Below, one piece after another: positions 1 through 48,984 of a DNA stretch of 48,984 bases. How positions within the stretch are numbered: the first letter of the stretch is position 1; each line of letters starts with the position of its first letter. Where the stretch lies: positions 1 to 48,984 of the forward strand of contig CAZJBH010000001.1 of NCBI GenBank assembly GCA_964544485.1, given 5' to 3'. The notes under the pieces are model-generated. The model did no database searches. It saw only the letters and a program-made list of their open reading frames with translations, and was not told the origin of the DNA. The DNA comes from an uncultured Candidatus Saccharibacteria bacterium. GTDB taxonomy: Bacteria; Patescibacteriota; Minisyncoccia; Portnoybacterales; UBA2143. The translations under genes and the position numbers were made by a program.

Positions 1-2
1 AA

Positions 3-140
3 TTAGACGCTCCGGCCCGCTTAGAAGAAACTAAAATGATTAGAACTGAATTGATTATTAATGTTGATCCTAATCGAGCTCCGCAAAACTATTATTTAGA
101 ATCAAGCGTTCAAATTAGAAATTTAAAAAATAATCTTTAA
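3..140 (+). CDS. 3' end of an ORF truncated by the window edge; function unknown
   Basis: Open frame from position 3 to TAA at 138-140 (...APQNYYLESSVQIRNLKNNL*). It lies 5 nt upstream of the next same-strand gene. Confidence 0.35.
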   Translation, partial: LDAPARLEETKMIRTELIINVDPNRAPQNYYLESSVQIRNLKNNL

Positions 141-145
141 TTGGT

Positions 146-1624
146 ATGTTGAAAAAAACCTCAAATCAAAATAAAGGAGATATTACTATTTTGGCTTTGA
201 TTTTTGGAGCAATTTTTATCCTTACTTTTAGTTCAATTGCTGGTTATTTAACCATTCAATTAAAGCAAGCTAAGCAAAAAGTAGCCTGGAATCAAGCTTT
301 AGCGATTGCTGAAGCCGGACTTGACTATTATCGCTGGCATTTAGCCCATGATTTTGCTGATTTGCAAGATGGCCAGGACTGGTGTTGCGATGATCCGCCT
401 TGTTCAGCTTGCGGGCCTTATGAGCATGAATATTCTGATTCAGAAGGCGGTCCGCTTGGCAAATTTAGTTTGGAAATTAGCGGAACTCAGCAGTGCGGAC
501 AAACTTCAGCTATAATAATTACTTCTACTGGCTGGGCTTATTCTCATCCGGATACTAAAAGAACAATCCGGGTTAAATATATTCGGCCAACCGTGGCTGA
601 TTATGCTTATTTAATCAATGATAATGTTTGGGCCGGATCAGACAGGGAAATTAAAGGCCCTTATCATGCTAATGGAGGGATTAGAATGGATGGGGAAAAT
701 AAGGCTTTGGTTACTTCAGCGCGCGAAGAATGGGTTTGCACTTCTTCTTTGGGTTGCGATATATGTCCGGATGAGTGTTGGATAGATGAAGATAAATGTA
801 TTTGTCCGGGTGTTTTTACTACTGCTAATGGAAACGAAGAATTATTTAATTATCCGGTATCTTCTTTTGATTTTGAAGGGATTACTATGGATTTAGCCCA
901 GATTAAGTCATTGGCTGAATCTGGCCAAGGCTTGTACTTTTCTCCTTCAGGAGAAGACGGCTACCATGTTGTTTTTAGTCATGATCAAGAAAATTCTTTT
1001 GCAGATGTGTATAAAATTACCCGATTAGGATCTCTTTGGGCATACAACGACGAAGTAGGAGATTTTCATTGGGAAGACTCAGTTATCCAAAGCGAAAGTT
1101 TTTTTGGGACTTATCAGATTCCAGAATCTTGCGGTTTGCTTTTTTTTGAAGATGATCTTTGGGTAGAAGGAGAAATTACAGGCAAGATAACTCTAATTTC
1201 AGCTGATTTGATTGATCCAAACAAAGAAACTAATATTTGGATTGAGGGAAATATTGAGTATAATCATCGGGATGGAACAGATGGGCTAGTTTTAGCGGCT
1301 CAGCATAATAATTTGATTGGCTTAAATGTTCCGGAAAATTTGGAATTGCATGGAATCTATATTGCTCAAAACGGACGCTTTGGCAGGAACCATTATCCAT
1401 GCTCTTGGTATTGGCCGGAATGCAAGCGAGATTATTTAGAAATTTTTGGTTCAGTAGTTAGTAATGGACGAGTTGGAACTAAATGGCATTCTGGCACAAC
1501 TTGGATATCTGGATTTGAAGAAAGAGAAAATATTTATGATCCGGAACAAAGTTTTAATCCGCCTGTTTTTTTACCAGCGATTTCAGATGAATATCAATTT
1601 AAAGAATGGGAGGAAATAGAATAA
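146..1624 (+). CDS. PilX-like / minor-pilin-like secreted Cys-rich protein
   Basis: N-terminal hydrophobic helix ITILALIFGAIFILTFSSIAGYL is followed by AWNQALAIAEAGLDYY, a pattern I associate with PilX_N-type pilus proteins. There are 14 Cys in clusters (CCDDPPCSAC, CDICPDEC, CICPG, PCSWYWPEC). Confidence 0.5.
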   Translation: MLKKTSNQNKGDITILALIFGAIFILTFSSIAGYLTIQLKQAKQKVAWNQALAIAEAGLDYYRWHLAHDFADLQDGQDWCCDDPPCSACGPYEHEYSDSEGGPLGKFSLEISGTQQCGQTSAIIITSTGWAYSHPDTKRTIRVKYIRPTVADYAYLINDNVWAGSDREIKGPYHANGGIRMDGENKALVTSAREEWVCTSSLGCDICPDECWIDEDKCICPGVFTTANGNEELFNYPVSSFDFEGITMDLAQIKSLAESGQGLYFSPSGEDGYHVVFSHDQENSFADVYKITRLGSLWAYNDEVGDFHWEDSVIQSESFFGTYQIPESCGLLFFEDDLWVEGEITGKITLISADLIDPNKETNIWIEGNIEYNHRDGTDGLVLAAQHNNLIGLNVPENLELHGIYIAQNGRFGRNHYPCSWYWPECKRDYLEIFGSVVSNGRVGTKWHSGTTWISGFEERENIYDPEQSFNPPVFLPAISDEYQFKEWEEIE

Positions 1625-3510
1625 TGGATTTATTGCAAAAGTTAAATAAAAAGCAATCTCAAGCGGTCACTGCTATTCAGGGGCCGGTTTTGGTTATTGC
1701 TGGACCTGGATCCGGCAAAACTATGGCTTTAACTTATCGGATTGCTTATTTAATTCAGCAAGGAATTAGGCCAGATAATATTTTAGCGGTTACTTTTACT
1801 AATAAAGCAGCTCAAGAAATGGCTGAGCGGGTTGATAAATTATCGCCTGGCTTGCTTAAAAGCTCAAGCCGTCCGGAAATCGGAACTTTTCACGCAATTT
1901 GTCTAAAGATTTTGCGTTTAAATATAGATAAGCTAGGACTAAATTATCGAAAAAATTTTGTTATTTATGATCAAGCTGATCAAATTAGCTTGATTAAGAG
2001 ATTATTTAAAGAACAGAATCTTTCTGAACAGCAATTTAAGCCAAATCTAGTTCATAGTTCAATTTCTCGCGCCAAAGATGAATTAATTGATTGGCAAAGT
2101 TATACTGAGCAAGCAAATGACTATTATCCGCAGCAAGTGGCTAAAATCTATCAAGCTTATCAAGAGTCTTTAATTCAAGCGAATGCTTTGGATTTTGATG
2201 ATTTGATTATGCTAACCGTTAAATTGTTCCGGGAAAATCCAGAAGTTTTAAAAAAATATCAAGCTAAATGGGAATATCTTTTAGTTGATGAAGCGCATGA
2301 TACTAATACCGGCCAATATTTGTTGATTAAGTTATTAGCTGAAAAAAACAAAAATATTTGGTTTATTGCTGATACTGATCAATCAATTTATACTTGGCGG
2401 GGAGCTGATTATCGAAATATTCTTAATTTTGAAAAAGATTATCCTCAAGCCAAAGTAATTCTATTAGAGCAGAATTATCGTTCCAGCAAGAATATTGTTG
2501 AAGCTGGCCATCAGATCATTTCTAAAAATAGCCAGCGCAAAGAAAAAAATATGTGGACTGATAATTCAGCTGGTTCTTTGATTAGTCTGATTCAAACAGA
2601 AACCCAAGAACAAGAAGGCGAATTTATTATTATGGAAATTGAAAATTTAATTCGCGAAAAGGGATTTTCTTTAAAAGATTTTACTGTGCTTTATCGGACA
2701 AACGCGCAGTCTAGGCCGATTGAAGAAGCTTTTCTTAAAGCTAATTTTCCTTACAAAATAATTGGGGCGTTGCGTTTTTATGAAAGAAAAGAGATTAAAG
2801 ATATCCTAGCTTATTTAAAATACATTGCTAATCAGCAGGATTTAGTTAGTTTGCAAAGGATTATTAATCTGCCTCCTCGGCGCTTAGCTAGATTTAGCAA
2901 AGAGATTAATTTGCTCTATTCTTTAGCTGATTGTCCGCAGCCATTAGCTGATTTTTACCAAATGATTGATCAATTAAGAAAAATTAATCAGCAGCAAGAT
3001 TTAACTAAATTGATTAGGCAGATATTAGAAAAAACAAAATATCAGGAATATTTAGAAAAAACTGCCAGAGATCAAGATGAAATTGAGCGGCGTTGGGAAA
3101 ATATCGGCGAATTAATCAATGTGGTTAGCAAATATGAAAAGTTAGGCCCGCAAAAAGGATTAAGCAAGTTTTTAGAAGATATTACTTTAATGACTAATCA
3201 TGATGAAGTTGAGACAAATAAAGATTTGATTAATTTGATGACAATTCATTGCGCTAAAGGATTGGAATTTCCAATTGTTTTTATGATTGGCATGGAAGAA
3301 GGTATTTTCCCTCATTCAAAAAGCCAGTTTAATCCGGAACAAATGGAAGAAGAGCGGCGTTTATGCTATGTTGGAGTTACTCGGGCAAAACAAAAAGCTT
3401 ATTTAAGTTTTGCCAAGCAAAGGAGGCTTTGGGGTCAGACCATGGTGAATCCTCCTTCCCGTTTTTTAACCGATATTCCAGAAGATTTAATTGAATTTGA
3501 GGAGTATTAA
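1624..3510 (+). CDS. pcrA: ATP-dependent DNA helicase, UvrD/PcrA family
   Basis: Walker A AGPGSGKT, TFTNKAA, LLVDEAHDT, QNYRS, TIHCAKGLEF and VGVTRAK motifs. I prefer the ATG at 1624 (TAATG overlap with the upstream stop) over the track start at 1606. Confidence 0.85.
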   Translation: MDLLQKLNKKQSQAVTAIQGPVLVIAGPGSGKTMALTYRIAYLIQQGIRPDNILAVTFTNKAAQEMAERVDKLSPGLLKSSSRPEIGTFHAICLKILRLNIDKLGLNYRKNFVIYDQADQISLIKRLFKEQNLSEQQFKPNLVHSSISRAKDELIDWQSYTEQANDYYPQQVAKIYQAYQESLIQANALDFDDLIMLTVKLFRENPEVLKKYQAKWEYLLVDEAHDTNTGQYLLIKLLAEKNKNIWFIADTDQSIYTWRGADYRNILNFEKDYPQAKVILLEQNYRSSKNIVEAGHQIISKNSQRKEKNMWTDNSAGSLISLIQTETQEQEGEFIIMEIENLIREKGFSLKDFTVLYRTNAQSRPIEEAFLKANFPYKIIGALRFYERKEIKDILAYLKYIANQQDLVSLQRIINLPPRRLARFSKEINLLYSLADCPQPLADFYQMIDQLRKINQQQDLTKLIRQILEKTKYQEYLEKTARDQDEIERRWENIGELINVVSKYEKLGPQKGLSKFLEDITLMTNHDEVETNKDLINLMTIHCAKGLEFPIVFMIGMEEGIFPHSKSQFNPEQMEEERRLCYVGVTRAKQKAYLSFAKQRRLWGQTMVNPPSRFLTDIPEDLIEFEEY

Positions 3511-4319
3511 TGAATAAAACTGAGATTAAGGATTTATTAAATAAATATGATTTAAGGCCAAAAAAATTTATGGGCCAGAATTTTTTGATTGAACAGAATA
3601 TAGTAGAGAAAATAGCAAAGCTGGCTGAAATAAAAAAAGATGAAACTGTTTTAGAAATCGGTCCGGGATTAGGCGGATTGACTCAAATTTTGCTTAAGCA
3701 AGCCAAACAAGTGATTGCAATAGAGAAAGATGAGAATTTAGTAAAAATTCTTGAGAAAATATTTCAAGATAAAACTAATTTAAAAATATTTAATCAAGAT
3801 ATATTAAAAATAGACGAGGAATTATTAGACCAGAATTATAAAATTGTAGCTAATTTACCATATTATTTAACTGCTCCGGTTATTCGCAAGTTTTTAGAAA
3901 TAGAAAAACAGCCAGAAATTATGATTTTATTAACTCAAAAAGAAGTTGCTCAAAGAATTTGCGCTCAACCGCCTAAAATGAATCTTTTGGCAGTTTCAAT
4001 ACAGTATTATGCTTTATCTAAAATATTAGGTTATGTTTCAAGGGATTGTTTTTGGCCCCAGCCAAGAGTTGATTCAGCTATTTTGCAAATTTTTCCGCAA
4101 AAGAAAATTAGAAATAAAGAGCGGGATAATTTTTTTAAGATAGTTAAAGCTGGATTTTCCGCGCCCAGAAAGCAGTTGATTAATAATTTAAGCAAGCAAT
4201 TAGATTTATCAAAAAAAGAAATGAGCCAAATTTTAGAAAAAATAGGCATGGAGGGGAAAATTAGACCGGGAAATCTATCAATTCAAGACTGGGAGAATTT
4301 AGCTAAAGAATTGAGTTAA
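3510..4319 (+). CDS. rsmA: 16S rRNA (adenine1518/1519-N6)-dimethyltransferase
   Basis: FMGQNFL near the N-terminus, SAM-binding EIGPGLGGLT, NLPYY motif. The start overlaps the helicase stop (TAATG). Confidence 0.9.
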   Translation: MNKTEIKDLLNKYDLRPKKFMGQNFLIEQNIVEKIAKLAEIKKDETVLEIGPGLGGLTQILLKQAKQVIAIEKDENLVKILEKIFQDKTNLKIFNQDILKIDEELLDQNYKIVANLPYYLTAPVIRKFLEIEKQPEIMILLTQKEVAQRICAQPPKMNLLAVSIQYYALSKILGYVSRDCFWPQPRVDSAILQIFPQKKIRNKERDNFFKIVKAGFSAPRKQLINNLSKQLDLSKKEMSQILEKIGMEGKIRPGNLSIQDWENLAKELS

Positions 4320-4342
4320 AAAATAAAATCAAACAAAGAAAA

Positions 4343-4371
4343 AGCAGGGACTTAATTGTCCCTGCTGTTTT
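4343..4371. terminator. Bidirectional rho-independent-type hairpin between convergent rsmA and lipoprotein genes
   Basis: agcagggac (4343-4351) / gtccctgct (4358-4366) form a perfect 9-bp stem with a 6-nt loop. An A-run precedes it and gtttt follows it. Confidence 0.7.
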
Positions 4372-4376
4372 GGTTG

Positions 4377-4919
4377 TTATTCAAGCTCTCGATATCTGCG
4401 GATATGCCAGATATCCTGAGATGTCCCTTGCCGATCCCAATCAGGAATCCGGAAATCTTCTTCCGCGGTTCCAACTAACCGCCCATCCTGATTAATCAGA
4501 TTGGCAGTTAGATAGATCCGGTAAGAGTCTTTCATCCGCGGGAACTCTATATCCGTTTGGCCACCCGGCCACAAACGGATATAAGTGTGGGCGTCAGTAT
4601 AAACCTTACATACCCACTGTGTTCCATTGAGTACCCGGATGTAGTGTTTTCGAGCTAATGGGAAAAATCCACGGGGCCGATAAGGCGAAGGCGAAGGACG
4701 GCAGGCAGCGCTTTTTGCCCTTGGAGCGTTGCGAACTTCTACATTGTCCGCAACACTTCCGATTCCAGCGCCGATAGCAGCGCCAGCTAAAGCGCCATTA
4801 CCTCCGCCAATTGCGCCTCCGATTCCGGCGCCGAGCAGGCTGCCTGAAATTGTCCAGCATCCGGATAGAAGTGGTAATAATCCCATAACCACTGCAAGTA
4901 TCAGAATTCTCTTTTTCAT
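4377..4919 (-). CDS. Lipoprotein with glycine-zipper segment (17-kDa-antigen/SlyB-like) and an unknown C-terminal domain
   Basis: Lipobox LLPLLSGC, then GSLLGAGIGGAIGGGNGALAGAAIGAGIGS. Nucleotide composition is strongly atypical for the window (about 49% G+C by hand count of 4381-4500). Confidence 0.7.
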   Translation of the reverse strand: MKKRILILAVVMGLLPLLSGCWTISGSLLGAGIGGAIGGGNGALAGAAIGAGIGSVADNVEVRNAPRAKSAACRPSPSPYRPRGFFPLARKHYIRVLNGTQWVCKVYTDAHTYIRLWPGGQTDIEFPRMKDSYRIYLTANLINQDGRLVGTAEEDFRIPDWDRQGTSQDIWHIRRYRELE

Positions 4920-5072
4920 CTTTTTCCTCCCTTCAGAATTTTCTAGTTATATTTTTATTTAAAGTTACTATTTTATATTTGATATAATTATACACTTTTG
5001 CACATATTTTGTCAATAGTTTTAACAGTTTAGATTAGGTTAAAACTTGTGGATAACTTAAGAATATTTCAAT

Positions 5073-5101
5073 TAGAATAAAACTTGGAAGTATTGTATAA
5101 T
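5073..5101 (+). promoter_or_regulatory. Candidate sigma70-type promoter of the T4SS-like operon
   Basis: Perfect TATAAT at 5096-5101, preceded by TG, 27 nt before the ATG at 5129. Only a weak -35 (ttagaa) lies 17 nt upstream. Confidence 0.3.
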
Positions 5102-5128
5102 AAGATTAATAAACCCTCTATAAAATAA

Positions 5129-6085
5129 ATGAAAATAAGCTTATTAAACAAAAAGAAAAATCTTATAGCAATAATTTTATTATTAATTGCTGGATTTATT
5201 GTTGGCGGATATTTAGTTTTGGAAAGCCGGTCTAGCAAGGCTTTAAGTATGAAAGAATTAACTGAAAATCTTGCTCAGAATAATTTTATTAATGATAAAG
5301 ATTATGATGGTTTAGAAGATTGGGAAGAAGAAATTTATAAGACTGATCCAAATAATCCGGATACTGACGGAGACGGATATTTAGATGGAGAAGAAGTTGC
5401 CGCTGGATATGATCCAAATATTCCTGCGCCAAATGATAAAATGCCGGAGAATAGATTTGAAGGTGATCGTCCTAACCCGGGAAATTTAACTGAAATGTTT
5501 TATTATTTAATGGTTGATAAATTTAAAAAGAATGAATTTGATCTTTCTAGCATTGATACATTAAGTGCGGCTGAAGAAATAAATATTGATCAAAGAACTC
5601 AAGAATCCTTAAAAAAGGCGACTGCCGGATTTATGGCTAATTTTGTACCTCCTTTTCAGAAAGAGAATCATGTTTTTGAAACTATTAAGCAGAATAATTC
5701 GATAACAACAGAAAAGTATAAAAATGATTTTGTTAAAGTTATGGCTAAAGTTACTAGTTGTAATAATGGAATAATTAGTCAGGATGGTTTAAAAAATATT
5801 GAACAAGGTTCTAAGATAGAAAACGTAGAACAATTAATTAAAATGAGTGAGTGCTATTTTAAAAATCAACAAGACTTATTAGAAATTAATCCTCCTTTAA
5901 ATTGGCTTGATATTCATAAGCAATTATTATTTATACTTTGGCAAACAGCTCAAGTAGCCAAGCGCTTACCTGAGGTGCAAAACGATCCCTTGAAAGGGGT
6001 TATTGTAATAAGCCAATTTAAGCAAGTTTTAGAAAATTTACCTGAAATTCAAAAACAAGTAAAGCTTGAATTAAATAAAAAATAA
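5129..6085 (+). CDS. Membrane-anchored protein with thrombospondin-type-3-like acidic Ca-binding repeats
   Basis: N-terminal TM IAIILLLIAGFIVGGYLVL. DxDxDG-type repeats DKDYDGLEDWEE / DPNNPDTDGDGYLDGEE. First gene of the operon. Confidence 0.55.
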   Translation: MKISLLNKKKNLIAIILLLIAGFIVGGYLVLESRSSKALSMKELTENLAQNNFINDKDYDGLEDWEEEIYKTDPNNPDTDGDGYLDGEEVAAGYDPNIPAPNDKMPENRFEGDRPNPGNLTEMFYYLMVDKFKKNEFDLSSIDTLSAAEEINIDQRTQESLKKATAGFMANFVPPFQKENHVFETIKQNNSITTEKYKNDFVKVMAKVTSCNNGIISQDGLKNIEQGSKIENVEQLIKMSECYFKNQQDLLEINPPLNWLDIHKQLLFILWQTAQVAKRLPEVQNDPLKGVIVISQFKQVLENLPEIQKQVKLELNKK

Positions 6086-7813
6086 ATGTTTTATCCTAAA
6101 AGCATTAGTTTATTATTAGTAATTTGTCTAATTGGTTCTTTGATGGGCGGAATTTTAATAGCGCCTAAAAAAGCACAAGCAGAAGTATTATTAGTAGAGA
6201 TAATAGGAGATGTTGGAGATTATCTATTTGATATTTTTAATTTGATAGAAAACACATTTACAGCAGCAGTTCAGGCATGGGACAAAGCGATGAAGCTGGC
6301 TACATGGTATTTAGGTGAAGCAATGTATGCTTTAGTAGAGGGGTTGTTAACACAATTAACTAACGATATGGTGGAATGGTTAAATAATGGCGGAGAAGGT
6401 TTGCCTAGGTTTTTAGCAATGGATTTTGATGATTGGATATGGGATACAGCTAATAAAGCAAGCGGAATATTTATAGAACAATATTTGGGGGCAGGTTGGT
6501 TGTGTGATTCTTTTTACGACCAATTAAATGATATGTTTAAGCTTAAATTAGAAGTTCCTCGTTTTGAAAAAATTGATTATGATGTGGATTGTACGATTGA
6601 AGATGTTTTAGATAACGCGGAAAGTTCTTTGGAAAAGTTTGAGCAGGATTTTTCTGAAGGAGATTGGGATGCCTGGGTTGAGTTTACTGAAAAAGAAAAT
6701 AATTTCTTTGGTGCCTATATGGAAAGCGTGATGGCTGAAACAGGTATGAGAAATGAGGCGGAAGAAACTCAAAATAAGGAATTAGCTATGAATGATGGTT
6801 ATCAAAATCATAAAAATTGTACTTGGTATGACGCTAGCACAACTACTCCTCGGACGATTGTTGAAGAGCAGAAAGATATTATTGGAATTCCTCCGATTCC
6901 CGAAGCTTGTAATCGAGATCCAAATAATCCAGGAATGACTGTCGGAGGATATAAAATGCCTTGTTATTATGAATGCGAGATTTTGACTCCTGGCTCTACG
7001 GTTAAGGATATGTCTAGCAAGACAGTTACTAATTATTGGGATCAGCTTAATAATCAACTGAATGCTCTTTTGGAAAAGGCTGGTCCGTTTGCGGTGTTTA
7101 TTAGAAGTATAGCAGAGAGTTTACTTAATTCGTTTTTTGAAGAAGATGGCGGAGGGTTAAAACATGCTAGTTCAATTCCTGGTAGTGGATCGATAACTCC
7201 AAATCCATATACAGAAGGCGCTGAATTAATAGCTATTTTAGAAGGAATAATTCCTTATTTGGAAAAAATAATACCAGAGGCTCAAAAGAATGCTAATGAA
7301 TACCAGAAAATTAAGAATTATTACAATAATTATACTCTTCCTGCATTACAAAAAATTATTGATGATTGTATGAATAATTCCGATGAATCAAAATGGGCTC
7401 AAGATAAATTAGACGAAATTAATCAAGAGATTTTACCAGAAATTCAGAAAAAAATAGATCGACCTAAAAATTTAGCAATAGCTAAAAAGAATTTAGAATT
7501 GGCTATAAGTGATTTAAAAATATGGCTTGATGATCCACAAGATGATGAAATTAAAGAAAAGATAATTCAACGCGCTAAAAGAGCAATGGAAATTATTAAT
7601 GATCAATCAACCGCTTCTAGTTTTAGTGAATTAATTTCAGAAAGTGAAACAGCTAAAGAGAATTTAAAAACTTTAATGAAAACCATCATTGGCGAAAGAG
7701 ATAATTCTTTTCCTACTTCCGGGAGTATTCCCGCTGAAATGGAATTAGCTAAGGATATCAAAGATGATGCAGATGATAAGTTAGATAGTTGTACTGAAGA
7801 AGAGGTTTTCTAA
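6086..7813 (+). CDS. Secreted protein of unknown function (T4SS-like operon)
   Basis: Signal peptide ending AQA-E. 575 aa with scattered Cys. The start directly abuts the upstream stop. Confidence 0.55.
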   Translation: MFYPKSISLLLVICLIGSLMGGILIAPKKAQAEVLLVEIIGDVGDYLFDIFNLIENTFTAAVQAWDKAMKLATWYLGEAMYALVEGLLTQLTNDMVEWLNNGGEGLPRFLAMDFDDWIWDTANKASGIFIEQYLGAGWLCDSFYDQLNDMFKLKLEVPRFEKIDYDVDCTIEDVLDNAESSLEKFEQDFSEGDWDAWVEFTEKENNFFGAYMESVMAETGMRNEAEETQNKELAMNDGYQNHKNCTWYDASTTTPRTIVEEQKDIIGIPPIPEACNRDPNNPGMTVGGYKMPCYYECEILTPGSTVKDMSSKTVTNYWDQLNNQLNALLEKAGPFAVFIRSIAESLLNSFFEEDGGGLKHASSIPGSGSITPNPYTEGAELIAILEGIIPYLEKIIPEAQKNANEYQKIKNYYNNYTLPALQKIIDDCMNNSDESKWAQDKLDEINQEILPEIQKKIDRPKNLAIAKKNLELAISDLKIWLDDPQDDEIKEKIIQRAKRAMEIINDQSTASSFSELISESETAKENLKTLMKTIIGERDNSFPTSGSIPAEMELAKDIKDDADDKLDSCTEEEVF

Positions 7814-7818
7814 TTAAT

Positions 7819-8016
7819 ATGAAATTAAAAGATATTTTAATTTTAATTTTTGTTCTAACTGGAGCAATTGCTATTTTTCTTTATTCTTCGGAAAATAAGC
7901 AGATACAAATAGTTAATCAGGAGGCAAAACAAGGCTATGTTTTACAAACTCGGCCAGAAATTTTGTTTCGCGATAAAGTTGAATTAAAAGCTAGAGTAAT
8001 TGATTCAATTAAATAA
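7819..8016 (+). CDS. Small single-pass membrane protein
   Basis: 65 aa with TM ILILIFVLTGAIAIFLY. The stop overlaps the start of the next gene. Confidence 0.45.
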   Translation: MKLKDILILIFVLTGAIAIFLYSSENKQIQIVNQEAKQGYVLQTRPEILFRDKVELKARVIDSIK

Positions 8017-10385
8017 TGATTTGTTTTTTTAAAAAATATCAAAAAAATATTTTCCAATTTAGCCTGATTTTTTTAATCAGTAGTTTAGGTATTTTTATTT
8101 TAGCGAATAATGTTCAAGCAGGGATTTTGGGCGAAATAGGAGACGGAGTCAAGAATGGCATTTTATATTTAATCGGTGAATTTTTAGGGATATGTATACA
8201 ATTTTTAGGGATTGTAGTTGCTTGGATTGTTGGTTTGTTAAAAGGAGTTATGGAATTTGGCAATCCACAAAATGCTAGCCTGGTAAAGGATGGCTGGACC
8301 ATAGTTAGAGATATGACAAATATGTTGTTTATCCTGATTTTATTGATTATTGCTTTTGCTACGATTTTGCGAAAAGAAAACTATGGCATGAAAGCGCTTT
8401 TGCCAAAATTAATCGGAATTGCTTTATTAATTAATTTTAGTTTAGTCATCGCTGGGGCAATAATAGATTTTGCTGATGCGATTACCCAAACTTTTTTATA
8501 TAAAGATGAAGCTACTGGAGAAGTAAAATTATTCCAAGAAGATTTACCTCGTGCTCTTATGATACCTGCTTATATTGATAATACTGGCAAGATAGATGAT
8601 CTTGATAAAAGAAAGGCAAGGTGGATGTGTCAAATAGAAGAAGATGGAATATATGAAATTGCCATGACGCAAGAAGCTTGTGAATCAATGTTGGATGGTA
8701 AATGCAGCGGTCATTGTTTTAAAACAATATTAGAAACCGAAGAAGCGCAAGTGCTTAATGAAGAAATGAGTGATCCGGATTATAATATGAACATGATTTT
8801 GGGGATGCTGCTTTCTATCCTATTTATGATCATTGCTATTTTTGTCTTAGCAGCTTTATTCTTTATGCTGATTTTCCGGGTTTTAACATTATGGTTTTTA
8901 TTAATTTTAATGCCAATCGCTTTGCTTTTATGGGTTTTGCCGGCAACTGCAAGCATGTTTAGTAGATGGATACATACTTTTTTCAGATGGACTTTTTTTG
9001 CTCCAATTGTTACTTTTTTTATCTGGTTAAGCGTAACTTCTTGGATCAAATTTTTAGAAGGTAGCGCAGGCGCTCCTGGAGGAGAAATTTCAGTAGGAAT
9101 GTCCGGAATAGCTAAACATAAAATGTTAGCTAAACAAGTAGTTCCGCAGGTTTTTTTGCCGGAGAATTTATTCCAATTTATTTTAGTTTGCGGCATGTTG
9201 ATTGGTTCATTGGTAGTTGCTCAGAAAATGTCTATCCATGGAGCTAGTGGAGCAATAAGCTTAGGTAAGAAATGGGGGGTTGGAGCAGCTAAAAAAACAG
9301 GCGGGGCTGTGGGCGGATATACAAAGAGAAAAGCGCAAAGAATGACAGCTAAACCAGCCGGAGTGGTTGGCCGTGGGTTTGACCGGGCAAGCGCTTGGAC
9401 GCGTAAATCTAAATTAGGAAAGTATAGCGGATTAAGCAAGGGTTTAGGCAAGTACGGCGCTGGATTAAGCAAACATTATGAAGGAGAAAGAAATAGGATT
9501 AATGAAGAAAAGAAAAAATATGAAAATATGTCTCCGGATCATTTGAAATCGCTTTACAAAACCGTAACTGATCGCAGGAGCAAAATAGCGATTGGCCAGG
9601 CTTTAGCTGAAAAAGGCAAGCTTAAAGCAGATGAGTCGCGTGGATTCACAGAAACAGATATTAAAAATCTTGCTAAATATTCCCAGACTTATGGCATGGA
9701 AAAGAATATTCTTAAGACGCGCCCTGAATTAGCGCTTGAAATGCCTAAACAAGATTTAGATAAAGTCATTTCTAGTTTAAAGCCGGAAGATATGAAAAAT
9801 TTAGATAATACTTCAATTAAAAATTCGTCACAGGTTCAAGAAAGTGTTTCAAAGCAATTTCAAGAAGGCGGAAACTTTACCAGCAAACATTTGTCTGAGT
9901 TGTATAATAATAATTATGAAGTTTATAATACAATTGAAAATGAAGTGCTTAATAATAATTATGAGTCTTTGCGTAATGATATCAAGCAATTTTTAGATAA
10001 GCAAAAAGAGTCAAGTAAAGAGGCTCCTGTTAGGACTAGAGGGTCAACCAAAGAAGCGATCAGAGATTATTTGCGTAGTGAGGCGCCTAAAGATGTTAAC
10101 GCGCTTAGCGAGATGATGGGTACACTTCAGCCTGAGGATGTAGCTGAATTATCGCAGGGATTTTCTAGCGGATATGCGCCTAATGAAGTGGCAGAATCAA
10201 TGGCTAAACAATTTGAAGAAGGCAAGGGGTGGAGAGCTGATCATTTAAACGCTTTAAAACAAAGCAATCCGGATCTTTATAGCAAGGTAGAAGACACTTT
10301 AAATCAGAATCGGGTTAACATTTCTAAAGATGTAAGAGATTATATGGCTAGCAATCCGGAAAGAGTTATCTTAGAAACTAAATAA
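8016..10385 (+). CDS. Polytopic membrane protein, VirB6/TrbL-like, with a long hydrophilic C-terminal extension
   Basis: Signal-like N-terminus (NNVQA-G), many hydrophobic spans between about aa 45 and 420, and a Gly/Lys-rich linker. The roughly 300-aa C-terminal region contains an internal duplication. The gene lies two genes upstream of PrgI-like/VirB4, in the same operon. Confidence 0.45.
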   Translation: MICFFKKYQKNIFQFSLIFLISSLGIFILANNVQAGILGEIGDGVKNGILYLIGEFLGICIQFLGIVVAWIVGLLKGVMEFGNPQNASLVKDGWTIVRDMTNMLFILILLIIAFATILRKENYGMKALLPKLIGIALLINFSLVIAGAIIDFADAITQTFLYKDEATGEVKLFQEDLPRALMIPAYIDNTGKIDDLDKRKARWMCQIEEDGIYEIAMTQEACESMLDGKCSGHCFKTILETEEAQVLNEEMSDPDYNMNMILGMLLSILFMIIAIFVLAALFFMLIFRVLTLWFLLILMPIALLLWVLPATASMFSRWIHTFFRWTFFAPIVTFFIWLSVTSWIKFLEGSAGAPGGEISVGMSGIAKHKMLAKQVVPQVFLPENLFQFILVCGMLIGSLVVAQKMSIHGASGAISLGKKWGVGAAKKTGGAVGGYTKRKAQRMTAKPAGVVGRGFDRASAWTRKSKLGKYSGLSKGLGKYGAGLSKHYEGERNRINEEKKKYENMSPDHLKSLYKTVTDRRSKIAIGQALAEKGKLKADESRGFTETDIKNLAKYSQTYGMEKNILKTRPELALEMPKQDLDKVISSLKPEDMKNLDNTSIKNSSQVQESVSKQFQEGGNFTSKHLSELYNNNYEVYNTIENEVLNNNYESLRNDIKQFLDKQKESSKEAPVRTRGSTKEAIRDYLRSEAPKDVNALSEMMGTLQPEDVAELSQGFSSGYAPNEVAESMAKQFEEGKGWRADHLNALKQSNPDLYSKVEDTLNQNRVNISKDVRDYMASNPERVILETK

Positions 10386-10391
10386 TAAATT

Positions 10392-10841
10392 ATGAGCCAA
10401 GCAATACTTAAAAATATTTCTAATCCAAGAGTAAGAGAGAAATATCAGAAATATTTTCAACTTCCAAAATCTATTAGAAGTCAGTTTTTTAATTCTCAAA
10501 CAGCTGCAAAAATTCGCCAAGCAGGAAAAAAGAACAATTTAAACTTGTCTCAAATTTCAGAAGCAGCTTATTTAACCGGAGGGATTTTATTAGGTGAGTT
10601 TAGAATAACTGAATTTGTTGAAAGATTAATGCAAGATTGCCAATTAAATCAGCAAGAAGCCCGCCAATTAGCGCGCGATATCAATCAAGTTATTTTTTTG
10701 CCAGTTAAAGATGATCTCAAAAGATTGCATCAAATTAATTATTGGCCGAGAGAAAATGAAGTTTCTGCTTCTATTCAAAAAGAAGAATATAAATTTCCGC
10801 GATTAAATGGGAATTTAGTTAATTTAAGAAAAAAAGAATAA
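10392..10841 (+). CDS. Soluble hypothetical protein (T4SS-like operon)
   Basis: 149-aa ORF in tight operon spacing. No motif recognised. Confidence 0.45.
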   Translation: MSQAILKNISNPRVREKYQKYFQLPKSIRSQFFNSQTAAKIRQAGKKNNLNLSQISEAAYLTGGILLGEFRITEFVERLMQDCQLNQQEARQLARDINQVIFLPVKDDLKRLHQINYWPRENEVSASIQKEEYKFPRLNGNLVNLRKKE

Positions 10842-10856
10842 TTTTAAAAATTTAAA

Positions 10857-11138
10857 ATGCAGGCTAAAGTACCACAATTTATTGATATCAAAGATAAGAT
10901 TGTTGGACCGCTTACTTTAAAGCAGTTTCTTTATTTTTTAGCCGGCGGAATTTTCTTATTCGTTCTTTGGTTTGTTTTAAAATTAGCCGCTTTTATTCTG
11001 GTTGCTATTCCGATTATTGTTATTTGCCTGGCTTTGGCTTTTTACCATCCGCAAGGGCAGCCATTGATAACTACGATTAAAAATATGTTTTATTTTTTCA
11101 TTCGGCCAAAATTATATACTTGGAAAAAAGATAAATAA
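10857..11138 (+). CDS. PrgI-family / VirB3-like small membrane protein
   Basis: 93 aa. N-terminus VPQFIDIKDKIVGPLTLKQFLYFLAGG is followed by two TM helices, which is the PrgI (Gram-positive VirB3 analogue) pattern. It sits upstream of VirB4. Confidence 0.6.
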   Translation: MQAKVPQFIDIKDKIVGPLTLKQFLYFLAGGIFLFVLWFVLKLAAFILVAIPIIVICLALAFYHPQGQPLITTIKNMFYFFIRPKLYTWKKDK

Positions 11139-11143
11139 ATATT

Positions 11144-11815
11144 ATGGCAAAAAAGATTAATTCAGCTTCAATACAAAAGCATTTGCCGCTTAAAGAAATT
11201 AAAGATGGAGTAGTTGTGCTAAAGAATAATTCATTGCGGGCGATTTTAATGGCGAGCAGTTTTAACTTTGCTTTAAAATCAAAAGAAGAACAAGACGCGA
11301 TTATTTATCGGTATCAGGATTTTTTAAATTCAATTGACTTTCCTCTTCAGCTGCTAGTTGGTTCAAGAAAATTTGATATTAGCAATTATTTGGATGTATT
11401 AAGGCAGAAACAAATGCAGCAAGAGAATGATTTACTTAAGATTCAGACAACCGAATATATTGAATTTGTTAAAAGCTTGACTGAAGTAACAAATATTATG
11501 ACTGAATCTTTTTATATTGTCATCCCTTATAGCGGAGGGGTTCAACAAAAAAAGGGTATTTTAAGCAATTTATTTAGCAGTTTTTCAGGAAACTCAAATA
11601 ATAAGGAAGATGAGACAAAAGAAATGAATTTTGCTAAAAGAAAGAATAATCTTTGGCAAAGAGTAGATTTTGTTTCTACTGGATTGCAGGCATTAGGGGT
11701 AAAAACCGCTCCTTTGAATAGCGAAGAATTAATCGAACTATTTTACAAGCTTTATAATCCAAGCGCTAAAGAGGAGCTGGAATTAAAAAAAGCTAAAACA
11801 TTAAGAAATCAATAA
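11144..11815 (+). CDS. Hypothetical protein, possibly a detached VirB4 N-terminal-like domain
   Basis: LPLKEIKDGVVVLKNNSLRAILMASSFNFALKS...DFPLQLLVGSRKFD parallels the pattern at the N-terminus of the next ORF (LKVNTKHVQLGEKYLRTLFVFDFP...MNVSIFVHPIE). Confidence 0.35.
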   Translation: MAKKINSASIQKHLPLKEIKDGVVVLKNNSLRAILMASSFNFALKSKEEQDAIIYRYQDFLNSIDFPLQLLVGSRKFDISNYLDVLRQKQMQQENDLLKIQTTEYIEFVKSLTEVTNIMTESFYIVIPYSGGVQQKKGILSNLFSSFSGNSNNKEDETKEMNFAKRKNNLWQRVDFVSTGLQALGVKTAPLNSEELIELFYKLYNPSAKEELELKKAKTLRNQ

Positions 11816-11820
11816 AGATT

Positions 11821-13656
11821 ATGGGTTTATTTGGCAAATCTAAAAAAGAATCGAAAAAAGAAAAGCAGCCGGAAGAAAATTTAATGAATTTAATTGCTCC
11901 GGCTGGGTTAAAGGTTAATACCAAGCATGTCCAATTAGGAGAAAAATATCTTCGGACTTTGTTTGTTTTTGATTTTCCTAATAATTTAGTGACTGGATGG
12001 CTGGGTCCGATTATTACTCTTGATCAAGAGATGAATGTTTCTATTTTTGTTCATCCAATAGAAACTAAAGATATATTAAAAAAGCTGCGCAAGCGAACTG
12101 CTCAGGTGCAATCGCAAATATCAATGGAAATGGAAAAAGGAAAAGTTCGCGAGCCAAAGCTGGAAGCAGCTTTAGAAAGCATAGAAGACGCGCGGGATAA
12201 GCTTCAGACCGGAGAAGAGCGTTTATTTAAATTTGGCCTTTATATCACTCTTTTTGGCGATAATACAAAAGATTTAGATAATGCGGAAAACAAAGTAAGG
12301 GCGCTTTTGGAAACTCAGATGGTTTATGCTAAGCCGGCAGTTTTTCAGCAAGAACAGGGTTTTGATTCTACGCTTCCTTTGAATTTGGATAAACTAGCAA
12401 TTCATAATACTTTTAATACTCCTTCTTTAGCTTCAGCTTTTCCTTTTGTCTCTTCTGATCTAACTGACAACAAAGGAATTCTTTACGGGATTAATAAGCA
12501 TAATAGCTCTTTGATTTTATTTGATCGGTTTGATATGGAAAACGCAAATATGGTTATTTTCGCTAAATCAGGAGCTGGTAAAAGCTATTTTACTAAATTG
12601 GAAATTCTTCGTTCTTTGATGCAGGACACAGAAGTAATCATTATTGATCCGGAAAACGAATATCAATATTTAGCAGAAACAGTAGATGGAACTTTTATTG
12701 ATATTTCTTTGACTTCAAATAATCATATTAATCCTTTTGATTTGCCTAAGCCGGGCAAGAATGAGAATAAAGGCGATGTGCTTAAGGGAAATATTATTAA
12801 TCTGGTCGGGTTGATTAGAATGATGCTAGGCGGGTTAAGTCCGGAAGAAGATGCTTTGATTGACCGCGCTTTAACAGAAACTTATGCTTCGCGGGATATT
12901 ACAGCTGATTCTGATTTTGGAAATGCTGAGCCTCCTTTAATGCAGGATTTGCAGTCAATCCTTAAAGGAATGACCGGAGGAGAGAATTTAGTCACTCGTT
13001 TGGAAAAATATGTTACCGGAACTTATGCTAGTTTTTTTAATCAGCCAACGAATGTGGTTTTAGGCAAAAAATTAGTCATTTTTAGTATTCGGGATATGGA
13101 AGATGAATTGCGTCCTTTGGCAATGTATATCATTTTAAGATATATTTGGAATATTATTCGTTCTGAAACTAAAAGGCGCTTGATGATTGTGGATGAAGCT
13201 TGGTGGATGATGCAGCATGAAGACGCAGCTTCATTTATGTTTGGGATTGCTAAGCGTTGCCGTAAATATTATTTGGGATTAACAACAATTACTCAGGATG
13301 TAACTGATTTTATGCGTTCTAAGTACGGAGGCCCGATTGTAACTAATTCTTCTTTGCAGCTTTTATTCAAACAATCACCGGCAGCAATTGATATTGTTCA
13401 GAAAACCTTTAATCTAACCGAAAGAGAGAAATATATGCTCTTGCAATGCGCAGTTGGAGAAGGAATTATTTTTGCCGGCAACAAGCATGTTGCTATTCAG
13501 GTAGTTGCTTCATATACAGAAGATCAGGTAATCACTTCTGATCCGGCTCAATTAATGGAAATTGAAAAAGCTAAACAGGAATTAGCTGATCAGGAAAATG
13601 AAAGCTCTGAACAAGATAAAAAAGAAGCAGGTAATCAAGAAGAAAATATTTATTAA
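11821..13656 (+). CDS. virB4: VirB4/TrsE/PrgJ-family type IV secretion ATPase
   Basis: Walker A FAKSGAGKSY, Walker B LMIVDEAWWM, LTTITQDVTDF, and a VirB4-style N-terminal domain (YLRTLFVFDFPNNLVTGWL). Confidence 0.8.
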   Translation: MGLFGKSKKESKKEKQPEENLMNLIAPAGLKVNTKHVQLGEKYLRTLFVFDFPNNLVTGWLGPIITLDQEMNVSIFVHPIETKDILKKLRKRTAQVQSQISMEMEKGKVREPKLEAALESIEDARDKLQTGEERLFKFGLYITLFGDNTKDLDNAENKVRALLETQMVYAKPAVFQQEQGFDSTLPLNLDKLAIHNTFNTPSLASAFPFVSSDLTDNKGILYGINKHNSSLILFDRFDMENANMVIFAKSGAGKSYFTKLEILRSLMQDTEVIIIDPENEYQYLAETVDGTFIDISLTSNNHINPFDLPKPGKNENKGDVLKGNIINLVGLIRMMLGGLSPEEDALIDRALTETYASRDITADSDFGNAEPPLMQDLQSILKGMTGGENLVTRLEKYVTGTYASFFNQPTNVVLGKKLVIFSIRDMEDELRPLAMYIILRYIWNIIRSETKRRLMIVDEAWWMMQHEDAASFMFGIAKRCRKYYLGLTTITQDVTDFMRSKYGGPIVTNSSLQLLFKQSPAAIDIVQKTFNLTEREKYMLLQCAVGEGIIFAGNKHVAIQVVASYTEDQVITSDPAQLMEIEKAKQELADQENESSEQDKKEAGNQEENIY

Positions 13657-13658
13657 TT

Positions 13659-14138
13659 ATGAATCAAGAAGAAGAAAATCGTTTGATCAAATTGAATTTG
13701 CTTAGAAATGTGATCAGAAGAAAGCGTATTCCCAGAGAAGTTTTAGAAAAGATGAAAAAGGCTATTCAAATAAAAGAATCATCTCTTTGGCCGTTTGCCT
13801 TTATGGTTGGAATATTCAATGATCTGGTTGATTTAACAATAATCGGGACTATTCCAATCTTGGGGGATACCCTAGATTTAGCTACTAGCGCTATCTTGGT
13901 CCCTTTTATGTTTAGCCTTGGCGGCAAAATTAGAATTAAATTAACTCTTTTAGGGCTTGTTATAAGCGGGTTGGAATTTGTTCCTTTCCCATTAACAGAA
14001 ATGCTTAGCTTATGGACAGTTGCCCTTATATACGGGTATTACAAGGCGCAACAACGAGCTGAATTAGCTCAAAGAGGATTAGAAAAATATCAGCAAGGTA
14101 AAATTGATCGAGAAGCTTTAGCGGAATTTAATCAATAA
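13659..14138 (+). CDS. Small membrane protein (DUF4112-like IPxxGDxxD motif)
   Basis: Three or four hydrophobic spans. GTIPILGDTLDLATS motif. Confidence 0.4.
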   Translation: MNQEEENRLIKLNLLRNVIRRKRIPREVLEKMKKAIQIKESSLWPFAFMVGIFNDLVDLTIIGTIPILGDTLDLATSAILVPFMFSLGGKIRIKLTLLGLVISGLEFVPFPLTEMLSLWTVALIYGYYKAQQRAELAQRGLEKYQQGKIDREALAEFNQ

Positions 14139-14159
14139 TAAAAAATATATTTAATCTTT

Positions 14160-15284
14160 ATGCAGATAAATATTGCTTCTCTTAAAAAAACATTAATTAT
14201 TTTATCAGCCGGACTTTTATTAGTTTTAACTCTTTTTGCGGGCTACAACTTTATTTTCAATCGCGCAGAAAAGAATGAAAATGGGAATGAAGAGCCTTTG
14301 ATAACTTCTCCGCGTCCGGAAATAAAAGCAATTTCTGAAAGATTTCCTTTAGGTGTAATTATTGACGGGAGCAAAGTTAAATACTATAGCCAGAGTGATG
14401 GCCGGGTTTATCAATCTGACTTAAATGGCAGTAATTTAAACAGGATTTCAGAAACCGTGATTGCTGGATTGGTTGAGGTTCTTTGGTCTGCGGACAAAGA
14501 TGAAGTAATCACTATTTTTAAAGAAGATGGTATTTTTGAAAAATATTATTATAATTACAAAACTAATCAAGCAAAAAAATTAGACTATAATTTGCGCTGG
14601 ATAGACTGGGCTCCGCAAGCTGATAAAATCGCTTATCATTATTACAATCCGCATAATCAAGCGAATAATATTTCAATTGCTGATCCAGATGGATCTAATT
14701 GGGAGAATATACTTGATTTAAGAATGAATGATTTAATTGTTGAATGGATAAGCGATCAAATGCTTGGAATTAGAAATAAGCCTAGTAGCGCAAAAATGAG
14801 CGCTGTTTATACGCTTAATATTAGGAATAAGGAATTTACAAAAGTGATTAATAGTTCTTACGGGCTTTCTGCCTTATGGTCTCCTAAAGGAGATAAATTA
14901 ATTTTTTCAGAAACTGATAGCCAGGGGCAAAAAGCGCGTTTGAAATTTGCTGATTTAGGAGATGGTTCTATTCAGCAGCTTAATTTTTTTACTTTGCCTG
15001 AAAAATGCGTTTGGAGCCAAGATAACCGGACTTTATTCTGTGCAGTGCCAAAGATAATTCCGGAAACAGCTAAATTACCTGATGATTATGAGAATAATCA
15101 GGTAACTTTTAAAGATAATTTTTGGAAAATTAATTTAGATACTCAGGAAGTAACTGAAATTTATCAGATTCAGGAAGAAGATATTCAATTTTACGACGCT
15201 GAATCTTTGTATTTGCCGATAATGGAAGATTATTTGCTTTTTGTTAATAAAAAAGACGGTTTGCTTTATAGCCTAGACCTATAA
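14160..15284 (+). CDS. Membrane-anchored TolB-like (PD40/WD40-like) beta-propeller protein
   Basis: N-terminal TM. Repeated 'W(S/A)P.(G/A)DK(I/L)' blades (WSADKDEV, WAPQADKIAY, WSPKGDKLIF, WSQDNRTLF). Confidence 0.55.
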   Translation: MQINIASLKKTLIILSAGLLLVLTLFAGYNFIFNRAEKNENGNEEPLITSPRPEIKAISERFPLGVIIDGSKVKYYSQSDGRVYQSDLNGSNLNRISETVIAGLVEVLWSADKDEVITIFKEDGIFEKYYYNYKTNQAKKLDYNLRWIDWAPQADKIAYHYYNPHNQANNISIADPDGSNWENILDLRMNDLIVEWISDQMLGIRNKPSSAKMSAVYTLNIRNKEFTKVINSSYGLSALWSPKGDKLIFSETDSQGQKARLKFADLGDGSIQQLNFFTLPEKCVWSQDNRTLFCAVPKIIPETAKLPDDYENNQVTFKDNFWKINLDTQEVTEIYQIQEEDIQFYDAESLYLPIMEDYLLFVNKKDGLLYSLDL

Positions 15285-16446
15285 TCAGCCAGAAAAGAAT
15301 TGCTAAATCAGCTTTCCAAAAAGGAGTGTCTAGCAGTCCATGAATTAAAATTACTAGCATAGTCGCAAAAATTATTAAACTCGGTTTTTTATTAAAACCC
15401 GGTTTTTTTTGTCTAAAAAAGCTTATTATCAGCCAAATAAAGCCGACTAATCCGATTAATCCGCTTTGCAGCCAGAAAGCTAGCCAGAGATTATGCGGCT
15501 GGGGAACTGCCCATTCTGGATAAGGCGGGAAATATTTTTGATAATTTAAATAATATTCTTGGAATAATCCTGGGCCGATACCAAGAAAAGAATAATCTTT
15601 AGTTATTTCCCAGGCTGATTTCCAAATAACTAGGCGAGATTCAAGGGAAGGATAAGAAAAATCAAGTATTTTTTGGAATTTATCGGTTGGCATTTGAGCT
15701 CCTAAGCCAAAGATAAGCAAAGCCAGAATAAAGAAAATAAATTTTCTATTAATATTAAAAATTAACAAAAAGAAAGTTGTTCCTAATAAAGCCAGCCAAG
15801 CGCTATAGGATTGAGTTAAATAAATGATAAATATTATTAAAAAATAGCTAACAATTAAGATTAAGCGATTAATTTTTTTATTAGTTTTTATAAACAAATA
15901 AAATGAAAGGATTAACAAGGGAGCTAAATACATAGCTAAGTAATTCGGTGAAAGATAAAAAGCAGCTAGCCGATTATCATAGGTTAAATAATTGTTAAGC
16001 CAGTAAAATAAGGCGATTAAGCTAGTTATAATTCCGGAAATCCACAAGCAGATAAAAATTAATTTGAATTGTTTTTTAGTTTTAATCTGATTAAGAAAGA
16101 TTAAAAGAAAGATTAGCGGAGCAATAAACCAGGCTTTTAAAATTCCGGCGCCAGTTTTAATCTGAATTGAGAATAAAAGGCTGATTAAAACTCCGAGCAG
16201 GATTAATAAGCTTGGCAGCCAGAGTTTTTGATATTTTTTTAAAACAGAATGTAATTCAGAAATAAGATTTTTTGATATAAGATTTTTAATTAACCAAAGA
16301 ATTAAAAGAAAATAAATTAACGCTTCAATTAAATTAAAAGGAATCCAACTGATTTTAAAATGAAATAAAGCTAAAGGAATGCAAAAACAAACAAGATAAA
16401 TACCAAAATTTATTCCTAAATCAATTTTTTTAATTATTGTTTTCAT
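15244..16446 (-). CDS. O-antigen-ligase/Wzy_C-family polytopic membrane protein
   Basis: At least 10 TM spans. Wzy_C-like motif PQPHNLWLAFWLQSGLIGL. Confidence 0.65.
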   Translation of the reverse strand: MKTIIKKIDLGINFGIYLVCFCIPLALFHFKISWIPFNLIEALIYFLLILWLIKNLISKNLISELHSVLKKYQKLWLPSLLILLGVLISLLFSIQIKTGAGILKAWFIAPLIFLLIFLNQIKTKKQFKLIFICLWISGIITSLIALFYWLNNYLTYDNRLAAFYLSPNYLAMYLAPLLILSFYLFIKTNKKINRLILIVSYFLIIFIIYLTQSYSAWLALLGTTFFLLIFNINRKFIFFILALLIFGLGAQMPTDKFQKILDFSYPSLESRLVIWKSAWEITKDYSFLGIGPGLFQEYYLNYQKYFPPYPEWAVPQPHNLWLAFWLQSGLIGLVGFIWLIISFFRQKKPGFNKKPSLIIFATMLVILIHGLLDTPFWKADLAILFWLIIGLGYKANRLFY

Positions 16447-17731
16447 GATGATAAATAAATTGGCTTAGTCCCATTAAAATCATTAATAAGCTTAAAACAA
16501 TTGGTTGGTAAATGCCTGTTTCAAATAGGCTGTGCGCGGAGAAATAGGCAAGCGACCCGATTAAACTGATTAGAATAGCTTTTTGCTTGAATAAAATTGT
16601 TTTTTTAAGGGACTTAAAAAGCTGCCAAAAGGTTGTAAAAATTAGTCCTAGCCATAATAATAAGCCAATTAATCCAATTTCTGAGAAAAGATCTAAATAA
16701 AAATTATGTGCAGTAGCTGGATTGCGGTAATCTTTCTGATTAAGGGCTAAGGAATAATTTCCCAGGCCAATTCCTTGCCAAAAATGATTCATTCCTATTT
16801 TTTCAGCTTGTTGCCACATTTCTAGCCGTCCCATATTTGAGCCTTCGGTTAAATCAAAGCTAGAATAAAAACGATCTGCAACAGGAGAAATTGGAAGTAT
16901 GAATAAACAAAGGCTAATTAAAATAAAACAAGGGACAACTTTTTTATTTAAATCTCGATAGATTAGCCAGCTAATTAAAATAAGCGCAATGATTAAGCCT
17001 AAATAAGCTCCTCGAGTAAAAGAAAGCATTATCCCGAGCATAAAAATAGAATAGTAAATCGCAATCAGTAATTTATTTTTGTAAATTAATAATCCAATTG
17101 CGCTAAAAGGGATGATTAAGCCAAGGCAAAAAGAAAACATATGCGGATCAGATAACAAGGAAAAAGCTCGCATTAAGGTTTGTCCATTAAGATTAACTAG
17201 CCAGCTTGGATAATTTAAAATCATATTGCCTAAGTTAAATCCGGAAAAAATTGGCAAAATATTAATTGCCCAGAATTGATAAATTTTTTCTAATCCAAAA
17301 ATAAATTGGGCTAAGAATTGAAGTAATCCGATAATTCCTAAAAAACTAAAGCCAAAAAGCAAATATTTGATTAATTTAATAATCTGTCCCCAGTTTTCAA
17401 TTAGGCTTAGCAAAATTAAGTAAAGCGGGAAAATAGAGATAAAATAGATAATTTTTTTGATCCCCCAAACAAGATTGATTGAATTAATTAGTGAGAATAA
17501 GCTCCAGCAGAGAAACAAGCATAAGAATAAGCTTTGATGATTAATAAATTTTTTTAAAATTATTCTTTTTTGCGAATAGAGCCGGATAAAAATTATTAAG
17601 CAAAATAAAGGAATCAAAACCCTGATTGAGGCTAAATCATATTTATTATTTAAATTAAGGGCAATTTGAAATGGCAAATAAATAATTAGCAATAATAGCC
17701 AGAAATATAATTTTTGCTTAATTGATTTCAT
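16430..17731 (-). CDS. O-antigen-ligase/Wzy_C-family polytopic membrane protein (paralogue)
   Basis: Polytopic. Motif TAHNFYLDLFSEIGLIGLLLWL. Confidence 0.65.
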   Translation of the reverse strand: MKSIKQKLYFWLLLLIIYLPFQIALNLNNKYDLASIRVLIPLFCLIIFIRLYSQKRIILKKFINHQSLFLCLFLCWSLFSLINSINLVWGIKKIIYFISIFPLYLILLSLIENWGQIIKLIKYLLFGFSFLGIIGLLQFLAQFIFGLEKIYQFWAINILPIFSGFNLGNMILNYPSWLVNLNGQTLMRAFSLLSDPHMFSFCLGLIIPFSAIGLLIYKNKLLIAIYYSIFMLGIMLSFTRGAYLGLIIALILISWLIYRDLNKKVVPCFILISLCLFILPISPVADRFYSSFDLTEGSNMGRLEMWQQAEKIGMNHFWQGIGLGNYSLALNQKDYRNPATAHNFYLDLFSEIGLIGLLLWLGLIFTTFWQLFKSLKKTILFKQKAILISLIGSLAYFSAHSLFETGIYQPIVLSLLMILMGLSQFIYHHENNN

Positions 17732-19137
17732 TTTTTAAGCAAGCTAAAGATTTGTTGCGGCGAAAAGGCTTTAAGCAGATATAAGCAGGCGAAATAAGCG
17801 AAGACAGCCAGGGGAGCTGTCCAATAAACAGAATTATTTCTTAGAATAAAAAATATTCCAGCCATAATCAAACCTCCAATTAGATATTTAATTAATAATT
17901 TGAAGCTAGGCAATTCTTTCATGATTCGGTAAAGAGTGATTAGCATTAAGCAGGTTACTATTAGTTCGGTAAATAAAGTTGTTCCAGCTGCGCCGTAATA
18001 GGAGTATTTTGGAATAAAAATATAATTGGCAATTAAATTAATTAAAGCGCCAATTCCATAAATATAAAGCAGGGTTTTTTGCTTGGCCAAAGAAATAATC
18101 TGGTTGGAAAAAAGCACTCCTAAAAAGATTATTCCAGTAGCAATAATTAAAAGATTAAGCACTCCGGCTGAAGCAATGAATTCTTGTCCGCCGATTAAAA
18201 CAACTAAGCAATCAGATAAAAAATAAGTTCCGATAATTAGCGGAATAATAAATAAAAGAAGCAAATTCAGCGTTTGTTGGACTGTTTTTTTAAATTTATT
18301 TCTATCTGAAAAAGCGTATTTAGACATTAATGGCATAATTAATCCGACAAACATAGCTGGAAAAAATAATAAGCTTTCTAAAAACTTATAAGCCAAATTA
18401 TAAATTCCAACATGGCTGGCTGGCTGCATTAAAGAAAGCATGATTGTGTCTAACCGAAAATAGATTACTGTAAAAATAGAAGCAATTGCTAGAGGCGCGG
18501 ATTCTTTTAATATTTCTTTCCAATAGCTAATATCAAATTGGAATTTAATCGGAATATATTTTTGGCTAAAAATAAAAGCTAAGCAGAAATTAATTAATGC
18601 TCCGCCAATTAGAGCGCTAAGAATCAATAAAAATCCTAAATCTAGATAAATAAAAAGCACAACCAATCCTAACTGAACAATTCTGGCAAGCACTTCGCTT
18701 AAGGCAATTTTATCCATTCGGAGATATTTTTGGAAAACTCCCATTAAAACTTGTTGATTTGAGTTAAGCCAAAAAGCTAGCGCAGCAATTGCGGTTCCTA
18801 ATTTAACTTCTCCGGGATAAGGAAGAAAATATATAATTATTGGAGCTAAGCTGAAAATAAATAAGCCAAAAAAGAATCTTAAGGTAAAAGCATTATTAGC
18901 GATTTTAATTTCATTGGCTTGAGGTCGAGAAATTTCCCTAACGCAGATAGAATAAAGTCCCAGATCAGCTAAAACAGTGAAGAAATATAAAAAGGCCAAG
19001 ATAGTGGCATAATAACCAAATCCTTCTTGGCCCAAATAACGGGTGATAAATCCAATTGTAATCAAAGAAAGGGCTAGTCCTAAAATTCTAGCCCCGGCCG
19101 AAGCAATTGTATTGTAAGCAATTTGCCTAACTAGCAT
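17728..19137 (-). CDS. MOP-superfamily oligosaccharide/lipid-linked flippase (Wzx/MurJ-like)
   Basis: 469 aa, about 12-14 TM. The N-terminus NTIASAGARILGLALSLITIGFITRYLG is typical of polysaccharide biosynthesis flippases. Confidence 0.7.
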   Translation of the reverse strand: MLVRQIAYNTIASAGARILGLALSLITIGFITRYLGQEGFGYYATILAFLYFFTVLADLGLYSICVREISRPQANEIKIANNAFTLRFFFGLFIFSLAPIIIYFLPYPGEVKLGTAIAALAFWLNSNQQVLMGVFQKYLRMDKIALSEVLARIVQLGLVVLFIYLDLGFLLILSALIGGALINFCLAFIFSQKYIPIKFQFDISYWKEILKESAPLAIASIFTVIYFRLDTIMLSLMQPASHVGIYNLAYKFLESLLFFPAMFVGLIMPLMSKYAFSDRNKFKKTVQQTLNLLLLFIIPLIIGTYFLSDCLVVLIGGQEFIASAGVLNLLIIATGIIFLGVLFSNQIISLAKQKTLLYIYGIGALINLIANYIFIPKYSYYGAAGTTLFTELIVTCLMLITLYRIMKELPSFKLLIKYLIGGLIMAGIFFILRNNSVYWTAPLAVFAYFACLYLLKAFSPQQIFSLLKK

Positions 19138-19147
19138 TTATCTTAGT

Positions 19148-19474
19148 TTATTTAACATATTCTATCTTTGGAGTTGCTTGTTTGGCTTGTTTGTTCGGCA
19201 AAATAGCGTCTTCAACTATTAATTGATTATTTTTAAATTCAATTATTTGCGAAGCATCAATGATGAATGGTTGTTTTAAAAATCCGAGTAAATCTGTTTG
19301 AATATGATATTTAGTTATTTTTTGAGACGGCAGAGTTAATTCAAAATCAGCTACCCGGCCTAAGTATTGACCGCTTTGAGTTACAGTTTTGGCGCCAATA
19401 ATATTTTTAGCTTTAATTAGCATGGAATTAGCTAAATTTAATTTATTCAATTTTGTTTTTAATCGGCCTGACAA
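19148..19474 (-). CDS. PRC-barrel-like small protein
   Basis: IIGAKTVTQSGQYLGRVADFEL...KITKYHI resembles a PRC barrel. The internal Met at 19423 (MLIKAK) would remove the 32-nt overlap with jag and may be the true start. Confidence 0.4.
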   Translation of the reverse strand: MSGRLKTKLNKLNLANSMLIKAKNIIGAKTVTQSGQYLGRVADFELTLPSQKITKYHIQTDLLGFLKQPFIIDASQIIEFKNNQLIVEDAILPNKQAKQATPKIEYVK

Positions 19475-19907
19475 CTATTTTTCTTTCCTTGTCTTGCCCA
19501 ACGCTTTCTGTGGCAATATCAGGATGTTCAGCCAGAGTTAGATGAACAATTCTGCGCTCATAAGCAGGCATTGGCTGAAGAGTAATATTAATTTGTTCCA
19601 GATTCGCTCTTTTGGCAATATCTTTAGCCATTTGTTTGAGCAGATTTAGCCGGTTTTTTCTGTAATCATTGACATCTACTATGAAATGAATCGGATGTTT
19701 GATTTTTTTATTAACCAAAATTCTGGAAATATGCTGCAATGCGTCTAAATTTGCTCCGGCTTGGCCGATTAAGAAATTAGCTTGATCAGCGCTAATATTA
19801 ACAATAATATTATTTGCGTCATTGTCTTCTACCTTTATTTGTCCGTCAAAACCGATTGCTTTTAAGAGGGTTAAAATTGTTTTTTCAATAATTTCTTTGT
19901 TTCCCAT
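19443..19907 (-). CDS. jag: Jag/KhpB RNA-binding protein (KH + R3H)
   Basis: R3H region PMPAYERRIVHLTLAEHPDIATESVG. Position downstream of yidC. Confidence 0.8.
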   Translation of the reverse strand: MGNKEIIEKTILTLLKAIGFDGQIKVEDNDANNIIVNISADQANFLIGQAGANLDALQHISRILVNKKIKHPIHFIVDVNDYRKNRLNLLKQMAKDIAKRANLEQINITLQPMPAYERRIVHLTLAEHPDIATESVGQDKERKIVVRPIKNKIE

Positions 19908-19940
19908 GATTTTTAATTCCTCCGGTTAAAGATTATTAAT

Positions 19941-20657
19941 TTAAGTTTTTTCAACTTTGGTAAAGTATTGTTGGATGATTCCGAATAAGGTGATAACGAT
20001 CCAATACAAAGGCAAGCCAGCAGGTAGGCGCATAGCAATAAAAACAGTTATAATCGGCATAAAATATGTCATTTGCTGTCCCATAATTGAGGAAAAATCA
20101 ATTCCTTTGATTTTTAAATTGGATTGATTAGATTTTTTAGGCATAACCATTTTTGCCTGAATAAATTGAAGTATTCCTGCAATAATGGCTAAAATTAAGC
20201 TTGGCGCGGCTAAATCGACTATTCCTAAAAAAGAAGATTTTAATTCAGCCGGGCGGGAAATAAAACCATAAAGAAGATTAAGTTTTTGCGGTTCTAGTCC
20301 GGTATAAAAAACACGGAAAAGCGCGATTAGAATCGGTAATTGAATTAAAATCGGTAAACATCCAGAGACTGGATTAACTTTATATTTTTTATAAAGTTCC
20401 ATCATTTTCTGCGCTTGTTCTTCTTTCTTTTTATATTGTTTTTGGATTTCTTTTATTTTTGGCTGGAGCGCGCTAATGGATTTTTGGGATTGAATTCCTT
20501 TTTTAGATAGGGGAAACATTAAAAGTCTTATTCCAGCGGTTAAGATAATAATTGCTACGCCTAGATCATTAAAAGCAATTGTGTTATAAAGCCAAATTAA
20601 CGCGTTAAATAACGGGCGATAAAGAGCTTCATTAAAAATAGTAATTAAAAATTCCAT
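19941..20657 (-). CDS. yidC: Membrane protein insertase YidC (short form)
   Basis: GCLPILIQLPILIALF and LPLYWIVITLFGIIQQ motifs. Synteny rnpA-yidC-jag. Confidence 0.9.
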   Translation of the reverse strand: MEFLITIFNEALYRPLFNALIWLYNTIAFNDLGVAIIILTAGIRLLMFPLSKKGIQSQKSISALQPKIKEIQKQYKKKEEQAQKMMELYKKYKVNPVSGCLPILIQLPILIALFRVFYTGLEPQKLNLLYGFISRPAELKSSFLGIVDLAAPSLILAIIAGILQFIQAKMVMPKKSNQSNLKIKGIDFSSIMGQQMTYFMPIITVFIAMRLPAGLPLYWIVITLFGIIQQYFTKVEKT

Positions 20658-20662
20658 AATGA

Positions 20663-21016
20663 TTATTTTTGTTCTTTGTTAATAATTAAATTTGCTTTTT
20701 TGATTAAATCTAGCAAGTCTTTTTTAATTGTTTGATAATTTTTGTTTAGAATTTCCGGCTTAGCAATAATAGCTAAATCATATCCTTGTTTTAAATCTTT
20801 ATAGTTTCTGATAATTTCTTCTAGTTTTCTTTTAATCTTATTTCTTTGAACCGCTTTTTTGGAAACTTTAATTCCAATTGCAAAAACAAAACGGTTAAAT
20901 TCAAGTTGGTTTTTTATCCATTTTAATCTCAAAAATTCAGTTTCCTGATAACGGCCTTGTTTGAATAACTGTTCTAGGTTTTTTTTGCCGGTAAGTTTAT
21001 ATTTTTTAGCTAACAT
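20663..21016 (-). CDS. rnpA: Ribonuclease P protein component
   Basis: 117-aa basic protein with KAVQRNKIKRKLEE (RNR-like motif). It sits between rpmH and yidC. Confidence 0.85.
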   Translation of the reverse strand: MLAKKYKLTGKKNLEQLFKQGRYQETEFLRLKWIKNQLEFNRFVFAIGIKVSKKAVQRNKIKRKLEEIIRNYKDLKQGYDLAIIAKPEILNKNYQTIKKDLLDLIKKANLIINKEQK

Positions 21017-21042
21017 AAAAACCTTCCCAATGACTAATGGGA

Positions 21043-21177
21043 TTAAGCAGTTAGTTTTTTTCTTTGCTTGGCGCGCCTTTTTGAAATTACATTTCTTCCG
21101 GGTTTGTCTTGCATTCTTTTTCTGAATCCGTGTTTTGTTTTCCTTTTTCTTTTATTTGGCTTATAAGTAAAAGACAT
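21043..21177 (-). CDS. rpmH: 50S ribosomal protein L34
   Basis: Not in the supplied ORF track (44 aa). My translation is [44 protein letters not shown], with ATG at 21177-21175 and TAA at 21045-21043. Confidence 0.9.
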
Positions 21178-21372
21178 ATTTATTTTATTTAATTAGTCTA
21201 ATTATCTTAACTTTTTTAATCTGATTAGTCAAACTTTATGTAATTTAATTGAATTTTTTAATCCACATTTTTTCCACAGCTTGTTAACAGATTTGCCTAG
21301 TTTTATTTGTTTTGCTATTATGGTAGAATAATTTTAACTTATTAGCAGATATTTATTTGGAGGAAAACTATT
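21178..21372. other. Candidate oriC / dnaA control region
   Basis: 195-bp very AT-rich rpmH-dnaA spacer containing two DnaA-box-like 9-mers. The dnaA-dnaN gap is only 14 nt, so it cannot hold an origin. Confidence 0.4.
21259..21278 (+). promoter_or_regulatory. Two DnaA-box-like 9-mers, one helical turn apart
   Basis: taatccaca (21259-21267) and ttttccaca (21270-21278) are each one mismatch from TTATCCACA. An extended -10-like tggtagaat lies at 21321-21329 and GGAGGA at 21359-21364. Confidence 0.45.
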
Positions 21373-22725
21373 ATGGATCCTAAAGAATTATGGCAAATCG
21401 CGCTTGGCGAAATTGAATTATCTATCTCTAAAGCTAATTTTATTACTTGGTTTAAAAACACTCAAATTCAATCCAAGAAAGACGGCTTGGTAACTGTGAG
21501 CGTGCCAAACGGGTTTACTAAAGAATGGCTGGAGAATAAATATAATAAGCTTATTTTAAAAATTTTGCGAAATAATTCTTCTGATATTAAAGATGTTAAA
21601 TTTGTAATTAATGCTAAATCTAATAAGGTTGAATTCGTTGAAAAAAAAGAAACAGAAAATTTAGAAAACAGCCAATTAGATTTTCAAGAATTTTCTTTGG
21701 ATAAAGAAACTAATCTAAATCCTAAATATAGTTTTGATAATTTTATTATTGGTTCTTATAATGAGCTTGCCCAAGCAGCTGGCCGGGCGATTGTTAAAAA
21801 TCTGGGCAATCTATATAATCCTTTATTTATCTACGGAGGAGTCGGCCTGGGTAAAACCCATTTATTGCAGGCAGTTGGAAATCAAATTAGCAAAGATTCT
21901 CCTAATAAAAAAGTTAAGTATTTGAGCTCAGAAAGATTTACTAATGATCTGATTGACGCTTTATCAAATAAAGGGATGGAGAGTTTTAAGCGGAAACATC
22001 ATAATATTGATACTCTAATTATTGATGATATTCAATTTATTGCCGGAAAAGAAAAGACTCAAGAAGAATTTTTTCATATTTTTAATTCTCTTTATCAAAA
22101 AAATAAGCAAATCATTATTAGTTCTGATCGTCCGCCTAAGGCAATTTCAACTTTAGAAGATAGATTGCGTTCAAGATTTGAAGGTGGAATGATTGCTGAT
22201 ATTAGTTATCCTGATTTAGAGACTAGGTTAGCAATTTTGCAGAGCAAAGCCAAGGAAAAGAAAATAAAAGTTCCGAATGAAGTATTAAGCTATATTGCTA
22301 CTCATATTCAAAAAAATATCCGTGAATTAGAAGGCGCGCTTAATCGAATTATTGCTTATTCGCAGATTAACAATGAAATTCCAAATGAAAAAACAGTTAC
22401 TAAGATTTTAGCTAATCTGATTAAATCTCCTAAAAAGATTACTAATTACAAGAATATACTTAAAACCATAGCTGAATTTTATGATATTAGTGCGAATGAA
22501 TTAATTAGCCGTTCGCGCCGAAAAGAATTAGTCCATCCTAGGCAAATCGGTATGTATCTAATTAGAAATGAATTAAACGGCTCTTATCCTTATATCGGTG
22601 ACAAGCTAGGCGGCCGGGATCATACCACTGTTATGTACGCTTGTCAGAAAATAGCTAAAGAGGTTGAAGCAAATGAATCTTTACAACAAGAGATTAAGCT
22701 AATTAGGGAAAGGATATATAATTAA
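21373..22725 (+). CDS. dnaA: Chromosomal replication initiator DnaA
   Basis: GGVGLGKTHLL, LIIDDIQF, the RELEGAL sensor region, and a C-terminal DNA-binding domain (GGRDHTTVMYACQKI). Confidence 0.97.
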   Translation: MDPKELWQIALGEIELSISKANFITWFKNTQIQSKKDGLVTVSVPNGFTKEWLENKYNKLILKILRNNSSDIKDVKFVINAKSNKVEFVEKKETENLENSQLDFQEFSLDKETNLNPKYSFDNFIIGSYNELAQAAGRAIVKNLGNLYNPLFIYGGVGLGKTHLLQAVGNQISKDSPNKKVKYLSSERFTNDLIDALSNKGMESFKRKHHNIDTLIIDDIQFIAGKEKTQEEFFHIFNSLYQKNKQIIISSDRPPKAISTLEDRLRSRFEGGMIADISYPDLETRLAILQSKAKEKKIKVPNEVLSYIATHIQKNIRELEGALNRIIAYSQINNEIPNEKTVTKILANLIKSPKKITNYKNILKTIAEFYDISANELISRSRRKELVHPRQIGMYLIRNELNGSYPYIGDKLGGRDHTTVMYACQKIAKEVEANESLQQEIKLIRERIYN

Positions 22726-22739
22726 GGGAGGTAACTAAA

Positions 22740-23840
22740 ATGCAAATTACAGTTTTACAAGAAAATTTTAAAAAAGCCTTAACTACGTCTGAAAAAATTA
22801 TCGGCAAGAATTTAACTTTGCCTATTCTAAATAATCTTCTTTTATCTATTGAGAACAATAAATTAAAAGTTTCTTCAACTAATTTAGAAATTGGAATTAA
22901 TGCCTGGGTTTCCGGCAAGATTGAAAAAAAAGGAGCAATCACCGTGCCAGCGCGCCTATTAGTTGATTTTGTTAATAATCTTCCAAATGAAAAAATAGAT
23001 TTAAAAGTAAAAGAGAATCAGTTAGAGATAAAATGTAAAAAATATCGGGCTTTAATCAAAGGATTAAGCGCAGATGATTTTCCAATTATTCCCCAATTAA
23101 AAGAAAAGCCGATTTTAAGCTTAAAAGGGAATCTTTTGCGGGATGGTTTTTCTCAGGTGGTGAATATGACCTCTATCTCAGAGTCAAGGCCTGAGATTTG
23201 TGGGATTTATAGCGTTTTTGGCAAAAAATCAATCAAATTAGCTGCGACTGACAGTTTTCGTCTAGCAGAAAAAGAAATTAATCTTGAAAAGACTCTGGCT
23301 AAGGAAGAAACAATGATTATTCCACAAAGAACAATTTATGAATTAATCAGAATTTTATCTGATCAAGAAACTGAAACTTCAATCGTTGTTTCAGAAAACC
23401 AAATTTTGTTTGATCTAGGGAATATCCAAATTGTTTCTCGCTTAATTGAAGGAAAATACCCTGATTATCAGCAGATTATCCCAAAGCAGACAAAGACCAA
23501 GGTTACGGTTAATAAGCAGGAATTAACTAAAGCAATTAAGATAGCAAGTTTGTTTTCTGGAAAGATTAATGATATTAAATTAAATATTAATCCGACTAAA
23601 AATATTCTTGAAGTTTCTTCTAAAGATGCTGATTTAGGCGAAAATAAATCACAAATTCAGGCAGAAATTCAAGGAGATCAAATTGAGGCTATTTTTAATC
23701 ATCGTTATTTAATGGATGGTTTAAACAATCTTTATTCTGACAAGATTATGATTGGTTTAAATGATAGTATTAAACCGGTTATAATTCATCCGATTGGAGA
23801 TACTAATTATACTTATGTAGTTATGCCAATTCGGGTATAA
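22740..23840 (+). CDS. dnaN: DNA polymerase III beta sliding clamp
   Basis: 366 aa directly after dnaA. LIEGKYPDYQQIIP motif and C-terminal YVVMPIRV. Confidence 0.95.
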   Translation: MQITVLQENFKKALTTSEKIIGKNLTLPILNNLLLSIENNKLKVSSTNLEIGINAWVSGKIEKKGAITVPARLLVDFVNNLPNEKIDLKVKENQLEIKCKKYRALIKGLSADDFPIIPQLKEKPILSLKGNLLRDGFSQVVNMTSISESRPEICGIYSVFGKKSIKLAATDSFRLAEKEINLEKTLAKEETMIIPQRTIYELIRILSDQETETSIVVSENQILFDLGNIQIVSRLIEGKYPDYQQIIPKQTKTKVTVNKQELTKAIKIASLFSGKINDIKLNINPTKNILEVSSKDADLGENKSQIQAEIQGDQIEAIFNHRYLMDGLNNLYSDKIMIGLNDSIKPVIIHPIGDTNYTYVVMPIRV

Positions 23841-23872
23841 AGAGGATAAAGAACGGGTTATATTAATATTAT

Positions 23873-23896
23873 AAAAAGCGGCCAAAGCCGCTTTTT
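23873..23896. terminator. Bidirectional terminator hairpin between dnaN and the PBP gene
   Basis: aaaaagcggc-caaa-gccgcttttt is a perfect palindrome with a GC-rich core, flanked by A- and T-runs. Confidence 0.75.
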
Positions 23897-23903
23897 ATTA
23901 AAT

Positions 23904-26432
23904 CTAATAATTTGTTCTAATTATTATTTCATCTTGAGCTCGATTAAGAGCAGCATCATAGGCGCGCACTTTAATAGTCTGCTGGTCAGACATATTCAAA
24001 TAATCAGCTAGATTAAAAGTGATTGAATAAGGCGCTTTTGAATCAGTTCCGATTAATTTATCATTAAAAAAGAAATCTATTTGTTTGATTCCGAGTTCAG
24101 CTTGCGCGCTTGCTTGAATAGTTAAGGTATTTTGGCTATTTGGAAGAGAATAGTTATTCTTTGGCGAAGTGATTTCTATTATTGGTTGATTTTTTTGAAT
24201 ATGAATATCATCTTCTTCTTCAGGCGGGTTTTGGTTGTAGCATTTTGTTCCGCAAGGTTGTTGTTTGACCCAGTCTAAGACTGGTTTTTCCCAATTTAAA
24301 AATTGCGGATCTTGTTCTGGATTTTCCGGAAATTCTCCTAAGGGATTATCTTTATCTACATAATAGAGAATTGAATGAACTTGGTAATATTCTTTTTCTT
24401 CAATTAGATCAGGCGGAGTGAATTGAGTGGCTAATTTTCCGGAAAGACTATCAATAGCTACTTTTTTAGCGTAAGCTAATTCTCCGTTAAGCATTGGTTT
24501 TTCTGGATCATTTGGTTCCGGAGCAGTAAAATTTTCTATTTCTTTAGGCAGAATAAATTCTTGGAGCAATTCATCTTTTGGCTGGGTGATTTGTTCTTTT
24601 TTTTGCGTCTTTCTTTCATAAGCCCGTGTCATAAAATCATTCCAAATCGGCGCAGCTACTGCAGCTCCGGCAGCTCCAGAACGCATTTTATCAGTAAAAT
24701 CATTGTTTCCGGCCCAAACCCCGGCAGTTAAGCTCGGAGTATAGCCAACTGTCCATCCATCAGCGTAATCTTGAGTAGTTCCGGTTTTAGCGGCAGCTGG
24801 CCGGTTGGCTAAACGCAGTTTAGACCATTCGCCAAACATTGGCGCGCGCGCCTGGTTGTCTGAAAGCATATCATTTATTTGTCGGGCGATTTGTTTATCT
24901 ATAACTTTAATTGGATTATCTTGATATTCTTCCAAAATATTTCCTTTAGTGTCTTCAATTCTTAAAATCATGCTTAAAGAATGTTTAATTCCTTCTGAAG
25001 CAAAGACAGAATAAGCTGCTGTTTCGTCGATTAATTTAACTTCTCCTCCTCCTAAAACCAAAGAAAGCCCATAACGATCGCGGTCTTTTAAAGTGGTAAT
25101 ACCCATATCTTGGGCTAAATTAATTGTTTCTTCTATGCCGGCTAAATACAAAGCTTTAACTGCTGGAATATTAATTGATTGAGCTAGAGCGTCTTTAAAA
25201 CTAATTGGTCCGCGGAATCTATAATCATAGTTATGAGGAACATAGTCTTTGGTTGAACCTCCGGAACCAAAATTAGTTTCTAAATCAAAGACAATAGTTT
25301 GCGGAGTGAATCCTTTTTTTAAGGCAGCTGCATAGGCAAATGGCTTAAATGAAGATCCTGGTTGGCGATAAGGGCTGGTAGCTACATTAAATTGTTCTTC
25401 TTGATAATCTTTAGATCCGGTGATTGCTAAAAGTTGTCCTGTTTTTGAATCAATTGCTACCAGAGCTGCGTTAGAGGCATTGAATCTTTCATTGCTTTCA
25501 ACTCCTTTGGCAGTTGCTTCTTCAGCGATTTGCTGTAATTCCCAGTCTAGGGTGGTATAGACTTTAAGTCCAGCTTTATTAATATCAGTATAAAGGCGGC
25601 TGTATTTATCTTCTAAATACTCCTTAATCATAGTTACAAAGTGATGCGCTTTAAGTTCGCTTTGAGAAACATATTTTAATTCTGCTTGCTTAGCTTGATC
25701 AGCTTGCTCTTGAGTAATATATCCAAATTTAACCATTCGATTAAGAATAGACTCTTGTCTTTGTTTAAGCTTCTTTGGATGTGAGCCATAAGGAGAGTAA
25801 TAACTGGGAGCTTTAGGCAGAGACGCTAAAAGAGCTGCTTCAGCTAGGTTTAATTCTTGGGCGTTCTTATTGAAAAAAGTTCGGCTGGCTGATTCAATCC
25901 CATAGGCATTTGATCCATAAGGAACTTGGTTTAAATAAAAGCCAAGGATTTCATCTTTGGTATATTTTCTTTCCATAATTAAAGATAAAATAGCTTCTTT
26001 GATTTTGCGAGTATAAGTTCTTTCTGCTTGCGGCCCTCCTAAATAAGCGTTTTTAATATATTGCTGAGTAATAGTGGATCCACCTTGGCTAATCTCATTT
26101 CTGGTTAGATTAGACCAAGCAGCTCGCAGAATTCCTTTCCAGTCTAATCCAAGATGATGGTAAAAATTATCATCTTCAGCAACAATAGTTGCTCCTTTAA
26201 CATATTCTGGAATTTGTTCAAAAGTGATAATTGTGCGTTTTTCTTCTCCATGGATATCGTAAAGAATAATTTCACCGGTTCGATCATAGATTTTAGTTGA
26301 TTGAGCTATTTGATGCTGGTCTATTTTAGCCGGATCAGGCAAATCTTTGATGAAATAAGCAAAAATTCCAATTCCGCAAAGAACGGTTATTAAGATGATA
26401 AATAAGCCAAATTTGATTATTTTTTTAAACAT
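23904..26432 (-). CDS. ponA: Class A penicillin-binding protein (glycosyltransferase + transpeptidase) with a C-terminal Ig-like domain
   Basis: GT51 motifs EDDNFYHHLG, GGSTITQQ, RKIKEA. Transpeptidase motifs SSFKP, SIN, KTGTT. An extra C-terminal region of about 100 aa appears beta-rich. Confidence 0.9.
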   Translation of the reverse strand: MFKKIIKFGLFIILITVLCGIGIFAYFIKDLPDPAKIDQHQIAQSTKIYDRTGEIILYDIHGEEKRTIITFEQIPEYVKGATIVAEDDNFYHHLGLDWKGILRAAWSNLTRNEISQGGSTITQQYIKNAYLGGPQAERTYTRKIKEAILSLIMERKYTKDEILGFYLNQVPYGSNAYGIESASRTFFNKNAQELNLAEAALLASLPKAPSYYSPYGSHPKKLKQRQESILNRMVKFGYITQEQADQAKQAELKYVSQSELKAHHFVTMIKEYLEDKYSRLYTDINKAGLKVYTTLDWELQQIAEEATAKGVESNERFNASNAALVAIDSKTGQLLAITGSKDYQEEQFNVATSPYRQPGSSFKPFAYAAALKKGFTPQTIVFDLETNFGSGGSTKDYVPHNYDYRFRGPISFKDALAQSINIPAVKALYLAGIEETINLAQDMGITTLKDRDRYGLSLVLGGGEVKLIDETAAYSVFASEGIKHSLSMILRIEDTKGNILEEYQDNPIKVIDKQIARQINDMLSDNQARAPMFGEWSKLRLANRPAAAKTGTTQDYADGWTVGYTPSLTAGVWAGNNDFTDKMRSGAAGAAVAAPIWNDFMTRAYERKTQKKEQITQPKDELLQEFILPKEIENFTAPEPNDPEKPMLNGELAYAKKVAIDSLSGKLATQFTPPDLIEEKEYYQVHSILYYVDKDNPLGEFPENPEQDPQFLNWEKPVLDWVKQQPCGTKCYNQNPPEEEDDIHIQKNQPIIEITSPKNNYSLPNSQNTLTIQASAQAELGIKQIDFFFNDKLIGTDSKAPYSITFNLADYLNMSDQQTIKVRAYDAALNRAQDEIIIRTNY

Positions 26433-26477
26433 AAGCCTATTTTGTCATAATCAAGCATATTTTTCAAGTTAATCTAT

Positions 26478-26506
26478 TTGTAATTTTATTATTTGATTGC
26501 TATAAT
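26478..26506 (+). promoter_or_regulatory. Candidate tyrS promoter
   Basis: TTGTAA (26478-26483), 17-nt spacer, TATAAT (26501-26506). The ATG at 26521 is only 14 nt downstream of the -10 and has no Shine-Dalgarno sequence. Confidence 0.4.
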
Positions 26507-26520
26507 TAATTATTATATAC

Positions 26521-27735
26521 ATGAATCAACAAGAATTAATTCAACAAGCTTTAACTCGGGGAGTAGAAAATGTTTATCCTGATTGTAAAAGTTTAGAAAA
26601 GCGTTTGCTTTCCGGTAAAAAAATGCGTTTGTATTGCGGATTTGATCCAACCGGACCGTCCTTACATATTGGTCATGCGATTCAGATTCGTAAATTAGCC
26701 CATTTTCAGAAATTAGGACATCAGGTAATTTTTTTAATTGGAGATTTTACCGGCATGATTGGAGATCCAACTGACAAAGCAGAAGCGCGCAAGAAATTAA
26801 CCAGACAAGAAGTTTTAAAAAATTCTGCGAATTATCAGGAGCAAGCCAGCAAGCTTTTGTCTTTTGATGGGAAAAATCCAGCTAAGGTGATGTATAATAG
26901 CGAGTGGAACGATAAGCTTAGCTTTGTTGATTTAATTGAATTGGCTTCTAATTTTACAGTTGGACAAATGATTGTTCGGGATATGTTTCAGGAAAGGATA
27001 AAAAACAAAAAGCCAGTTTATTTACATGAATTTTTTTATCCTTTAGCTCAGGCTTATGATAGCGTAGCGATGAATGTGAATTTAGAAGTAGGAGGGAATG
27101 ATCAGACCTTTAATATGTTATGCGGTCGAGATTTGATTAAAGCGGTTAAAAACAAAGAGAAATTTGTTTTAACAACCAAATTATTATCAGACGCATCAGG
27201 GATGAAAATGGGCAAAACAATTGGCAATATGATTAGTTTAGACGAAGAGCCAAGTGAAATATTTGGCCAAATTATGGCTTGGCCGGATGAATTAATTATT
27301 CCTGGGTTAGAACTTTGCACTGATTTGCCGATTAAAGAAATTGAACAAATAGAAAAAGATATTAAAATAGATAAAATGAATCCGCGCGATGCTAAGGCAA
27401 GATTAGCTAGAGAGGTAGTATTAATTCATCATGGAGAAAAACAAGCTCAACAAGCAGAGCAAGAATTTAACCGGATTTTTAAAGAAAAAGACAAACCGAG
27501 CCAAATTCCTGAATTTAAAATAGATAAAAAGAAATACAATATTTTAAATTTGTTAGTTGAGACTAAATTAACTAATAGCAAAGGCGAAGCCAGAAGATTA
27601 ATTCAACAAGGGGGTGTTAAAATAGATAATAAAAAAATCTCTGATACTGAAACAGAGATTGAGTTAAAAGATAAAATGGTGATTCAAGCCGGTAAAAGAA
27701 AGTTTATTCAGGTAAAAATAGATAATCAAGAATAA
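26521..27735 (+). CDS. tyrS: Tyrosine--tRNA ligase
   Basis: HIGH (LHIGHAI), KMSKS variant KMGKT, and a C-terminal S4 domain (GEARRLIQQGGVKIDN). Confidence 0.95.
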   Translation: MNQQELIQQALTRGVENVYPDCKSLEKRLLSGKKMRLYCGFDPTGPSLHIGHAIQIRKLAHFQKLGHQVIFLIGDFTGMIGDPTDKAEARKKLTRQEVLKNSANYQEQASKLLSFDGKNPAKVMYNSEWNDKLSFVDLIELASNFTVGQMIVRDMFQERIKNKKPVYLHEFFYPLAQAYDSVAMNVNLEVGGNDQTFNMLCGRDLIKAVKNKEKFVLTTKLLSDASGMKMGKTIGNMISLDEEPSEIFGQIMAWPDELIIPGLELCTDLPIKEIEQIEKDIKIDKMNPRDAKARLAREVVLIHHGEKQAQQAEQEFNRIFKEKDKPSQIPEFKIDKKKYNILNLLVETKLTNSKGEARRLIQQGGVKIDNKKISDTETEIELKDKMVIQAGKRKFIQVKIDNQE

Positions 27736-28723
27736 TTTTGGCAATATTTCTGCTTTGTCCTTGATGGGGGAAATGATGTGTCCAGATGCCGGGTCCAGCA
27801 TTAATTTCAATAATTTTTCCTTTAGTTTGATCTATTGGCTGGCTAATATCTTTAGCAATTATATCTACTCCGCCAATTTCTAGATCAAGCGCTTGAATCG
27901 CCTGAACAGCGATTTTTTTATTGATTGAATGAACTTGCTCGGTTATATCTTTGATTGCTGCTCCAGTGCTAAAGTTGCCATTTTCTCTAAGGCGGATAGG
28001 TTTGTTTTTTTCTAGAATTGAGCCAAGCTGGTAGTTTTGTTTAGCCAAAGTGTTTTTAAGATGTTGATCAATTGGGATCGGTTTTAAATAAGGAGCAAAA
28101 GAATCAGCTCTGCTTTTCCTATTTTTATTTTCCCAATCAATTAATTTTCTAATTGTTTTTTTGCCATCTCCTGTAATTTGGGGAAGTTTTTTTTGAGTAG
28201 CTGCTATAAATCTATCTTTGATAATCAATAAGCGATAATCTTTACCTTGAATTTGTTTTTCAATAATCAAAGAAGGATATTTTTGAAGCAGTGTTTTAGC
28301 TTTTCTTTTTAGTTGTTCAATTTTTTTGATAGATAATAAAATATCTGAGCCGCCTTTTTCCGCAACCGGCTTAATCACCCAGGGCGGACTAATGGATAGA
28401 TTTTTTAAGTCGCTAAGCCGGGTGATTTTTTGCATTTGGCTAACCGGCAATTGTTTTTCTTTTAAAATCTGATTAGTTAGATATTTGAATAAAGTTAAGT
28501 CGCAAGCGGTTTTAACGTTAAAGTATCCCCGTTTAGGGCAGATCCATTTTGTTTTTTCTTTTTGTTCCAATTTTAAATAAAGGATTTTTTTATTCTTGAG
28601 CGGTCTTTTTTTGATTTGACAATCAATATTTTGATTTATTGCTTCTTTGATTAATAAAGCGGAGATAGGAAAGTTTAAATAGTCTTTTGCCTGAATTTTG
28701 TTTTTTGTTTGTGTTTTTATCAT
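27704..28723 (-). CDS. ATP-grasp ligase resembling the cyanophycin-synthetase ATP-grasp domain (no Mur-ligase-like domain)
   Basis: WVIKPVAEKGGSD, GKDYRLLII, and C-terminal GGVDIIAKD...IIEINAGPGIWTHHFPHQGQSRNIAKIILDYLF. Confidence 0.65.
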   Translation of the reverse strand: MIKTQTKNKIQAKDYLNFPISALLIKEAINQNIDCQIKKRPLKNKKILYLKLEQKEKTKWICPKRGYFNVKTACDLTLFKYLTNQILKEKQLPVSQMQKITRLSDLKNLSISPPWVIKPVAEKGGSDILLSIKKIEQLKRKAKTLLQKYPSLIIEKQIQGKDYRLLIIKDRFIAATQKKLPQITGDGKKTIRKLIDWENKNRKSRADSFAPYLKPIPIDQHLKNTLAKQNYQLGSILEKNKPIRLRENGNFSTGAAIKDITEQVHSINKKIAVQAIQALDLEIGGVDIIAKDISQPIDQTKGKIIEINAGPGIWTHHFPHQGQSRNIAKIILDYLFLPE

Positions 28724-28724
28724 T

Positions 28725-30215
28725 TTATCCTTTAGCTAAAAGACTTGGTTTGAAAAACTTTTTAAGCTTTATCCATCGGATTGGCTTAAGGTCAAAAGAT
28801 TGATAAACGCTTTGAGCTACTTGTTTAGCCCATGGATTAAGTGATTTAAAAGAATTGTCTAAAGCTCGTTCAAGGGTAAGGATTCGGCAAAGTCTGCGAT
28901 TTGGGCTAAAATGAGATCCTTTAAAAGGAACTCCATCAGCTAAAATGAATTCTTTTTCATTTTTAAGATGTTTTAAATCATAGCCGGGACGGAGATAATA
29001 GGGTTGATTGCTTTTTAATTTATAGATTCCGGCTTTAAGCTGTTGGTGATTTCTAGCCCAGCGTCCGGAAAGATTATGCAGGATCATTTGGCTGCCTTTT
29101 TTCTTTTGCCGGATTAAATCATTTATTTTTCTTAAATCTATTTGATAATCTTGCTTTAGGAATTCTAGCGCGTGAAAGGCAATAATTGGCGGTTCATTGT
29201 TTAAGAGCTGAGCCATATTGATTACCGGGAAAGATCCTAATAAACGGGGATTGCATTCTATTGTATAAAGTTGTTTTTTGTTTGAGTTAAAGATAAAATC
29301 TAATCCAAAAATTCCTTGATATCCCAATTCTTTAAGCCGATATCCGATTTTTTCCGCGGCTTGATAAGCCTGATTTTCAATCTCTTGGTCAAATTGAGAA
29401 CTTGTCCAGTCATGCCCGCAAAAAAGTCCGGAACCTTTTTCCGGATTATATAATTCAGGAATATCTAAAATTTGATGCTGGAGATTAGTTGAAAGAATTC
29501 CCCGGCTGGTAACACAAGCAGTAATTGAAGGAGATGATCCTTGGATGTGTTTGGCTACAATTACTTGTTCGGTTGGCTTAATTTTTTTTTCTTCTTCTGG
29601 ATCATATTTCTGTTTTAGTTTTTCTAGCGCATTTTGAAAATTTTCTTGATTATTGATAAAAAAAGTTCCTTTGCCTCCGCCTTTAGTTGGATGCTGGATT
29701 ACAAAAGGAAGCCCGTATTTATTGATTAAATGCCCGTAATGAAGATTTTCTACTGAACATATTTTTCCAGGCGGAGTTTTTAAATTTAATTCTTGAAGTA
29801 ATTTTCTGAATTTGATTTTATCTTCTAGCATTTTTTTGCCAAAGTCAGTTGGATTAGCAATCAATTGCCAATTGTTTTCTTGGCAGATTTGTTCCATTTT
29901 AGAAGAAGCTTTGTGGACAATAATTGCCGGAGAATTAAATTTGTTTAAGTATTTTTTAGTTTGTTCAAGTTTTAAAACAGTGGTTGCGTTTCTTGGCTCT
30001 TGGATATGCTTTACTCCCATGCCTTTTTCCAAAGAAAGGGTTTCTATATCCTTCTCAATTAATTTAGTGTCCAAGCTATAACGCAGAGTTAATAAGCGAT
30101 AAGGATTGGCAATTTCTTCCATGCCAAGCCGGTCAAAAGCATAAACTCCAGCTCCAAAAATCGGAGTTTTTATTGTTTTAAAATATTTTTTAAGAGTAGG
30201 TAAATCTTGAATCAT
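28725..30215 (-). CDS. ATP-grasp ligase with a long pre-ATP-grasp N-domain, specificity unknown
   Basis: FVIQHPTKGGGKGTFFI and GIFGLDFIF...LYTIECNPRL. I prefer the MIQDLP start at 30215 (1 nt after the upstream stop) over the track start at 30266. Confidence 0.6.
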   Translation of the reverse strand: MIQDLPTLKKYFKTIKTPIFGAGVYAFDRLGMEEIANPYRLLTLRYSLDTKLIEKDIETLSLEKGMGVKHIQEPRNATTVLKLEQTKKYLNKFNSPAIIVHKASSKMEQICQENNWQLIANPTDFGKKMLEDKIKFRKLLQELNLKTPPGKICSVENLHYGHLINKYGLPFVIQHPTKGGGKGTFFINNQENFQNALEKLKQKYDPEEEKKIKPTEQVIVAKHIQGSSPSITACVTSRGILSTNLQHQILDIPELYNPEKGSGLFCGHDWTSSQFDQEIENQAYQAAEKIGYRLKELGYQGIFGLDFIFNSNKKQLYTIECNPRLLGSFPVINMAQLLNNEPPIIAFHALEFLKQDYQIDLRKINDLIRQKKKGSQMILHNLSGRWARNHQQLKAGIYKLKSNQPYYLRPGYDLKHLKNEKEFILADGVPFKGSHFSPNRRLCRILTLERALDNSFKSLNPWAKQVAQSVYQSFDLKPIRWIKLKKFFKPSLLAKG

Positions 30216-30216
30216 G

Positions 30217-31545
30217 CTATTTTTTAATTGAATTTTTGCGCATAAAAACATTTTTAGCCGGGTCAACTAAGAATCTTTTTAAATCGCGCCGTCCAATGAT
30301 AATATCATATTTCATTTCTTTGCGGTCAGCTACAAAAGCTTCAGAGCTGACTAATCTTTTATCTAAAACAAAATTTAGATTAATAATCGGACGCTCTTGA
30401 GATCCTAAGGATCCGCGCACCTTTTTTGTTCCAATTATATGCGTTAGCCCTAAATCATTGGCCAGGCTTTGGCAAATAGTGGTTCGGTAAGCGCCAGTAT
30501 CAATTTTAGCCATAATTGAATGTCTTTGCCTGTGTTCGTCTAAAATTTCAATTGGTTCATTAACTCCGATTACTTTTCGTCCGGAAATTTCTTCTAATTC
30601 TTCTTCAATTTCTCCGCCAAATAAATCTTGGGCTAAATTAACTCCTTTGTTAATTGTTTTAACTTTTAATCCTTTGACTCTTTTTAAACGATCTTGCAAA
30701 GGAGCAAGATTGGCAATTTGAATAGAAAGTCCGGGTCGAGTATTTAATTCAAGGATAACCGGTCCCTTATCTCGATCAATTGCAATATCAATTCCTAAAA
30801 ACCCGATTCTAGAAATCAATTGGGCATGAATAGCCATTCTAAGCGCTTCTTTCCATTCAGGAATGTGAATACCGCGAAGAGGTAGCCGGCTATCAGGAAG
30901 ATATTCAATAATTTGATCTTTTTGAATAGCAGTCGTAGTCACTCCAGTGCCCATATCAATTCCTACTCCAATTCCGCTTAAGTGAAGATTTGCTCGTCCG
31001 CCTGATTCTTTAGTTGGCAGTCTTAGTTCAGCCATAATTGGGACGCCATTGTAAATAATAATTCTAATATCAGGAATTCCGCGATAGCTGTAAGGCTTAA
31101 AAAGTTTTAAGAGTTTGATTCTTTCTTCAAAAAAAGCAATGTCTGGCAATCCGGTTTTAGAAAAGTTTCCTTCAAGTATGTTTAAGATATGATTTTGCAG
31201 ATCTTTAACTTGAACAGTTTTTTTATCAGCTTTAACCCAGGGACAGGGAGCTTGTTTTTTTCTTCCGTAAACAATTAAAATTCCTTCTCCTCCTAAACCG
31301 CGATTCGGCTTTAAAGTAAAGCTTTTCGGAAGTATATTCCAGTCAAAGTTTTTTAATTCTTCATAGTTTTTAATTATTGCGAAATCTTGAAGCACAGGCA
31401 AGCCATTTCGGCTGAGTAATTTTTTGGCTAAAAGCTTGTTATCAGCAATGCGATTAGCCCTCTTAGTGTTAGAGGGCTTTAAATAAAGTAGGTTGCGGGC
31501 GTTAATTCCTAGAACAGGGTTTGATTTTTGAATAAATTTTAGCAT
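30217..31545 (-). CDS. RimK-related (alpha-L-glutamate-ligase-like) ATP-grasp fused to a retropepsin-like RimB/PF05618-type protease domain
   Basis: N-terminal GINARNLLYL..NTKRANRIADNKLLAKKLL and ELNTRPGLSIQ. The C-terminal domain has AKIDTGAYRTT (DTGA signature) and DIIIGRRDL. I prefer the MLKFIQ start at 31545. Confidence 0.65.
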   Translation of the reverse strand: MLKFIQKSNPVLGINARNLLYLKPSNTKRANRIADNKLLAKKLLSRNGLPVLQDFAIIKNYEELKNFDWNILPKSFTLKPNRGLGGEGILIVYGRKKQAPCPWVKADKKTVQVKDLQNHILNILEGNFSKTGLPDIAFFEERIKLLKLFKPYSYRGIPDIRIIIYNGVPIMAELRLPTKESGGRANLHLSGIGVGIDMGTGVTTTAIQKDQIIEYLPDSRLPLRGIHIPEWKEALRMAIHAQLISRIGFLGIDIAIDRDKGPVILELNTRPGLSIQIANLAPLQDRLKRVKGLKVKTINKGVNLAQDLFGGEIEEELEEISGRKVIGVNEPIEILDEHRQRHSIMAKIDTGAYRTTICQSLANDLGLTHIIGTKKVRGSLGSQERPIINLNFVLDKRLVSSEAFVADRKEMKYDIIIGRRDLKRFLVDPAKNVFMRKNSIKK

Positions 31546-31546
31546 G

Positions 31547-32218
31547 CTATTTCTTGGTCTTTTTTTCCGGTATTTCAATATTTTTAATTACTTGCCTAAA
31601 ACGGTAAAGTTCGGTTAAGCGCAAACCAGTCCATTTTCCTAGGAGAATATTAATTAAGATTGTAATCAGGATGGTTAGCAGTGGATAAGCTAAAACTATA
31701 GATTGGAGCCATGGCCAAAGAGCTATCCAATAGCAGATAATTGACAAGATTAAGGTTTCTAAGGTTAAAATAATTGCTTCTCGATCGCCTCTTTCAATTT
31801 GCGCGGCAATGAATTTTTCTACTAAAGTAGTCATAACAACAATTGCAAAAATAGAGACAGTGATTAAATTATTAAATTCAAAGTATGAACCTAACAGTAT
31901 GATTAAAAGAATTGCTACTGCTACTGAAGTAATTACTAAAGCCATGCGAGGCAGGTATAAGAGGCGCGATTTTCTAACTAAAAGACGCATGAATGTGCCA
32001 ACTATCATGATGATAACAAAAAAAGCAAAACCATAGGTTAAGCCCAAGGTAATAAATGCATAAGCAATAATCAAAGGTGTATAAATGCCAAATCCTTTAA
32101 TTCCGACAATCTGTCTGGCAAAAGCGATTACCAGAGCGGTAATCGGCAGCATTAAAAGAAGAATAATTGTTTCTTCTGGCGCGCCTTGGCTAATCATATA
32201 GCTAGTAATTGAAGACAT
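31547..32218 (-). CDS. Seven-TM membrane protein of the type associated with ATP-grasp/transglutaminase systems (7TM_transglut-like)
   Basis: Seven hydrophobic spans. The QIVGIKGFGIYTPLIIAY motif is as I recall it for that family. No transglutaminase domain is present. Confidence 0.5.
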   Translation of the reverse strand: MSSITSYMISQGAPEETIILLLMLPITALVIAFARQIVGIKGFGIYTPLIIAYAFITLGLTYGFAFFVIIMIVGTFMRLLVRKSRLLYLPRMALVITSVAVAILLIILLGSYFEFNNLITVSIFAIVVMTTLVEKFIAAQIERGDREAIILTLETLILSIICYWIALWPWLQSIVLAYPLLTILITILINILLGKWTGLRLTELYRFRQVIKNIEIPEKKTKK

Positions 32219-32230
32219 AGATTTGTATGT

Positions 32231-32704
32231 TTAATTATTTTCGCTGTTAGCGCAGCAAATAGCAGCGGCTAAAGCGTCAGCCGCATCATCTGGCTTAGGG
32301 ATTTTGTCTAGGTTTAATAAAAGTTTAACCATTTTTTGGACTTGCATTTTTTCCGCTCTTCCATAGCTGGTAATTGCTTGTTTGATTTGCAAAGGAGTAT
32401 ATTCCAAAATTGGTATTTTTAAATTAGCAGCTCGAGACAAAATAACTCCTCGCGCTTGGCTCACTTTAATTACTGTTTTAGTATTTTTAAAAAAAAATAA
32501 ATCCTCGACTGCTATTTTTCCAGGTTTATATTCTTTGATAATTTTTTTTAATTCTTGATCTAATTGAGAAAGTCTTACTCCAGTAGAGAATTTTGGCTCG
32601 GTTCTAATGCAACCGTATTCAATTAATTCAATTTGATTTGCTTTTTTTTGGATTAGTCCGTAGCCAGTAATAGCAGTTCCTGGGTCAATTCCAAGGATGA
32701 TCAT
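32231..32704 (-). CDS. ruvC: Holliday junction resolvase RuvC
   Basis: MIILGIDPGTAITGYG, VEDLFF, PKPDDAADALAAAIC. Confidence 0.9.
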   Translation of the reverse strand: MIILGIDPGTAITGYGLIQKKANQIELIEYGCIRTEPKFSTGVRLSQLDQELKKIIKEYKPGKIAVEDLFFFKNTKTVIKVSQARGVILSRAANLKIPILEYTPLQIKQAITSYGRAEKMQVQKMVKLLLNLDKIPKPDDAADALAAAICCANSENN

Positions 32705-32719
32705 ATAATTAAAGTTAGC

Positions 32720-33256
32720 TTATTTCAAATTACTGTAAATTTCTTGAATATCATCATTTTCATCCAATGCTTCAAAAAGTTTTTTTAATTGGATTTTGTC
32801 TTTTTCTTCAACTTCAACTTCATAATTTGGGATCCACTCTTCTCCTTCACGGCGAAATATGTACCGGACGCTGCCAGCTTCTGCCATTTTAGCATTATGT
32901 TTGCTAAGAATATTTTTAATTTCTGAAAGCGTTCTATTTTTGTTATCAGTAATTCCCTGAATAATTAAAGCTACTCCAGCTGGTCCATAGGCTTCATAAG
33001 TGATTTCTTCCATTTGGGCGCCTTCTAATTGTCCGGTTCCTTTTTTAATTGCCCGTTCAATATTTTCTTTAGGCATATTTGCCTCTTTGGCTTTATCAAT
33101 CGCAGTTCTTAATTTTGAGTTACTTTCCGGATCAGCGCCTTTTTCTTTGGCAGCTACTGAAATTAAGCGAGATATTTTAGAAAATAACTTGCCTCGTTTT
33201 GCGTCAGCCGCGCCTTTTTGATGTTTGATATTTGACCATTTTGAATGTCCACTCAT
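32720..33256 (-). CDS. yebC: YebC/PmpR-family protein, shortened (178 aa)
   Basis: [40 protein letters not shown], and DDIQEIYSN at the C-terminus. It is about 60-70 aa shorter than canonical homologues. Confidence 0.85.
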
Positions 33257-33264
33257 ATATTTTA

Positions 33265-33294
33265 ATCATACAATTGCCAAGCATTCGGTGTCAA
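33265..33294 (-). promoter_or_regulatory. Candidate promoter of the yebC-ruvC-amidoligase operon
   Basis: On the minus strand: TTGACA (33294-33289), 18-nt spacer, TATGAT (33270-33265). The ATG at 33256 follows within 9 nt. Confidence 0.45.
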
Positions 33295-33298
33295 TGAT

Positions 33299-34642
33299 TT
33301 ATATGTTAAAAGTATTTTTTTTGCGAGTTAGGATAATAAGCCAGCTGATGAATAAGCAAGAAGAAATAAGAATGGAAAGATAAAGAATAAGTTTTGGGTT
33401 TTGGCTGGTTGGAGAAGATTGATTTAGGGAAACTGTTTGTTTATTCGCGGTATTATTCGCAGCTTGGACAACTAATTTGTTTTTTGAATCAATTTTAGAA
33501 TAGTTTTGTTTTGGTTCTGGCTGATTGGTTTGATAATTTTGAGTTTGGTTTAATTGAACAGCTAAAGTCTGGGCAGGTTCTTGGCTAGTTTGGATTTGCG
33601 GCTTTGGATTATTCTTTGGATAATTTTGAGTTGATTCGTTTTTGTTTGAAGAAATAATATTAGCGGTTCCCGGGGTAGGCATAGTCGTCCAAAAATATTC
33701 TTGGCCGTCAAAAGCAACTGCTTGGCCTTGTTTTTTTTCGGCTAAATAGCTTATCTCAGCAGCTATATTTCCGTTCGGATAAATCAGCCTTACTTGATCT
33801 TCGTCATTATTTAACGCTAATTTGGTAATTAAACGCTGAAAAACAACAAATTCTTTGGGAAAAATTAAGGTGTTTTGAGGGAGGGTGAATGGCTTGCTTC
33901 CATCAGGCATGTCATCTAATTGCCAATTAGATAAATCAGCTGTTTGTTCGCCTTGATTATATATTTCTATCCATTCATTTTCCGCGTCTTTTCCTTCAGG
34001 GTTGGGGATAAATTCAGAAATAATCAAATTATCGCTATAAATACTTATTTTAACAAAATCCGTATTGGTTAATTTGCCATCGTCTACTTCTAAAACAACT
34101 AAATATTCGCCGGGATATTGGTAAATATGGGTAGTTGTCGCCTGGTTATCAGTCGCTCCATCTCCAAAATTCCAAAAATAGGTTAAAGAATCATTTTCTG
34201 GGTCAGAAGAAGCAGTTCCGTCAAAAAAGATTTCTTGATTAGTTAAAGCGGTTATATCTGGCCCGGCTTTGGCGATTGGAGCTTGATTACTGGGCTGGTT
34301 GTTTGGACTAGTTGAAGGAGTTGAAATTTCATTTGTTTCGTTTGATGGAGTAGTCGTACTAGTTTCTGGTTCTGATGTATCTTCTGGCAGATAGGCTAAT
34401 CCTTGATCTTTTATTTTTTGCAAAGTTTTTTCGCCAATACCGTTTATGTTTATTAAATCATCAATCGAAGAAAAAGGCCTGTTATCTATTATTCGTTGGG
34501 CGTAAACAGGTCCAATTCCTGTTATTATTTGCAGCTCTTCAATCGTAGCAGTATTAATATCTATTTTTTCTTGAGCTGAGGCAATAAATGTTACAAATAG
34601 AAAGCAAAAGATTAATATTGTTTTTAACACTTTATTTTGCAT
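33299..34642 (-). CDS. Surface-anchored ComEA-like (HhH) - PKD - lamin-tail-domain fusion protein
   Basis: Signal peptide. HhH pair IDINTATIEELQIITGIGPVYAQRII...INGIGEKTLQKI. PKD FDGTASSDPENDSLTYFWNFGDG. LTD LIISEFIPNPEGKDAENEWIEIYNQG..DLSNWQLDD. C-terminal TM. Confidence 0.7.
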   Translation of the reverse strand: MQNKVLKTILIFCFLFVTFIASAQEKIDINTATIEELQIITGIGPVYAQRIIDNRPFSSIDDLININGIGEKTLQKIKDQGLAYLPEDTSEPETSTTTPSNETNEISTPSTSPNNQPSNQAPIAKAGPDITALTNQEIFFDGTASSDPENDSLTYFWNFGDGATDNQATTTHIYQYPGEYLVVLEVDDGKLTNTDFVKISIYSDNLIISEFIPNPEGKDAENEWIEIYNQGEQTADLSNWQLDDMPDGSKPFTLPQNTLIFPKEFVVFQRLITKLALNNDEDQVRLIYPNGNIAAEISYLAEKKQGQAVAFDGQEYFWTTMPTPGTANIISSNKNESTQNYPKNNPKPQIQTSQEPAQTLAVQLNQTQNYQTNQPEPKQNYSKIDSKNKLVVQAANNTANKQTVSLNQSSPTSQNPKLILYLSILISSCLFISWLIILTRKKNTFNI

Positions 34643-34686
34643 TATTAAAAGAAAGAGTATCTAGGATTATGACAAAAAAGTTTTGA

Positions 34687-34978
34687 AGAAAAGGACTGTA
34701 ACTTAGAGGACGCTGTTTAATCAAAGAAAAGGACTGTCCTTGCAAACTGGCTAGAGGACGTTCCTTAGTTATATTTGAGGATTGTCCTTGCAGACTGCGA
34801 TTCTTTGTAATCAAAGGACGCAGTCGAAAGGACGATTCTCAAATAGAGAAAAGCTTTTCTCTGTCGAGGACATTCCTTATAAGGCGCCGTCCTTCTTCCA
34901 GAAGAACGCGCCTTCTAAGGAACGTCCTCTAGATTCATACCTTATAAGGAATGTTCTCTAGGTTACAGCCCTTTTCTT
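34687..34978. repeat. G+C-rich intergenic array of AGGA-N3-TCCT palindromes and long inverted/direct repeats
   Basis: A 22-nt inverted repeat 34687-34708 / 34956-34977 has 2 mismatches. An 18-nt inverted repeat 34751-34768 / 34915-34932 is perfect. An 18-nt inverted repeat 34867-34884 / 34940-34957 has 1 mismatch. There are direct repeats at 34731-34749 / 34779-34797 and 34687-34699 / 34725-34737. Confidence 0.8.
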
Positions 34979-35019
34979 TGTCCAAATGACAATTCTTTTT
35001 TGCAATAATTCTAGATAGA

Positions 35020-36276
35020 TTATTCAATGAATTTGAAAGTAGAAAGGATTTTATCTTCGAAATTACTACTAGGAGCTTCATTAAATTTAATGGTATATGT
35101 TTTGTTGTCGTATTTTAGGATTACCCATGGAAGATATACTTGAAGGCAGACGTCATTTGAACTAACCGCCTCTAATCCTTTAACTCCATCTATAGTTAAA
35201 GTATTCCATTTAACATCATTAAAATTTGAATTTTTACATCTTTGACTTAAATAATGGGTAAGCAGTTCCCGTAGACTAAATTGCTCTAGGGGTGTAATCT
35301 TATCATTTTTTAAAGCTGAGCCAGAGATTTCTGAAATGACAATTTCTAGAGAGAGTTTTACCGCAGAACCAATCCTAATGGTCCCATGATATGGTTCTGA
35401 TAAAGTATATTCTTCCGGATACTTAAATTCAAACCCATATTCTTCATTTTTATAAGTCTTCCAGTCCTGAGTTTGGTCGGATTCAATGAATTTGAAAGTA
35501 GAAAGGATTTGATCAAATTTTTCTATTTGTTCATTTGTGATTTTTTGTACCATTGGAGGACGGTTATTTAAAACGACTCTATATGTTTTATCATTATAAC
35601 TAAAAAAATAAATTAGCATTGGACAAGCTTGATAACATTCTCCTTGTTGATTCCATTTACTAGTTCCGCCTTCCCAGTATTTGAAAGCGTCTAAATTATC
35701 TTTTCCAACTTTTGAATTAATTGTTTTTGGCATATCTCCTGGCAAAAAATTCATATTTTCAAATGAATCAATCCAATTTATAATATTTAATTTTTGTGGA
35801 TTATCCCAAATAGAAATTGATATTCCTGGAAATTGGCTTTGTTTTTCATAAAACTCAATTCCTTTTTTAATAACAAACAGAGGACTGCTATCTGGATTTG
35901 TTAATGTGATTTTATGATTTAGATCCCAATTTTCCGGATACTTAAACTCAAACCCATATTCTTCATTTGTGTAAGTCTGCCAATCTGCCTCGTCGGTAGA
36001 TGAATCAGCAGTTGAATTCTTTGGACACTCGGCAAAATTACAAAAAGGAGGAACTCTAGAAACAGTTGAACCATCAGGACAGGTTTTTACATCTTGAGCG
36101 CAGAGAATTGATTCTTCGTTAAAATATTGATAAGCTCCGTAAGCGATTAATCCCAGAATAGCTAAAGATAGAATAATAATTAAAACTAAAGCCCACTTAG
36201 GCAATTTGGGTTTATTTATCTTAAAACCAGATTTTTGAAAATTATTTGATTGTTGATTGGATCCTTGGTTGTTCAT
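35020..36276 (-). CDS. Membrane-anchored secreted protein with an internally duplicated domain (YGFEFKYPE...ILSTFKFIE)
   Basis: N-terminal TM and a Cys-rich linker CAQDVKTCPDGS..FCNFAECP. Two modules each start DW(Q/K)TY(T/K)NEEYGFEFKYPE and end ILSTFKFIE. Confidence 0.6.
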   Translation of the reverse strand: MNNQGSNQQSNNFQKSGFKINKPKLPKWALVLIIILSLAILGLIAYGAYQYFNEESILCAQDVKTCPDGSTVSRVPPFCNFAECPKNSTADSSTDEADWQTYTNEEYGFEFKYPENWDLNHKITLTNPDSSPLFVIKKGIEFYEKQSQFPGISISIWDNPQKLNIINWIDSFENMNFLPGDMPKTINSKVGKDNLDAFKYWEGGTSKWNQQGECYQACPMLIYFFSYNDKTYRVVLNNRPPMVQKITNEQIEKFDQILSTFKFIESDQTQDWKTYKNEEYGFEFKYPEEYTLSEPYHGTIRIGSAVKLSLEIVISEISGSALKNDKITPLEQFSLRELLTHYLSQRCKNSNFNDVKWNTLTIDGVKGLEAVSSNDVCLQVYLPWVILKYDNKTYTIKFNEAPSSNFEDKILSTFKFIE

Positions 36277-36277
36277 A

Positions 36278-36306
36278 TTGACAAGACTTTTTAAATTTAT
36301 TAATAT
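36278..36306 (+). promoter_or_regulatory. Near-consensus promoter of the toxin-antitoxin operon
   Basis: TTGACA (36278-36283), 17-nt spacer, TAATAT (36301-36306). Confidence 0.6.
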
Positions 36307-36325
36307 TGTAATACAAATTATTACA
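36307..36325. promoter_or_regulatory. Palindromic candidate operator
   Basis: TGTAATA-caaat-TATTACA lies immediately after the -10 element. This is the expected position for autorepression by an RHH antitoxin. Confidence 0.45.
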
Positions 36326-36380
36326 GACTAATAAATTAATTAAAGGTCGTTAAATATTTTAATTAAAAATAAAAAAATCT

Positions 36381-36599
36381 ATGCGAAGTATTATTAATAT
36401 CTCTTTGCCAAAAGAAATGGTAAAATTTATTAAAAAAGAAGTTAAGCGAAATAAGTATGCTAGTGTTAGCGAGTTTTTTCGTTCTTTAGTGCGTGATTAT
36501 GAAGAAGAAAGCGCGCTTTTGACTGAATTAGAAGAAAGTCGTCGAGATATCAATTCTGGCAAAGGGAAGATTTTGCATTCTTTAAAAGATTTAAGATAA
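36381..36599 (+). CDS. Ribbon-helix-helix (CopG/ParD-like) antitoxin
   Basis: 72 aa. The N-terminus INISLPKEMVKFIKKEV...ASVSEFFRSLVRDY fits an RHH pattern. It sits upstream of the toxin. Confidence 0.7.
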   Translation: MRSIINISLPKEMVKFIKKEVKRNKYASVSEFFRSLVRDYEEESALLTELEESRRDINSGKGKILHSLKDLR

Positions 36600-36614
36600 G
36601 GATGGTTTTTATCT

Positions 36615-36872
36615 ATGATAATAATTTATTCTCCGAAATTCGTTCGGGAGTATAAGAAATTGCCAGTTAAAATTAAAGAGAAAGCTGAACAAAAAGAAAA
36701 ATATTTTCGTCAAGATCCCTTTGCTAAAGGATTGGAAACACATAAACTTTCTGGAAAATTTAAAAGTTTTTGGTCCTTTTCAATTAATCGAAAATATAGA
36801 ATTGTTTTTGAATTTGCTGATAATAATAGGATTTATTTTCATTCAATCGGAACTCATCGAATCTATCGTTAA
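36615..36872 (+). CDS. RelE/ParE-superfamily toxin
   Basis: 85 aa. HKLSGKFKSFWSFSINRKYRIVFEF..NRIYFHSIGTHRIY is the RelE/StbE-like pattern. Confidence 0.75.
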   Translation: MIIIYSPKFVREYKKLPVKIKEKAEQKEKYFRQDPFAKGLETHKLSGKFKSFWSFSINRKYRIVFEFADNNRIYFHSIGTHRIYR

Positions 36873-37889
36873 TTACAGTAAGTTTTGATTTTCCGGATAC
36901 TTTAATCTTAAATGTTGATAAGCTAGTTTAGTAGCGATTCTGCCGCGCGAAGTTCTGTCTAAAAATCCAAGCTGAAGTAAATAAGGTTCATGTACATCTT
37001 CAATTGTATCTCTTTCTTCATGGCTAGCTGCGGCTAAAGTATTAATTCCAACTGGACCTCCATTAAATTTTTGAATAATAATTTTTAATAAGCGGCGATC
37101 GCTTGGCTCTAATCCGTATTCATCTATTTCTAACATAGCTAAAGCTTGTTTAGTATTTTGTCGGTCTATTTTCCCATTCCCTCTAACCTGGCAATAGTCG
37201 CGCACTCTTTTAAGCAGGCGGTTAGCCACGCGCGGAGTTCGTCGCGAAGCTTGAGCGATTAATTTAAGCGCTTGTTTGTCTTGAATAGCAATATTTAATA
37301 TTCGGCTGGATCGTTCAATTATTTTTTCAATATCTTCATTTTTATAAAAGTCCAAGCGATAAGTTGCGCCGAATCTGTTTCTTAAAGGGGAAGAGAGTAG
37401 TCCAATTCGAGTGGTTGCTCCAATAAAAGTAAATTTAGGAAGTTCTAATTGGAGGGTTTTGGCAGAAGGGCCTTTGCCAATAATGATATCTAAGTTAAAA
37501 TCTTCCATAGCTGGATAAAGAGTTTCTTCAATAGTTTTGTTTAAGCGATGTGATTCATCGCAAAAAAGAATATCTCCAGGTTGAAGATTGGTTAAAATAG
37601 AAGCCAAATCTCCAACTTTTTCAATGGTTGGTCCGGCAGTTACTTTGATATTAACTCCCATCTGTTTGGCAATAATATGAGCAAGAGTGGTTTTGCCTAA
37701 TCCTGAATTTCCATAAAGCAAAACATGCTCAATCGGCTCTTTTCTTTTTTTGGCAGCTTCAATCAGAATCTGCAGATTTGCTTTGATTTTATCCTGTCCC
37801 ATATACTGATCAAATCCTTGCGGACGAAGGGTATTATCTAAGTAATCATCTCCATTTATTTTTTGCGATTTAACGATTTCTCTTGACAT
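36873..37889 (-). CDS. ruvB: Holliday junction branch migration ATPase RuvB
   Basis: [12 protein letters not shown], Walker [12 protein letters not shown], Walker [10 protein letters not shown], and the [15 protein letters not shown] sensor. Confidence 0.95.
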
Positions 37890-37974
37890 TTTAGTTTGTT
37901 TTTGTTATGATGCTAATTAATAGGAGGGTCTGTTTAATTAAGCAGGCCTTTTTATTTGCTAAATGCTTAGTAAA

Positions 37975-38109
37975 CTGTAGGCAATAGGGTTTAAACTATG
38001 TTTAAGCCTGAGGGGGTTTATCTTAGATTATGGGTATGTTGGCTCTGGCTGGTGTATCCCTCGGAAAACCTTTTCTCTCTGTTCTCAGGCAGAGGGTCAT
38101 TGCCTACAG
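37975..38109 (+). ncRNA. Candidate structured small RNA (unknown family): closing helix plus three internal hairpins
   Basis: Perfect 11-bp closing helix ctgtaggcaat / attgcctacag. Internal helices 37987-37996/38000-38009, 38009-38014/38058-38063 and 38075-38081/38090-38096 contain G-U pairs that work only on the plus strand. Confidence 0.35.
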
Positions 38110-38124
38110 CTTATTAGGCATTTT

Positions 38125-41100
38125 TTATTTGTCATAATGTCCGGTCGTTCTTTCAACCTCTTCAAGCGTAGTAATCCCTTTGGCTGCTTTAATTAATCCA
38201 TCTTGATAAAGCGTAAGCATGCCGTTTTCTTCAGCAATTTTTTGAAGTTTATTTGGTCCGGCTGAAGCATTGATTTGATTGCGTATTTCTTGAGTTGGCT
38301 CCATAATTTCAAAAATAGCAATTTGTCCGTTATACCCTTTTTGATTGCAAGCATCGCATTTGCCGGGTTGGTAAAATTTAATTGAATCTAATCCTTGTTT
38401 GTATTTGTCTGGTATTTTAGCAAGTTCTTGTTCAATTTTTTTCTTTTTTTCTTGAGAAAGCTCAATTTCTTGCTTACATTTATCGCATAATTTTTTAACT
38501 AAGCGCTGAGCAATAATCATTCTTAGAGAAAAACTAATATCATTTGGGTCAATCCCTAATCCAGTTAAGCGCTGAATTGACTCTATCGCGCTATTAGTAT
38601 GAAGCGTAGTTAAAACTAAATGTCCGGTTAATGATGCTTCAACTGCAGCTTTAGCTGTTTCTTTGTTTCTAACTTCTCCAAGCATAACAATGTTTGGATT
38701 CTGTCGCAAAAGCGCTTCTAATGCATTGGCAAAAGTATATCCTTCTTCTTCATTGACCTGGGTTTGAACAATTCCTTTTAAGCGATATTCAATCGGATTT
38801 TCAATTGTAAAGATTTTAGTTTCTGGCCGATTAAGTTTGTTAAGGACAGAATAAAGCGTGGTGGTTTTTCCGGCTCCGGTAGGTCCGGTGACAAAAATGA
38901 TTCCATTTGGCATGCGAATATTTTGTTCAATTACTTTTTGGGCTGCCGGCAAAAGACCCAAATCGCTTAAGGAAATTACTCCGATTTCAGATTCAAGCAA
39001 GCGGACAATTAAAGATTCTCCGTATCCGCTCGGTAAAGCGGAAATACGCGCGTCAGTTGAATGCCCGTCAGGATAAGAGATTTTAAAGCGTCCGTCTTGA
39101 GCTCGATTATGAGTCTCTAATTCCATGCCAGCTAATTCTTTAATTTTGTTAACCATAGGCAGGAATAATTCTTTGGAAACTGTAGCAACTTCTTCCATGC
39201 TTCCTTGAATTCTTAATCTGATTTTAAAGTCATTTTCTCCAGCTTCAAAATGAATATCAGACGCTTTTAAAGAGCTGGCAATGGCAACTGTCCATTCAGG
39301 CAATTTTTCCATTTTAACATTATTTAACTTGTCTTGTATTTTATTAACATCTAGCTTTAATCCTTTAGCCCATTCAGCGATGTCTTCAGTAATAATTAAG
39401 GCTTTGGTTAAGATAGACATAATCGCGTCTCCGTAAAGCTGTTCAATATATTTCGGAGATCCAATTACCCGGCGAATTTCATCAAGCGTAGTTACTCCTT
39501 CAATAATTTTTAACATAGCGTCTTGCATTAAAGTAACCATTCCTTCTTGCATGACTTTGGCGCGAATTTCATAAGCAGTTGCCTGATTAATGATTAAATC
39601 TTCAATAGATTCAGTTACTGGCAAAACTTCAAAAATACCAATTCTTCCCTTATACCCAATTCCATGGCATTTTTCACATCCTTCGGCTTTATAGAATTTA
39701 TCTATTTTTTTAGGAATATCCAGGCCTGATTTGGCTGAAATTAAAGAGAATATTTTTTTAGCGCTTTCAACCATGGCTTTATCCGGTTTGTACGCTTTTT
39801 TACAGTCTGGACAAAGCTTTCTGACTAAGCGCTGGGCAATGATTAGATTAAGCGCGGTTGGCAGTAAAGACGGTTTAATCCCAATATCAGTTAAGCGCGG
39901 AATGGTTGCAGCTGCGTCATTGGTGTGAATTGTAGAAAAAACAATATGTCCGGTTAAGGCAAAATGCATAGCTATTTCAGCGCTTTCCTTGTCTCGAATT
40001 TCTCCAACCATTAAAGCGTCCGGATCTTGTCTGACAATCGCTTTTAAACTTTGAGCAAAGGTTTGCCCTTTTTTAGAGTTGATTTGGGTTTGGGTAATTC
40101 CGGGTAATCGGTATTCAATCGGATTTTCTACAGTAATTATTTTTTTGCCTGGTTTGTTGATATAGTTTAGGCAAGCATATAGCGAAGTTGTTTTTCCTGA
40201 TCCGGTTGGTCCGGTAGTCAAAACCATTCCATTTGGCCGATTAATTTGGCTTTCTATTAAGGGATAAATTTCTTTTCTTACTCCTAATTCAGATATATCT
40301 AATTTAACCGTTCCAACTCCGAGCAATCTAAGGACAACGCTTTCTCCGTGAATGCTGGGCAGAATAGAAACGCGAATATCTATTTTTTTAATTTCTTTTT
40401 CTTTGTCCAGAATTTTTACAGTAAATCTTCCATCTTGGCTTACATCTCTGACATTAAGCATCATTTCAGAAAGGGTTTTGATTCTTGAAAGTAGAAAACG
40501 GTAATTTTCCGGGTCAAAACTGGTAATATCTTGTAGTAATCCGTCTATGCGATAACGCAATCTAATTTGTTTTTTTTCCGGCTCTATGTGAATATCTGAA
40601 GAGCCCATTTTAATTGATCCGGCAATAATGATTGAAAGGAGTTTGCTGGTTGAGAGTTTTTTTACTTTTTTCCTAAGATCTTGAATAGTAGCTAGTGATT
40701 TTTCAAACTCTTTCATTTCTTCTTGTTGGAGAATTAAAACCCCTCTTAAGGAAACTCCTTGTTTTTTAACTAATTCATATCTTTTTAGTCCTAAGTTAAT
40801 GCTTCTTTGGGAAACAAGAAAAAAATGGCAGGTATATCCCTTTTCTTTCAGCTCTTTAACAATTTTTTGCGTTTCTGAATATTTGGGATTAACAACTGCT
40901 AGATAAAGTTCGTAATTTATTTTTTTAATTATCAGGCTATTTGCTTGTTTGGCTTTTTCTTTGGGAAGAATTGCTAAAGCGTCAGGATTAATCGGCGTAG
41001 TAGTTAAGTCTAAATAAGGGAGGTTTAATTTTTCAGCTTTTCGCTTAGCCCTCCTTTCTTCTTCTTTTTGTTTGATTAGCTCAAGCTTAGTTTTGAACTG

Positions 41101-41130
41101 TTTGTTTTTTGTATTTGGATCCATTAACAA
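38125..41130 (-). CDS. Tandem double PilB/GspE-family secretion ATPase (two complete ATPase cores in one polypeptide)
   Basis: Walker A TGPTGSGKTT and TGPTGAGKTT. VGEIRD / LGEVRN. His boxes LTGHIVFSTIHTND / LTGHLVLTTLHTNS. Two tetra-Cys motifs (CPDC..CEKC and CDKC..CDAC). Two N2-type domains (SDIHIEP / SDIHFEA). Confidence 0.85.
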   Translation of the reverse strand: MLMDPNTKNKQFKTKLELIKQKEEERRAKRKAEKLNLPYLDLTTTPINPDALAILPKEKAKQANSLIIKKINYELYLAVVNPKYSETQKIVKELKEKGYTCHFFLVSQRSINLGLKRYELVKKQGVSLRGVLILQQEEMKEFEKSLATIQDLRKKVKKLSTSKLLSIIIAGSIKMGSSDIHIEPEKKQIRLRYRIDGLLQDITSFDPENYRFLLSRIKTLSEMMLNVRDVSQDGRFTVKILDKEKEIKKIDIRVSILPSIHGESVVLRLLGVGTVKLDISELGVRKEIYPLIESQINRPNGMVLTTGPTGSGKTTSLYACLNYINKPGKKIITVENPIEYRLPGITQTQINSKKGQTFAQSLKAIVRQDPDALMVGEIRDKESAEIAMHFALTGHIVFSTIHTNDAAATIPRLTDIGIKPSLLPTALNLIIAQRLVRKLCPDCKKAYKPDKAMVESAKKIFSLISAKSGLDIPKKIDKFYKAEGCEKCHGIGYKGRIGIFEVLPVTESIEDLIINQATAYEIRAKVMQEGMVTLMQDAMLKIIEGVTTLDEIRRVIGSPKYIEQLYGDAIMSILTKALIITEDIAEWAKGLKLDVNKIQDKLNNVKMEKLPEWTVAIASSLKASDIHFEAGENDFKIRLRIQGSMEEVATVSKELFLPMVNKIKELAGMELETHNRAQDGRFKISYPDGHSTDARISALPSGYGESLIVRLLESEIGVISLSDLGLLPAAQKVIEQNIRMPNGIIFVTGPTGAGKTTTLYSVLNKLNRPETKIFTIENPIEYRLKGIVQTQVNEEEGYTFANALEALLRQNPNIVMLGEVRNKETAKAAVEASLTGHLVLTTLHTNSAIESIQRLTGLGIDPNDISFSLRMIIAQRLVKKLCDKCKQEIELSQEKKKKIEQELAKIPDKYKQGLDSIKFYQPGKCDACNQKGYNGQIAIFEIMEPTQEIRNQINASAGPNKLQKIAEENGMLTLYQDGLIKAAKGITTLEEVERTTGHYDK

Positions 41131-41160
41131 AATCTTAATTGTCTTTTATTTTATTTTATT

Positions 41161-41188
41161 TTAACATATTGGTCAATTATAGTATACT
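41161..41188 (+). promoter_or_regulatory. Candidate tsaE promoter
   Basis: TTAACA (41161-41166), 16-nt spacer, TATACT (41183-41188), 26 nt before the ATG. Confidence 0.3.
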
Positions 41189-41214
41189 GGAATAAATGAT
41201 TAATTGGTTAATTT

Positions 41215-41667
41215 ATGGAATTTATTACTTTTAACGGGCAAGAGACTAAAAAAAACGGATTTTTTTTAGGTGAAGAGATTTTAAAGACAAAAGATTCCAG
41301 CCAGCAAGCTTTAGTTTTTGGATTATCTGGAGATTTAGGCAGCGGCAAAACAACTTTTATTCAAGGAATTGCTCAAGGATTGAAAATTAAGGAAAAGATC
41401 ACTAGCCCTACTTTTGTAATTATGAAAAAATACAACATCCAGTATTCATCATCAAACATCAAACATTTGTATCACATTGATTGTTATCGAATTAATAGCC
41501 AGGATTTGTTAGAACTTGGATTTAAAGAGATTATTAGCCAGCCGGAAAATTTAGTTATTTTAGAATGGGCAAAAAGAGTTAAAAAGGCTCTTCCTCAAGA
41601 AACTGTTTGGATTAATTTTGAATATCTTGATCAAGATAAAAGAAAGATTGAAATAAAGAATTATTAA
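41215..41667 (+). CDS. tsaE: tRNA t6A biosynthesis ATPase TsaE
   Basis: LSGDLGSGKTTFIQG, SPTFVI, LYHIDCYRI, ILEWA. Confidence 0.85.
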   Translation: MEFITFNGQETKKNGFFLGEEILKTKDSSQQALVFGLSGDLGSGKTTFIQGIAQGLKIKEKITSPTFVIMKKYNIQYSSSNIKHLYHIDCYRINSQDLLELGFKEIISQPENLVILEWAKRVKKALPQETVWINFEYLDQDKRKIEIKNY

Positions 41668-41668
41668 A

Positions 41669-42541
41669 ATGAAAAAAATACTTATTCTTGACAGCAATGC
41701 TTTAATGCATCGGGCTTATCATGCTTTGCCCAGGCTTAAGGATCCGAATGGGCAAATAGTTAATTCGGTTTATGGCTTTGCAAGCATTCTTTTTAAGTTT
41801 ATCAAAGAATTAGCTCCTGAATATTTAGTGGCTGCTTTTGATGTTGAAGGGCCAAGCTTGCGGAAAGAACAATATCAGGATTATAAGGCAAAAAGGATTA
41901 AGCCGGATCAAGAATTTTATGATCAAATTCCATTAATCAAGCAAATGCTTGATTTGTTAAAAATTCCGATTTATGGGGTTAGCGGTTATGAGGCAGATGA
42001 TGTTATTGGCAGTATTTCAACCCAGCTTAATCAGCAGAATCCAAATTTAGAAATCAATATTTTGACTGGAGATTTAGATCTTTTGCAATTAGTTAATCAA
42101 AAAACCAAAATCCTTTTTTTAAAGACAGGAATAAGCCAAACAGCTGTTTTTGATATTCAAGCAGTTAAACAAAAATATGGTTTTTCTCCTAAACGGCTTG
42201 TTGATTACAAGGCTTTAAGAGGAGATGCTTCGGATAATATTCCTGGAGTTCCCGGAGTTGGAGATAAAACTGCTTGTGAATTAATTGGCCAATTTAAAAA
42301 TTTAAAACAACTTTATCAACAGTTGGAAACAAGCAATTTAAATGTTAAGCTAAAAGCGCGCTTAAAAGAATATCAAGATAAGGCTTTTTTAAGCTATGAT
42401 TTAGCAAAAATTAAGCTTGATCTTGATTTGAATTTTGATTTAAATCAGGCTAGATGGGGGGATTATAATGAAAAAGAATTAATTTGTTTTTTTGAAAAGC
42501 TTGGATTTAATAGTTTAATCAAAAGGTTGGATGTGTTATAA
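41669..42541 (+). CDS. Stand-alone 5'-3' exonuclease / flap endonuclease (Pol I N-terminal domain homologue)
   Basis: LDSNALMHRAYHALP, GYEADDVIG, LTGDLDLLQLV, RGDASDNIPGVPGVGDKTA. No polymerase domain follows. Confidence 0.85.
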   Translation: MKKILILDSNALMHRAYHALPRLKDPNGQIVNSVYGFASILFKFIKELAPEYLVAAFDVEGPSLRKEQYQDYKAKRIKPDQEFYDQIPLIKQMLDLLKIPIYGVSGYEADDVIGSISTQLNQQNPNLEINILTGDLDLLQLVNQKTKILFLKTGISQTAVFDIQAVKQKYGFSPKRLVDYKALRGDASDNIPGVPGVGDKTACELIGQFKNLKQLYQQLETSNLNVKLKARLKEYQDKAFLSYDLAKIKLDLDLNFDLNQARWGDYNEKELICFFEKLGFNSLIKRLDVL

Positions 42542-42548
42542 TCTCTAT

Positions 42549-43163
42549 ATGTTTGATTTTAATAATTTTGATTTTGAAAAAGAAATTAAAAAAATTAAGA
42601 AACTTAAAGGATATGAAAGAGGCGCTGATTTGATCTTTTTAATAAAATATATTAAACAAAAGCAGGGCGAAAAAGAATACCAGCGACTTAATGGTTTTTT
42701 ATCTGATTATGGAGTTAATCTGCCTAGTTTGGAAAAAATTAATAAAATGGAGTGGATTTCGGTTAGCTTAACTACTTCTTTAATGTTAGGCGTATTAGAG
42801 CTTTTTAATTGGGAAAAAGAAGATATTATTCAGATGGGCAAAGCAGCTGTTTCACTTAATTTTACGGTTAAATTTTTTGTTAAATATTTTTTCTCTGTTG
42901 AAAAAACTCTTAGACAGGCAGCTCAAAATTGGAATAAGTATTTTACTTTTGGCACAATAGAAATTATTGATTATAATAAGCAAGCCAAAAGTATAAAAAT
43001 AAGATTAAAAAATTTTAATCGTCATAAAATAATTTGTTTTTATTTCTTGGGCCTTTTTAGTCAAGTAATTAAAATAGCTACCGGAAAAGAGCGAATAATC
43101 GGAGAAGAGGTTGAATGTTTTTTTGAAGGCGGTCTTTATCATGAATATTTTTTTAAATGGTAA
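42549..43163 (+). CDS. V4R-like small-molecule-binding domain protein (paralogue 1)
   Basis: About 200 aa. ICFYFLGLFSQVI...GEEVECFFEGGLYHEYFF is a V4R-like C..G...E..C pattern. It is paralogous to the next ORF. The track start at 42531 would overlap the exonuclease by 11 nt. Confidence 0.45.
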   Translation: MFDFNNFDFEKEIKKIKKLKGYERGADLIFLIKYIKQKQGEKEYQRLNGFLSDYGVNLPSLEKINKMEWISVSLTTSLMLGVLELFNWEKEDIIQMGKAAVSLNFTVKFFVKYFFSVEKTLRQAAQNWNKYFTFGTIEIIDYNKQAKSIKIRLKNFNRHKIICFYFLGLFSQVIKIATGKERIIGEEVECFFEGGLYHEYFFKW

Positions 43164-43190
43164 AAATTAAAAATTAATCTATTCTTATTT

Positions 43191-43790
43191 ATGTTAGATG
43201 AAAAAACTATAAATGAAATTTTAAAAATTAAAGGGAAAACTAGAGGAGTAGTTTTTCAAACAGATGTTGAATATGTTAAGTATGAAAAAGGCAAAGCTGG
43301 TTTAATTAAACTTAAAAAAGCTGTTCAAGAAATTGGTCAAGATTTGCCGTATGATAAAAAAGCAAGGGCAACTGCCTGGTATCCTTTAAGTTGGCGGGTG
43401 CTTTCTTTAGTATTGATAAAAGATTTATTTAATTGGAACGAAGAAGATATTTTTAAAATGGGCATGTCTGCTCCAAAGCATTCTTTTGTGGTTAAGACTT
43501 TGCTTCGTTATTTCATTTCAATTGAGAAAACTTTTACTGAAAGCGCTAAATATTGGCAGGAACATTATTCAAGAGGAAATTTATCAGCTCCAGAAATTGA
43601 CAATAAAAATGGTCGCTTAGTTATTCGGATTAGCGATTTTAAGGTGCACCCAATTCTTTGTAACTATTTTAAAGGGTATTTTAAAGCGATTTCTCAATTA
43701 GTAGTTCGAAGTGAACAAATGACTATTCAAGAAGCTAAATGCGTATTTAGAGGAGATCCTTTTTGCGAATATATTATTGAATGGGATTAA
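43191..43790 (+). CDS. V4R-like small-molecule-binding domain protein (paralogue 2)
   Basis: LCNYFKGYFKAISQLV...IQEAKCVFRGDPFCEYII matches my memory of the V4R signature C.(F/Y)..G ... E..C...G...C.(F/Y). Confidence 0.5.
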   Translation: MLDEKTINEILKIKGKTRGVVFQTDVEYVKYEKGKAGLIKLKKAVQEIGQDLPYDKKARATAWYPLSWRVLSLVLIKDLFNWNEEDIFKMGMSAPKHSFVVKTLLRYFISIEKTFTESAKYWQEHYSRGNLSAPEIDNKNGRLVIRISDFKVHPILCNYFKGYFKAISQLVVRSEQMTIQEAKCVFRGDPFCEYIIEWD

Positions 43791-43804
43791 TTAATATTTA
43801 AGAA

Positions 43805-45412
43805 ATGACTCAATCGGAGGAACAATTTTTATCAGAACGGCTTTCAGAAGATTTGGAAAATTTAGAAAGATATGTTGAAGAGTTTTCCGTTTTTTTGCCT
43901 TTGCCTATTTGCATGGTTAATCCTTCCGGGATTATAGTTGATGTAAACCAAGCAGCCGTTAGCTTATTAGGTTGGGGCGATATTGAAGTTATTGGACAAG
44001 GATTAGAATTTTTATTTAAAAACAAAAAAAAAGCAAAATTTTTTTTAGACCAAGTTTTTGAAAAAGAATTAGTTAAAAATTATCAACTAGTTTTAGTCAA
44101 TAAGCAAAAAAAAGAGATTCCGGTAAATATTTCAGGCTCAGTTAGAAAAGACCAGGAAGGAAATGTAATTGGCTGCTTTGTGGCAATTTCAGATATTACA
44201 GAATTAAAAAAACTGCAAGAAGAGCTAGAAGAAAAAGTAGCTGAAAGAACTAAGGAGTTAGAAGCAACTGGCCAACAATTACAGAAAATGTTAAAAGAAT
44301 CAAGAAGATCTGAAAAGGCTTTGGCTAATATTGTTAAGGATTTAGATGAGGCTAAAGAACAAGTTCAGGAGGAGAAAAATAAGACTCAAGCAGCTTTAAA
44401 GAGCTTGGTAGATGGATTAATCGTTTTTGACAAAGATAAAAAGATCAGTTTGATTAATCCTGAAGCAGAAAAAATCTTAGAAGTAAAACAAAAACAGATT
44501 TTAGGTAAGCGATTAAAAGATTTAAAAAATCATCCCAAGGTTTTTAAGCTTTATCAAACATTAGGCAATAAATTAGAATGGACTGGTCAGCGTTATGAAT
44601 TTGTTTTAGAGCAGCCTTTAAAAAGATATTATCAAGTAGCAATTACTCCGGTAACCGCGCGTGAAAAGAATATTGGTTTAATGGTAGTTATGCATGATAT
44701 TACCCGTGATAAGGAAATTGAACGGCTAAAAACAGAATTTGTTTCAATTGCCGCTCATCAATTAAGAACTCCTTTGTCAGCGATTAAGTGGACTTTAAAA
44801 ATGTTGCTTGACGGAGATGTTGGCGAGGTTTCTGAAGAACAAAGAAGTTTTCTTGAAAAAGGATATGAAAGCAATGAACGGATGATCAATTTGATTAACG
44901 ATTTATTAAATGTAGCCCGGATTGAAGAAGGACGCTTTCTTTATGAATTAGAAGAAGTATCCTTAGTTGAAATAGTTGAAAAGATTATTAATCTTGTTAA
45001 AAGCGCGGCAAAGCAGAAAAAAATAAAGCTTAATTTTAAAAAGCCTGTTAAAAAAATACCTTTGGTTAAGGTGGATGAAGAAAAAATTGAATTAGTGGTT
45101 CAAAATTTGCTTGATAATGCGATTCGTTATTCAAAAGCAGGCGGAGAGGTGACGGTTTCAGTAGAATATGATAAGATGGGAGTCAGGGTAATGATTCAAG
45201 ATAGCGGGATTGGGATACCTGAAAAGCAGCAGAATAGATTATTCAAGAAATTTTTTAGGGCTGATAACGCGGTTAAGAAAAAAACAGAAGGAACCGGCTT
45301 GGGATTGTTTATTTGTAAAAATATAATTGAAGCCCATGGAGGAAAAATTTGGTTTGAAAGCGAAATTGGCAAGGGAACTACTTTTTGGTTTGTTTTGCCT
45401 GATAAAAAGTAG
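43805..45412 (+). CDS. Soluble PAS-PAS sensor histidine kinase
   Basis: No TM segment. Two PAS-like regions are separated by a coiled coil. H-box FVSIAAHQLRTPLSAI, N-box NLLDNAIRYS, G1 DSGIGIP, G2 GTGLGLFICK. Confidence 0.9.
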   Translation: MTQSEEQFLSERLSEDLENLERYVEEFSVFLPLPICMVNPSGIIVDVNQAAVSLLGWGDIEVIGQGLEFLFKNKKKAKFFLDQVFEKELVKNYQLVLVNKQKKEIPVNISGSVRKDQEGNVIGCFVAISDITELKKLQEELEEKVAERTKELEATGQQLQKMLKESRRSEKALANIVKDLDEAKEQVQEEKNKTQAALKSLVDGLIVFDKDKKISLINPEAEKILEVKQKQILGKRLKDLKNHPKVFKLYQTLGNKLEWTGQRYEFVLEQPLKRYYQVAITPVTAREKNIGLMVVMHDITRDKEIERLKTEFVSIAAHQLRTPLSAIKWTLKMLLDGDVGEVSEEQRSFLEKGYESNERMINLINDLLNVARIEEGRFLYELEEVSLVEIVEKIINLVKSAAKQKKIKLNFKKPVKKIPLVKVDEEKIELVVQNLLDNAIRYSKAGGEVTVSVEYDKMGVRVMIQDSGIGIPEKQQNRLFKKFFRADNAVKKKTEGTGLGLFICKNIIEAHGGKIWFESEIGKGTTFWFVLPDKK

Positions 45413-45490
45413 GATGTTAGACGTTAGATGTTGGATGTTAGACATTAATTCAAATTTTACATCAAACATCAAATATCAAATATCCGACAT
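45412..45490. repeat. Inverted array of heptad repeats filling the kinase-regulator spacer
   Basis: Five tandem heptads ggatgtt agacgtt agatgtt ggatgtt agacatt (45412-45446), a 12-nt spacer, then acatcaa acatcaa atatcaa atatccg acat (45459-45490). The second set is the reverse complement of GAT(G/A)TTT units. Confidence 0.85.
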
Positions 45491-45496
45491 AATCTT

Positions 45497-45871
45497 ATGA
45501 AGAAAATAGTAATTATAGAAGACGAAGAAATTTTACTTAAGCTTTTGGAACAAAAATTAAATAAAGAAGGATATCAGGTTGAAATTGCTCGGAATGGAAA
45601 AGAAGGATTGGAAAAATTAAAAAAGCAAAAGCCTGATTTAGTTTTGCTTGACATTATTATGCCTAAAATGGGAGGATTTGAAGTTATGGAAGAGATTAAA
45701 CAAGATAAGGACTTAAAAGGATTGCCGATTGTAATTATTTCTAATTCCGGTCAGCCAGTTGAGCTTTCTCGAGCTAAGGAATTAGGAGTTAGAGATTGGT
45801 TGATTAAAACTGATTTTGATCCAGAGGAAGTAATTGATAAAGTTAAAAAACAAATAGGTCCGGCAATTTAA
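45497..45871 (+). CDS. Single-domain (REC-only, CheY-like) response regulator
   Basis: IIEDEE, LVLLDIIMP (phospho-acceptor Asp), VIIISN, K in WLIKT. No output domain. Confidence 0.9.
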   Translation: MKKIVIIEDEEILLKLLEQKLNKEGYQVEIARNGKEGLEKLKKQKPDLVLLDIIMPKMGGFEVMEEIKQDKDLKGLPIVIISNSGQPVELSRAKELGVRDWLIKTDFDPEEVIDKVKKQIGPAI

Positions 45872-45919
45872 TTTTATGAGTCGATAAATTAAATTTTTTG
45901 ATAATAAATTAATTAAAAC

Positions 45920-46306
45920 ATGGATCAACAAACAGAAAATCAAAATATCCAAATATTATTAGTAGAAGATGATAAATTTTTAAGAAGTCTTTTATTGCGC
46001 AAATTAGAGAATTTTGGATTTAAAGTTGAAACAGCAATTACTGGAGAAGACGCGCTTAAAAAAGCTAAAGAAGTAATTCCGCAGGTGATTCTTTTAGATT
46101 TAGTTCTTCCCGGAATAGATGGTTTTGAAGTTTTAAAAGGGATTAAAGAAGATGATAAATTAAAACAAATTCCAGTTATAGTTTTGAGTAATTTAGGGCA
46201 GCGGGAAGAAGTTGAAAAGGGACTTCGTTTAGGGGCAGAAGATTATATGATTAAAGCTCATTTTACTCCGGATGAAATTATTAATAAAGTTAAAAAATAC
46301 CTTTAA
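45920..46306 (+). CDS. Single-domain (REC-only) response regulator
   Basis: LLVEDD, VILLDLVLPGIDG, VIVLSN, YMIKA. No output domain. Confidence 0.9.
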   Translation: MDQQTENQNIQILLVEDDKFLRSLLLRKLENFGFKVETAITGEDALKKAKEVIPQVILLDLVLPGIDGFEVLKGIKEDDKLKQIPVIVLSNLGQREEVEKGLRLGAEDYMIKAHFTPDEIINKVKKYL

Positions 46307-46325
46307 TGAAAAGATTTTTTTAAAG

Positions 46326-47354
46326 ATGTTTGGAAAAAATAAAAAATATTTAAAATATTTATTTGTTTTAGCCTTGTTCGGGCTATTTTTTGTTTTGTTT
46401 TTTTATTTTGATCATTCTATTTCAGTTAATCCTGAAGAATCAGAGCCAAAACAGGAAATTTCAGAAGAAATAAGCCGATTAAGCGGATTAGCTTGCCAAA
46501 ATTATAATCAGCGTTCTTTAGCTGTTGTTTTAGCGTCTGATCCGGCAGCTCGTCCCTTGGCTGGATTATCTGTTGCTGATTTAGTTATTGAAATGCCAGT
46601 GATAACCGGAAGCATTACCCGAATGCTTGCTTTTTATACTTGCGCTCAGCCAAATGAAATTGGCTCTTTAAGAAGCGCGCGTCATGATTTTATTCCTTTA
46701 GCTCAAGGCATGGATGCTATTTTAGTTCATTGGGGAGGTTCGCATTTTGCTTTGGATAAATTAGATAACCATGTTATGGATAATATTAACGCGTTAACTA
46801 ATCCTTTTAATTCTTTTTATCGAAAAAATTCAAAACCAGAGCCGCATAATGGATTTACTTCTTTAGAAAATTTGCTCCGCGCAGCAGAAAAATTCAATTA
46901 TCGTTTAGAGAATAATTTTGAAGGATATCTTTTTGATTCTTCTGAGGAACATGCTCAAATATCTAAAGTTTTACGAATTCATTATTCGCGGCCGTACTTG
47001 GTTTCTTATCGTTATGATCCAAAAACTAATTCTTATTTGCGTTTTCGCGATTATCATCAAGAAATAGATGCTAATAATAACCAGCAAGTAGCAGCTAAAA
47101 ATATTGTCATAATGCGAGTAAAATCTGTTCAAATTGAAGGCCCTGATTACAATGATCTGGATTTAGAAGGAAAAGGCGAATGCCAAGTCTATAAAAACGG
47201 CTGGGTTGAAGATTGTTTTTGGCAAAAAAGCGAGAAAAATCCTAAATCTAAGCTTAAATTTATTCATTCTGAAACTAATCAGGAAATTTCTTTTATTCCG
47301 GGCCAAGTTTGGATAGAAATAGTTGAGCCAGGACAAAAAGTGGAATGGGAATAA
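46326..47354 (+). CDS. DUF3048 (YerB-like) membrane-anchored protein
   Basis: N-terminal TM. ARPLAGLSVADLVIEMPVITGSITRMLAFY resembles the DUF3048 core. I prefer the MFGKNKK start at 46326 over 46272, which overlaps the regulator. Confidence 0.55.
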   Translation: MFGKNKKYLKYLFVLALFGLFFVLFFYFDHSISVNPEESEPKQEISEEISRLSGLACQNYNQRSLAVVLASDPAARPLAGLSVADLVIEMPVITGSITRMLAFYTCAQPNEIGSLRSARHDFIPLAQGMDAILVHWGGSHFALDKLDNHVMDNINALTNPFNSFYRKNSKPEPHNGFTSLENLLRAAEKFNYRLENNFEGYLFDSSEEHAQISKVLRIHYSRPYLVSYRYDPKTNSYLRFRDYHQEIDANNNQQVAAKNIVIMRVKSVQIEGPDYNDLDLEGKGECQVYKNGWVEDCFWQKSEKNPKSKLKFIHSETNQEISFIPGQVWIEIVEPGQKVEWE

Positions 47355-47370
47355 TTTATATTTTTAATTT

Positions 47371-48297
47371 ATGATTATTTTACTCTATGGGGCAGATACT
47401 TTTCGTTCCAGAGAAAAATTAAAAGAAGTTGTGAATGAATATCAAGCCAAACATCAATCAGGTCTAAACTTATTGCGTTTTAATAAGCCTAGCATGGAAG
47501 AAATTAGGCAATCAGTTGAAATGGTTTCTATGTTTGAAGAAAAAAAATTATTAATTTTAGAAAATGTTTTAGCTGATAAAAAATTTTCTGAAGATTTTTT
47601 TGCATATGCTAAGAAAAATAAATTAAAAGATAATTCAGAAGTAATTTTGGTTTTTTACCAATCAGATAAATTAGCGATTAGCAAGTTTAAAAAACAATTA
47701 AGCATGCAGCAGGAATTTAAACAATTAAGCGGCTGGGAATTAACTGATTGGGTAAAGAAGCGGGCTAAAAAGCATAGAGCTGAAATAAATAATTTAGCGG
47801 TTAATAAATTAATTGCTTATACAGGCCAGGATTTATGGCAATTAGATAATGAATTGCAGAAATTATCATCCTATAAAGCAGGCGGTTTAGTTCAGCCGGA
47901 AGATGTAGATAAAATGATTAAAGCTAAAGCAGATATAAATATTTTTAAAACTTTGGATGCTTTAGCAGCTAAGGATAAAAAAAAGGCTTTGCGTTTATTG
48001 CATGAACATTTAACAGAGGGAGAAAATGAGATTTACCTTTTATCAATGTTAGTTTATCAGTTGAGAATTTTATTACGCTTAAAAGATTTAATTGACAAAG
48101 GAACTCCATATTCTGAATTAGCTAAAATAACTAAATTACATCCTTATGTAATTAAAAAAAATTCAAGCCAATTAAGGAATTTTTCCATGGATCAGTTAAA
48201 GCGAATTTATCAGAGTTTATTGGAATTGGATTTGCAAATAAAAACAGGCCGTCTAGACGGCCTGATTGGGTTAGATTTATTGATCGGAGAAATTTAA
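47371..48297 (+). CDS. holA: DNA polymerase III delta subunit
   Basis: 308 aa. N-terminal ILLYGADTFRSREKL, and C-terminal helical domain QLRNFSMDQLKRIYQSLLELDLQIKTG. Confidence 0.7.
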   Translation: MIILLYGADTFRSREKLKEVVNEYQAKHQSGLNLLRFNKPSMEEIRQSVEMVSMFEEKKLLILENVLADKKFSEDFFAYAKKNKLKDNSEVILVFYQSDKLAISKFKKQLSMQQEFKQLSGWELTDWVKKRAKKHRAEINNLAVNKLIAYTGQDLWQLDNELQKLSSYKAGGLVQPEDVDKMIKAKADINIFKTLDALAAKDKKKALRLLHEHLTEGENEIYLLSMLVYQLRILLRLKDLIDKGTPYSELAKITKLHPYVIKKNSSQLRNFSMDQLKRIYQSLLELDLQIKTGRLDGLIGLDLLIGEI

Positions 48298-48641
48298 TTT
48301 TTTACTTTTTCAATGATCTGTTTAAAAATTTCTGGTTGTTTTTCAGCTAATTGAGCTAAGATTTTTCGATTAATTTCAATCTTAGCTTTTTTTAATCGAT
48401 TAATAAACTTGCTATAAGTTAATCCGTTTTCTCTCGCTGCTGCATTAATTTTAATTTGCCAAAGCTGGCGAAAATTCTGTTTTTTCTTTTTTCGATCATG
48501 ATAAGCATGCATTAAAGCATGGCGCAATGCGTCTTTAGCTAAGCGATATTTGCTTTTTCTGCCCCATTTATATCCCTTGGTTTGCTTTAATACTTTTTTC
48601 CTTCTTTTATTGGCAGTAGTTCCTCTTTTTACTCTAGTCAT
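48294..48641 (-). CDS. rplT: 50S ribosomal protein L20
   Basis: MTRVKRGTTANKRRKKVLKQTKGY...AYHDRKKKKQNFRQLWQIKINAAARENGLTYSKFI. Confidence 0.95.
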   Translation of the reverse strand: MTRVKRGTTANKRRKKVLKQTKGYKWGRKSKYRLAKDALRHALMHAYHDRKKKKQNFRQLWQIKINAAARENGLTYSKFINRLKKAKIEINRKILAQLAEKQPEIFKQIIEKVKN

Positions 48642-48647
48642 AATATT

Positions 48648-48848
48648 TTAATAATTCGGCAAAAGTTTTTTAATTTTTTTCTTATTATCCATTGAGATTT
48701 GTTTATCTTTTCTTTTGCTTCGAGTTTTATCTCCTGAATCCTTAGCGTTAAAATGGCTTTGATTCAAGCTTCTTCTGAATAATTTTTTAGTTCCGGTAAT
48801 TCTTATTCTTTTGCGGACGCTCTTATTTGTTTTTTGTTGTTTACTCAT
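48648..48848 (-). CDS. rpmI: 50S ribosomal protein L35
   Basis: 66-aa basic protein KTNKSVRKRIRITGTKKLFRR..NQSHF. It lies between infC and rplT. Confidence 0.9.
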   Translation of the reverse strand: MSKQQKTNKSVRKRIRITGTKKLFRRSLNQSHFNAKDSGDKTRSKRKDKQISMDNKKKIKKLLPNY

Positions 48849-48984
48849 ATTTTTTTTCGAATAACCAGGCTGAATCCGCGCGGCTGTCTTTTTATCTCCT
48901 GATCAAATTCTATTTCTATTTCAATAGAGTTTAGAAAATCATTTAATTTTTCTTTAGCTGTATTAAAAAGCGCTTTTTCTCTTC
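48845..48984 (-). CDS. infC: Translation initiation factor IF-3, C-terminal end (truncated by the window edge)
   Basis: My translation is ...REKALFNTAKEKLNDFLNSIEIEIEFDQEIKRQPRGFSLVIRKKI*. The stop TGA overlaps the rpmI ATG (ATGA). The order is the classical infC-rpmI-rplT. Confidence 0.7.
   Translation of the reverse strand, partial: REKALFNTAKEKLNDFLNSIEIEIEFDQEIKRQPRGFSLVIRKKI

Follow-up and report, generated by a model that had tools for sequence, protein, structure and literature searches.

A chromosomal type IV secretion operon of Patescibacteria without mobility genes and with a conserved, predicted DnaA box in its putative promoter

The stretch of DNA analysed here (48,984 nt; hereafter the window) carries ten co-directional ORFs on the + strand (Table 1). 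The ORF listing recovered the same ten ORFs that a sequence-only reading had proposed at 5129–15284. The gaps between them were, in order, 0, 5, -1, 6, 15, 5, 5, 2 and 21 nt (range -1 to 21 nt), and the 3′ end of ORF10 shares 41 nt with a convergent Wzy_C gene. As had also been stated, the GC content of the cluster (0.30–0.37) was similar to that of the remaining window, and the flanks consist of core genes, namely uvrD and rsmA on the left and two Wzy_C genes, a flippase gene, yidC, rnpA, dnaA and dnaN on the right. The description of the operon as origin-proximal was borne out by gene content, from which we infer this position, but not by DnaA boxes or GC skew: no cluster of DnaA boxes was present in the 49-kb window and no GC-skew inversion was seen at dnaA.

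Table 1. Coordinates of the ten ORFs and of the predicted elements upstream of them
Feature	Position	Strand	Description
Perfect DnaA box (predicted)	5047–5055	-	TTATCCACA on the - strand, equal to TGTGGATAA on the + strand
Putative promoter	5096–5101	+	-10 hexamer TATAAT with TG in front, 27 nt from the ATG
ORF1	5129–6085	+	318 aa; membrane-anchored, calcium-binding TSP3 repeats; first gene of the operon
ORF2	6086–7813	+	575 aa; secreted or anchored; Cys-rich N-terminal domain, long C-terminal helical bundle
ORF3	7819–8016	+	65 aa; single-pass membrane protein
ORF4	8016–10385	+	789 aa; extended VirB6/TrbL-like polytopic membrane protein
ORF5	10392–10841	+	149 aa; soluble, with a helical domain; large uncurated family of Patescibacteria
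ORF6	10857–11138	+	93 aa; PrgI/VirB3-like, two TM segments
ORF7	11144–11815	+	223 aa; TrsD-like, with homology to the VirB4 N-terminal part
ORF8	11821–13656	+	611 aa; VirB4 ATPase without the N-terminal region, which ORF7 supplies
ORF9	13659–14138	+	159 aa; small membrane protein following virB4, family X1 (label used here)
ORF10	14160–15284	+	374 aa; membrane-anchored beta-propeller (TolB/PD40-like); last gene of the operon

The earlier assignments of PrgI, VirB4 and VirB6 each passed a curated cut-off in profile searches. ORF8, which possesses a Walker A motif (GAGKS) and a Walker B motif (DEAW), matched the VirB4-like ATPase CD1110 family (NF045971) with 374.7 bits (cut-off 325) over profile positions 181–734, compared with 34.6 bits for HerA/DUF87 and 40.5 bits for CedB, in keeping with a VirB4 rather than an FtsK/HerA protein; it also matched PDB entry 4ag5 (E 5.8e-41). 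The product of ORF7, previously taken as an unknown protein, proved to be TrsD-like and homologous to the N-terminal region of VirB4, with matches to NF045975 (positions 100–240, E 1.4e-10) and TrsD NF041427 (E 7.3e-5), and PF26593 (TraC-like) was found in its orthologues. ORF7 aligned to positions 11–159 of NF045971 and, together with ORF8, tiles the full-length VirB4 profile; it was located immediately 5′ of virB4 in 80 of the 82 related loci compared. The sequence shows a cytoplasmic motor split over two polypeptides, a TrsD-like N-terminal part and a VirB4 ATPase.

The predicted membrane platform comprises the PrgI/VirB3-like protein, the extended VirB6-like protein and two small membrane proteins. 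ORF6 scored 44.1 bits against PrgI PF12666 (cut-off 27) and was present in 74/82 loci. ORF4, present in 45/82 loci, matched TrbL/VirB6 PF04610 (30.3 bits, cut-off 25.9) and NF046089 (E 1.8e-8), with at least six hydrophobic segments and a hydrophilic C-terminal region of ~390 aa. ORF5 belongs to a family of 1590 representative clusters and was found in 58/82 loci between the gene in the VirB6 position and PrgI, upstream of the latter, its position being identical in L083 and L085; its AF2 model was helical and confident (pLDDT 90.8) and had no match in the PDB. It was missing from the two closest relatives, L081 and L082, showing that not every gene of the operon is a fixed component. The cluster yielded neither a VirB8-like nor a VirB1-like component, and the machine may therefore be incomplete as read.

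Three products, the TSP3 calcium-binding protein, the Cys-rich/helical-bundle protein and the beta-propeller, are predicted to be envelope-exposed and diverge much faster than the motor. ORF1 has a TM segment at its N-terminus and matched TSP3_bac PF18884 in the profile search (40.1 bits, cut-off 25); in many lineages its orthologues follow rsmA as the first gene of the cluster. ORF2 is fast-evolving, with 54 % identity where VirB4 shows 84 %, and neither a family nor a significant fold match was found for it. The similarity of ORF10 to the TolB propeller was weak (TIGR02800, E 1.2e-7, far under the cut-off; TolB structure 7mx5, E 0.0036), and propellers of at least 320 aa occurred downstream of virB4 in about 18 loci. 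Orthologues of ORF3 were present in L081 and L082, with a weak match to its N-terminal part in L004, whilst the family of ORF9 was found immediately 3′ of virB4 in 16 loci, its sole similarity being a weak one to DUF4112. Where at least six of the ten products had been considered to lack a family, four remain (ORF2, ORF3, ORF5 and ORF9), ORF5 being a member of a very large uncurated one.

Comparison with related genomes revealed synteny of the locus with core genes, in the order rsmA–TSP3–ORF2–VirB6–ORF5–PrgI–TrsD–VirB4–X1–propeller–Wzy–flippase–yidC–rnpA–dnaA. The order PrgI–TrsD–VirB4 was repeated in 74–80 of the 82 loci, indicating that the cluster is no chance arrangement. Relative to L081, the closest relative, identity was 84 % for VirB4, 83 % for DnaA and 81 % for YidC, and 49 % for ORF1, 50 % for VirB6 and 54 % for ORF2; the similar divergence of VirB4 and DnaA fits vertical inheritance. 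More than 8000 homologues of ORF8 were found, the sources of which, where named, were Patescibacteria or unnamed bacteria, and identity to the best 120 of these was 64–84 %. Neither a relaxase, a coupling protein (T4CP) nor an integrase was detected among the ORFs of the 49-kb window in a Pfam scan, in agreement with the sequence-only reading; the scan took in all window ORFs of at least 300 aa but two (46272–47354 and 47371–48297), which were read by eye. The 49 kb also contained no tRNA. Genes for a T4CP, a relaxase, a cell-wall hydrolase or a pilin may lie elsewhere in the genome, of which these 49 kb are the visible part; VirD4 homologues occur in most Patescibacteria genomes, typically far from virB4 (PMC12102498). 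The core-gene synteny and a motor diverging at the rate of DnaA point to a vertically inherited chromosomal system and not a fragment of an integrative conjugative element (ICE). Together with the lack of mobility genes, they support the earlier proposal that this is a non-conjugative T4SS derivative on the chromosome of an epibiont.

The putative promoter of the operon is the TATAAT hexamer upstream of ORF1, from which transcription would start ~20 nt upstream of that gene. The sequence TTGTATAAT was found again in the three relatives for which the alignment extends that far; L002 has TTATATAAT. The only perfect DnaA box of the window lies 40 nt upstream of the -10 hexamer, and a perfect box was present at the matching place in L002–L005, L007 and L085. 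Amongst the metagenome loci (733 kb), 31 of the 48 perfect boxes fell within the 17.8 kb that precede ORF1 orthologues (an enrichment of 73-fold, p = 2e-38), and the spacing from box to -10 hexamer was constant (38–41 nt), in a single orientation, across diverged lineages. The DnaA encoded in the window has the canonical DNA-binding signature GGRDHTTV. The conserved box suggests control of the operon by the replication initiator DnaA. A literature search found no paper linking the T4SS of Patescibacteria to a DnaA box, nor any report of a conserved, predicted DnaA-binding site in the promoter of this operon.

The cluster was compared with the system of Southlakia epibionticum (SEML1_0006–0019; Wang et al., 2023; PMC10633639) and with a survey of 3,035 genomes (Quinonero-Coronel et al., 2025; PMC12102498). 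These studies describe a Patescibacteria-clade T4SS that is related to monoderm conjugation systems, lacks a relaxase and is positioned near dnaA, dnaN, rnpA and ksgA; it is essential for the epibiotic growth of S. epibionticum (PMC10633639; PMC12857230). The present cluster shares with it the clade VirB4 with an adjoining TrsD homologue, PrgI/VirB3 and VirB6, the lack of a relaxase and of an adjacent T4CP, and a chromosomal location adjoining ksgA (rsmA), rnpA, dnaA and dnaN. It differs in that a VirB2-like pilin gene and a VirB1-like hydrolase are both lacking from the cluster of the present clade, and in opening with a TSP3 calcium-binding protein and closing with a beta-propeller, neither of which is mentioned in the main text of PMC12102498 or in the available portion of its supplement. 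A pilus subunit would, in this clade, have to be encoded outside the cluster or be absent altogether, and that the cluster has no pilin gene in this lineage was not reported in the literature searched. Amongst monoderm conjugative systems (MPF-FATA), the present VirB4 passes the CD1110 model (Clostridioides elements), the TrsD plus short VirB4 arrangement resembles pGO1 (TrsC/TrsD/TrsE), and PrgI with VirB6-like partners and no outer-membrane components recalls these systems generally, including pCF10 (PrgH/PrgI/PrgJ). Unlike them, however, the cluster lies off mobile elements and lacks a relaxase, T4CP, peptidoglycan hydrolase and recognizable VirB8-like protein, and its VirB4 is just 29–35 % identical to the best plasmid VirB4s (Bacillota, Actinomycetota). 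The same module order (two pilin-like genes, VirB6-like, PrgI-like, TrsD-like, short VirB4) was found at 351–361 kb of the 898-kb replicon of Pontibacillus sp. ALD_SL1 (NZ_CP062975.1), which is typed as non-mobilizable (TrsD-like, E 4.6e-32; short VirB4, 35 % identity, E 2.5e-118). That cluster includes pilin genes and encodes a peptidoglycan endopeptidase of 1050 aa, lacks the TSP3, ORF2, ORF5 and propeller genes, and stands in another genomic context.

The ten-gene operon is real and encodes the type IV secretion machine, chromosomal and non-conjugative, that is known from ultrasmall Patescibacteria, a reading that is right but not new, since it matches the published view (PMC12102498, PMC10633639, PMC12857230). 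We consider it probable that this is a vertically inherited T4SS of Patescibacteria (Parcubacteria/Paceibacteria-like), belonging to the Patescibacteria VirB4 clade and related to MPF-FATA machinery, that serves the epibiotic lifestyle and not conjugation, since it lacks a relaxase, a coupling protein and the features of a mobile element.

The machine might instead work inwards, importing host nucleic acid or other macromolecules rather than exporting effectors. Like archaeal Ced and Helicobacter ComB, which import DNA, the cluster has a VirB4-type ATPase without a relaxase, and inward transport is conceivable here: nucleotide biosynthesis is missing in Patescibacteria, a 2026 preprint ties T4SS-like tubes to host RNA acquisition, a review speculates on the system as an uptake conduit, no gene of the cluster looks like an effector gene, and DnaA-linked control would fit a nucleotide supply coupled to replication. 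However, similarity to the import ATPase CedB is marginal (40.5 bits, cut-off 700), CedD scored 20.8 bits, likewise far under the cut-off, and no CedA-like or ComB-specific partners are present. Loss of comEC in S. epibionticum ended competence but not viability, so the essential role does not lie in taking up DNA through ComEC. The direction of transport is not readable from sequence, and we regard import as possible but rather unlikely.

The DnaA box, a predicted single site, could be part of the replication origin instead of a transcriptional operator. The region upstream of dnaA holds only two imperfect boxes, the GC skew does not invert there, and the perfect box sits at a divergent strand switch. 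Yet it is one box (few loci have two) and not a cluster, the skew likewise shows no clear inversion at 5 kb, and a fixed spacing to the -10 hexamer in one orientation is typical of an operator, making an origin function improbable.

That the cluster chiefly builds an attachment structure (pilus or adhesin), with no translocation into or out of the host, seems a shade more doubtful still. It would account for three of the ten products being envelope-exposed and fast-evolving; sister lineages carry a VirB2-like pilin gene and an adjacent secreted-protein gene after virB4, and pilin arrays are essential in S. epibionticum. The present clade has neither gene, and no VirB2-like pilin gene was found in the cluster or elsewhere in the window, yet the highly conserved VirB4/VirB3/VirB6 translocon is kept; attachment in Patescibacteria is, moreover, credited to type IV pili.

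A decayed or partial ICE, or a plasmid integrated near the origin, with the relaxase, coupling protein and integrase either beyond the window or recently lost, is very improbable and already largely refuted: NCBI defined the CD1110 family on conjugative elements and the nearest relatives of this VirB4 outside Patescibacteria are plasmid-borne, but gene order and core flanks are identical in genomes with DnaA only 70–83 % identical, VirB4 and DnaA diverge in step, neither an integrase nor a tRNA nor a change in composition was found in the window, the identity of VirB4 to plasmid copies does not exceed 35 % against 55–84 % to the 82 patescibacterial copies compared, and the published phylogeny shows transfer between classes to be rare.

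As components of a vertically inherited patescibacterial T4SS, the operon proteins would assemble into a single-membrane translocon, in which ATP hydrolysis by VirB4 would drive macromolecules through a VirB6/VirB3 channel at the point of contact with the host cell. The system would in this way serve the epibiotic lifestyle, through effector export or the uptake of host material.

The ten plus-strand ORFs, with gaps of -1 to 21 nt, were borne out by ORF calls at the positions and lengths that the sequence-only reading had assigned to them, and the native composition claimed there also held, the GC content of the operon (0.30–0.37) being that of the window. A hydrophobicity scan gave one N-terminal membrane or signal segment each for ORF1 (a TSP3 protein), ORF2, ORF3 and the propeller protein ORF10, at least six membrane segments for ORF4, two for ORF6 and two to three for ORF9, whilst ORF5, ORF7 and ORF8 were soluble.

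Profile searches identified the core of a type IV secretion system (T4SS). ORF8, proposed to be a VirB4 ATPase with GAGKS and DEAW motifs, contained both motifs and matched NF045971 (VirB4-like conjugal transfer ATPase, CD1110 family) with 374.7 bits (cut-off 325); scores were much lower with other VirB4 models (TraC-F 190, VirB4_CagE 131 and TrbE 25 bits) and with HerA-type and CedB models, which places the ATPase with VirB4 and not with FtsK/HerA. The nearest solved structure was the C-terminal domain of Thermoanaerobacter VirB4 (4ag5, E 5.8e-41). The PrgI assignment of ORF6 (PF12666, 44.1 bits, cut-off 27) and the VirB6-like assignment of ORF4 (PF04610, TrbL/VirB6, 30.3 bits, cut-off 25.9) were likewise upheld, and a hydrophilic C-terminal region of ~390 residues makes ORF4 an ‘extended VirB6’. 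The 223-aa ORF7, left without assignment in the sequence-only reading, matched both TrsD (NF041427, E 7.3e-5) and the N-terminal part of VirB4 models. It covers positions 11–159 of 752 and 100–240 of 894 of two VirB4 models of which ORF8 covers positions 181–734 and 281–893, so that by alignment ORF7 and ORF8 jointly tile one full-length VirB4; ORF7 orthologues carry PF26593 (‘TraC-like’) among the precomputed Pfam assignments. PDB sequence searches with ORF7, ORF4, ORF1 and ORF10 returned nothing informative apart from weak TolB and biofilm-surface-protein repeat matches.

A system of this kind has been described previously. Patescibacteria possess a monophyletic VirB4 clade nested in MPF-FATA (2,407 of 3,035 assemblies), with TrsD, PrgI/VirB3, VirB6 and frequently VirB2-like pilins encoded near virB4, almost no relaxases, T4CP genes that are usually distant, and a virB4 neighbourhood rich in dnaA, dnaN, rnpA, ksgA and rpmH, which the authors interpret as recruitment to a non-conjugative function, possibly with a gene-dosage benefit (Quinonero-Coronel et al., 2025; PMC12102498). 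Tn-seq showed the T4SS genes of Southlakia epibionticum to be essential in co-culture (Wang et al., 2023; PMC10633639); a 2025 review (PMC12857230) repeats this essentiality and speculates on an uptake conduit, and a 2026 preprint ties possible T4SS tubes to host-RNA feeding. No mention of TSP3, TolB or Wzy was found in the text and part of the supplement of PMC12102498.

The operon resembles the patescibacterial system in that its VirB4 appears nearer to patescibacterial copies (54–84 % identity across the 82 loci compared) than to plasmid copies (29–35 % for the best plasmid VirB4s, with hosts in Bacillota and Actinomycetota), in the position of trsD beside virB4 with the PrgI/VirB3 and VirB6 genes nearby, and in a dnaA/dnaN/rnpA/ksgA neighbourhood; it differs in that the cluster contains no VirB2-like pilin gene. 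As the sequence-only reading had stated, the ORFs scanned in the 49-kb window included no relaxase, coupling protein (T4CP) or integrase, the lack of a relaxase and of an adjacent T4CP being a further point of agreement with the patescibacterial system. ORF8 is of the monoderm VirB4 type (CD1110/TrsE/PrgJ) known from conjugative MPF-FATA systems, but unlike these the window has no relaxase or T4CP, none of the ten products showed a hydrolase (VirB1/PrgK/TrsG) or VirB8-like (PrgL/TraM) domain, and the cluster is not on a mobile element. Outside Patescibacteria, the module most like this one was that of Pontibacillus sp. ALD_SL1 (NZ_CP062975.1, 351–361 kb), whose VirB4 is among the best plasmid matches and which lies on an 898-kb replicon typed as non-mobilizable. 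It has the same order of VirB6-like, PrgI-like, TrsD-like and short VirB4 genes, whilst two genes for pilin-like (VirB2-like) proteins come first, a peptidoglycan endopeptidase gene comes last and flagellar genes are adjacent. This monoderm, too, possesses a split TrsD/VirB4, so the split is not confined to Patescibacteria.

Homologues of the ORF8 VirB4 exceeded 8000 at E ≤ 1e-20; the best 120 matches had 64–84 % identity and, wherever a source was named, came from Patescibacteria or unnamed bacteria. The loci compared comprised 80 genome loci, among which the closest named one was from Candidatus Portnoybacteria (Parcubacteria group), and two loci found by exact protein look-up, L081 and L082, whose VirB4s (84 and 81 % identical, respectively) were closer than any of the 80. 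Profile iteration over the ORFs of these 82 loci detected TrsD directly upstream of virB4 in 80, PrgI in 74, the ORF5 family in 58, VirB6 in 45 and the ORF9 membrane protein directly after virB4 in 16. A propeller of at least 320 aa was found downstream of virB4 in about 18 loci; only matches of this length were counted as the iterated ORF10 profile drifted via the N-terminal TM segment to unrelated 205-aa proteins downstream of virB4. ORF1, ORF2 and ORF3 were detectable by this iteration in the nearest relatives only. Look-ups of distant ORF5 homologues and a metagenome scan with ORF1 revealed that the order rsmA, TSP3 protein, large secreted protein, VirB6-position protein, ORF5 family, PrgI, TrsD and VirB4 is widespread.

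Compared with the L081 orthologues, identity was highest for VirB4, DnaA (83 %) and YidC (81 %), followed by PrgI (76 %), TrsD (74 %), the ORF10 propeller (68 %), ORF9 (57 %), ORF2 (54 %), ORF3 (52 %), VirB6 (50 %) and ORF1 (49 %), and the ranking was the same against the sister loci L002, L003 and L007 (VirB4 71–73 %, DnaA 71 %). This profile indicates that the motor, which keeps its place among the core genes, diverges at the pace of a housekeeping gene, whilst the envelope-exposed and channel parts evolve fast. The cluster and the core genes keep their order across species, which argues against a mobile element, and no integrase, tRNA target or atypical composition was found in the window, nor any tRNA. 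Conjugation is unlikely, given the vertical inheritance of the locus and the lack of a relaxase, a T4CP or any sign of a mobile element in the window. The operon is real and well-delimited, and its interpretation in the sequence-only reading as a chromosomal, non-conjugative derivative is correct and already published, the same system being that of PMC12102498 and PMC10633639.

Several related loci carry insertions. The VirB4 of L083, a related groundwater contig, carries an intein that includes a LAGLIDADG homing endonuclease, and in this locus a PDDEXK_3 gene lies between the PrgI and TrsD genes. In several lineages a small gene of the bAvd (‘23S rRNA intervening sequence protein’) family is found between the ORF5-family gene and the PrgI gene.

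The operon is flanked by core genes, as had been proposed. On the left, the genes for a 492-aa membrane protein, uvrD/pcrA and rsmA/ksgA, the last ending 0.8 kb upstream of the operon, are followed by a hairpin and a divergent lipoprotein gene; on the right, two Wzy_C genes and a flippase gene are followed by yidC, rnpA, dnaA and dnaN, with rnpA (named via its orthologue), dnaA and dnaN 5–8 kb downstream of the operon. The promoter/terminator scan was at chance level overall and was relied on solely for the terminator after rsmA and a strong minus-strand promoter. The Wzy_C pair and the flippase gene were syntenic with the T4SS cluster in every close relative; Wzy_C domains are known in pilin O-glycosylases too. 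The remaining large ORFs of the window include PBP1, TyrRS, ATP-grasp enzymes, a ComEA-like protein, RuvB, a tandem PilB ATPase and a histidine kinase.

Coordinates of features in the window and in related loci
Feature	Position	Strand	Remarks
Cys-rich membrane-anchored protein (492 aa)	146–1624	+	No family; upstream of uvrD
Bidirectional terminator-like hairpin	4343–4366		After rsmA
Gly-rich lipoprotein gene	4377–4919	-	Divergent from operon; poorly conserved; locally GC-rich (41 %)
Perfect DnaA box	5047–5055	-	Upstream of ORF1
TG-TATAAT	5094–5101	+	Putative promoter element
T4SS operon, ORF1–ORF10	5129–15284	+
Two paralogous Wzy_C (O-antigen ligase/polymerase-like) genes and flippase gene	15244–19137	-	Convergent with propeller gene
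Three ATP-grasp enzymes, then 7TM_transglut membrane protein	27704–32218	-	One ATP-grasp enzyme with fused Zn-protease-like domain
ComEA-like helix-hairpin-helix module fused to PKD and lamin-tail domains	33299–34642	-	Resembles an extracellular DNA-binding protein
Tandem pilus/secretion ATPase (1001 aa)	38125–41130	-	MshEN, then two complete GspE/PilB-type (T2SSE) units
Response regulators	45497–46306
Intein-containing VirB4 (1258 aa), L083	9783–13559
bAvd-family small gene, L083	7765–8124
bAvd-family small gene, L084	2120–2476
bAvd-family small gene, L085	7145–7501

The sole perfect (9/9) DnaA box in the window, TTATCCACA, lies within the 209-nt region upstream of ORF1, flanked by a consensus minus-strand promoter (TTGACA-17-TATAAT) and by the plus-strand TG-TATAAT. 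A perfect box occupied the same place in six of seven related loci (L002, L003, L004, L005, L007 and L085), inverted in the last of these; the contig of L081 stops 140 nt upstream. An alignment of the upstream regions showed no change in the box or in the -35 block of the minus-strand promoter; the plus-strand promoter elements recurred, and the spacers varied. The metagenome scan with the ORF1 alignment yielded 80 further loci (L087–L166), and a perfect box was present in 16 of the 38 that had a full-length ORF1 orthologue and at least 120 nt upstream. Of the 48 perfect boxes that the metagenome loci contained in 733 kb, 31 lay in the windows upstream of ORF1, which add up to 17.8 kb; this is a 73-fold enrichment (binomial p = 2e-38). 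Several of the others were located just upstream of uvrD, the head of the same co-directional block. The distance from box to TATAAT, in the TGTGGATAA orientation, was 38–41 nt in most diverged loci counted. The DnaA of the window has the canonical GGRDHTTV signature, and a literature search turned up no paper that connects DnaA boxes to Patescibacteria or to their T4SS. We read the box upstream of ORF1, which is conserved in many patescibacterial lineages, as a putative DnaA operator.

The rival reading is that the box belongs to the replication origin. As to the location of the origin, gene order of the type rpmH-rnpA-yidC/dnaA-dnaN is the classical origin neighbourhood. DnaA-box-like 9-mers (≤ 1 mismatch) numbered 24 in the window against 11.4 ± 3.5 in shuffles, none of 100 shuffles reaching 24. 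These 9-mers were not clustered anywhere in the window, the region upstream of dnaA contained zero to two imperfect boxes, and GC skew and DnaA-box density located no origin within the window. The strand-independent GC skew, separated from coding-strand bias, was ~+0.13 on both sides of dnaA, and there is therefore no visible origin signature. The description of the operon as ‘origin-proximal’ accordingly stands as a statement of gene content, but not in terms of a box cluster or a skew inversion at dnaA.

A second feature of the operon concerns the genes after virB4. In the sister group L001–L007, a membrane protein (X1), a secreted protein of ~245 aa (X2) and a protein of ~150 aa (X3) are encoded between virB4 and the propeller gene. 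X3 corresponds to the Pfam family T4SS_pilin (PF18895; 33.0 bits for L012 and 23.2 bits for L001, cut-off 26.6), and X1 followed by a pilin was also present in more distant outgroups. The window, L081 and L082 retain X1 (ORF9) alone, and no homologues of X2 and X3 were found anywhere in the window. Loss or relocation of the pilin gene in the clade formed by these three loci would be the most parsimonious explanation. The response regulators, considered as pilin candidates on a weak tblastn match, were rejected. VirB2-like pilin genes near virB4 are frequent but not universal, being found in 1,135 of 1,948 pilin-bearing assemblies (PMC12102498).

The ORF5 family comprised 1590 representative clusters in an exhaustive HMMER search, with the domain mostly N-terminal in longer proteins. 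ORF5 is modelled confidently by AF2 (pLDDT 90.8) as eight helices; no family was found in Pfam and NCBIfam, and neither Foldseek nor profile searches gave a match in the PDB. It is absent in L081 and L082. A VirB8 identity was rejected, as the sole weak match spanned 26 residues (E 0.009), regarded as noise, and the confident all-helical model is unlike VirB8.

Conserved cysteines are present in ORF2, and its C-terminal helical bundle (residues 374–574) is modelled with confidence, whilst the AF2 model is poor over residues 1–372 (pLDDT 56.7 overall). In one relative the N-terminal domain is fused to a GDSL lipase. A VirB5/TrbJ-like pilus-tip identity was considered, for which the candidate evidence was a low-ranking TrwJ/VirB5 match to the model (7o3v_J, 41st, E 0.36), a weak DUF4141 match in one distant relative and the start of the orthologue P0122, ‘GIPVYDAAN’, which we take to resemble VirB5 N-termini. 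It was not adopted because word-indexed searches found only five relatives, residues 1–372 are poorly modelled, Foldseek against the PDB gave generic helical bundles only (best E 0.011) and PDB profile and single-sequence searches were negative.

It is established for T4SSs that hexamers of VirB4 are seated on VirB3 and VirB6 at the cytoplasmic membrane and power both assembly and the passage of substrates. On this basis a single-membrane translocon may be proposed, in which TrsD/VirB4 would be the motor, PrgI, VirB6, ORF9 and ORF3 the membrane platform and ORF5 a cytoplasmic accessory protein, whilst ORF1, ORF2 and ORF10 would form an external, fast-evolving host-contact module; transport could be either effector export or import of host material. 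We offer as a tentative reading, quite possible but somewhat short of probable, that this T4SS operon is a direct DnaA target, which would couple expression of this host-interaction machine to replication-initiation (nucleotide/energy) status, and represents a clade variant with no cluster pilin gene and with a widespread soluble part, of the ORF5 family, that matches no solved fold.

As a chromosomal, relaxase-less T4SS near dnaA has already been published, the locus adds nothing to that headline; what it provides are three sequence-level leads, namely the DnaA box, a cluster variant that lacks a pilin gene, and components that are conserved but have gone unrecognised. Few machines besides the T4SS have been shown to be indispensable to Patescibacteria as epibionts, and this group makes up a large share of bacterial diversity. 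The conserved candidate DnaA operator would tie the system to a specific regulator, where published work has no more to offer than gene dosage close to the origin, and the natural variant without a cluster pilin gene bears on whether a VirB2-like pilus is intrinsic to the machine. Purification or imaging of the complex should take account of parts that are conserved but unrecognised, namely helical ORF5, the TSP3 protein encoded first, the membrane protein encoded after virB4, and the propeller.

Follow-up and report, generated by a model that had tools for sequence, protein, structure and literature searches.

ATP-grasp enzymes such as ArgX/LysX and RimK add amino acids to the C-terminus of proteins or peptides; RimK attaches poly-alpha-L-glutamate to ribosomal protein S6, with RimB as the associated retropepsin. 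The proteobacterial homologue of the module described here was named RloABC in 2025, with genetics and protease biochemistry (Lormand et al., mBio 2025, PMC12239564), so the statement of the first-pass annotation that such systems lack experimental characterisation no longer holds in full. RloA and RimB cut runs of at least eight Glu. Loss of the protease is lethal, but this lethality is suppressed when rloB or rloC is deleted, and the implication is that RloA removes a product of RloB and RloC; Pseudomonas rlo mutants display cell-shape and beta-lactam phenotypes (PMC12239564). A RloB homologue in Shewanella affects vesicle formation. Considering that RloB was reported as 96% proteobacterial, the forms from the candidate phyla radiation (CPR) fall outside the coverage of that study (PMC12239564). 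Here we analysed a window of 48,984 nucleotides (contig CAZJBH010000001.1) from a CPR bacterium with a tiny genome; the window carries a related four-gene module, A to D.

Organization of the locus

Four tightly packed ORFs on the minus strand were confirmed between 27704 and 32218 in the ORF listing: A (31547..32218, 223 aa), B (30217..31578, 453 aa from TTG or 442 aa from the ATG at 31545), C (28725..30266, 513 aa from TTG or 496 aa from the ATG at 30215) and D (27704..28723, 339 aa). Direct reading of the A/B (31549-31543), B/C (30219-30213) and C/D (28727-28721) junctions gave 'aaaTAGcATGct', 'aaaTAGcATGat' and 'ggaTAAaATGat', respectively, in agreement with the 1-nt gaps proposed earlier for the internal Met starts of B and C. 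These starts are preferred because a database protein identical to B has 442 aa and in the alignments the relatives of both B and C share these start positions. The 1-nt spacing speaks for coupled expression of the four genes.

Upstream lies ruvC (32231..32704, minus strand; PF02075, E 4e-51), whose TAA at 32233-32231 is followed by the 12 nt already noted and by the ATG of gene A at 32218; given this short distance, ruvC and A are probably co-transcribed. It is preceded by yebC (32720..33256, minus strand), a short 178-aa form of the TACO1/YebC family (PF20772, 5.8e-35; PF01709, 5e-30), which would be an upstream operon neighbour outside the functional module. At the other end the module is bounded by the convergent tyrS (26521..27735, plus strand), which overlaps gene D by 32 nt, as first described, and whose position is conserved in related loci. 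The best sigma-70-like match in a scan of 26.4-34.8 kb lies upstream of yebC (33294..33265, minus strand; TTGACA-18-TATGAT, 11/12), consistent with the promoter proposed there as a candidate for the operon. Its description as the only good promoter is weakened by the total number of matches, which is at chance (27 versus 28.8 +/- 5.8), and by two further 10/12 matches at 32728..32700 and 29842..29815 on the same strand. Downstream of gene D the minus-strand scan again found no terminator-like site within the region covered.

Domain composition and predicted structures

Gene A (31547..32218, minus strand) encodes a protein that in a profile search matches PF14402 (E 2.5e-35), the family expected from the first reading, and no transporter family. 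It aligns to positions 312-508 of the 508-position RloB model (E 1e-26), and from this alignment it appears to be the membrane half of RloB, devoid of the transglutaminase or any other extracellular domain. The protein has seven hydrophobic segments, and its K/R distribution predicts the N-terminus outside and the C-terminus inside. R35, G39, R200, E203 and F207 are invariant among homologues, and the predicted topology puts the R/E/R/F residues of the conserved C-terminal tail, GKWTGLRLxEYxRF, in the cytoplasm, where this tail probably serves B for docking or hand-over.

Gene B had been described as a RimK-related ATP-grasp fused to a DTGA protease, and both halves were recovered. Residues 8-310 (30616..31524, minus strand) form an ATP-grasp domain, predicted to be an RloC-type amino-acid ligase (PF14397, E 3.4e-62). 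B matches TIGR02291/PF14397 along the full length and scores 253.9 bits against TIGR02291 (E 1.8e-75), below the equivalog cut-off of 314.2, and 30 bits against the RimK model TIGR00768 (cut-off 143). Fold comparison of the AlphaFold2 (AF2) model of B puts ArgX/LysX and RimK nearest, with the graspetide ligase PsnB ranked under ArgX and RimK. Across 51 homologues the catalytic residues K79, D253, E266, N268 and D349/G351/A352 are invariant. Ligase and protease are joined by a conserved acidic linker, FGGEIEEELEEISGRKVIG (30565..30621, minus strand; from the translation), which is kept in nearly all of 80 related loci, down to 40% identity, and is missing from an unfused ATPgrasp_ST protein that was examined. 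The C-terminal domain is retropepsin-like, of the RloA/RimB type (30244..30579, minus strand; PF05618, E 5e-9), and its DTGA motif is intact (residues 349-352; nt 30490-30501). It matches the RloA3, RloA and RimB models, those for RloA scoring above RimB, and its best PDB alignment is to the RloA crystal structures 9G59/9G58, with K-x-DTGA, ERP, DR and G..L+RF..VDP conserved. This domain carries no signal peptide and therefore should be cytoplasmic. In two Dojkabacteria loci NTG replaces DTG, which suggests that proteolysis is not universally required.

Gene C (28725..30215, minus strand) encodes a predicted accessory ligase of 496 aa from the ATG at 30215 that, as anticipated, gives a generic ATP-grasp match. 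Its best model is NCBIfam NF005096 (PRK06524 'biotin carboxylase'), matched end to end (E 2e-41) and far under the cut-off. A search returned 351 homologues; the 120 listed are all about 500 aa, and every match listed with a source name is from CPR. The structural model (pLDDT 93) indicates a three-domain biotin-carboxylase/PurK-like fold, with a TM of approximately 0.55 to biotin-carboxylase domains at 11-15% identity, and given this carboxylase-type fold C could catalyse something other than peptide ligation. Gene D (27704..28723, minus strand), a stand-alone ATP-grasp predicted to be an accessory ligase, aligns to positions 203-472 of TIGR02068 (E 3.5e-76) and matches the solved structures of CphA1 (7wac, 5e-38) and CphA2 (7ta5). 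The profile search found no Mur-ligase domain in it, as first described, and the earlier likening of its C-terminus to the ATP-grasp domain of cyanophycin synthetase holds. None of B, C and D reaches the cut-offs for Ddl, PurK/PurT, CarB, GshB, LysX, AccC or CphA, and profile scores thus assign them to no housekeeping family.

Conservation across related loci

We compared the locus with a set of 80 related loci, apparently all from CPR. Gene A lies directly upstream of B in 75 of the 75 loci with room for it, and gene C is present in approximately 33 of the 80, always beside the A-B pair; gene D, 27-46% identical to its counterparts, is the least conserved gene and is absent from most loci. 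The slot after B holds from zero to three further ligases (C-like, CphA-G-like, RimK-like, TTL-like or MurF-like) or MATCAP carboxypeptidases, so that the genes downstream of B are almost all amidoligases or carboxypeptidases, of families that change by lineage. The accessory RimK-like ligases score 113-119 bits (RimK cut-off 143), and one accessory ligase matches PF03133 TTL. In locus L013 a MurF-like Mur ligase is paired with an ATP-grasp inside the cassette; several CPR loci carry PF08014 MATCAP genes between B and C, and in L082 a MATCAP domain is fused to an ATPgrasp_ST ligase. Since A-B is invariant and the downstream slot variable, A and B are the core, and C and D lineage-specific accessories. 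The view of one machine with three ligation specificities thus stands as a ligase/peptidase set but not as a fixed trio: among the 61 loci whose downstream sequence is long enough, only about 5 have the C-then-D order of this window.

In the loci compared the architecture is restricted to CPR and conserved across the phylum, while the pair of 7TM and ATPgrasp_ST proteins recurs outside this lineage, combined there with different N-terminal domains (PKD, active-type transglutaminase) and with different peptidases (a MATCAP fusion). The neighbourhood is not unique to this genome, no ligase reaches the cut-off of an ordinary-pathway family and A matches no transporter family; the opposite outcomes were those that the first-pass annotation had named as counting against its proposal.

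The junction with yebC-ruvC, which had been considered unexpected, is real: ruvC is immediately 5' of A in 58 of 67 loci, and yebC precedes ruvC-A-B in at least 48. The link is one part of a more extended block near the origin, in which tyrS, PBP1A and dnaN are also found, and because it is missing in the most divergent relatives it seems to represent lineage synteny that says little on function. Most Parcubacteria-type loci have PBP1A downstream, in the same orientation, and in several (L042, L047, L055, L057, L059, L070) it directly abuts the module; this adjacency is missing in the Dojkabacteria loci, which keep A-B and the ligases all the same.

Discussion

The module is, with somewhat better than even confidence, a CPR form of the Rlo-type amidoligase system acting on the cell envelope. 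The original proposal of a membrane-associated, ribosome-independent peptide ligase/peptidase remains the best-supported general reading, and its family assignments hold; by analogy, we infer a membrane-docked non-ribosomal machine for making and trimming an envelope peptide that is acidic and probably rich in Glu. The core would be the obligate pair A and B. Protein A, a compact 7TM protein with its N-terminus outside, would offer its conserved basic tail to the cytoplasmic, RloC-like ATP-grasp domain of B, which, at the expense of ATP, would assemble amino acids into an acidic peptide or tail with alpha linkages. The retropepsin domain, presumably as a dimer, would cut or trim this product. 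Its most probable Glu-rich nature is suggested by analogy and by the conserved basic residues of the protease domain. C, with its biotin-carboxylase fold, and D, of the CphA G-domain type, would add further or different residues to the same product; in other CPR lineages the slot of C and D is occupied by ligases (RimK-like, TTL-like or Mur-type) or by MATCAP-type carboxypeptidases. A would receive, anchor or pass the product at the membrane, which is why an action on the envelope is proposed, although A could be a regulator or anchor and not a conduit.

Among the other readings, we consider it unlikely that the ligases modify peptidoglycan precursors, cross-bridges or a lipid-linked envelope part together with a class A PBP. 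The adjacency of PBP1A, the MurF-like ligase of L013, the Pseudomonas rlo phenotypes (PMC12239564) and the Shewanella vesicles would fit; however, this adjacency is part of the origin-proximal block (yebC, ruvC, tyrS, dnaN) and is missing in Dojkabacteria, the partners, retropepsin and MATCAP, are more indicative of peptide or protein tails, and D scores only 47 bits against Ddl (cut-off 243). A RimK/RimB-type modifier, in which B adds and trims a poly-Glu tail on S6 or another cytoplasmic protein with the 7TM protein as tether or regulator, is distinctly improbable: the fold of B, its cytoplasmic protease and the RimK-like accessory ligases agree with it, but B scores 30 bits on TIGR00768 against 254 on the RloC-type model, its protease is nearer to RloA, an obligate membrane partner is not typical of rimK loci, and no gene for S6 or another acidic-tailed acceptor lies nearby.

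There is very little to recommend a cyanophycin-like storage or poly-amino-acid polymer synthase assembled from separate domains, since A and B, not the dispensable D, are invariant, and the M domain, cyanophycinase and isoaspartyl dipeptidase are all absent at the locus; its basis would be the CphA1 G-domain match of D and locus L013, where the two catalytic domain types of CphA, Mur-type ligase and ATP-grasp, occur as a pair. That genome compaction and inherited synteny have brought together C, D and perhaps A-B as enzymes with no relation to one another is likewise highly unlikely. CPR genomes are densely packed, and yebC-ruvC, tyrS and PBP1A are equally syntenic with no obvious functional link, but the slot after B is filled almost solely by amidoligases and carboxypeptidases differing by lineage, C-like genes occur only beside A-B, and the pairing reaches beyond CPR. 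Least credible is a graspetide-like RiPP pathway that modifies a precursor peptide encoded in the genome. PsnB among the fold matches of B would speak for it, but PsnB ranks lower than ArgX and RimK, the Pfam families differ, and the 1-nt and 12-nt gaps leave no space for a precursor gene in the operon.

Comparison with known systems

With RimK-RimB the module would share a cytoplasmic ATP-grasp and a cytoplasmic retropepsin that both act on one acidic tail, as well as the close fold of B and the RimK-like accessory ligases of sister loci. B differs in falling outside the RimK family by score, in its obligate membrane partner and in uniting ligase and protease in a single polypeptide, and we know of no S6 link for a module of this type. 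Gene C has the three-domain fold of the biotin carboxylase/PurK clade, but its identity to solved domains is low, its scores against AccC models are approximately 32 bits where the cut-offs are near 600, neither biotin-carrier nor carboxyltransferase genes lie near it, and it has CPR-specific invariant motifs (GSGLFCGHDW and a C-terminal AKG). Gene D aligns over nearly its whole length to the ATP-grasp G domain of CphA1 (also CphA2), but lacks the N-terminal and Mur-ligase-type (M) domains of CphA, stays under the CphA cut-off of 850 with its 257 bits and would be an optional accessory of the module. The eukaryotic tubulin tail enzymes follow the same logic: ATP-grasp ligases (TTL/TTLL) extend an acidic C-terminal tail, from which a MATCAP-family metallopeptidase removes residues. 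Related CPR loci carry both families, and L082 has the MATCAP fusion; the window itself has no MATCAP gene, and the relation would be one of analogy and distant homology only.

The closest likeness is to RloABC of Pseudomonas aeruginosa and Gammaproteobacteria, with which the module has in common a 7TM_transglut-family protein, a TIGR02291/PF14397 ATP-grasp and a PF05618 retropepsin, with intact catalytic motifs; the basic residues of the poly-Glu channel of RloA fall within motifs kept in B (K-x-DTGA, ERP, DR). From its domain make-up the CPR module appears to be a stripped-down variant of this envelope-stress system, with a bare 7TM protein that lacks the transglutaminase-like periplasmic domain defining RloB and a protease fused to the C-terminus of the ligase. 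RloA is secreted and periplasmic whereas the CPR protease would be cytoplasmic, and therefore an 'export, then trim' logic is not simply transferable. The gene order also differs, and the CPR module has between one and three additional ligases or MATCAP peptidases attached.

Arrangement of the four genes

The module lies on the minus strand and comprises gene A (31547-32218), encoding a 7TM protein, gene B (30217-31545), encoding an ATP-grasp ligase fused to a retropepsin, and two further ATP-grasp ligase genes, C (28725-30215) and D (27704-28723). From the ORF list and the junctions read in the sequence, the four frames are separated by 1-nt gaps, as the first-pass annotation had described. 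The A/B and B/C junctions (31549-31543 and 30219-30213) are both TAG-c-ATG, each within the string aaatagcatg, the C/D junction (28727-28721) is TAA-a-ATG, and A begins 12 nt past ruvC (ruvC stop at 32233-32231, ATG of A at 32218). The mechanical ORF list puts the starts of B and C at TTG codons upstream of the internal ATGs; the latter are the real starts, given that an identical database protein has 442 residues and that the N-termini of more than 50 homologues of each align there. The 32-nt overlap of D with the convergent tyrS (27704-27735) was also found, and nothing terminator-like was detected 3' of D on the minus strand of the scanned region, in agreement with the earlier reading. The promoter proposed upstream of yebC is the top sigma-70-like match (33294 to 33265, minus strand, 11/12), but promoter-like matches overall are at chance level (27 in the scanned region against 28.8 in shuffled sequence). 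As they are no commoner than in shuffled sequence, a single yebC-ruvC-A-B-C-D transcript is compatible with these signals, without proof.

The upstream YebC (32720-33256, minus strand) has only 178 residues and matches the Pfam C-terminal YebC domain in two pieces. Its tblastn match breaks at residue 138, leaving about 180 nt between the two parts, in five distant members of the set of related loci compared with the window (L029-L031, L037 and L041), so that the YebC of the window's lineage seems short of about 60 residues of the C-terminal domain.

Features of the 7TM protein A

Protein A (223 residues) matches PF14402 (7TM_transglut; E 2.5e-35). In the model of RloB (NF052267), the transglutaminase-like 7TM component of the RloABC envelope-stress system, it is aligned only with the C-terminal 7TM half (positions 312-508 of 508; 93.8 bits, cut-off 900), and the N-terminal domain is absent from all 78 A proteins of the candidate phyla radiation (CPR, Patescibacteria). 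Seven hydrophobic segments are present. Every other loop and the C-terminal tail (nine K/R) are rich in lysine and arginine, of which the N-terminus has none, a distribution that points to an N-out/C-in topology with very little of the protein outside. The cytoplasmic tail, GKWTGLRLxEYxRF, is conserved, and R200, E203 and F207 are invariant. The profile of A gave no match among PDB sequences. The family is small, since an exhaustive HMMER search with A returned 1673 representatives at E<=1e-3 among 1.84 billion. Many of its closest members (40-54% identity) have 500-750 residues and carry N-terminal PKD domains before the 7TM region, and one sampled member has an active-type Transglut_core in their place.

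Just upstream of yebC, the window encodes a surface protein with ComEA-type helix-hairpin-helix, PKD and lamin-tail domains (33299-34642, minus strand). The presence of PKD both in this protein and fused to 7TM homologues may be a coincidence or may reflect a shared extracellular partner.

Ligase, protease and linker of protein B

Residues 8-310 of B (442 residues) cover positions 9-314 of the 317 of TIGR02291, 'alpha-L-glutamate ligase-like protein' (E 1.8e-75), at 253.9 bits, under the equivalog cut-off of 314.2, and B exceeds the cut-off of PF14397 (E 3.4e-62; 210.6 bits against 31.4). TIGR02291 was taken as the presumed model for RloC, the ATP-grasp ligase of the Rlo system. Residues from about 323 to 434 match PF05618 above its cut-off (36.6 bits against 27) and the RloA/RimB retropepsin models, that of RloA3 at 31.6 bits (cut-off 210). 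The families that had been expected for A and B (PF14402, PF14397/TIGR02291 and PF05618) were all recovered. The only PDB sequences found by the protease domain were 9G59 and 9G58, which are crystal structures of RloA (Lormand et al., 2025; PMC12239564), and the K-x-DTGA, ERP, DR and G..L+RF..VDP motifs align between these and B.

The catalytic motifs of both domains are intact. In the homologue alignment the ATP-grasp residues K79, D253, E266 and N268 are invariant, and the retropepsin motif K347-x-D349-T-G351-A352 (DTGA, residues 349-352) is complete; K347, D349, R385 and R408 are invariant or nearly so, and the arginines of the ERP and DR motifs are conserved. In the AlphaFold2 model (pLDDT 78.9) the best fold matches of the ligase domain are ArgX/LysX and RimK, with the CphA1 G domain, PsnB and Ddl ranking lower. 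With no N-terminal hydrophobic segment, B is predicted to be cytoplasmic.

The two domains are joined by an acidic linker, FGGE[IV]EE.[LIV]E..SG[RK], kept in almost all of the 80 related loci, down to 40% identity, and absent from one unfused ATPgrasp_ST protein. AlphaFold2 is unconfident here (pLDDT <50 at residues 315-320). Its position directly before an acid-specific retropepsin makes the linker a candidate autoprocessing or pseudo-substrate site. Whether the linker and DTG are lost together was considered, but the pattern is inconsistent: L082 loses both, L049 the linker only, and L073 and L077 the aspartate only. These last two, B homologues from Dojkabacteria, have asparagine for the catalytic aspartate (NTG) and keep the linker and the remaining domain; judging from them, the retropepsin domain may also bind, beyond a purely catalytic role.

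Conservation of the A-B pair and the variable cassette

Two conserved B peptides, searched against a single genome for each GTDB species, yielded the 80 loci, whose titles name mostly Patescibacteria groups (Parcu-, Portnoy-, Morani-, Kuenen-, Andersen- and Dojkabacteria), with a few other or generic ones. Several deposited as 'Saccharibacteria', 'Gammaproteobacteria' or 'Bdellovibrionales' have a gene order typical of Parcubacteria. A copy labelled 'Candidatus Pacearchaeota archaeon' (L048) lies with ribosome recycling factor, DNA polymerase III delta' and ParAB, so it is bacterial and probably mis-binned, and apparent A-B fusion ORFs in L039 and L075 were rejected as products of N runs and stop codons left unmasked. 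According to tblastn with the window proteins, A is directly upstream of B in 75 of the 75 loci having at least 800 nt of upstream sequence, and in 58 of the 67 with room the gene before A is ruvC, mostly together with yebC; the loci without it are mainly of the Dojkabacteria type, the most divergent. Over the 80 loci the identity of B is 40-77%, and for its closest 120 database relatives, all with equal fusion length, it is 64-88%. Among closer relatives A, B and C show 55-80% identity, D only 27-46% to its counterparts.

The slot after B is a variable cassette. When co-oriented ORFs downstream of B were clustered and representatives scanned, C-like ligases were found in 33 loci and CphA-G-like and RimK-like ligases accounted for 52 ORFs, with up to three consecutive in Dojkabacteria. 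PF08014 MATCAP-type metallocarboxypeptidases typically stand between B and C, and the remaining content includes a RimK/TTL-like ligase, an ATP-grasp_4 protein, DUF3541 and, in L013, a MurF-like Mur ligase followed by a RimK-like ligase. In 61 loci the sequence extends 3.5 kb or more downstream; eight of these have no co-oriented cassette gene after B, and tyrS comes next in several cassette-less loci (e.g. L038, L040, L064 and L071). Of the four-gene order, the A-B adjacency is conserved but not what follows it, a C-like gene followed by a CphA-G-like gene being seen in about 5 of the 61. Two C homologues that were looked up (54-56% identity) also lie beside A-B, with a MATCAP gene in between, in the block LTD protein - yebC - ruvC - A - B - MATCAP - C - tyrS (convergent) - PBP1A - dnaN. 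This comparison of gene orders indicates that the functional unit is probably A plus B, with C and D as accessories of the window's lineage.

The link to yebC-ruvC noted in the first-pass annotation carries little functional weight, ruvC, tyrS and PBP1A being neighbours within a conserved origin-proximal synteny block. The order LTD protein-yebC-ruvC-module-tyrS-PBP1A-dnaN is syntenic in distant CPR relatives. At 19941-23840 YidC (minus strand) is head-to-head with DnaA and DnaN (plus strand), the usual replication-origin neighbourhood, with dnaA and dnaN at 21.4-23.8 kb and the module about 4-10 kb from dnaN. Elsewhere the window carries type IV secretion-like genes (8016-13656, plus strand) for a 789-residue TrbL/VirB6-like membrane protein and a VirB4/TraG-type P-loop ATPase, with ORFs lacking a Pfam match on either side; a surface-glycan cluster (15244-19137, minus strand) with two tandem Wzy_C (O-antigen ligase-like) genes and then a Polysacc_synt/MATE-type flippase; and a 1001-residue protein (38125-41130, minus strand) with two T2SSE (PilB/GspE-type) ATPase stretches and an MshEN domain, which looks like a tandem-duplicated pilus or secretion ATPase.

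Related pairs exist beyond the short CPR form. In locus L081 a PKD-7TM protein is followed by a B-like ligase-retropepsin fusion and then by RimK-like ligases and PBP1A. In L082 a PKD-7TM protein is followed by a 792-residue protein (7578-9956, plus strand) that unites ATPgrasp_ST, a degenerate retropepsin remnant (KINLQS where KIDTGA is expected, NLQS for DTGA) and a MATCAP metallocarboxypeptidase, and then by another ATP-grasp; here the peptidase partner seems to have been replaced in evolution. In L084 a Transglut_core-7TM protein is followed by an unfused 316-residue ATPgrasp_ST. These contexts suggest that the 7TM protein and the PF14397 ligase form an ancient core, to which a peptidase of varying type has been attached repeatedly, the extracellular domain being optional.

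The accessory ligases C and D

Protein C (496 residues) has only generic ATP-grasp matches in Pfam. Its best curated match, NF005096 (PRK06524 'biotin carboxylase'), extends end to end at 141.6 bits against a cut-off of 684, and lower scores were obtained with accC (31.8 bits, cut-off 626.5), purK (31.7, 318.4) and the CPSase large subunit (36.1, 1027). Its AlphaFold2 model (pLDDT 93.1) superposes on biotin-carboxylase/PurK domains with a TM of about 0.55 at 11-15% identity; C shares only the fold with these enzymes, not family membership. Homologues of C number 351, and the 120 listed all have about 500 residues and come, where a source name is given, from Patescibacteria. Conserved in 55 of them are CPR-specific invariant motifs that match no recognised active-site element, namely GSGLFCGHDW (residues 261-270), C234 and the C-terminal end (...LAKG, residues 493-496, with K495 and G496 invariant). 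At the position of the usual 'hhhKP' ATP-binding lysine C reads VIQHP.

Residues 54-338 of D (339 residues) align to the G domain (ATP-grasp) of solved cyanophycin synthetases (E 5e-38) and to CphA2. D covers positions 203-472 of the 862 of the CphA model, at 256.9 bits (cut-off 850), and its lack of a Mur-ligase domain was confirmed, Pfam finding none elsewhere in the operon either. D also scores below the cut-offs for Ddl (46.9 bits against 243), GshAB (161.8, 425) and RimK (TIGR00768; 35.2, 143.4), and LysX gave no match to B, C or D at E<=0.01. As had been proposed, the three ligases fall by profile score outside ordinary pathways, all being below the cut-offs of Ddl, PurK/PurT, CarB, AccC, GshB, LysX and CphA. 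Among the PADLOC models for anti-phage defence, none matched A-D at E<=1e-3.

Proposed function and alternative explanations

Neighbourhoods of 7TM, ATP-grasp and protease genes were reportedly predicted by bioinformatics in the 2009 work of Iyer and colleagues. The rloABC operon of proteobacteria was named by Lormand et al. (mBio 2025; PMC12239564), who describe RloA as a secreted retropepsin that, like RimB, cuts runs of at least eight glutamates. In their work a mutant lacking all three proteases does not survive in low-salt medium and shows defects in cell shape and biofilms as well as beta-lactam defects. Deletion of rloB (inactive transglutaminase plus 7TM) or rloC (ATP-grasp) suppresses them; the substrate was not identified, poly-alpha-glutamate peptides or polyglutamylated proteins being suggested (PMC12239564). 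In Shewanella a RloB homologue influences membrane-vesicle production (J Bacteriol 2025; PMC12096838). Both papers cite Iyer et al. (2009).

By analogy, B would join or append amino acids in an ATP-dependent manner to give an acidic, probably Glu-rich alpha-peptide, which its retropepsin domain, needing dimerisation, would cut or size. C and D may attach other residues to the same molecule, and in sister lineages MATCAP would reverse residue addition, as in the tubulin TTL/MATCAP cycle. A would dock the enzyme and anchor or pass the product at the membrane, and through this affect the envelope. The Pseudomonas genetics, with producer genes epistatic to protease genes, fit a ligase that makes and a protease that removes; we infer, beyond what the authors proposed, that an untrimmed polyanion kills the protease-null strain in low salt. 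The natural ligase-protease fusion and the retropepsin/MATCAP swap in other lineages argue independently, at the level of the genomes, for ligation and trimming of one and the same molecule.

Other explanations fit less well. Modification of ribosomal protein S6 in the manner of RimK/RimB is disfavoured, since B scores 30.4 bits with the RimK model (TIGR00768, cut-off 143.4) against about 254 with the RloC-type model and has an obligate membrane partner. A ligase system for peptidoglycan precursors has some support from PBP1A, a co-oriented gene that follows the module and in some loci directly adjoins it, from the MurF-like gene in L013 and from the cell-wall phenotypes of Rlo mutants; the adjacency of PBP1A, however, is block synteny like that of ruvC, and both are lost in Dojkabacteria. 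A split cyanophycin synthetase would be founded on D, the least conserved part, and a pathway for ribosomally synthesised and post-translationally modified peptides (RiPP) would have to operate without a precursor gene. Against chance packing of unrelated enzymes stand the exchange of ligase and peptidase families within one slot and the finding of C only beside A-B.

A bolder extension of the ligation-and-trimming model, which we regard as improbable, would make A-B a minimal, near-universal CPR machine for a 'peptide-tail code', a counterpart of the tyrosination and glutamylation of tubulin tails. The membrane-docked ligase would build an acidic tail on an envelope-associated acceptor, the ligases particular to each lineage (C, D, RimK-like and TTL-like) would write differing terminal residues, and retropepsin or MATCAP would erase them. 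The linker FGGEIEEELEEISG would be the autoprocessing or pseudo-substrate site controlling the protease and might create the first acidic C-terminus for the ligase to extend, and the adjacent PBP1A would couple the machine to cell-wall synthesis.

In Pseudomonas the Rlo system strongly affects the integrity of the envelope, tolerance of antibiotics and biofilms. The CPR version, pared down to a bare 7TM protein and one ligase-protease polypeptide, is kept in genomes that have shed most biosynthesis, where the degree of B conservation suggests an important function, and A plus B, with just two proteins, makes reconstitution simpler. With its changing set of ligases, the cassette points to a peptide chemistry that differs between lineages on the surface of these host-attached organisms.

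Comparison with known systems

In the literature searched there was no Rlo work after the 2025 paper and nothing on CPR versions, and a paper on the CDC123 ATP-grasp does not discuss the system. RloB is reported to be 96% proteobacterial (PMC12239564). A is homologous to its 7TM half and lacks the N-terminal domain; RloA is a separate secreted gene product with a signal peptide, whereas the protease domain of B is fused behind the ligase without one. With respect to RimK/RimB, both B and D are under the RimK family cut-off (TIGR00768), and rpsF is absent from the window. CphA1 combines N, G and Mur-ligase-type M domains in one protein, whereas D has the G-type region only. All domains are already in Pfam and NCBIfam. 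What appears to be undescribed is the CPR architecture of a bare 7TM protein with a ligase-retropepsin fusion lacking a signal peptide, together with its wide and strongly conserved occurrence in Patescibacteria, the modular cassette that adds further ligases and MATCAP peptidases, and the conserved acidic linker.
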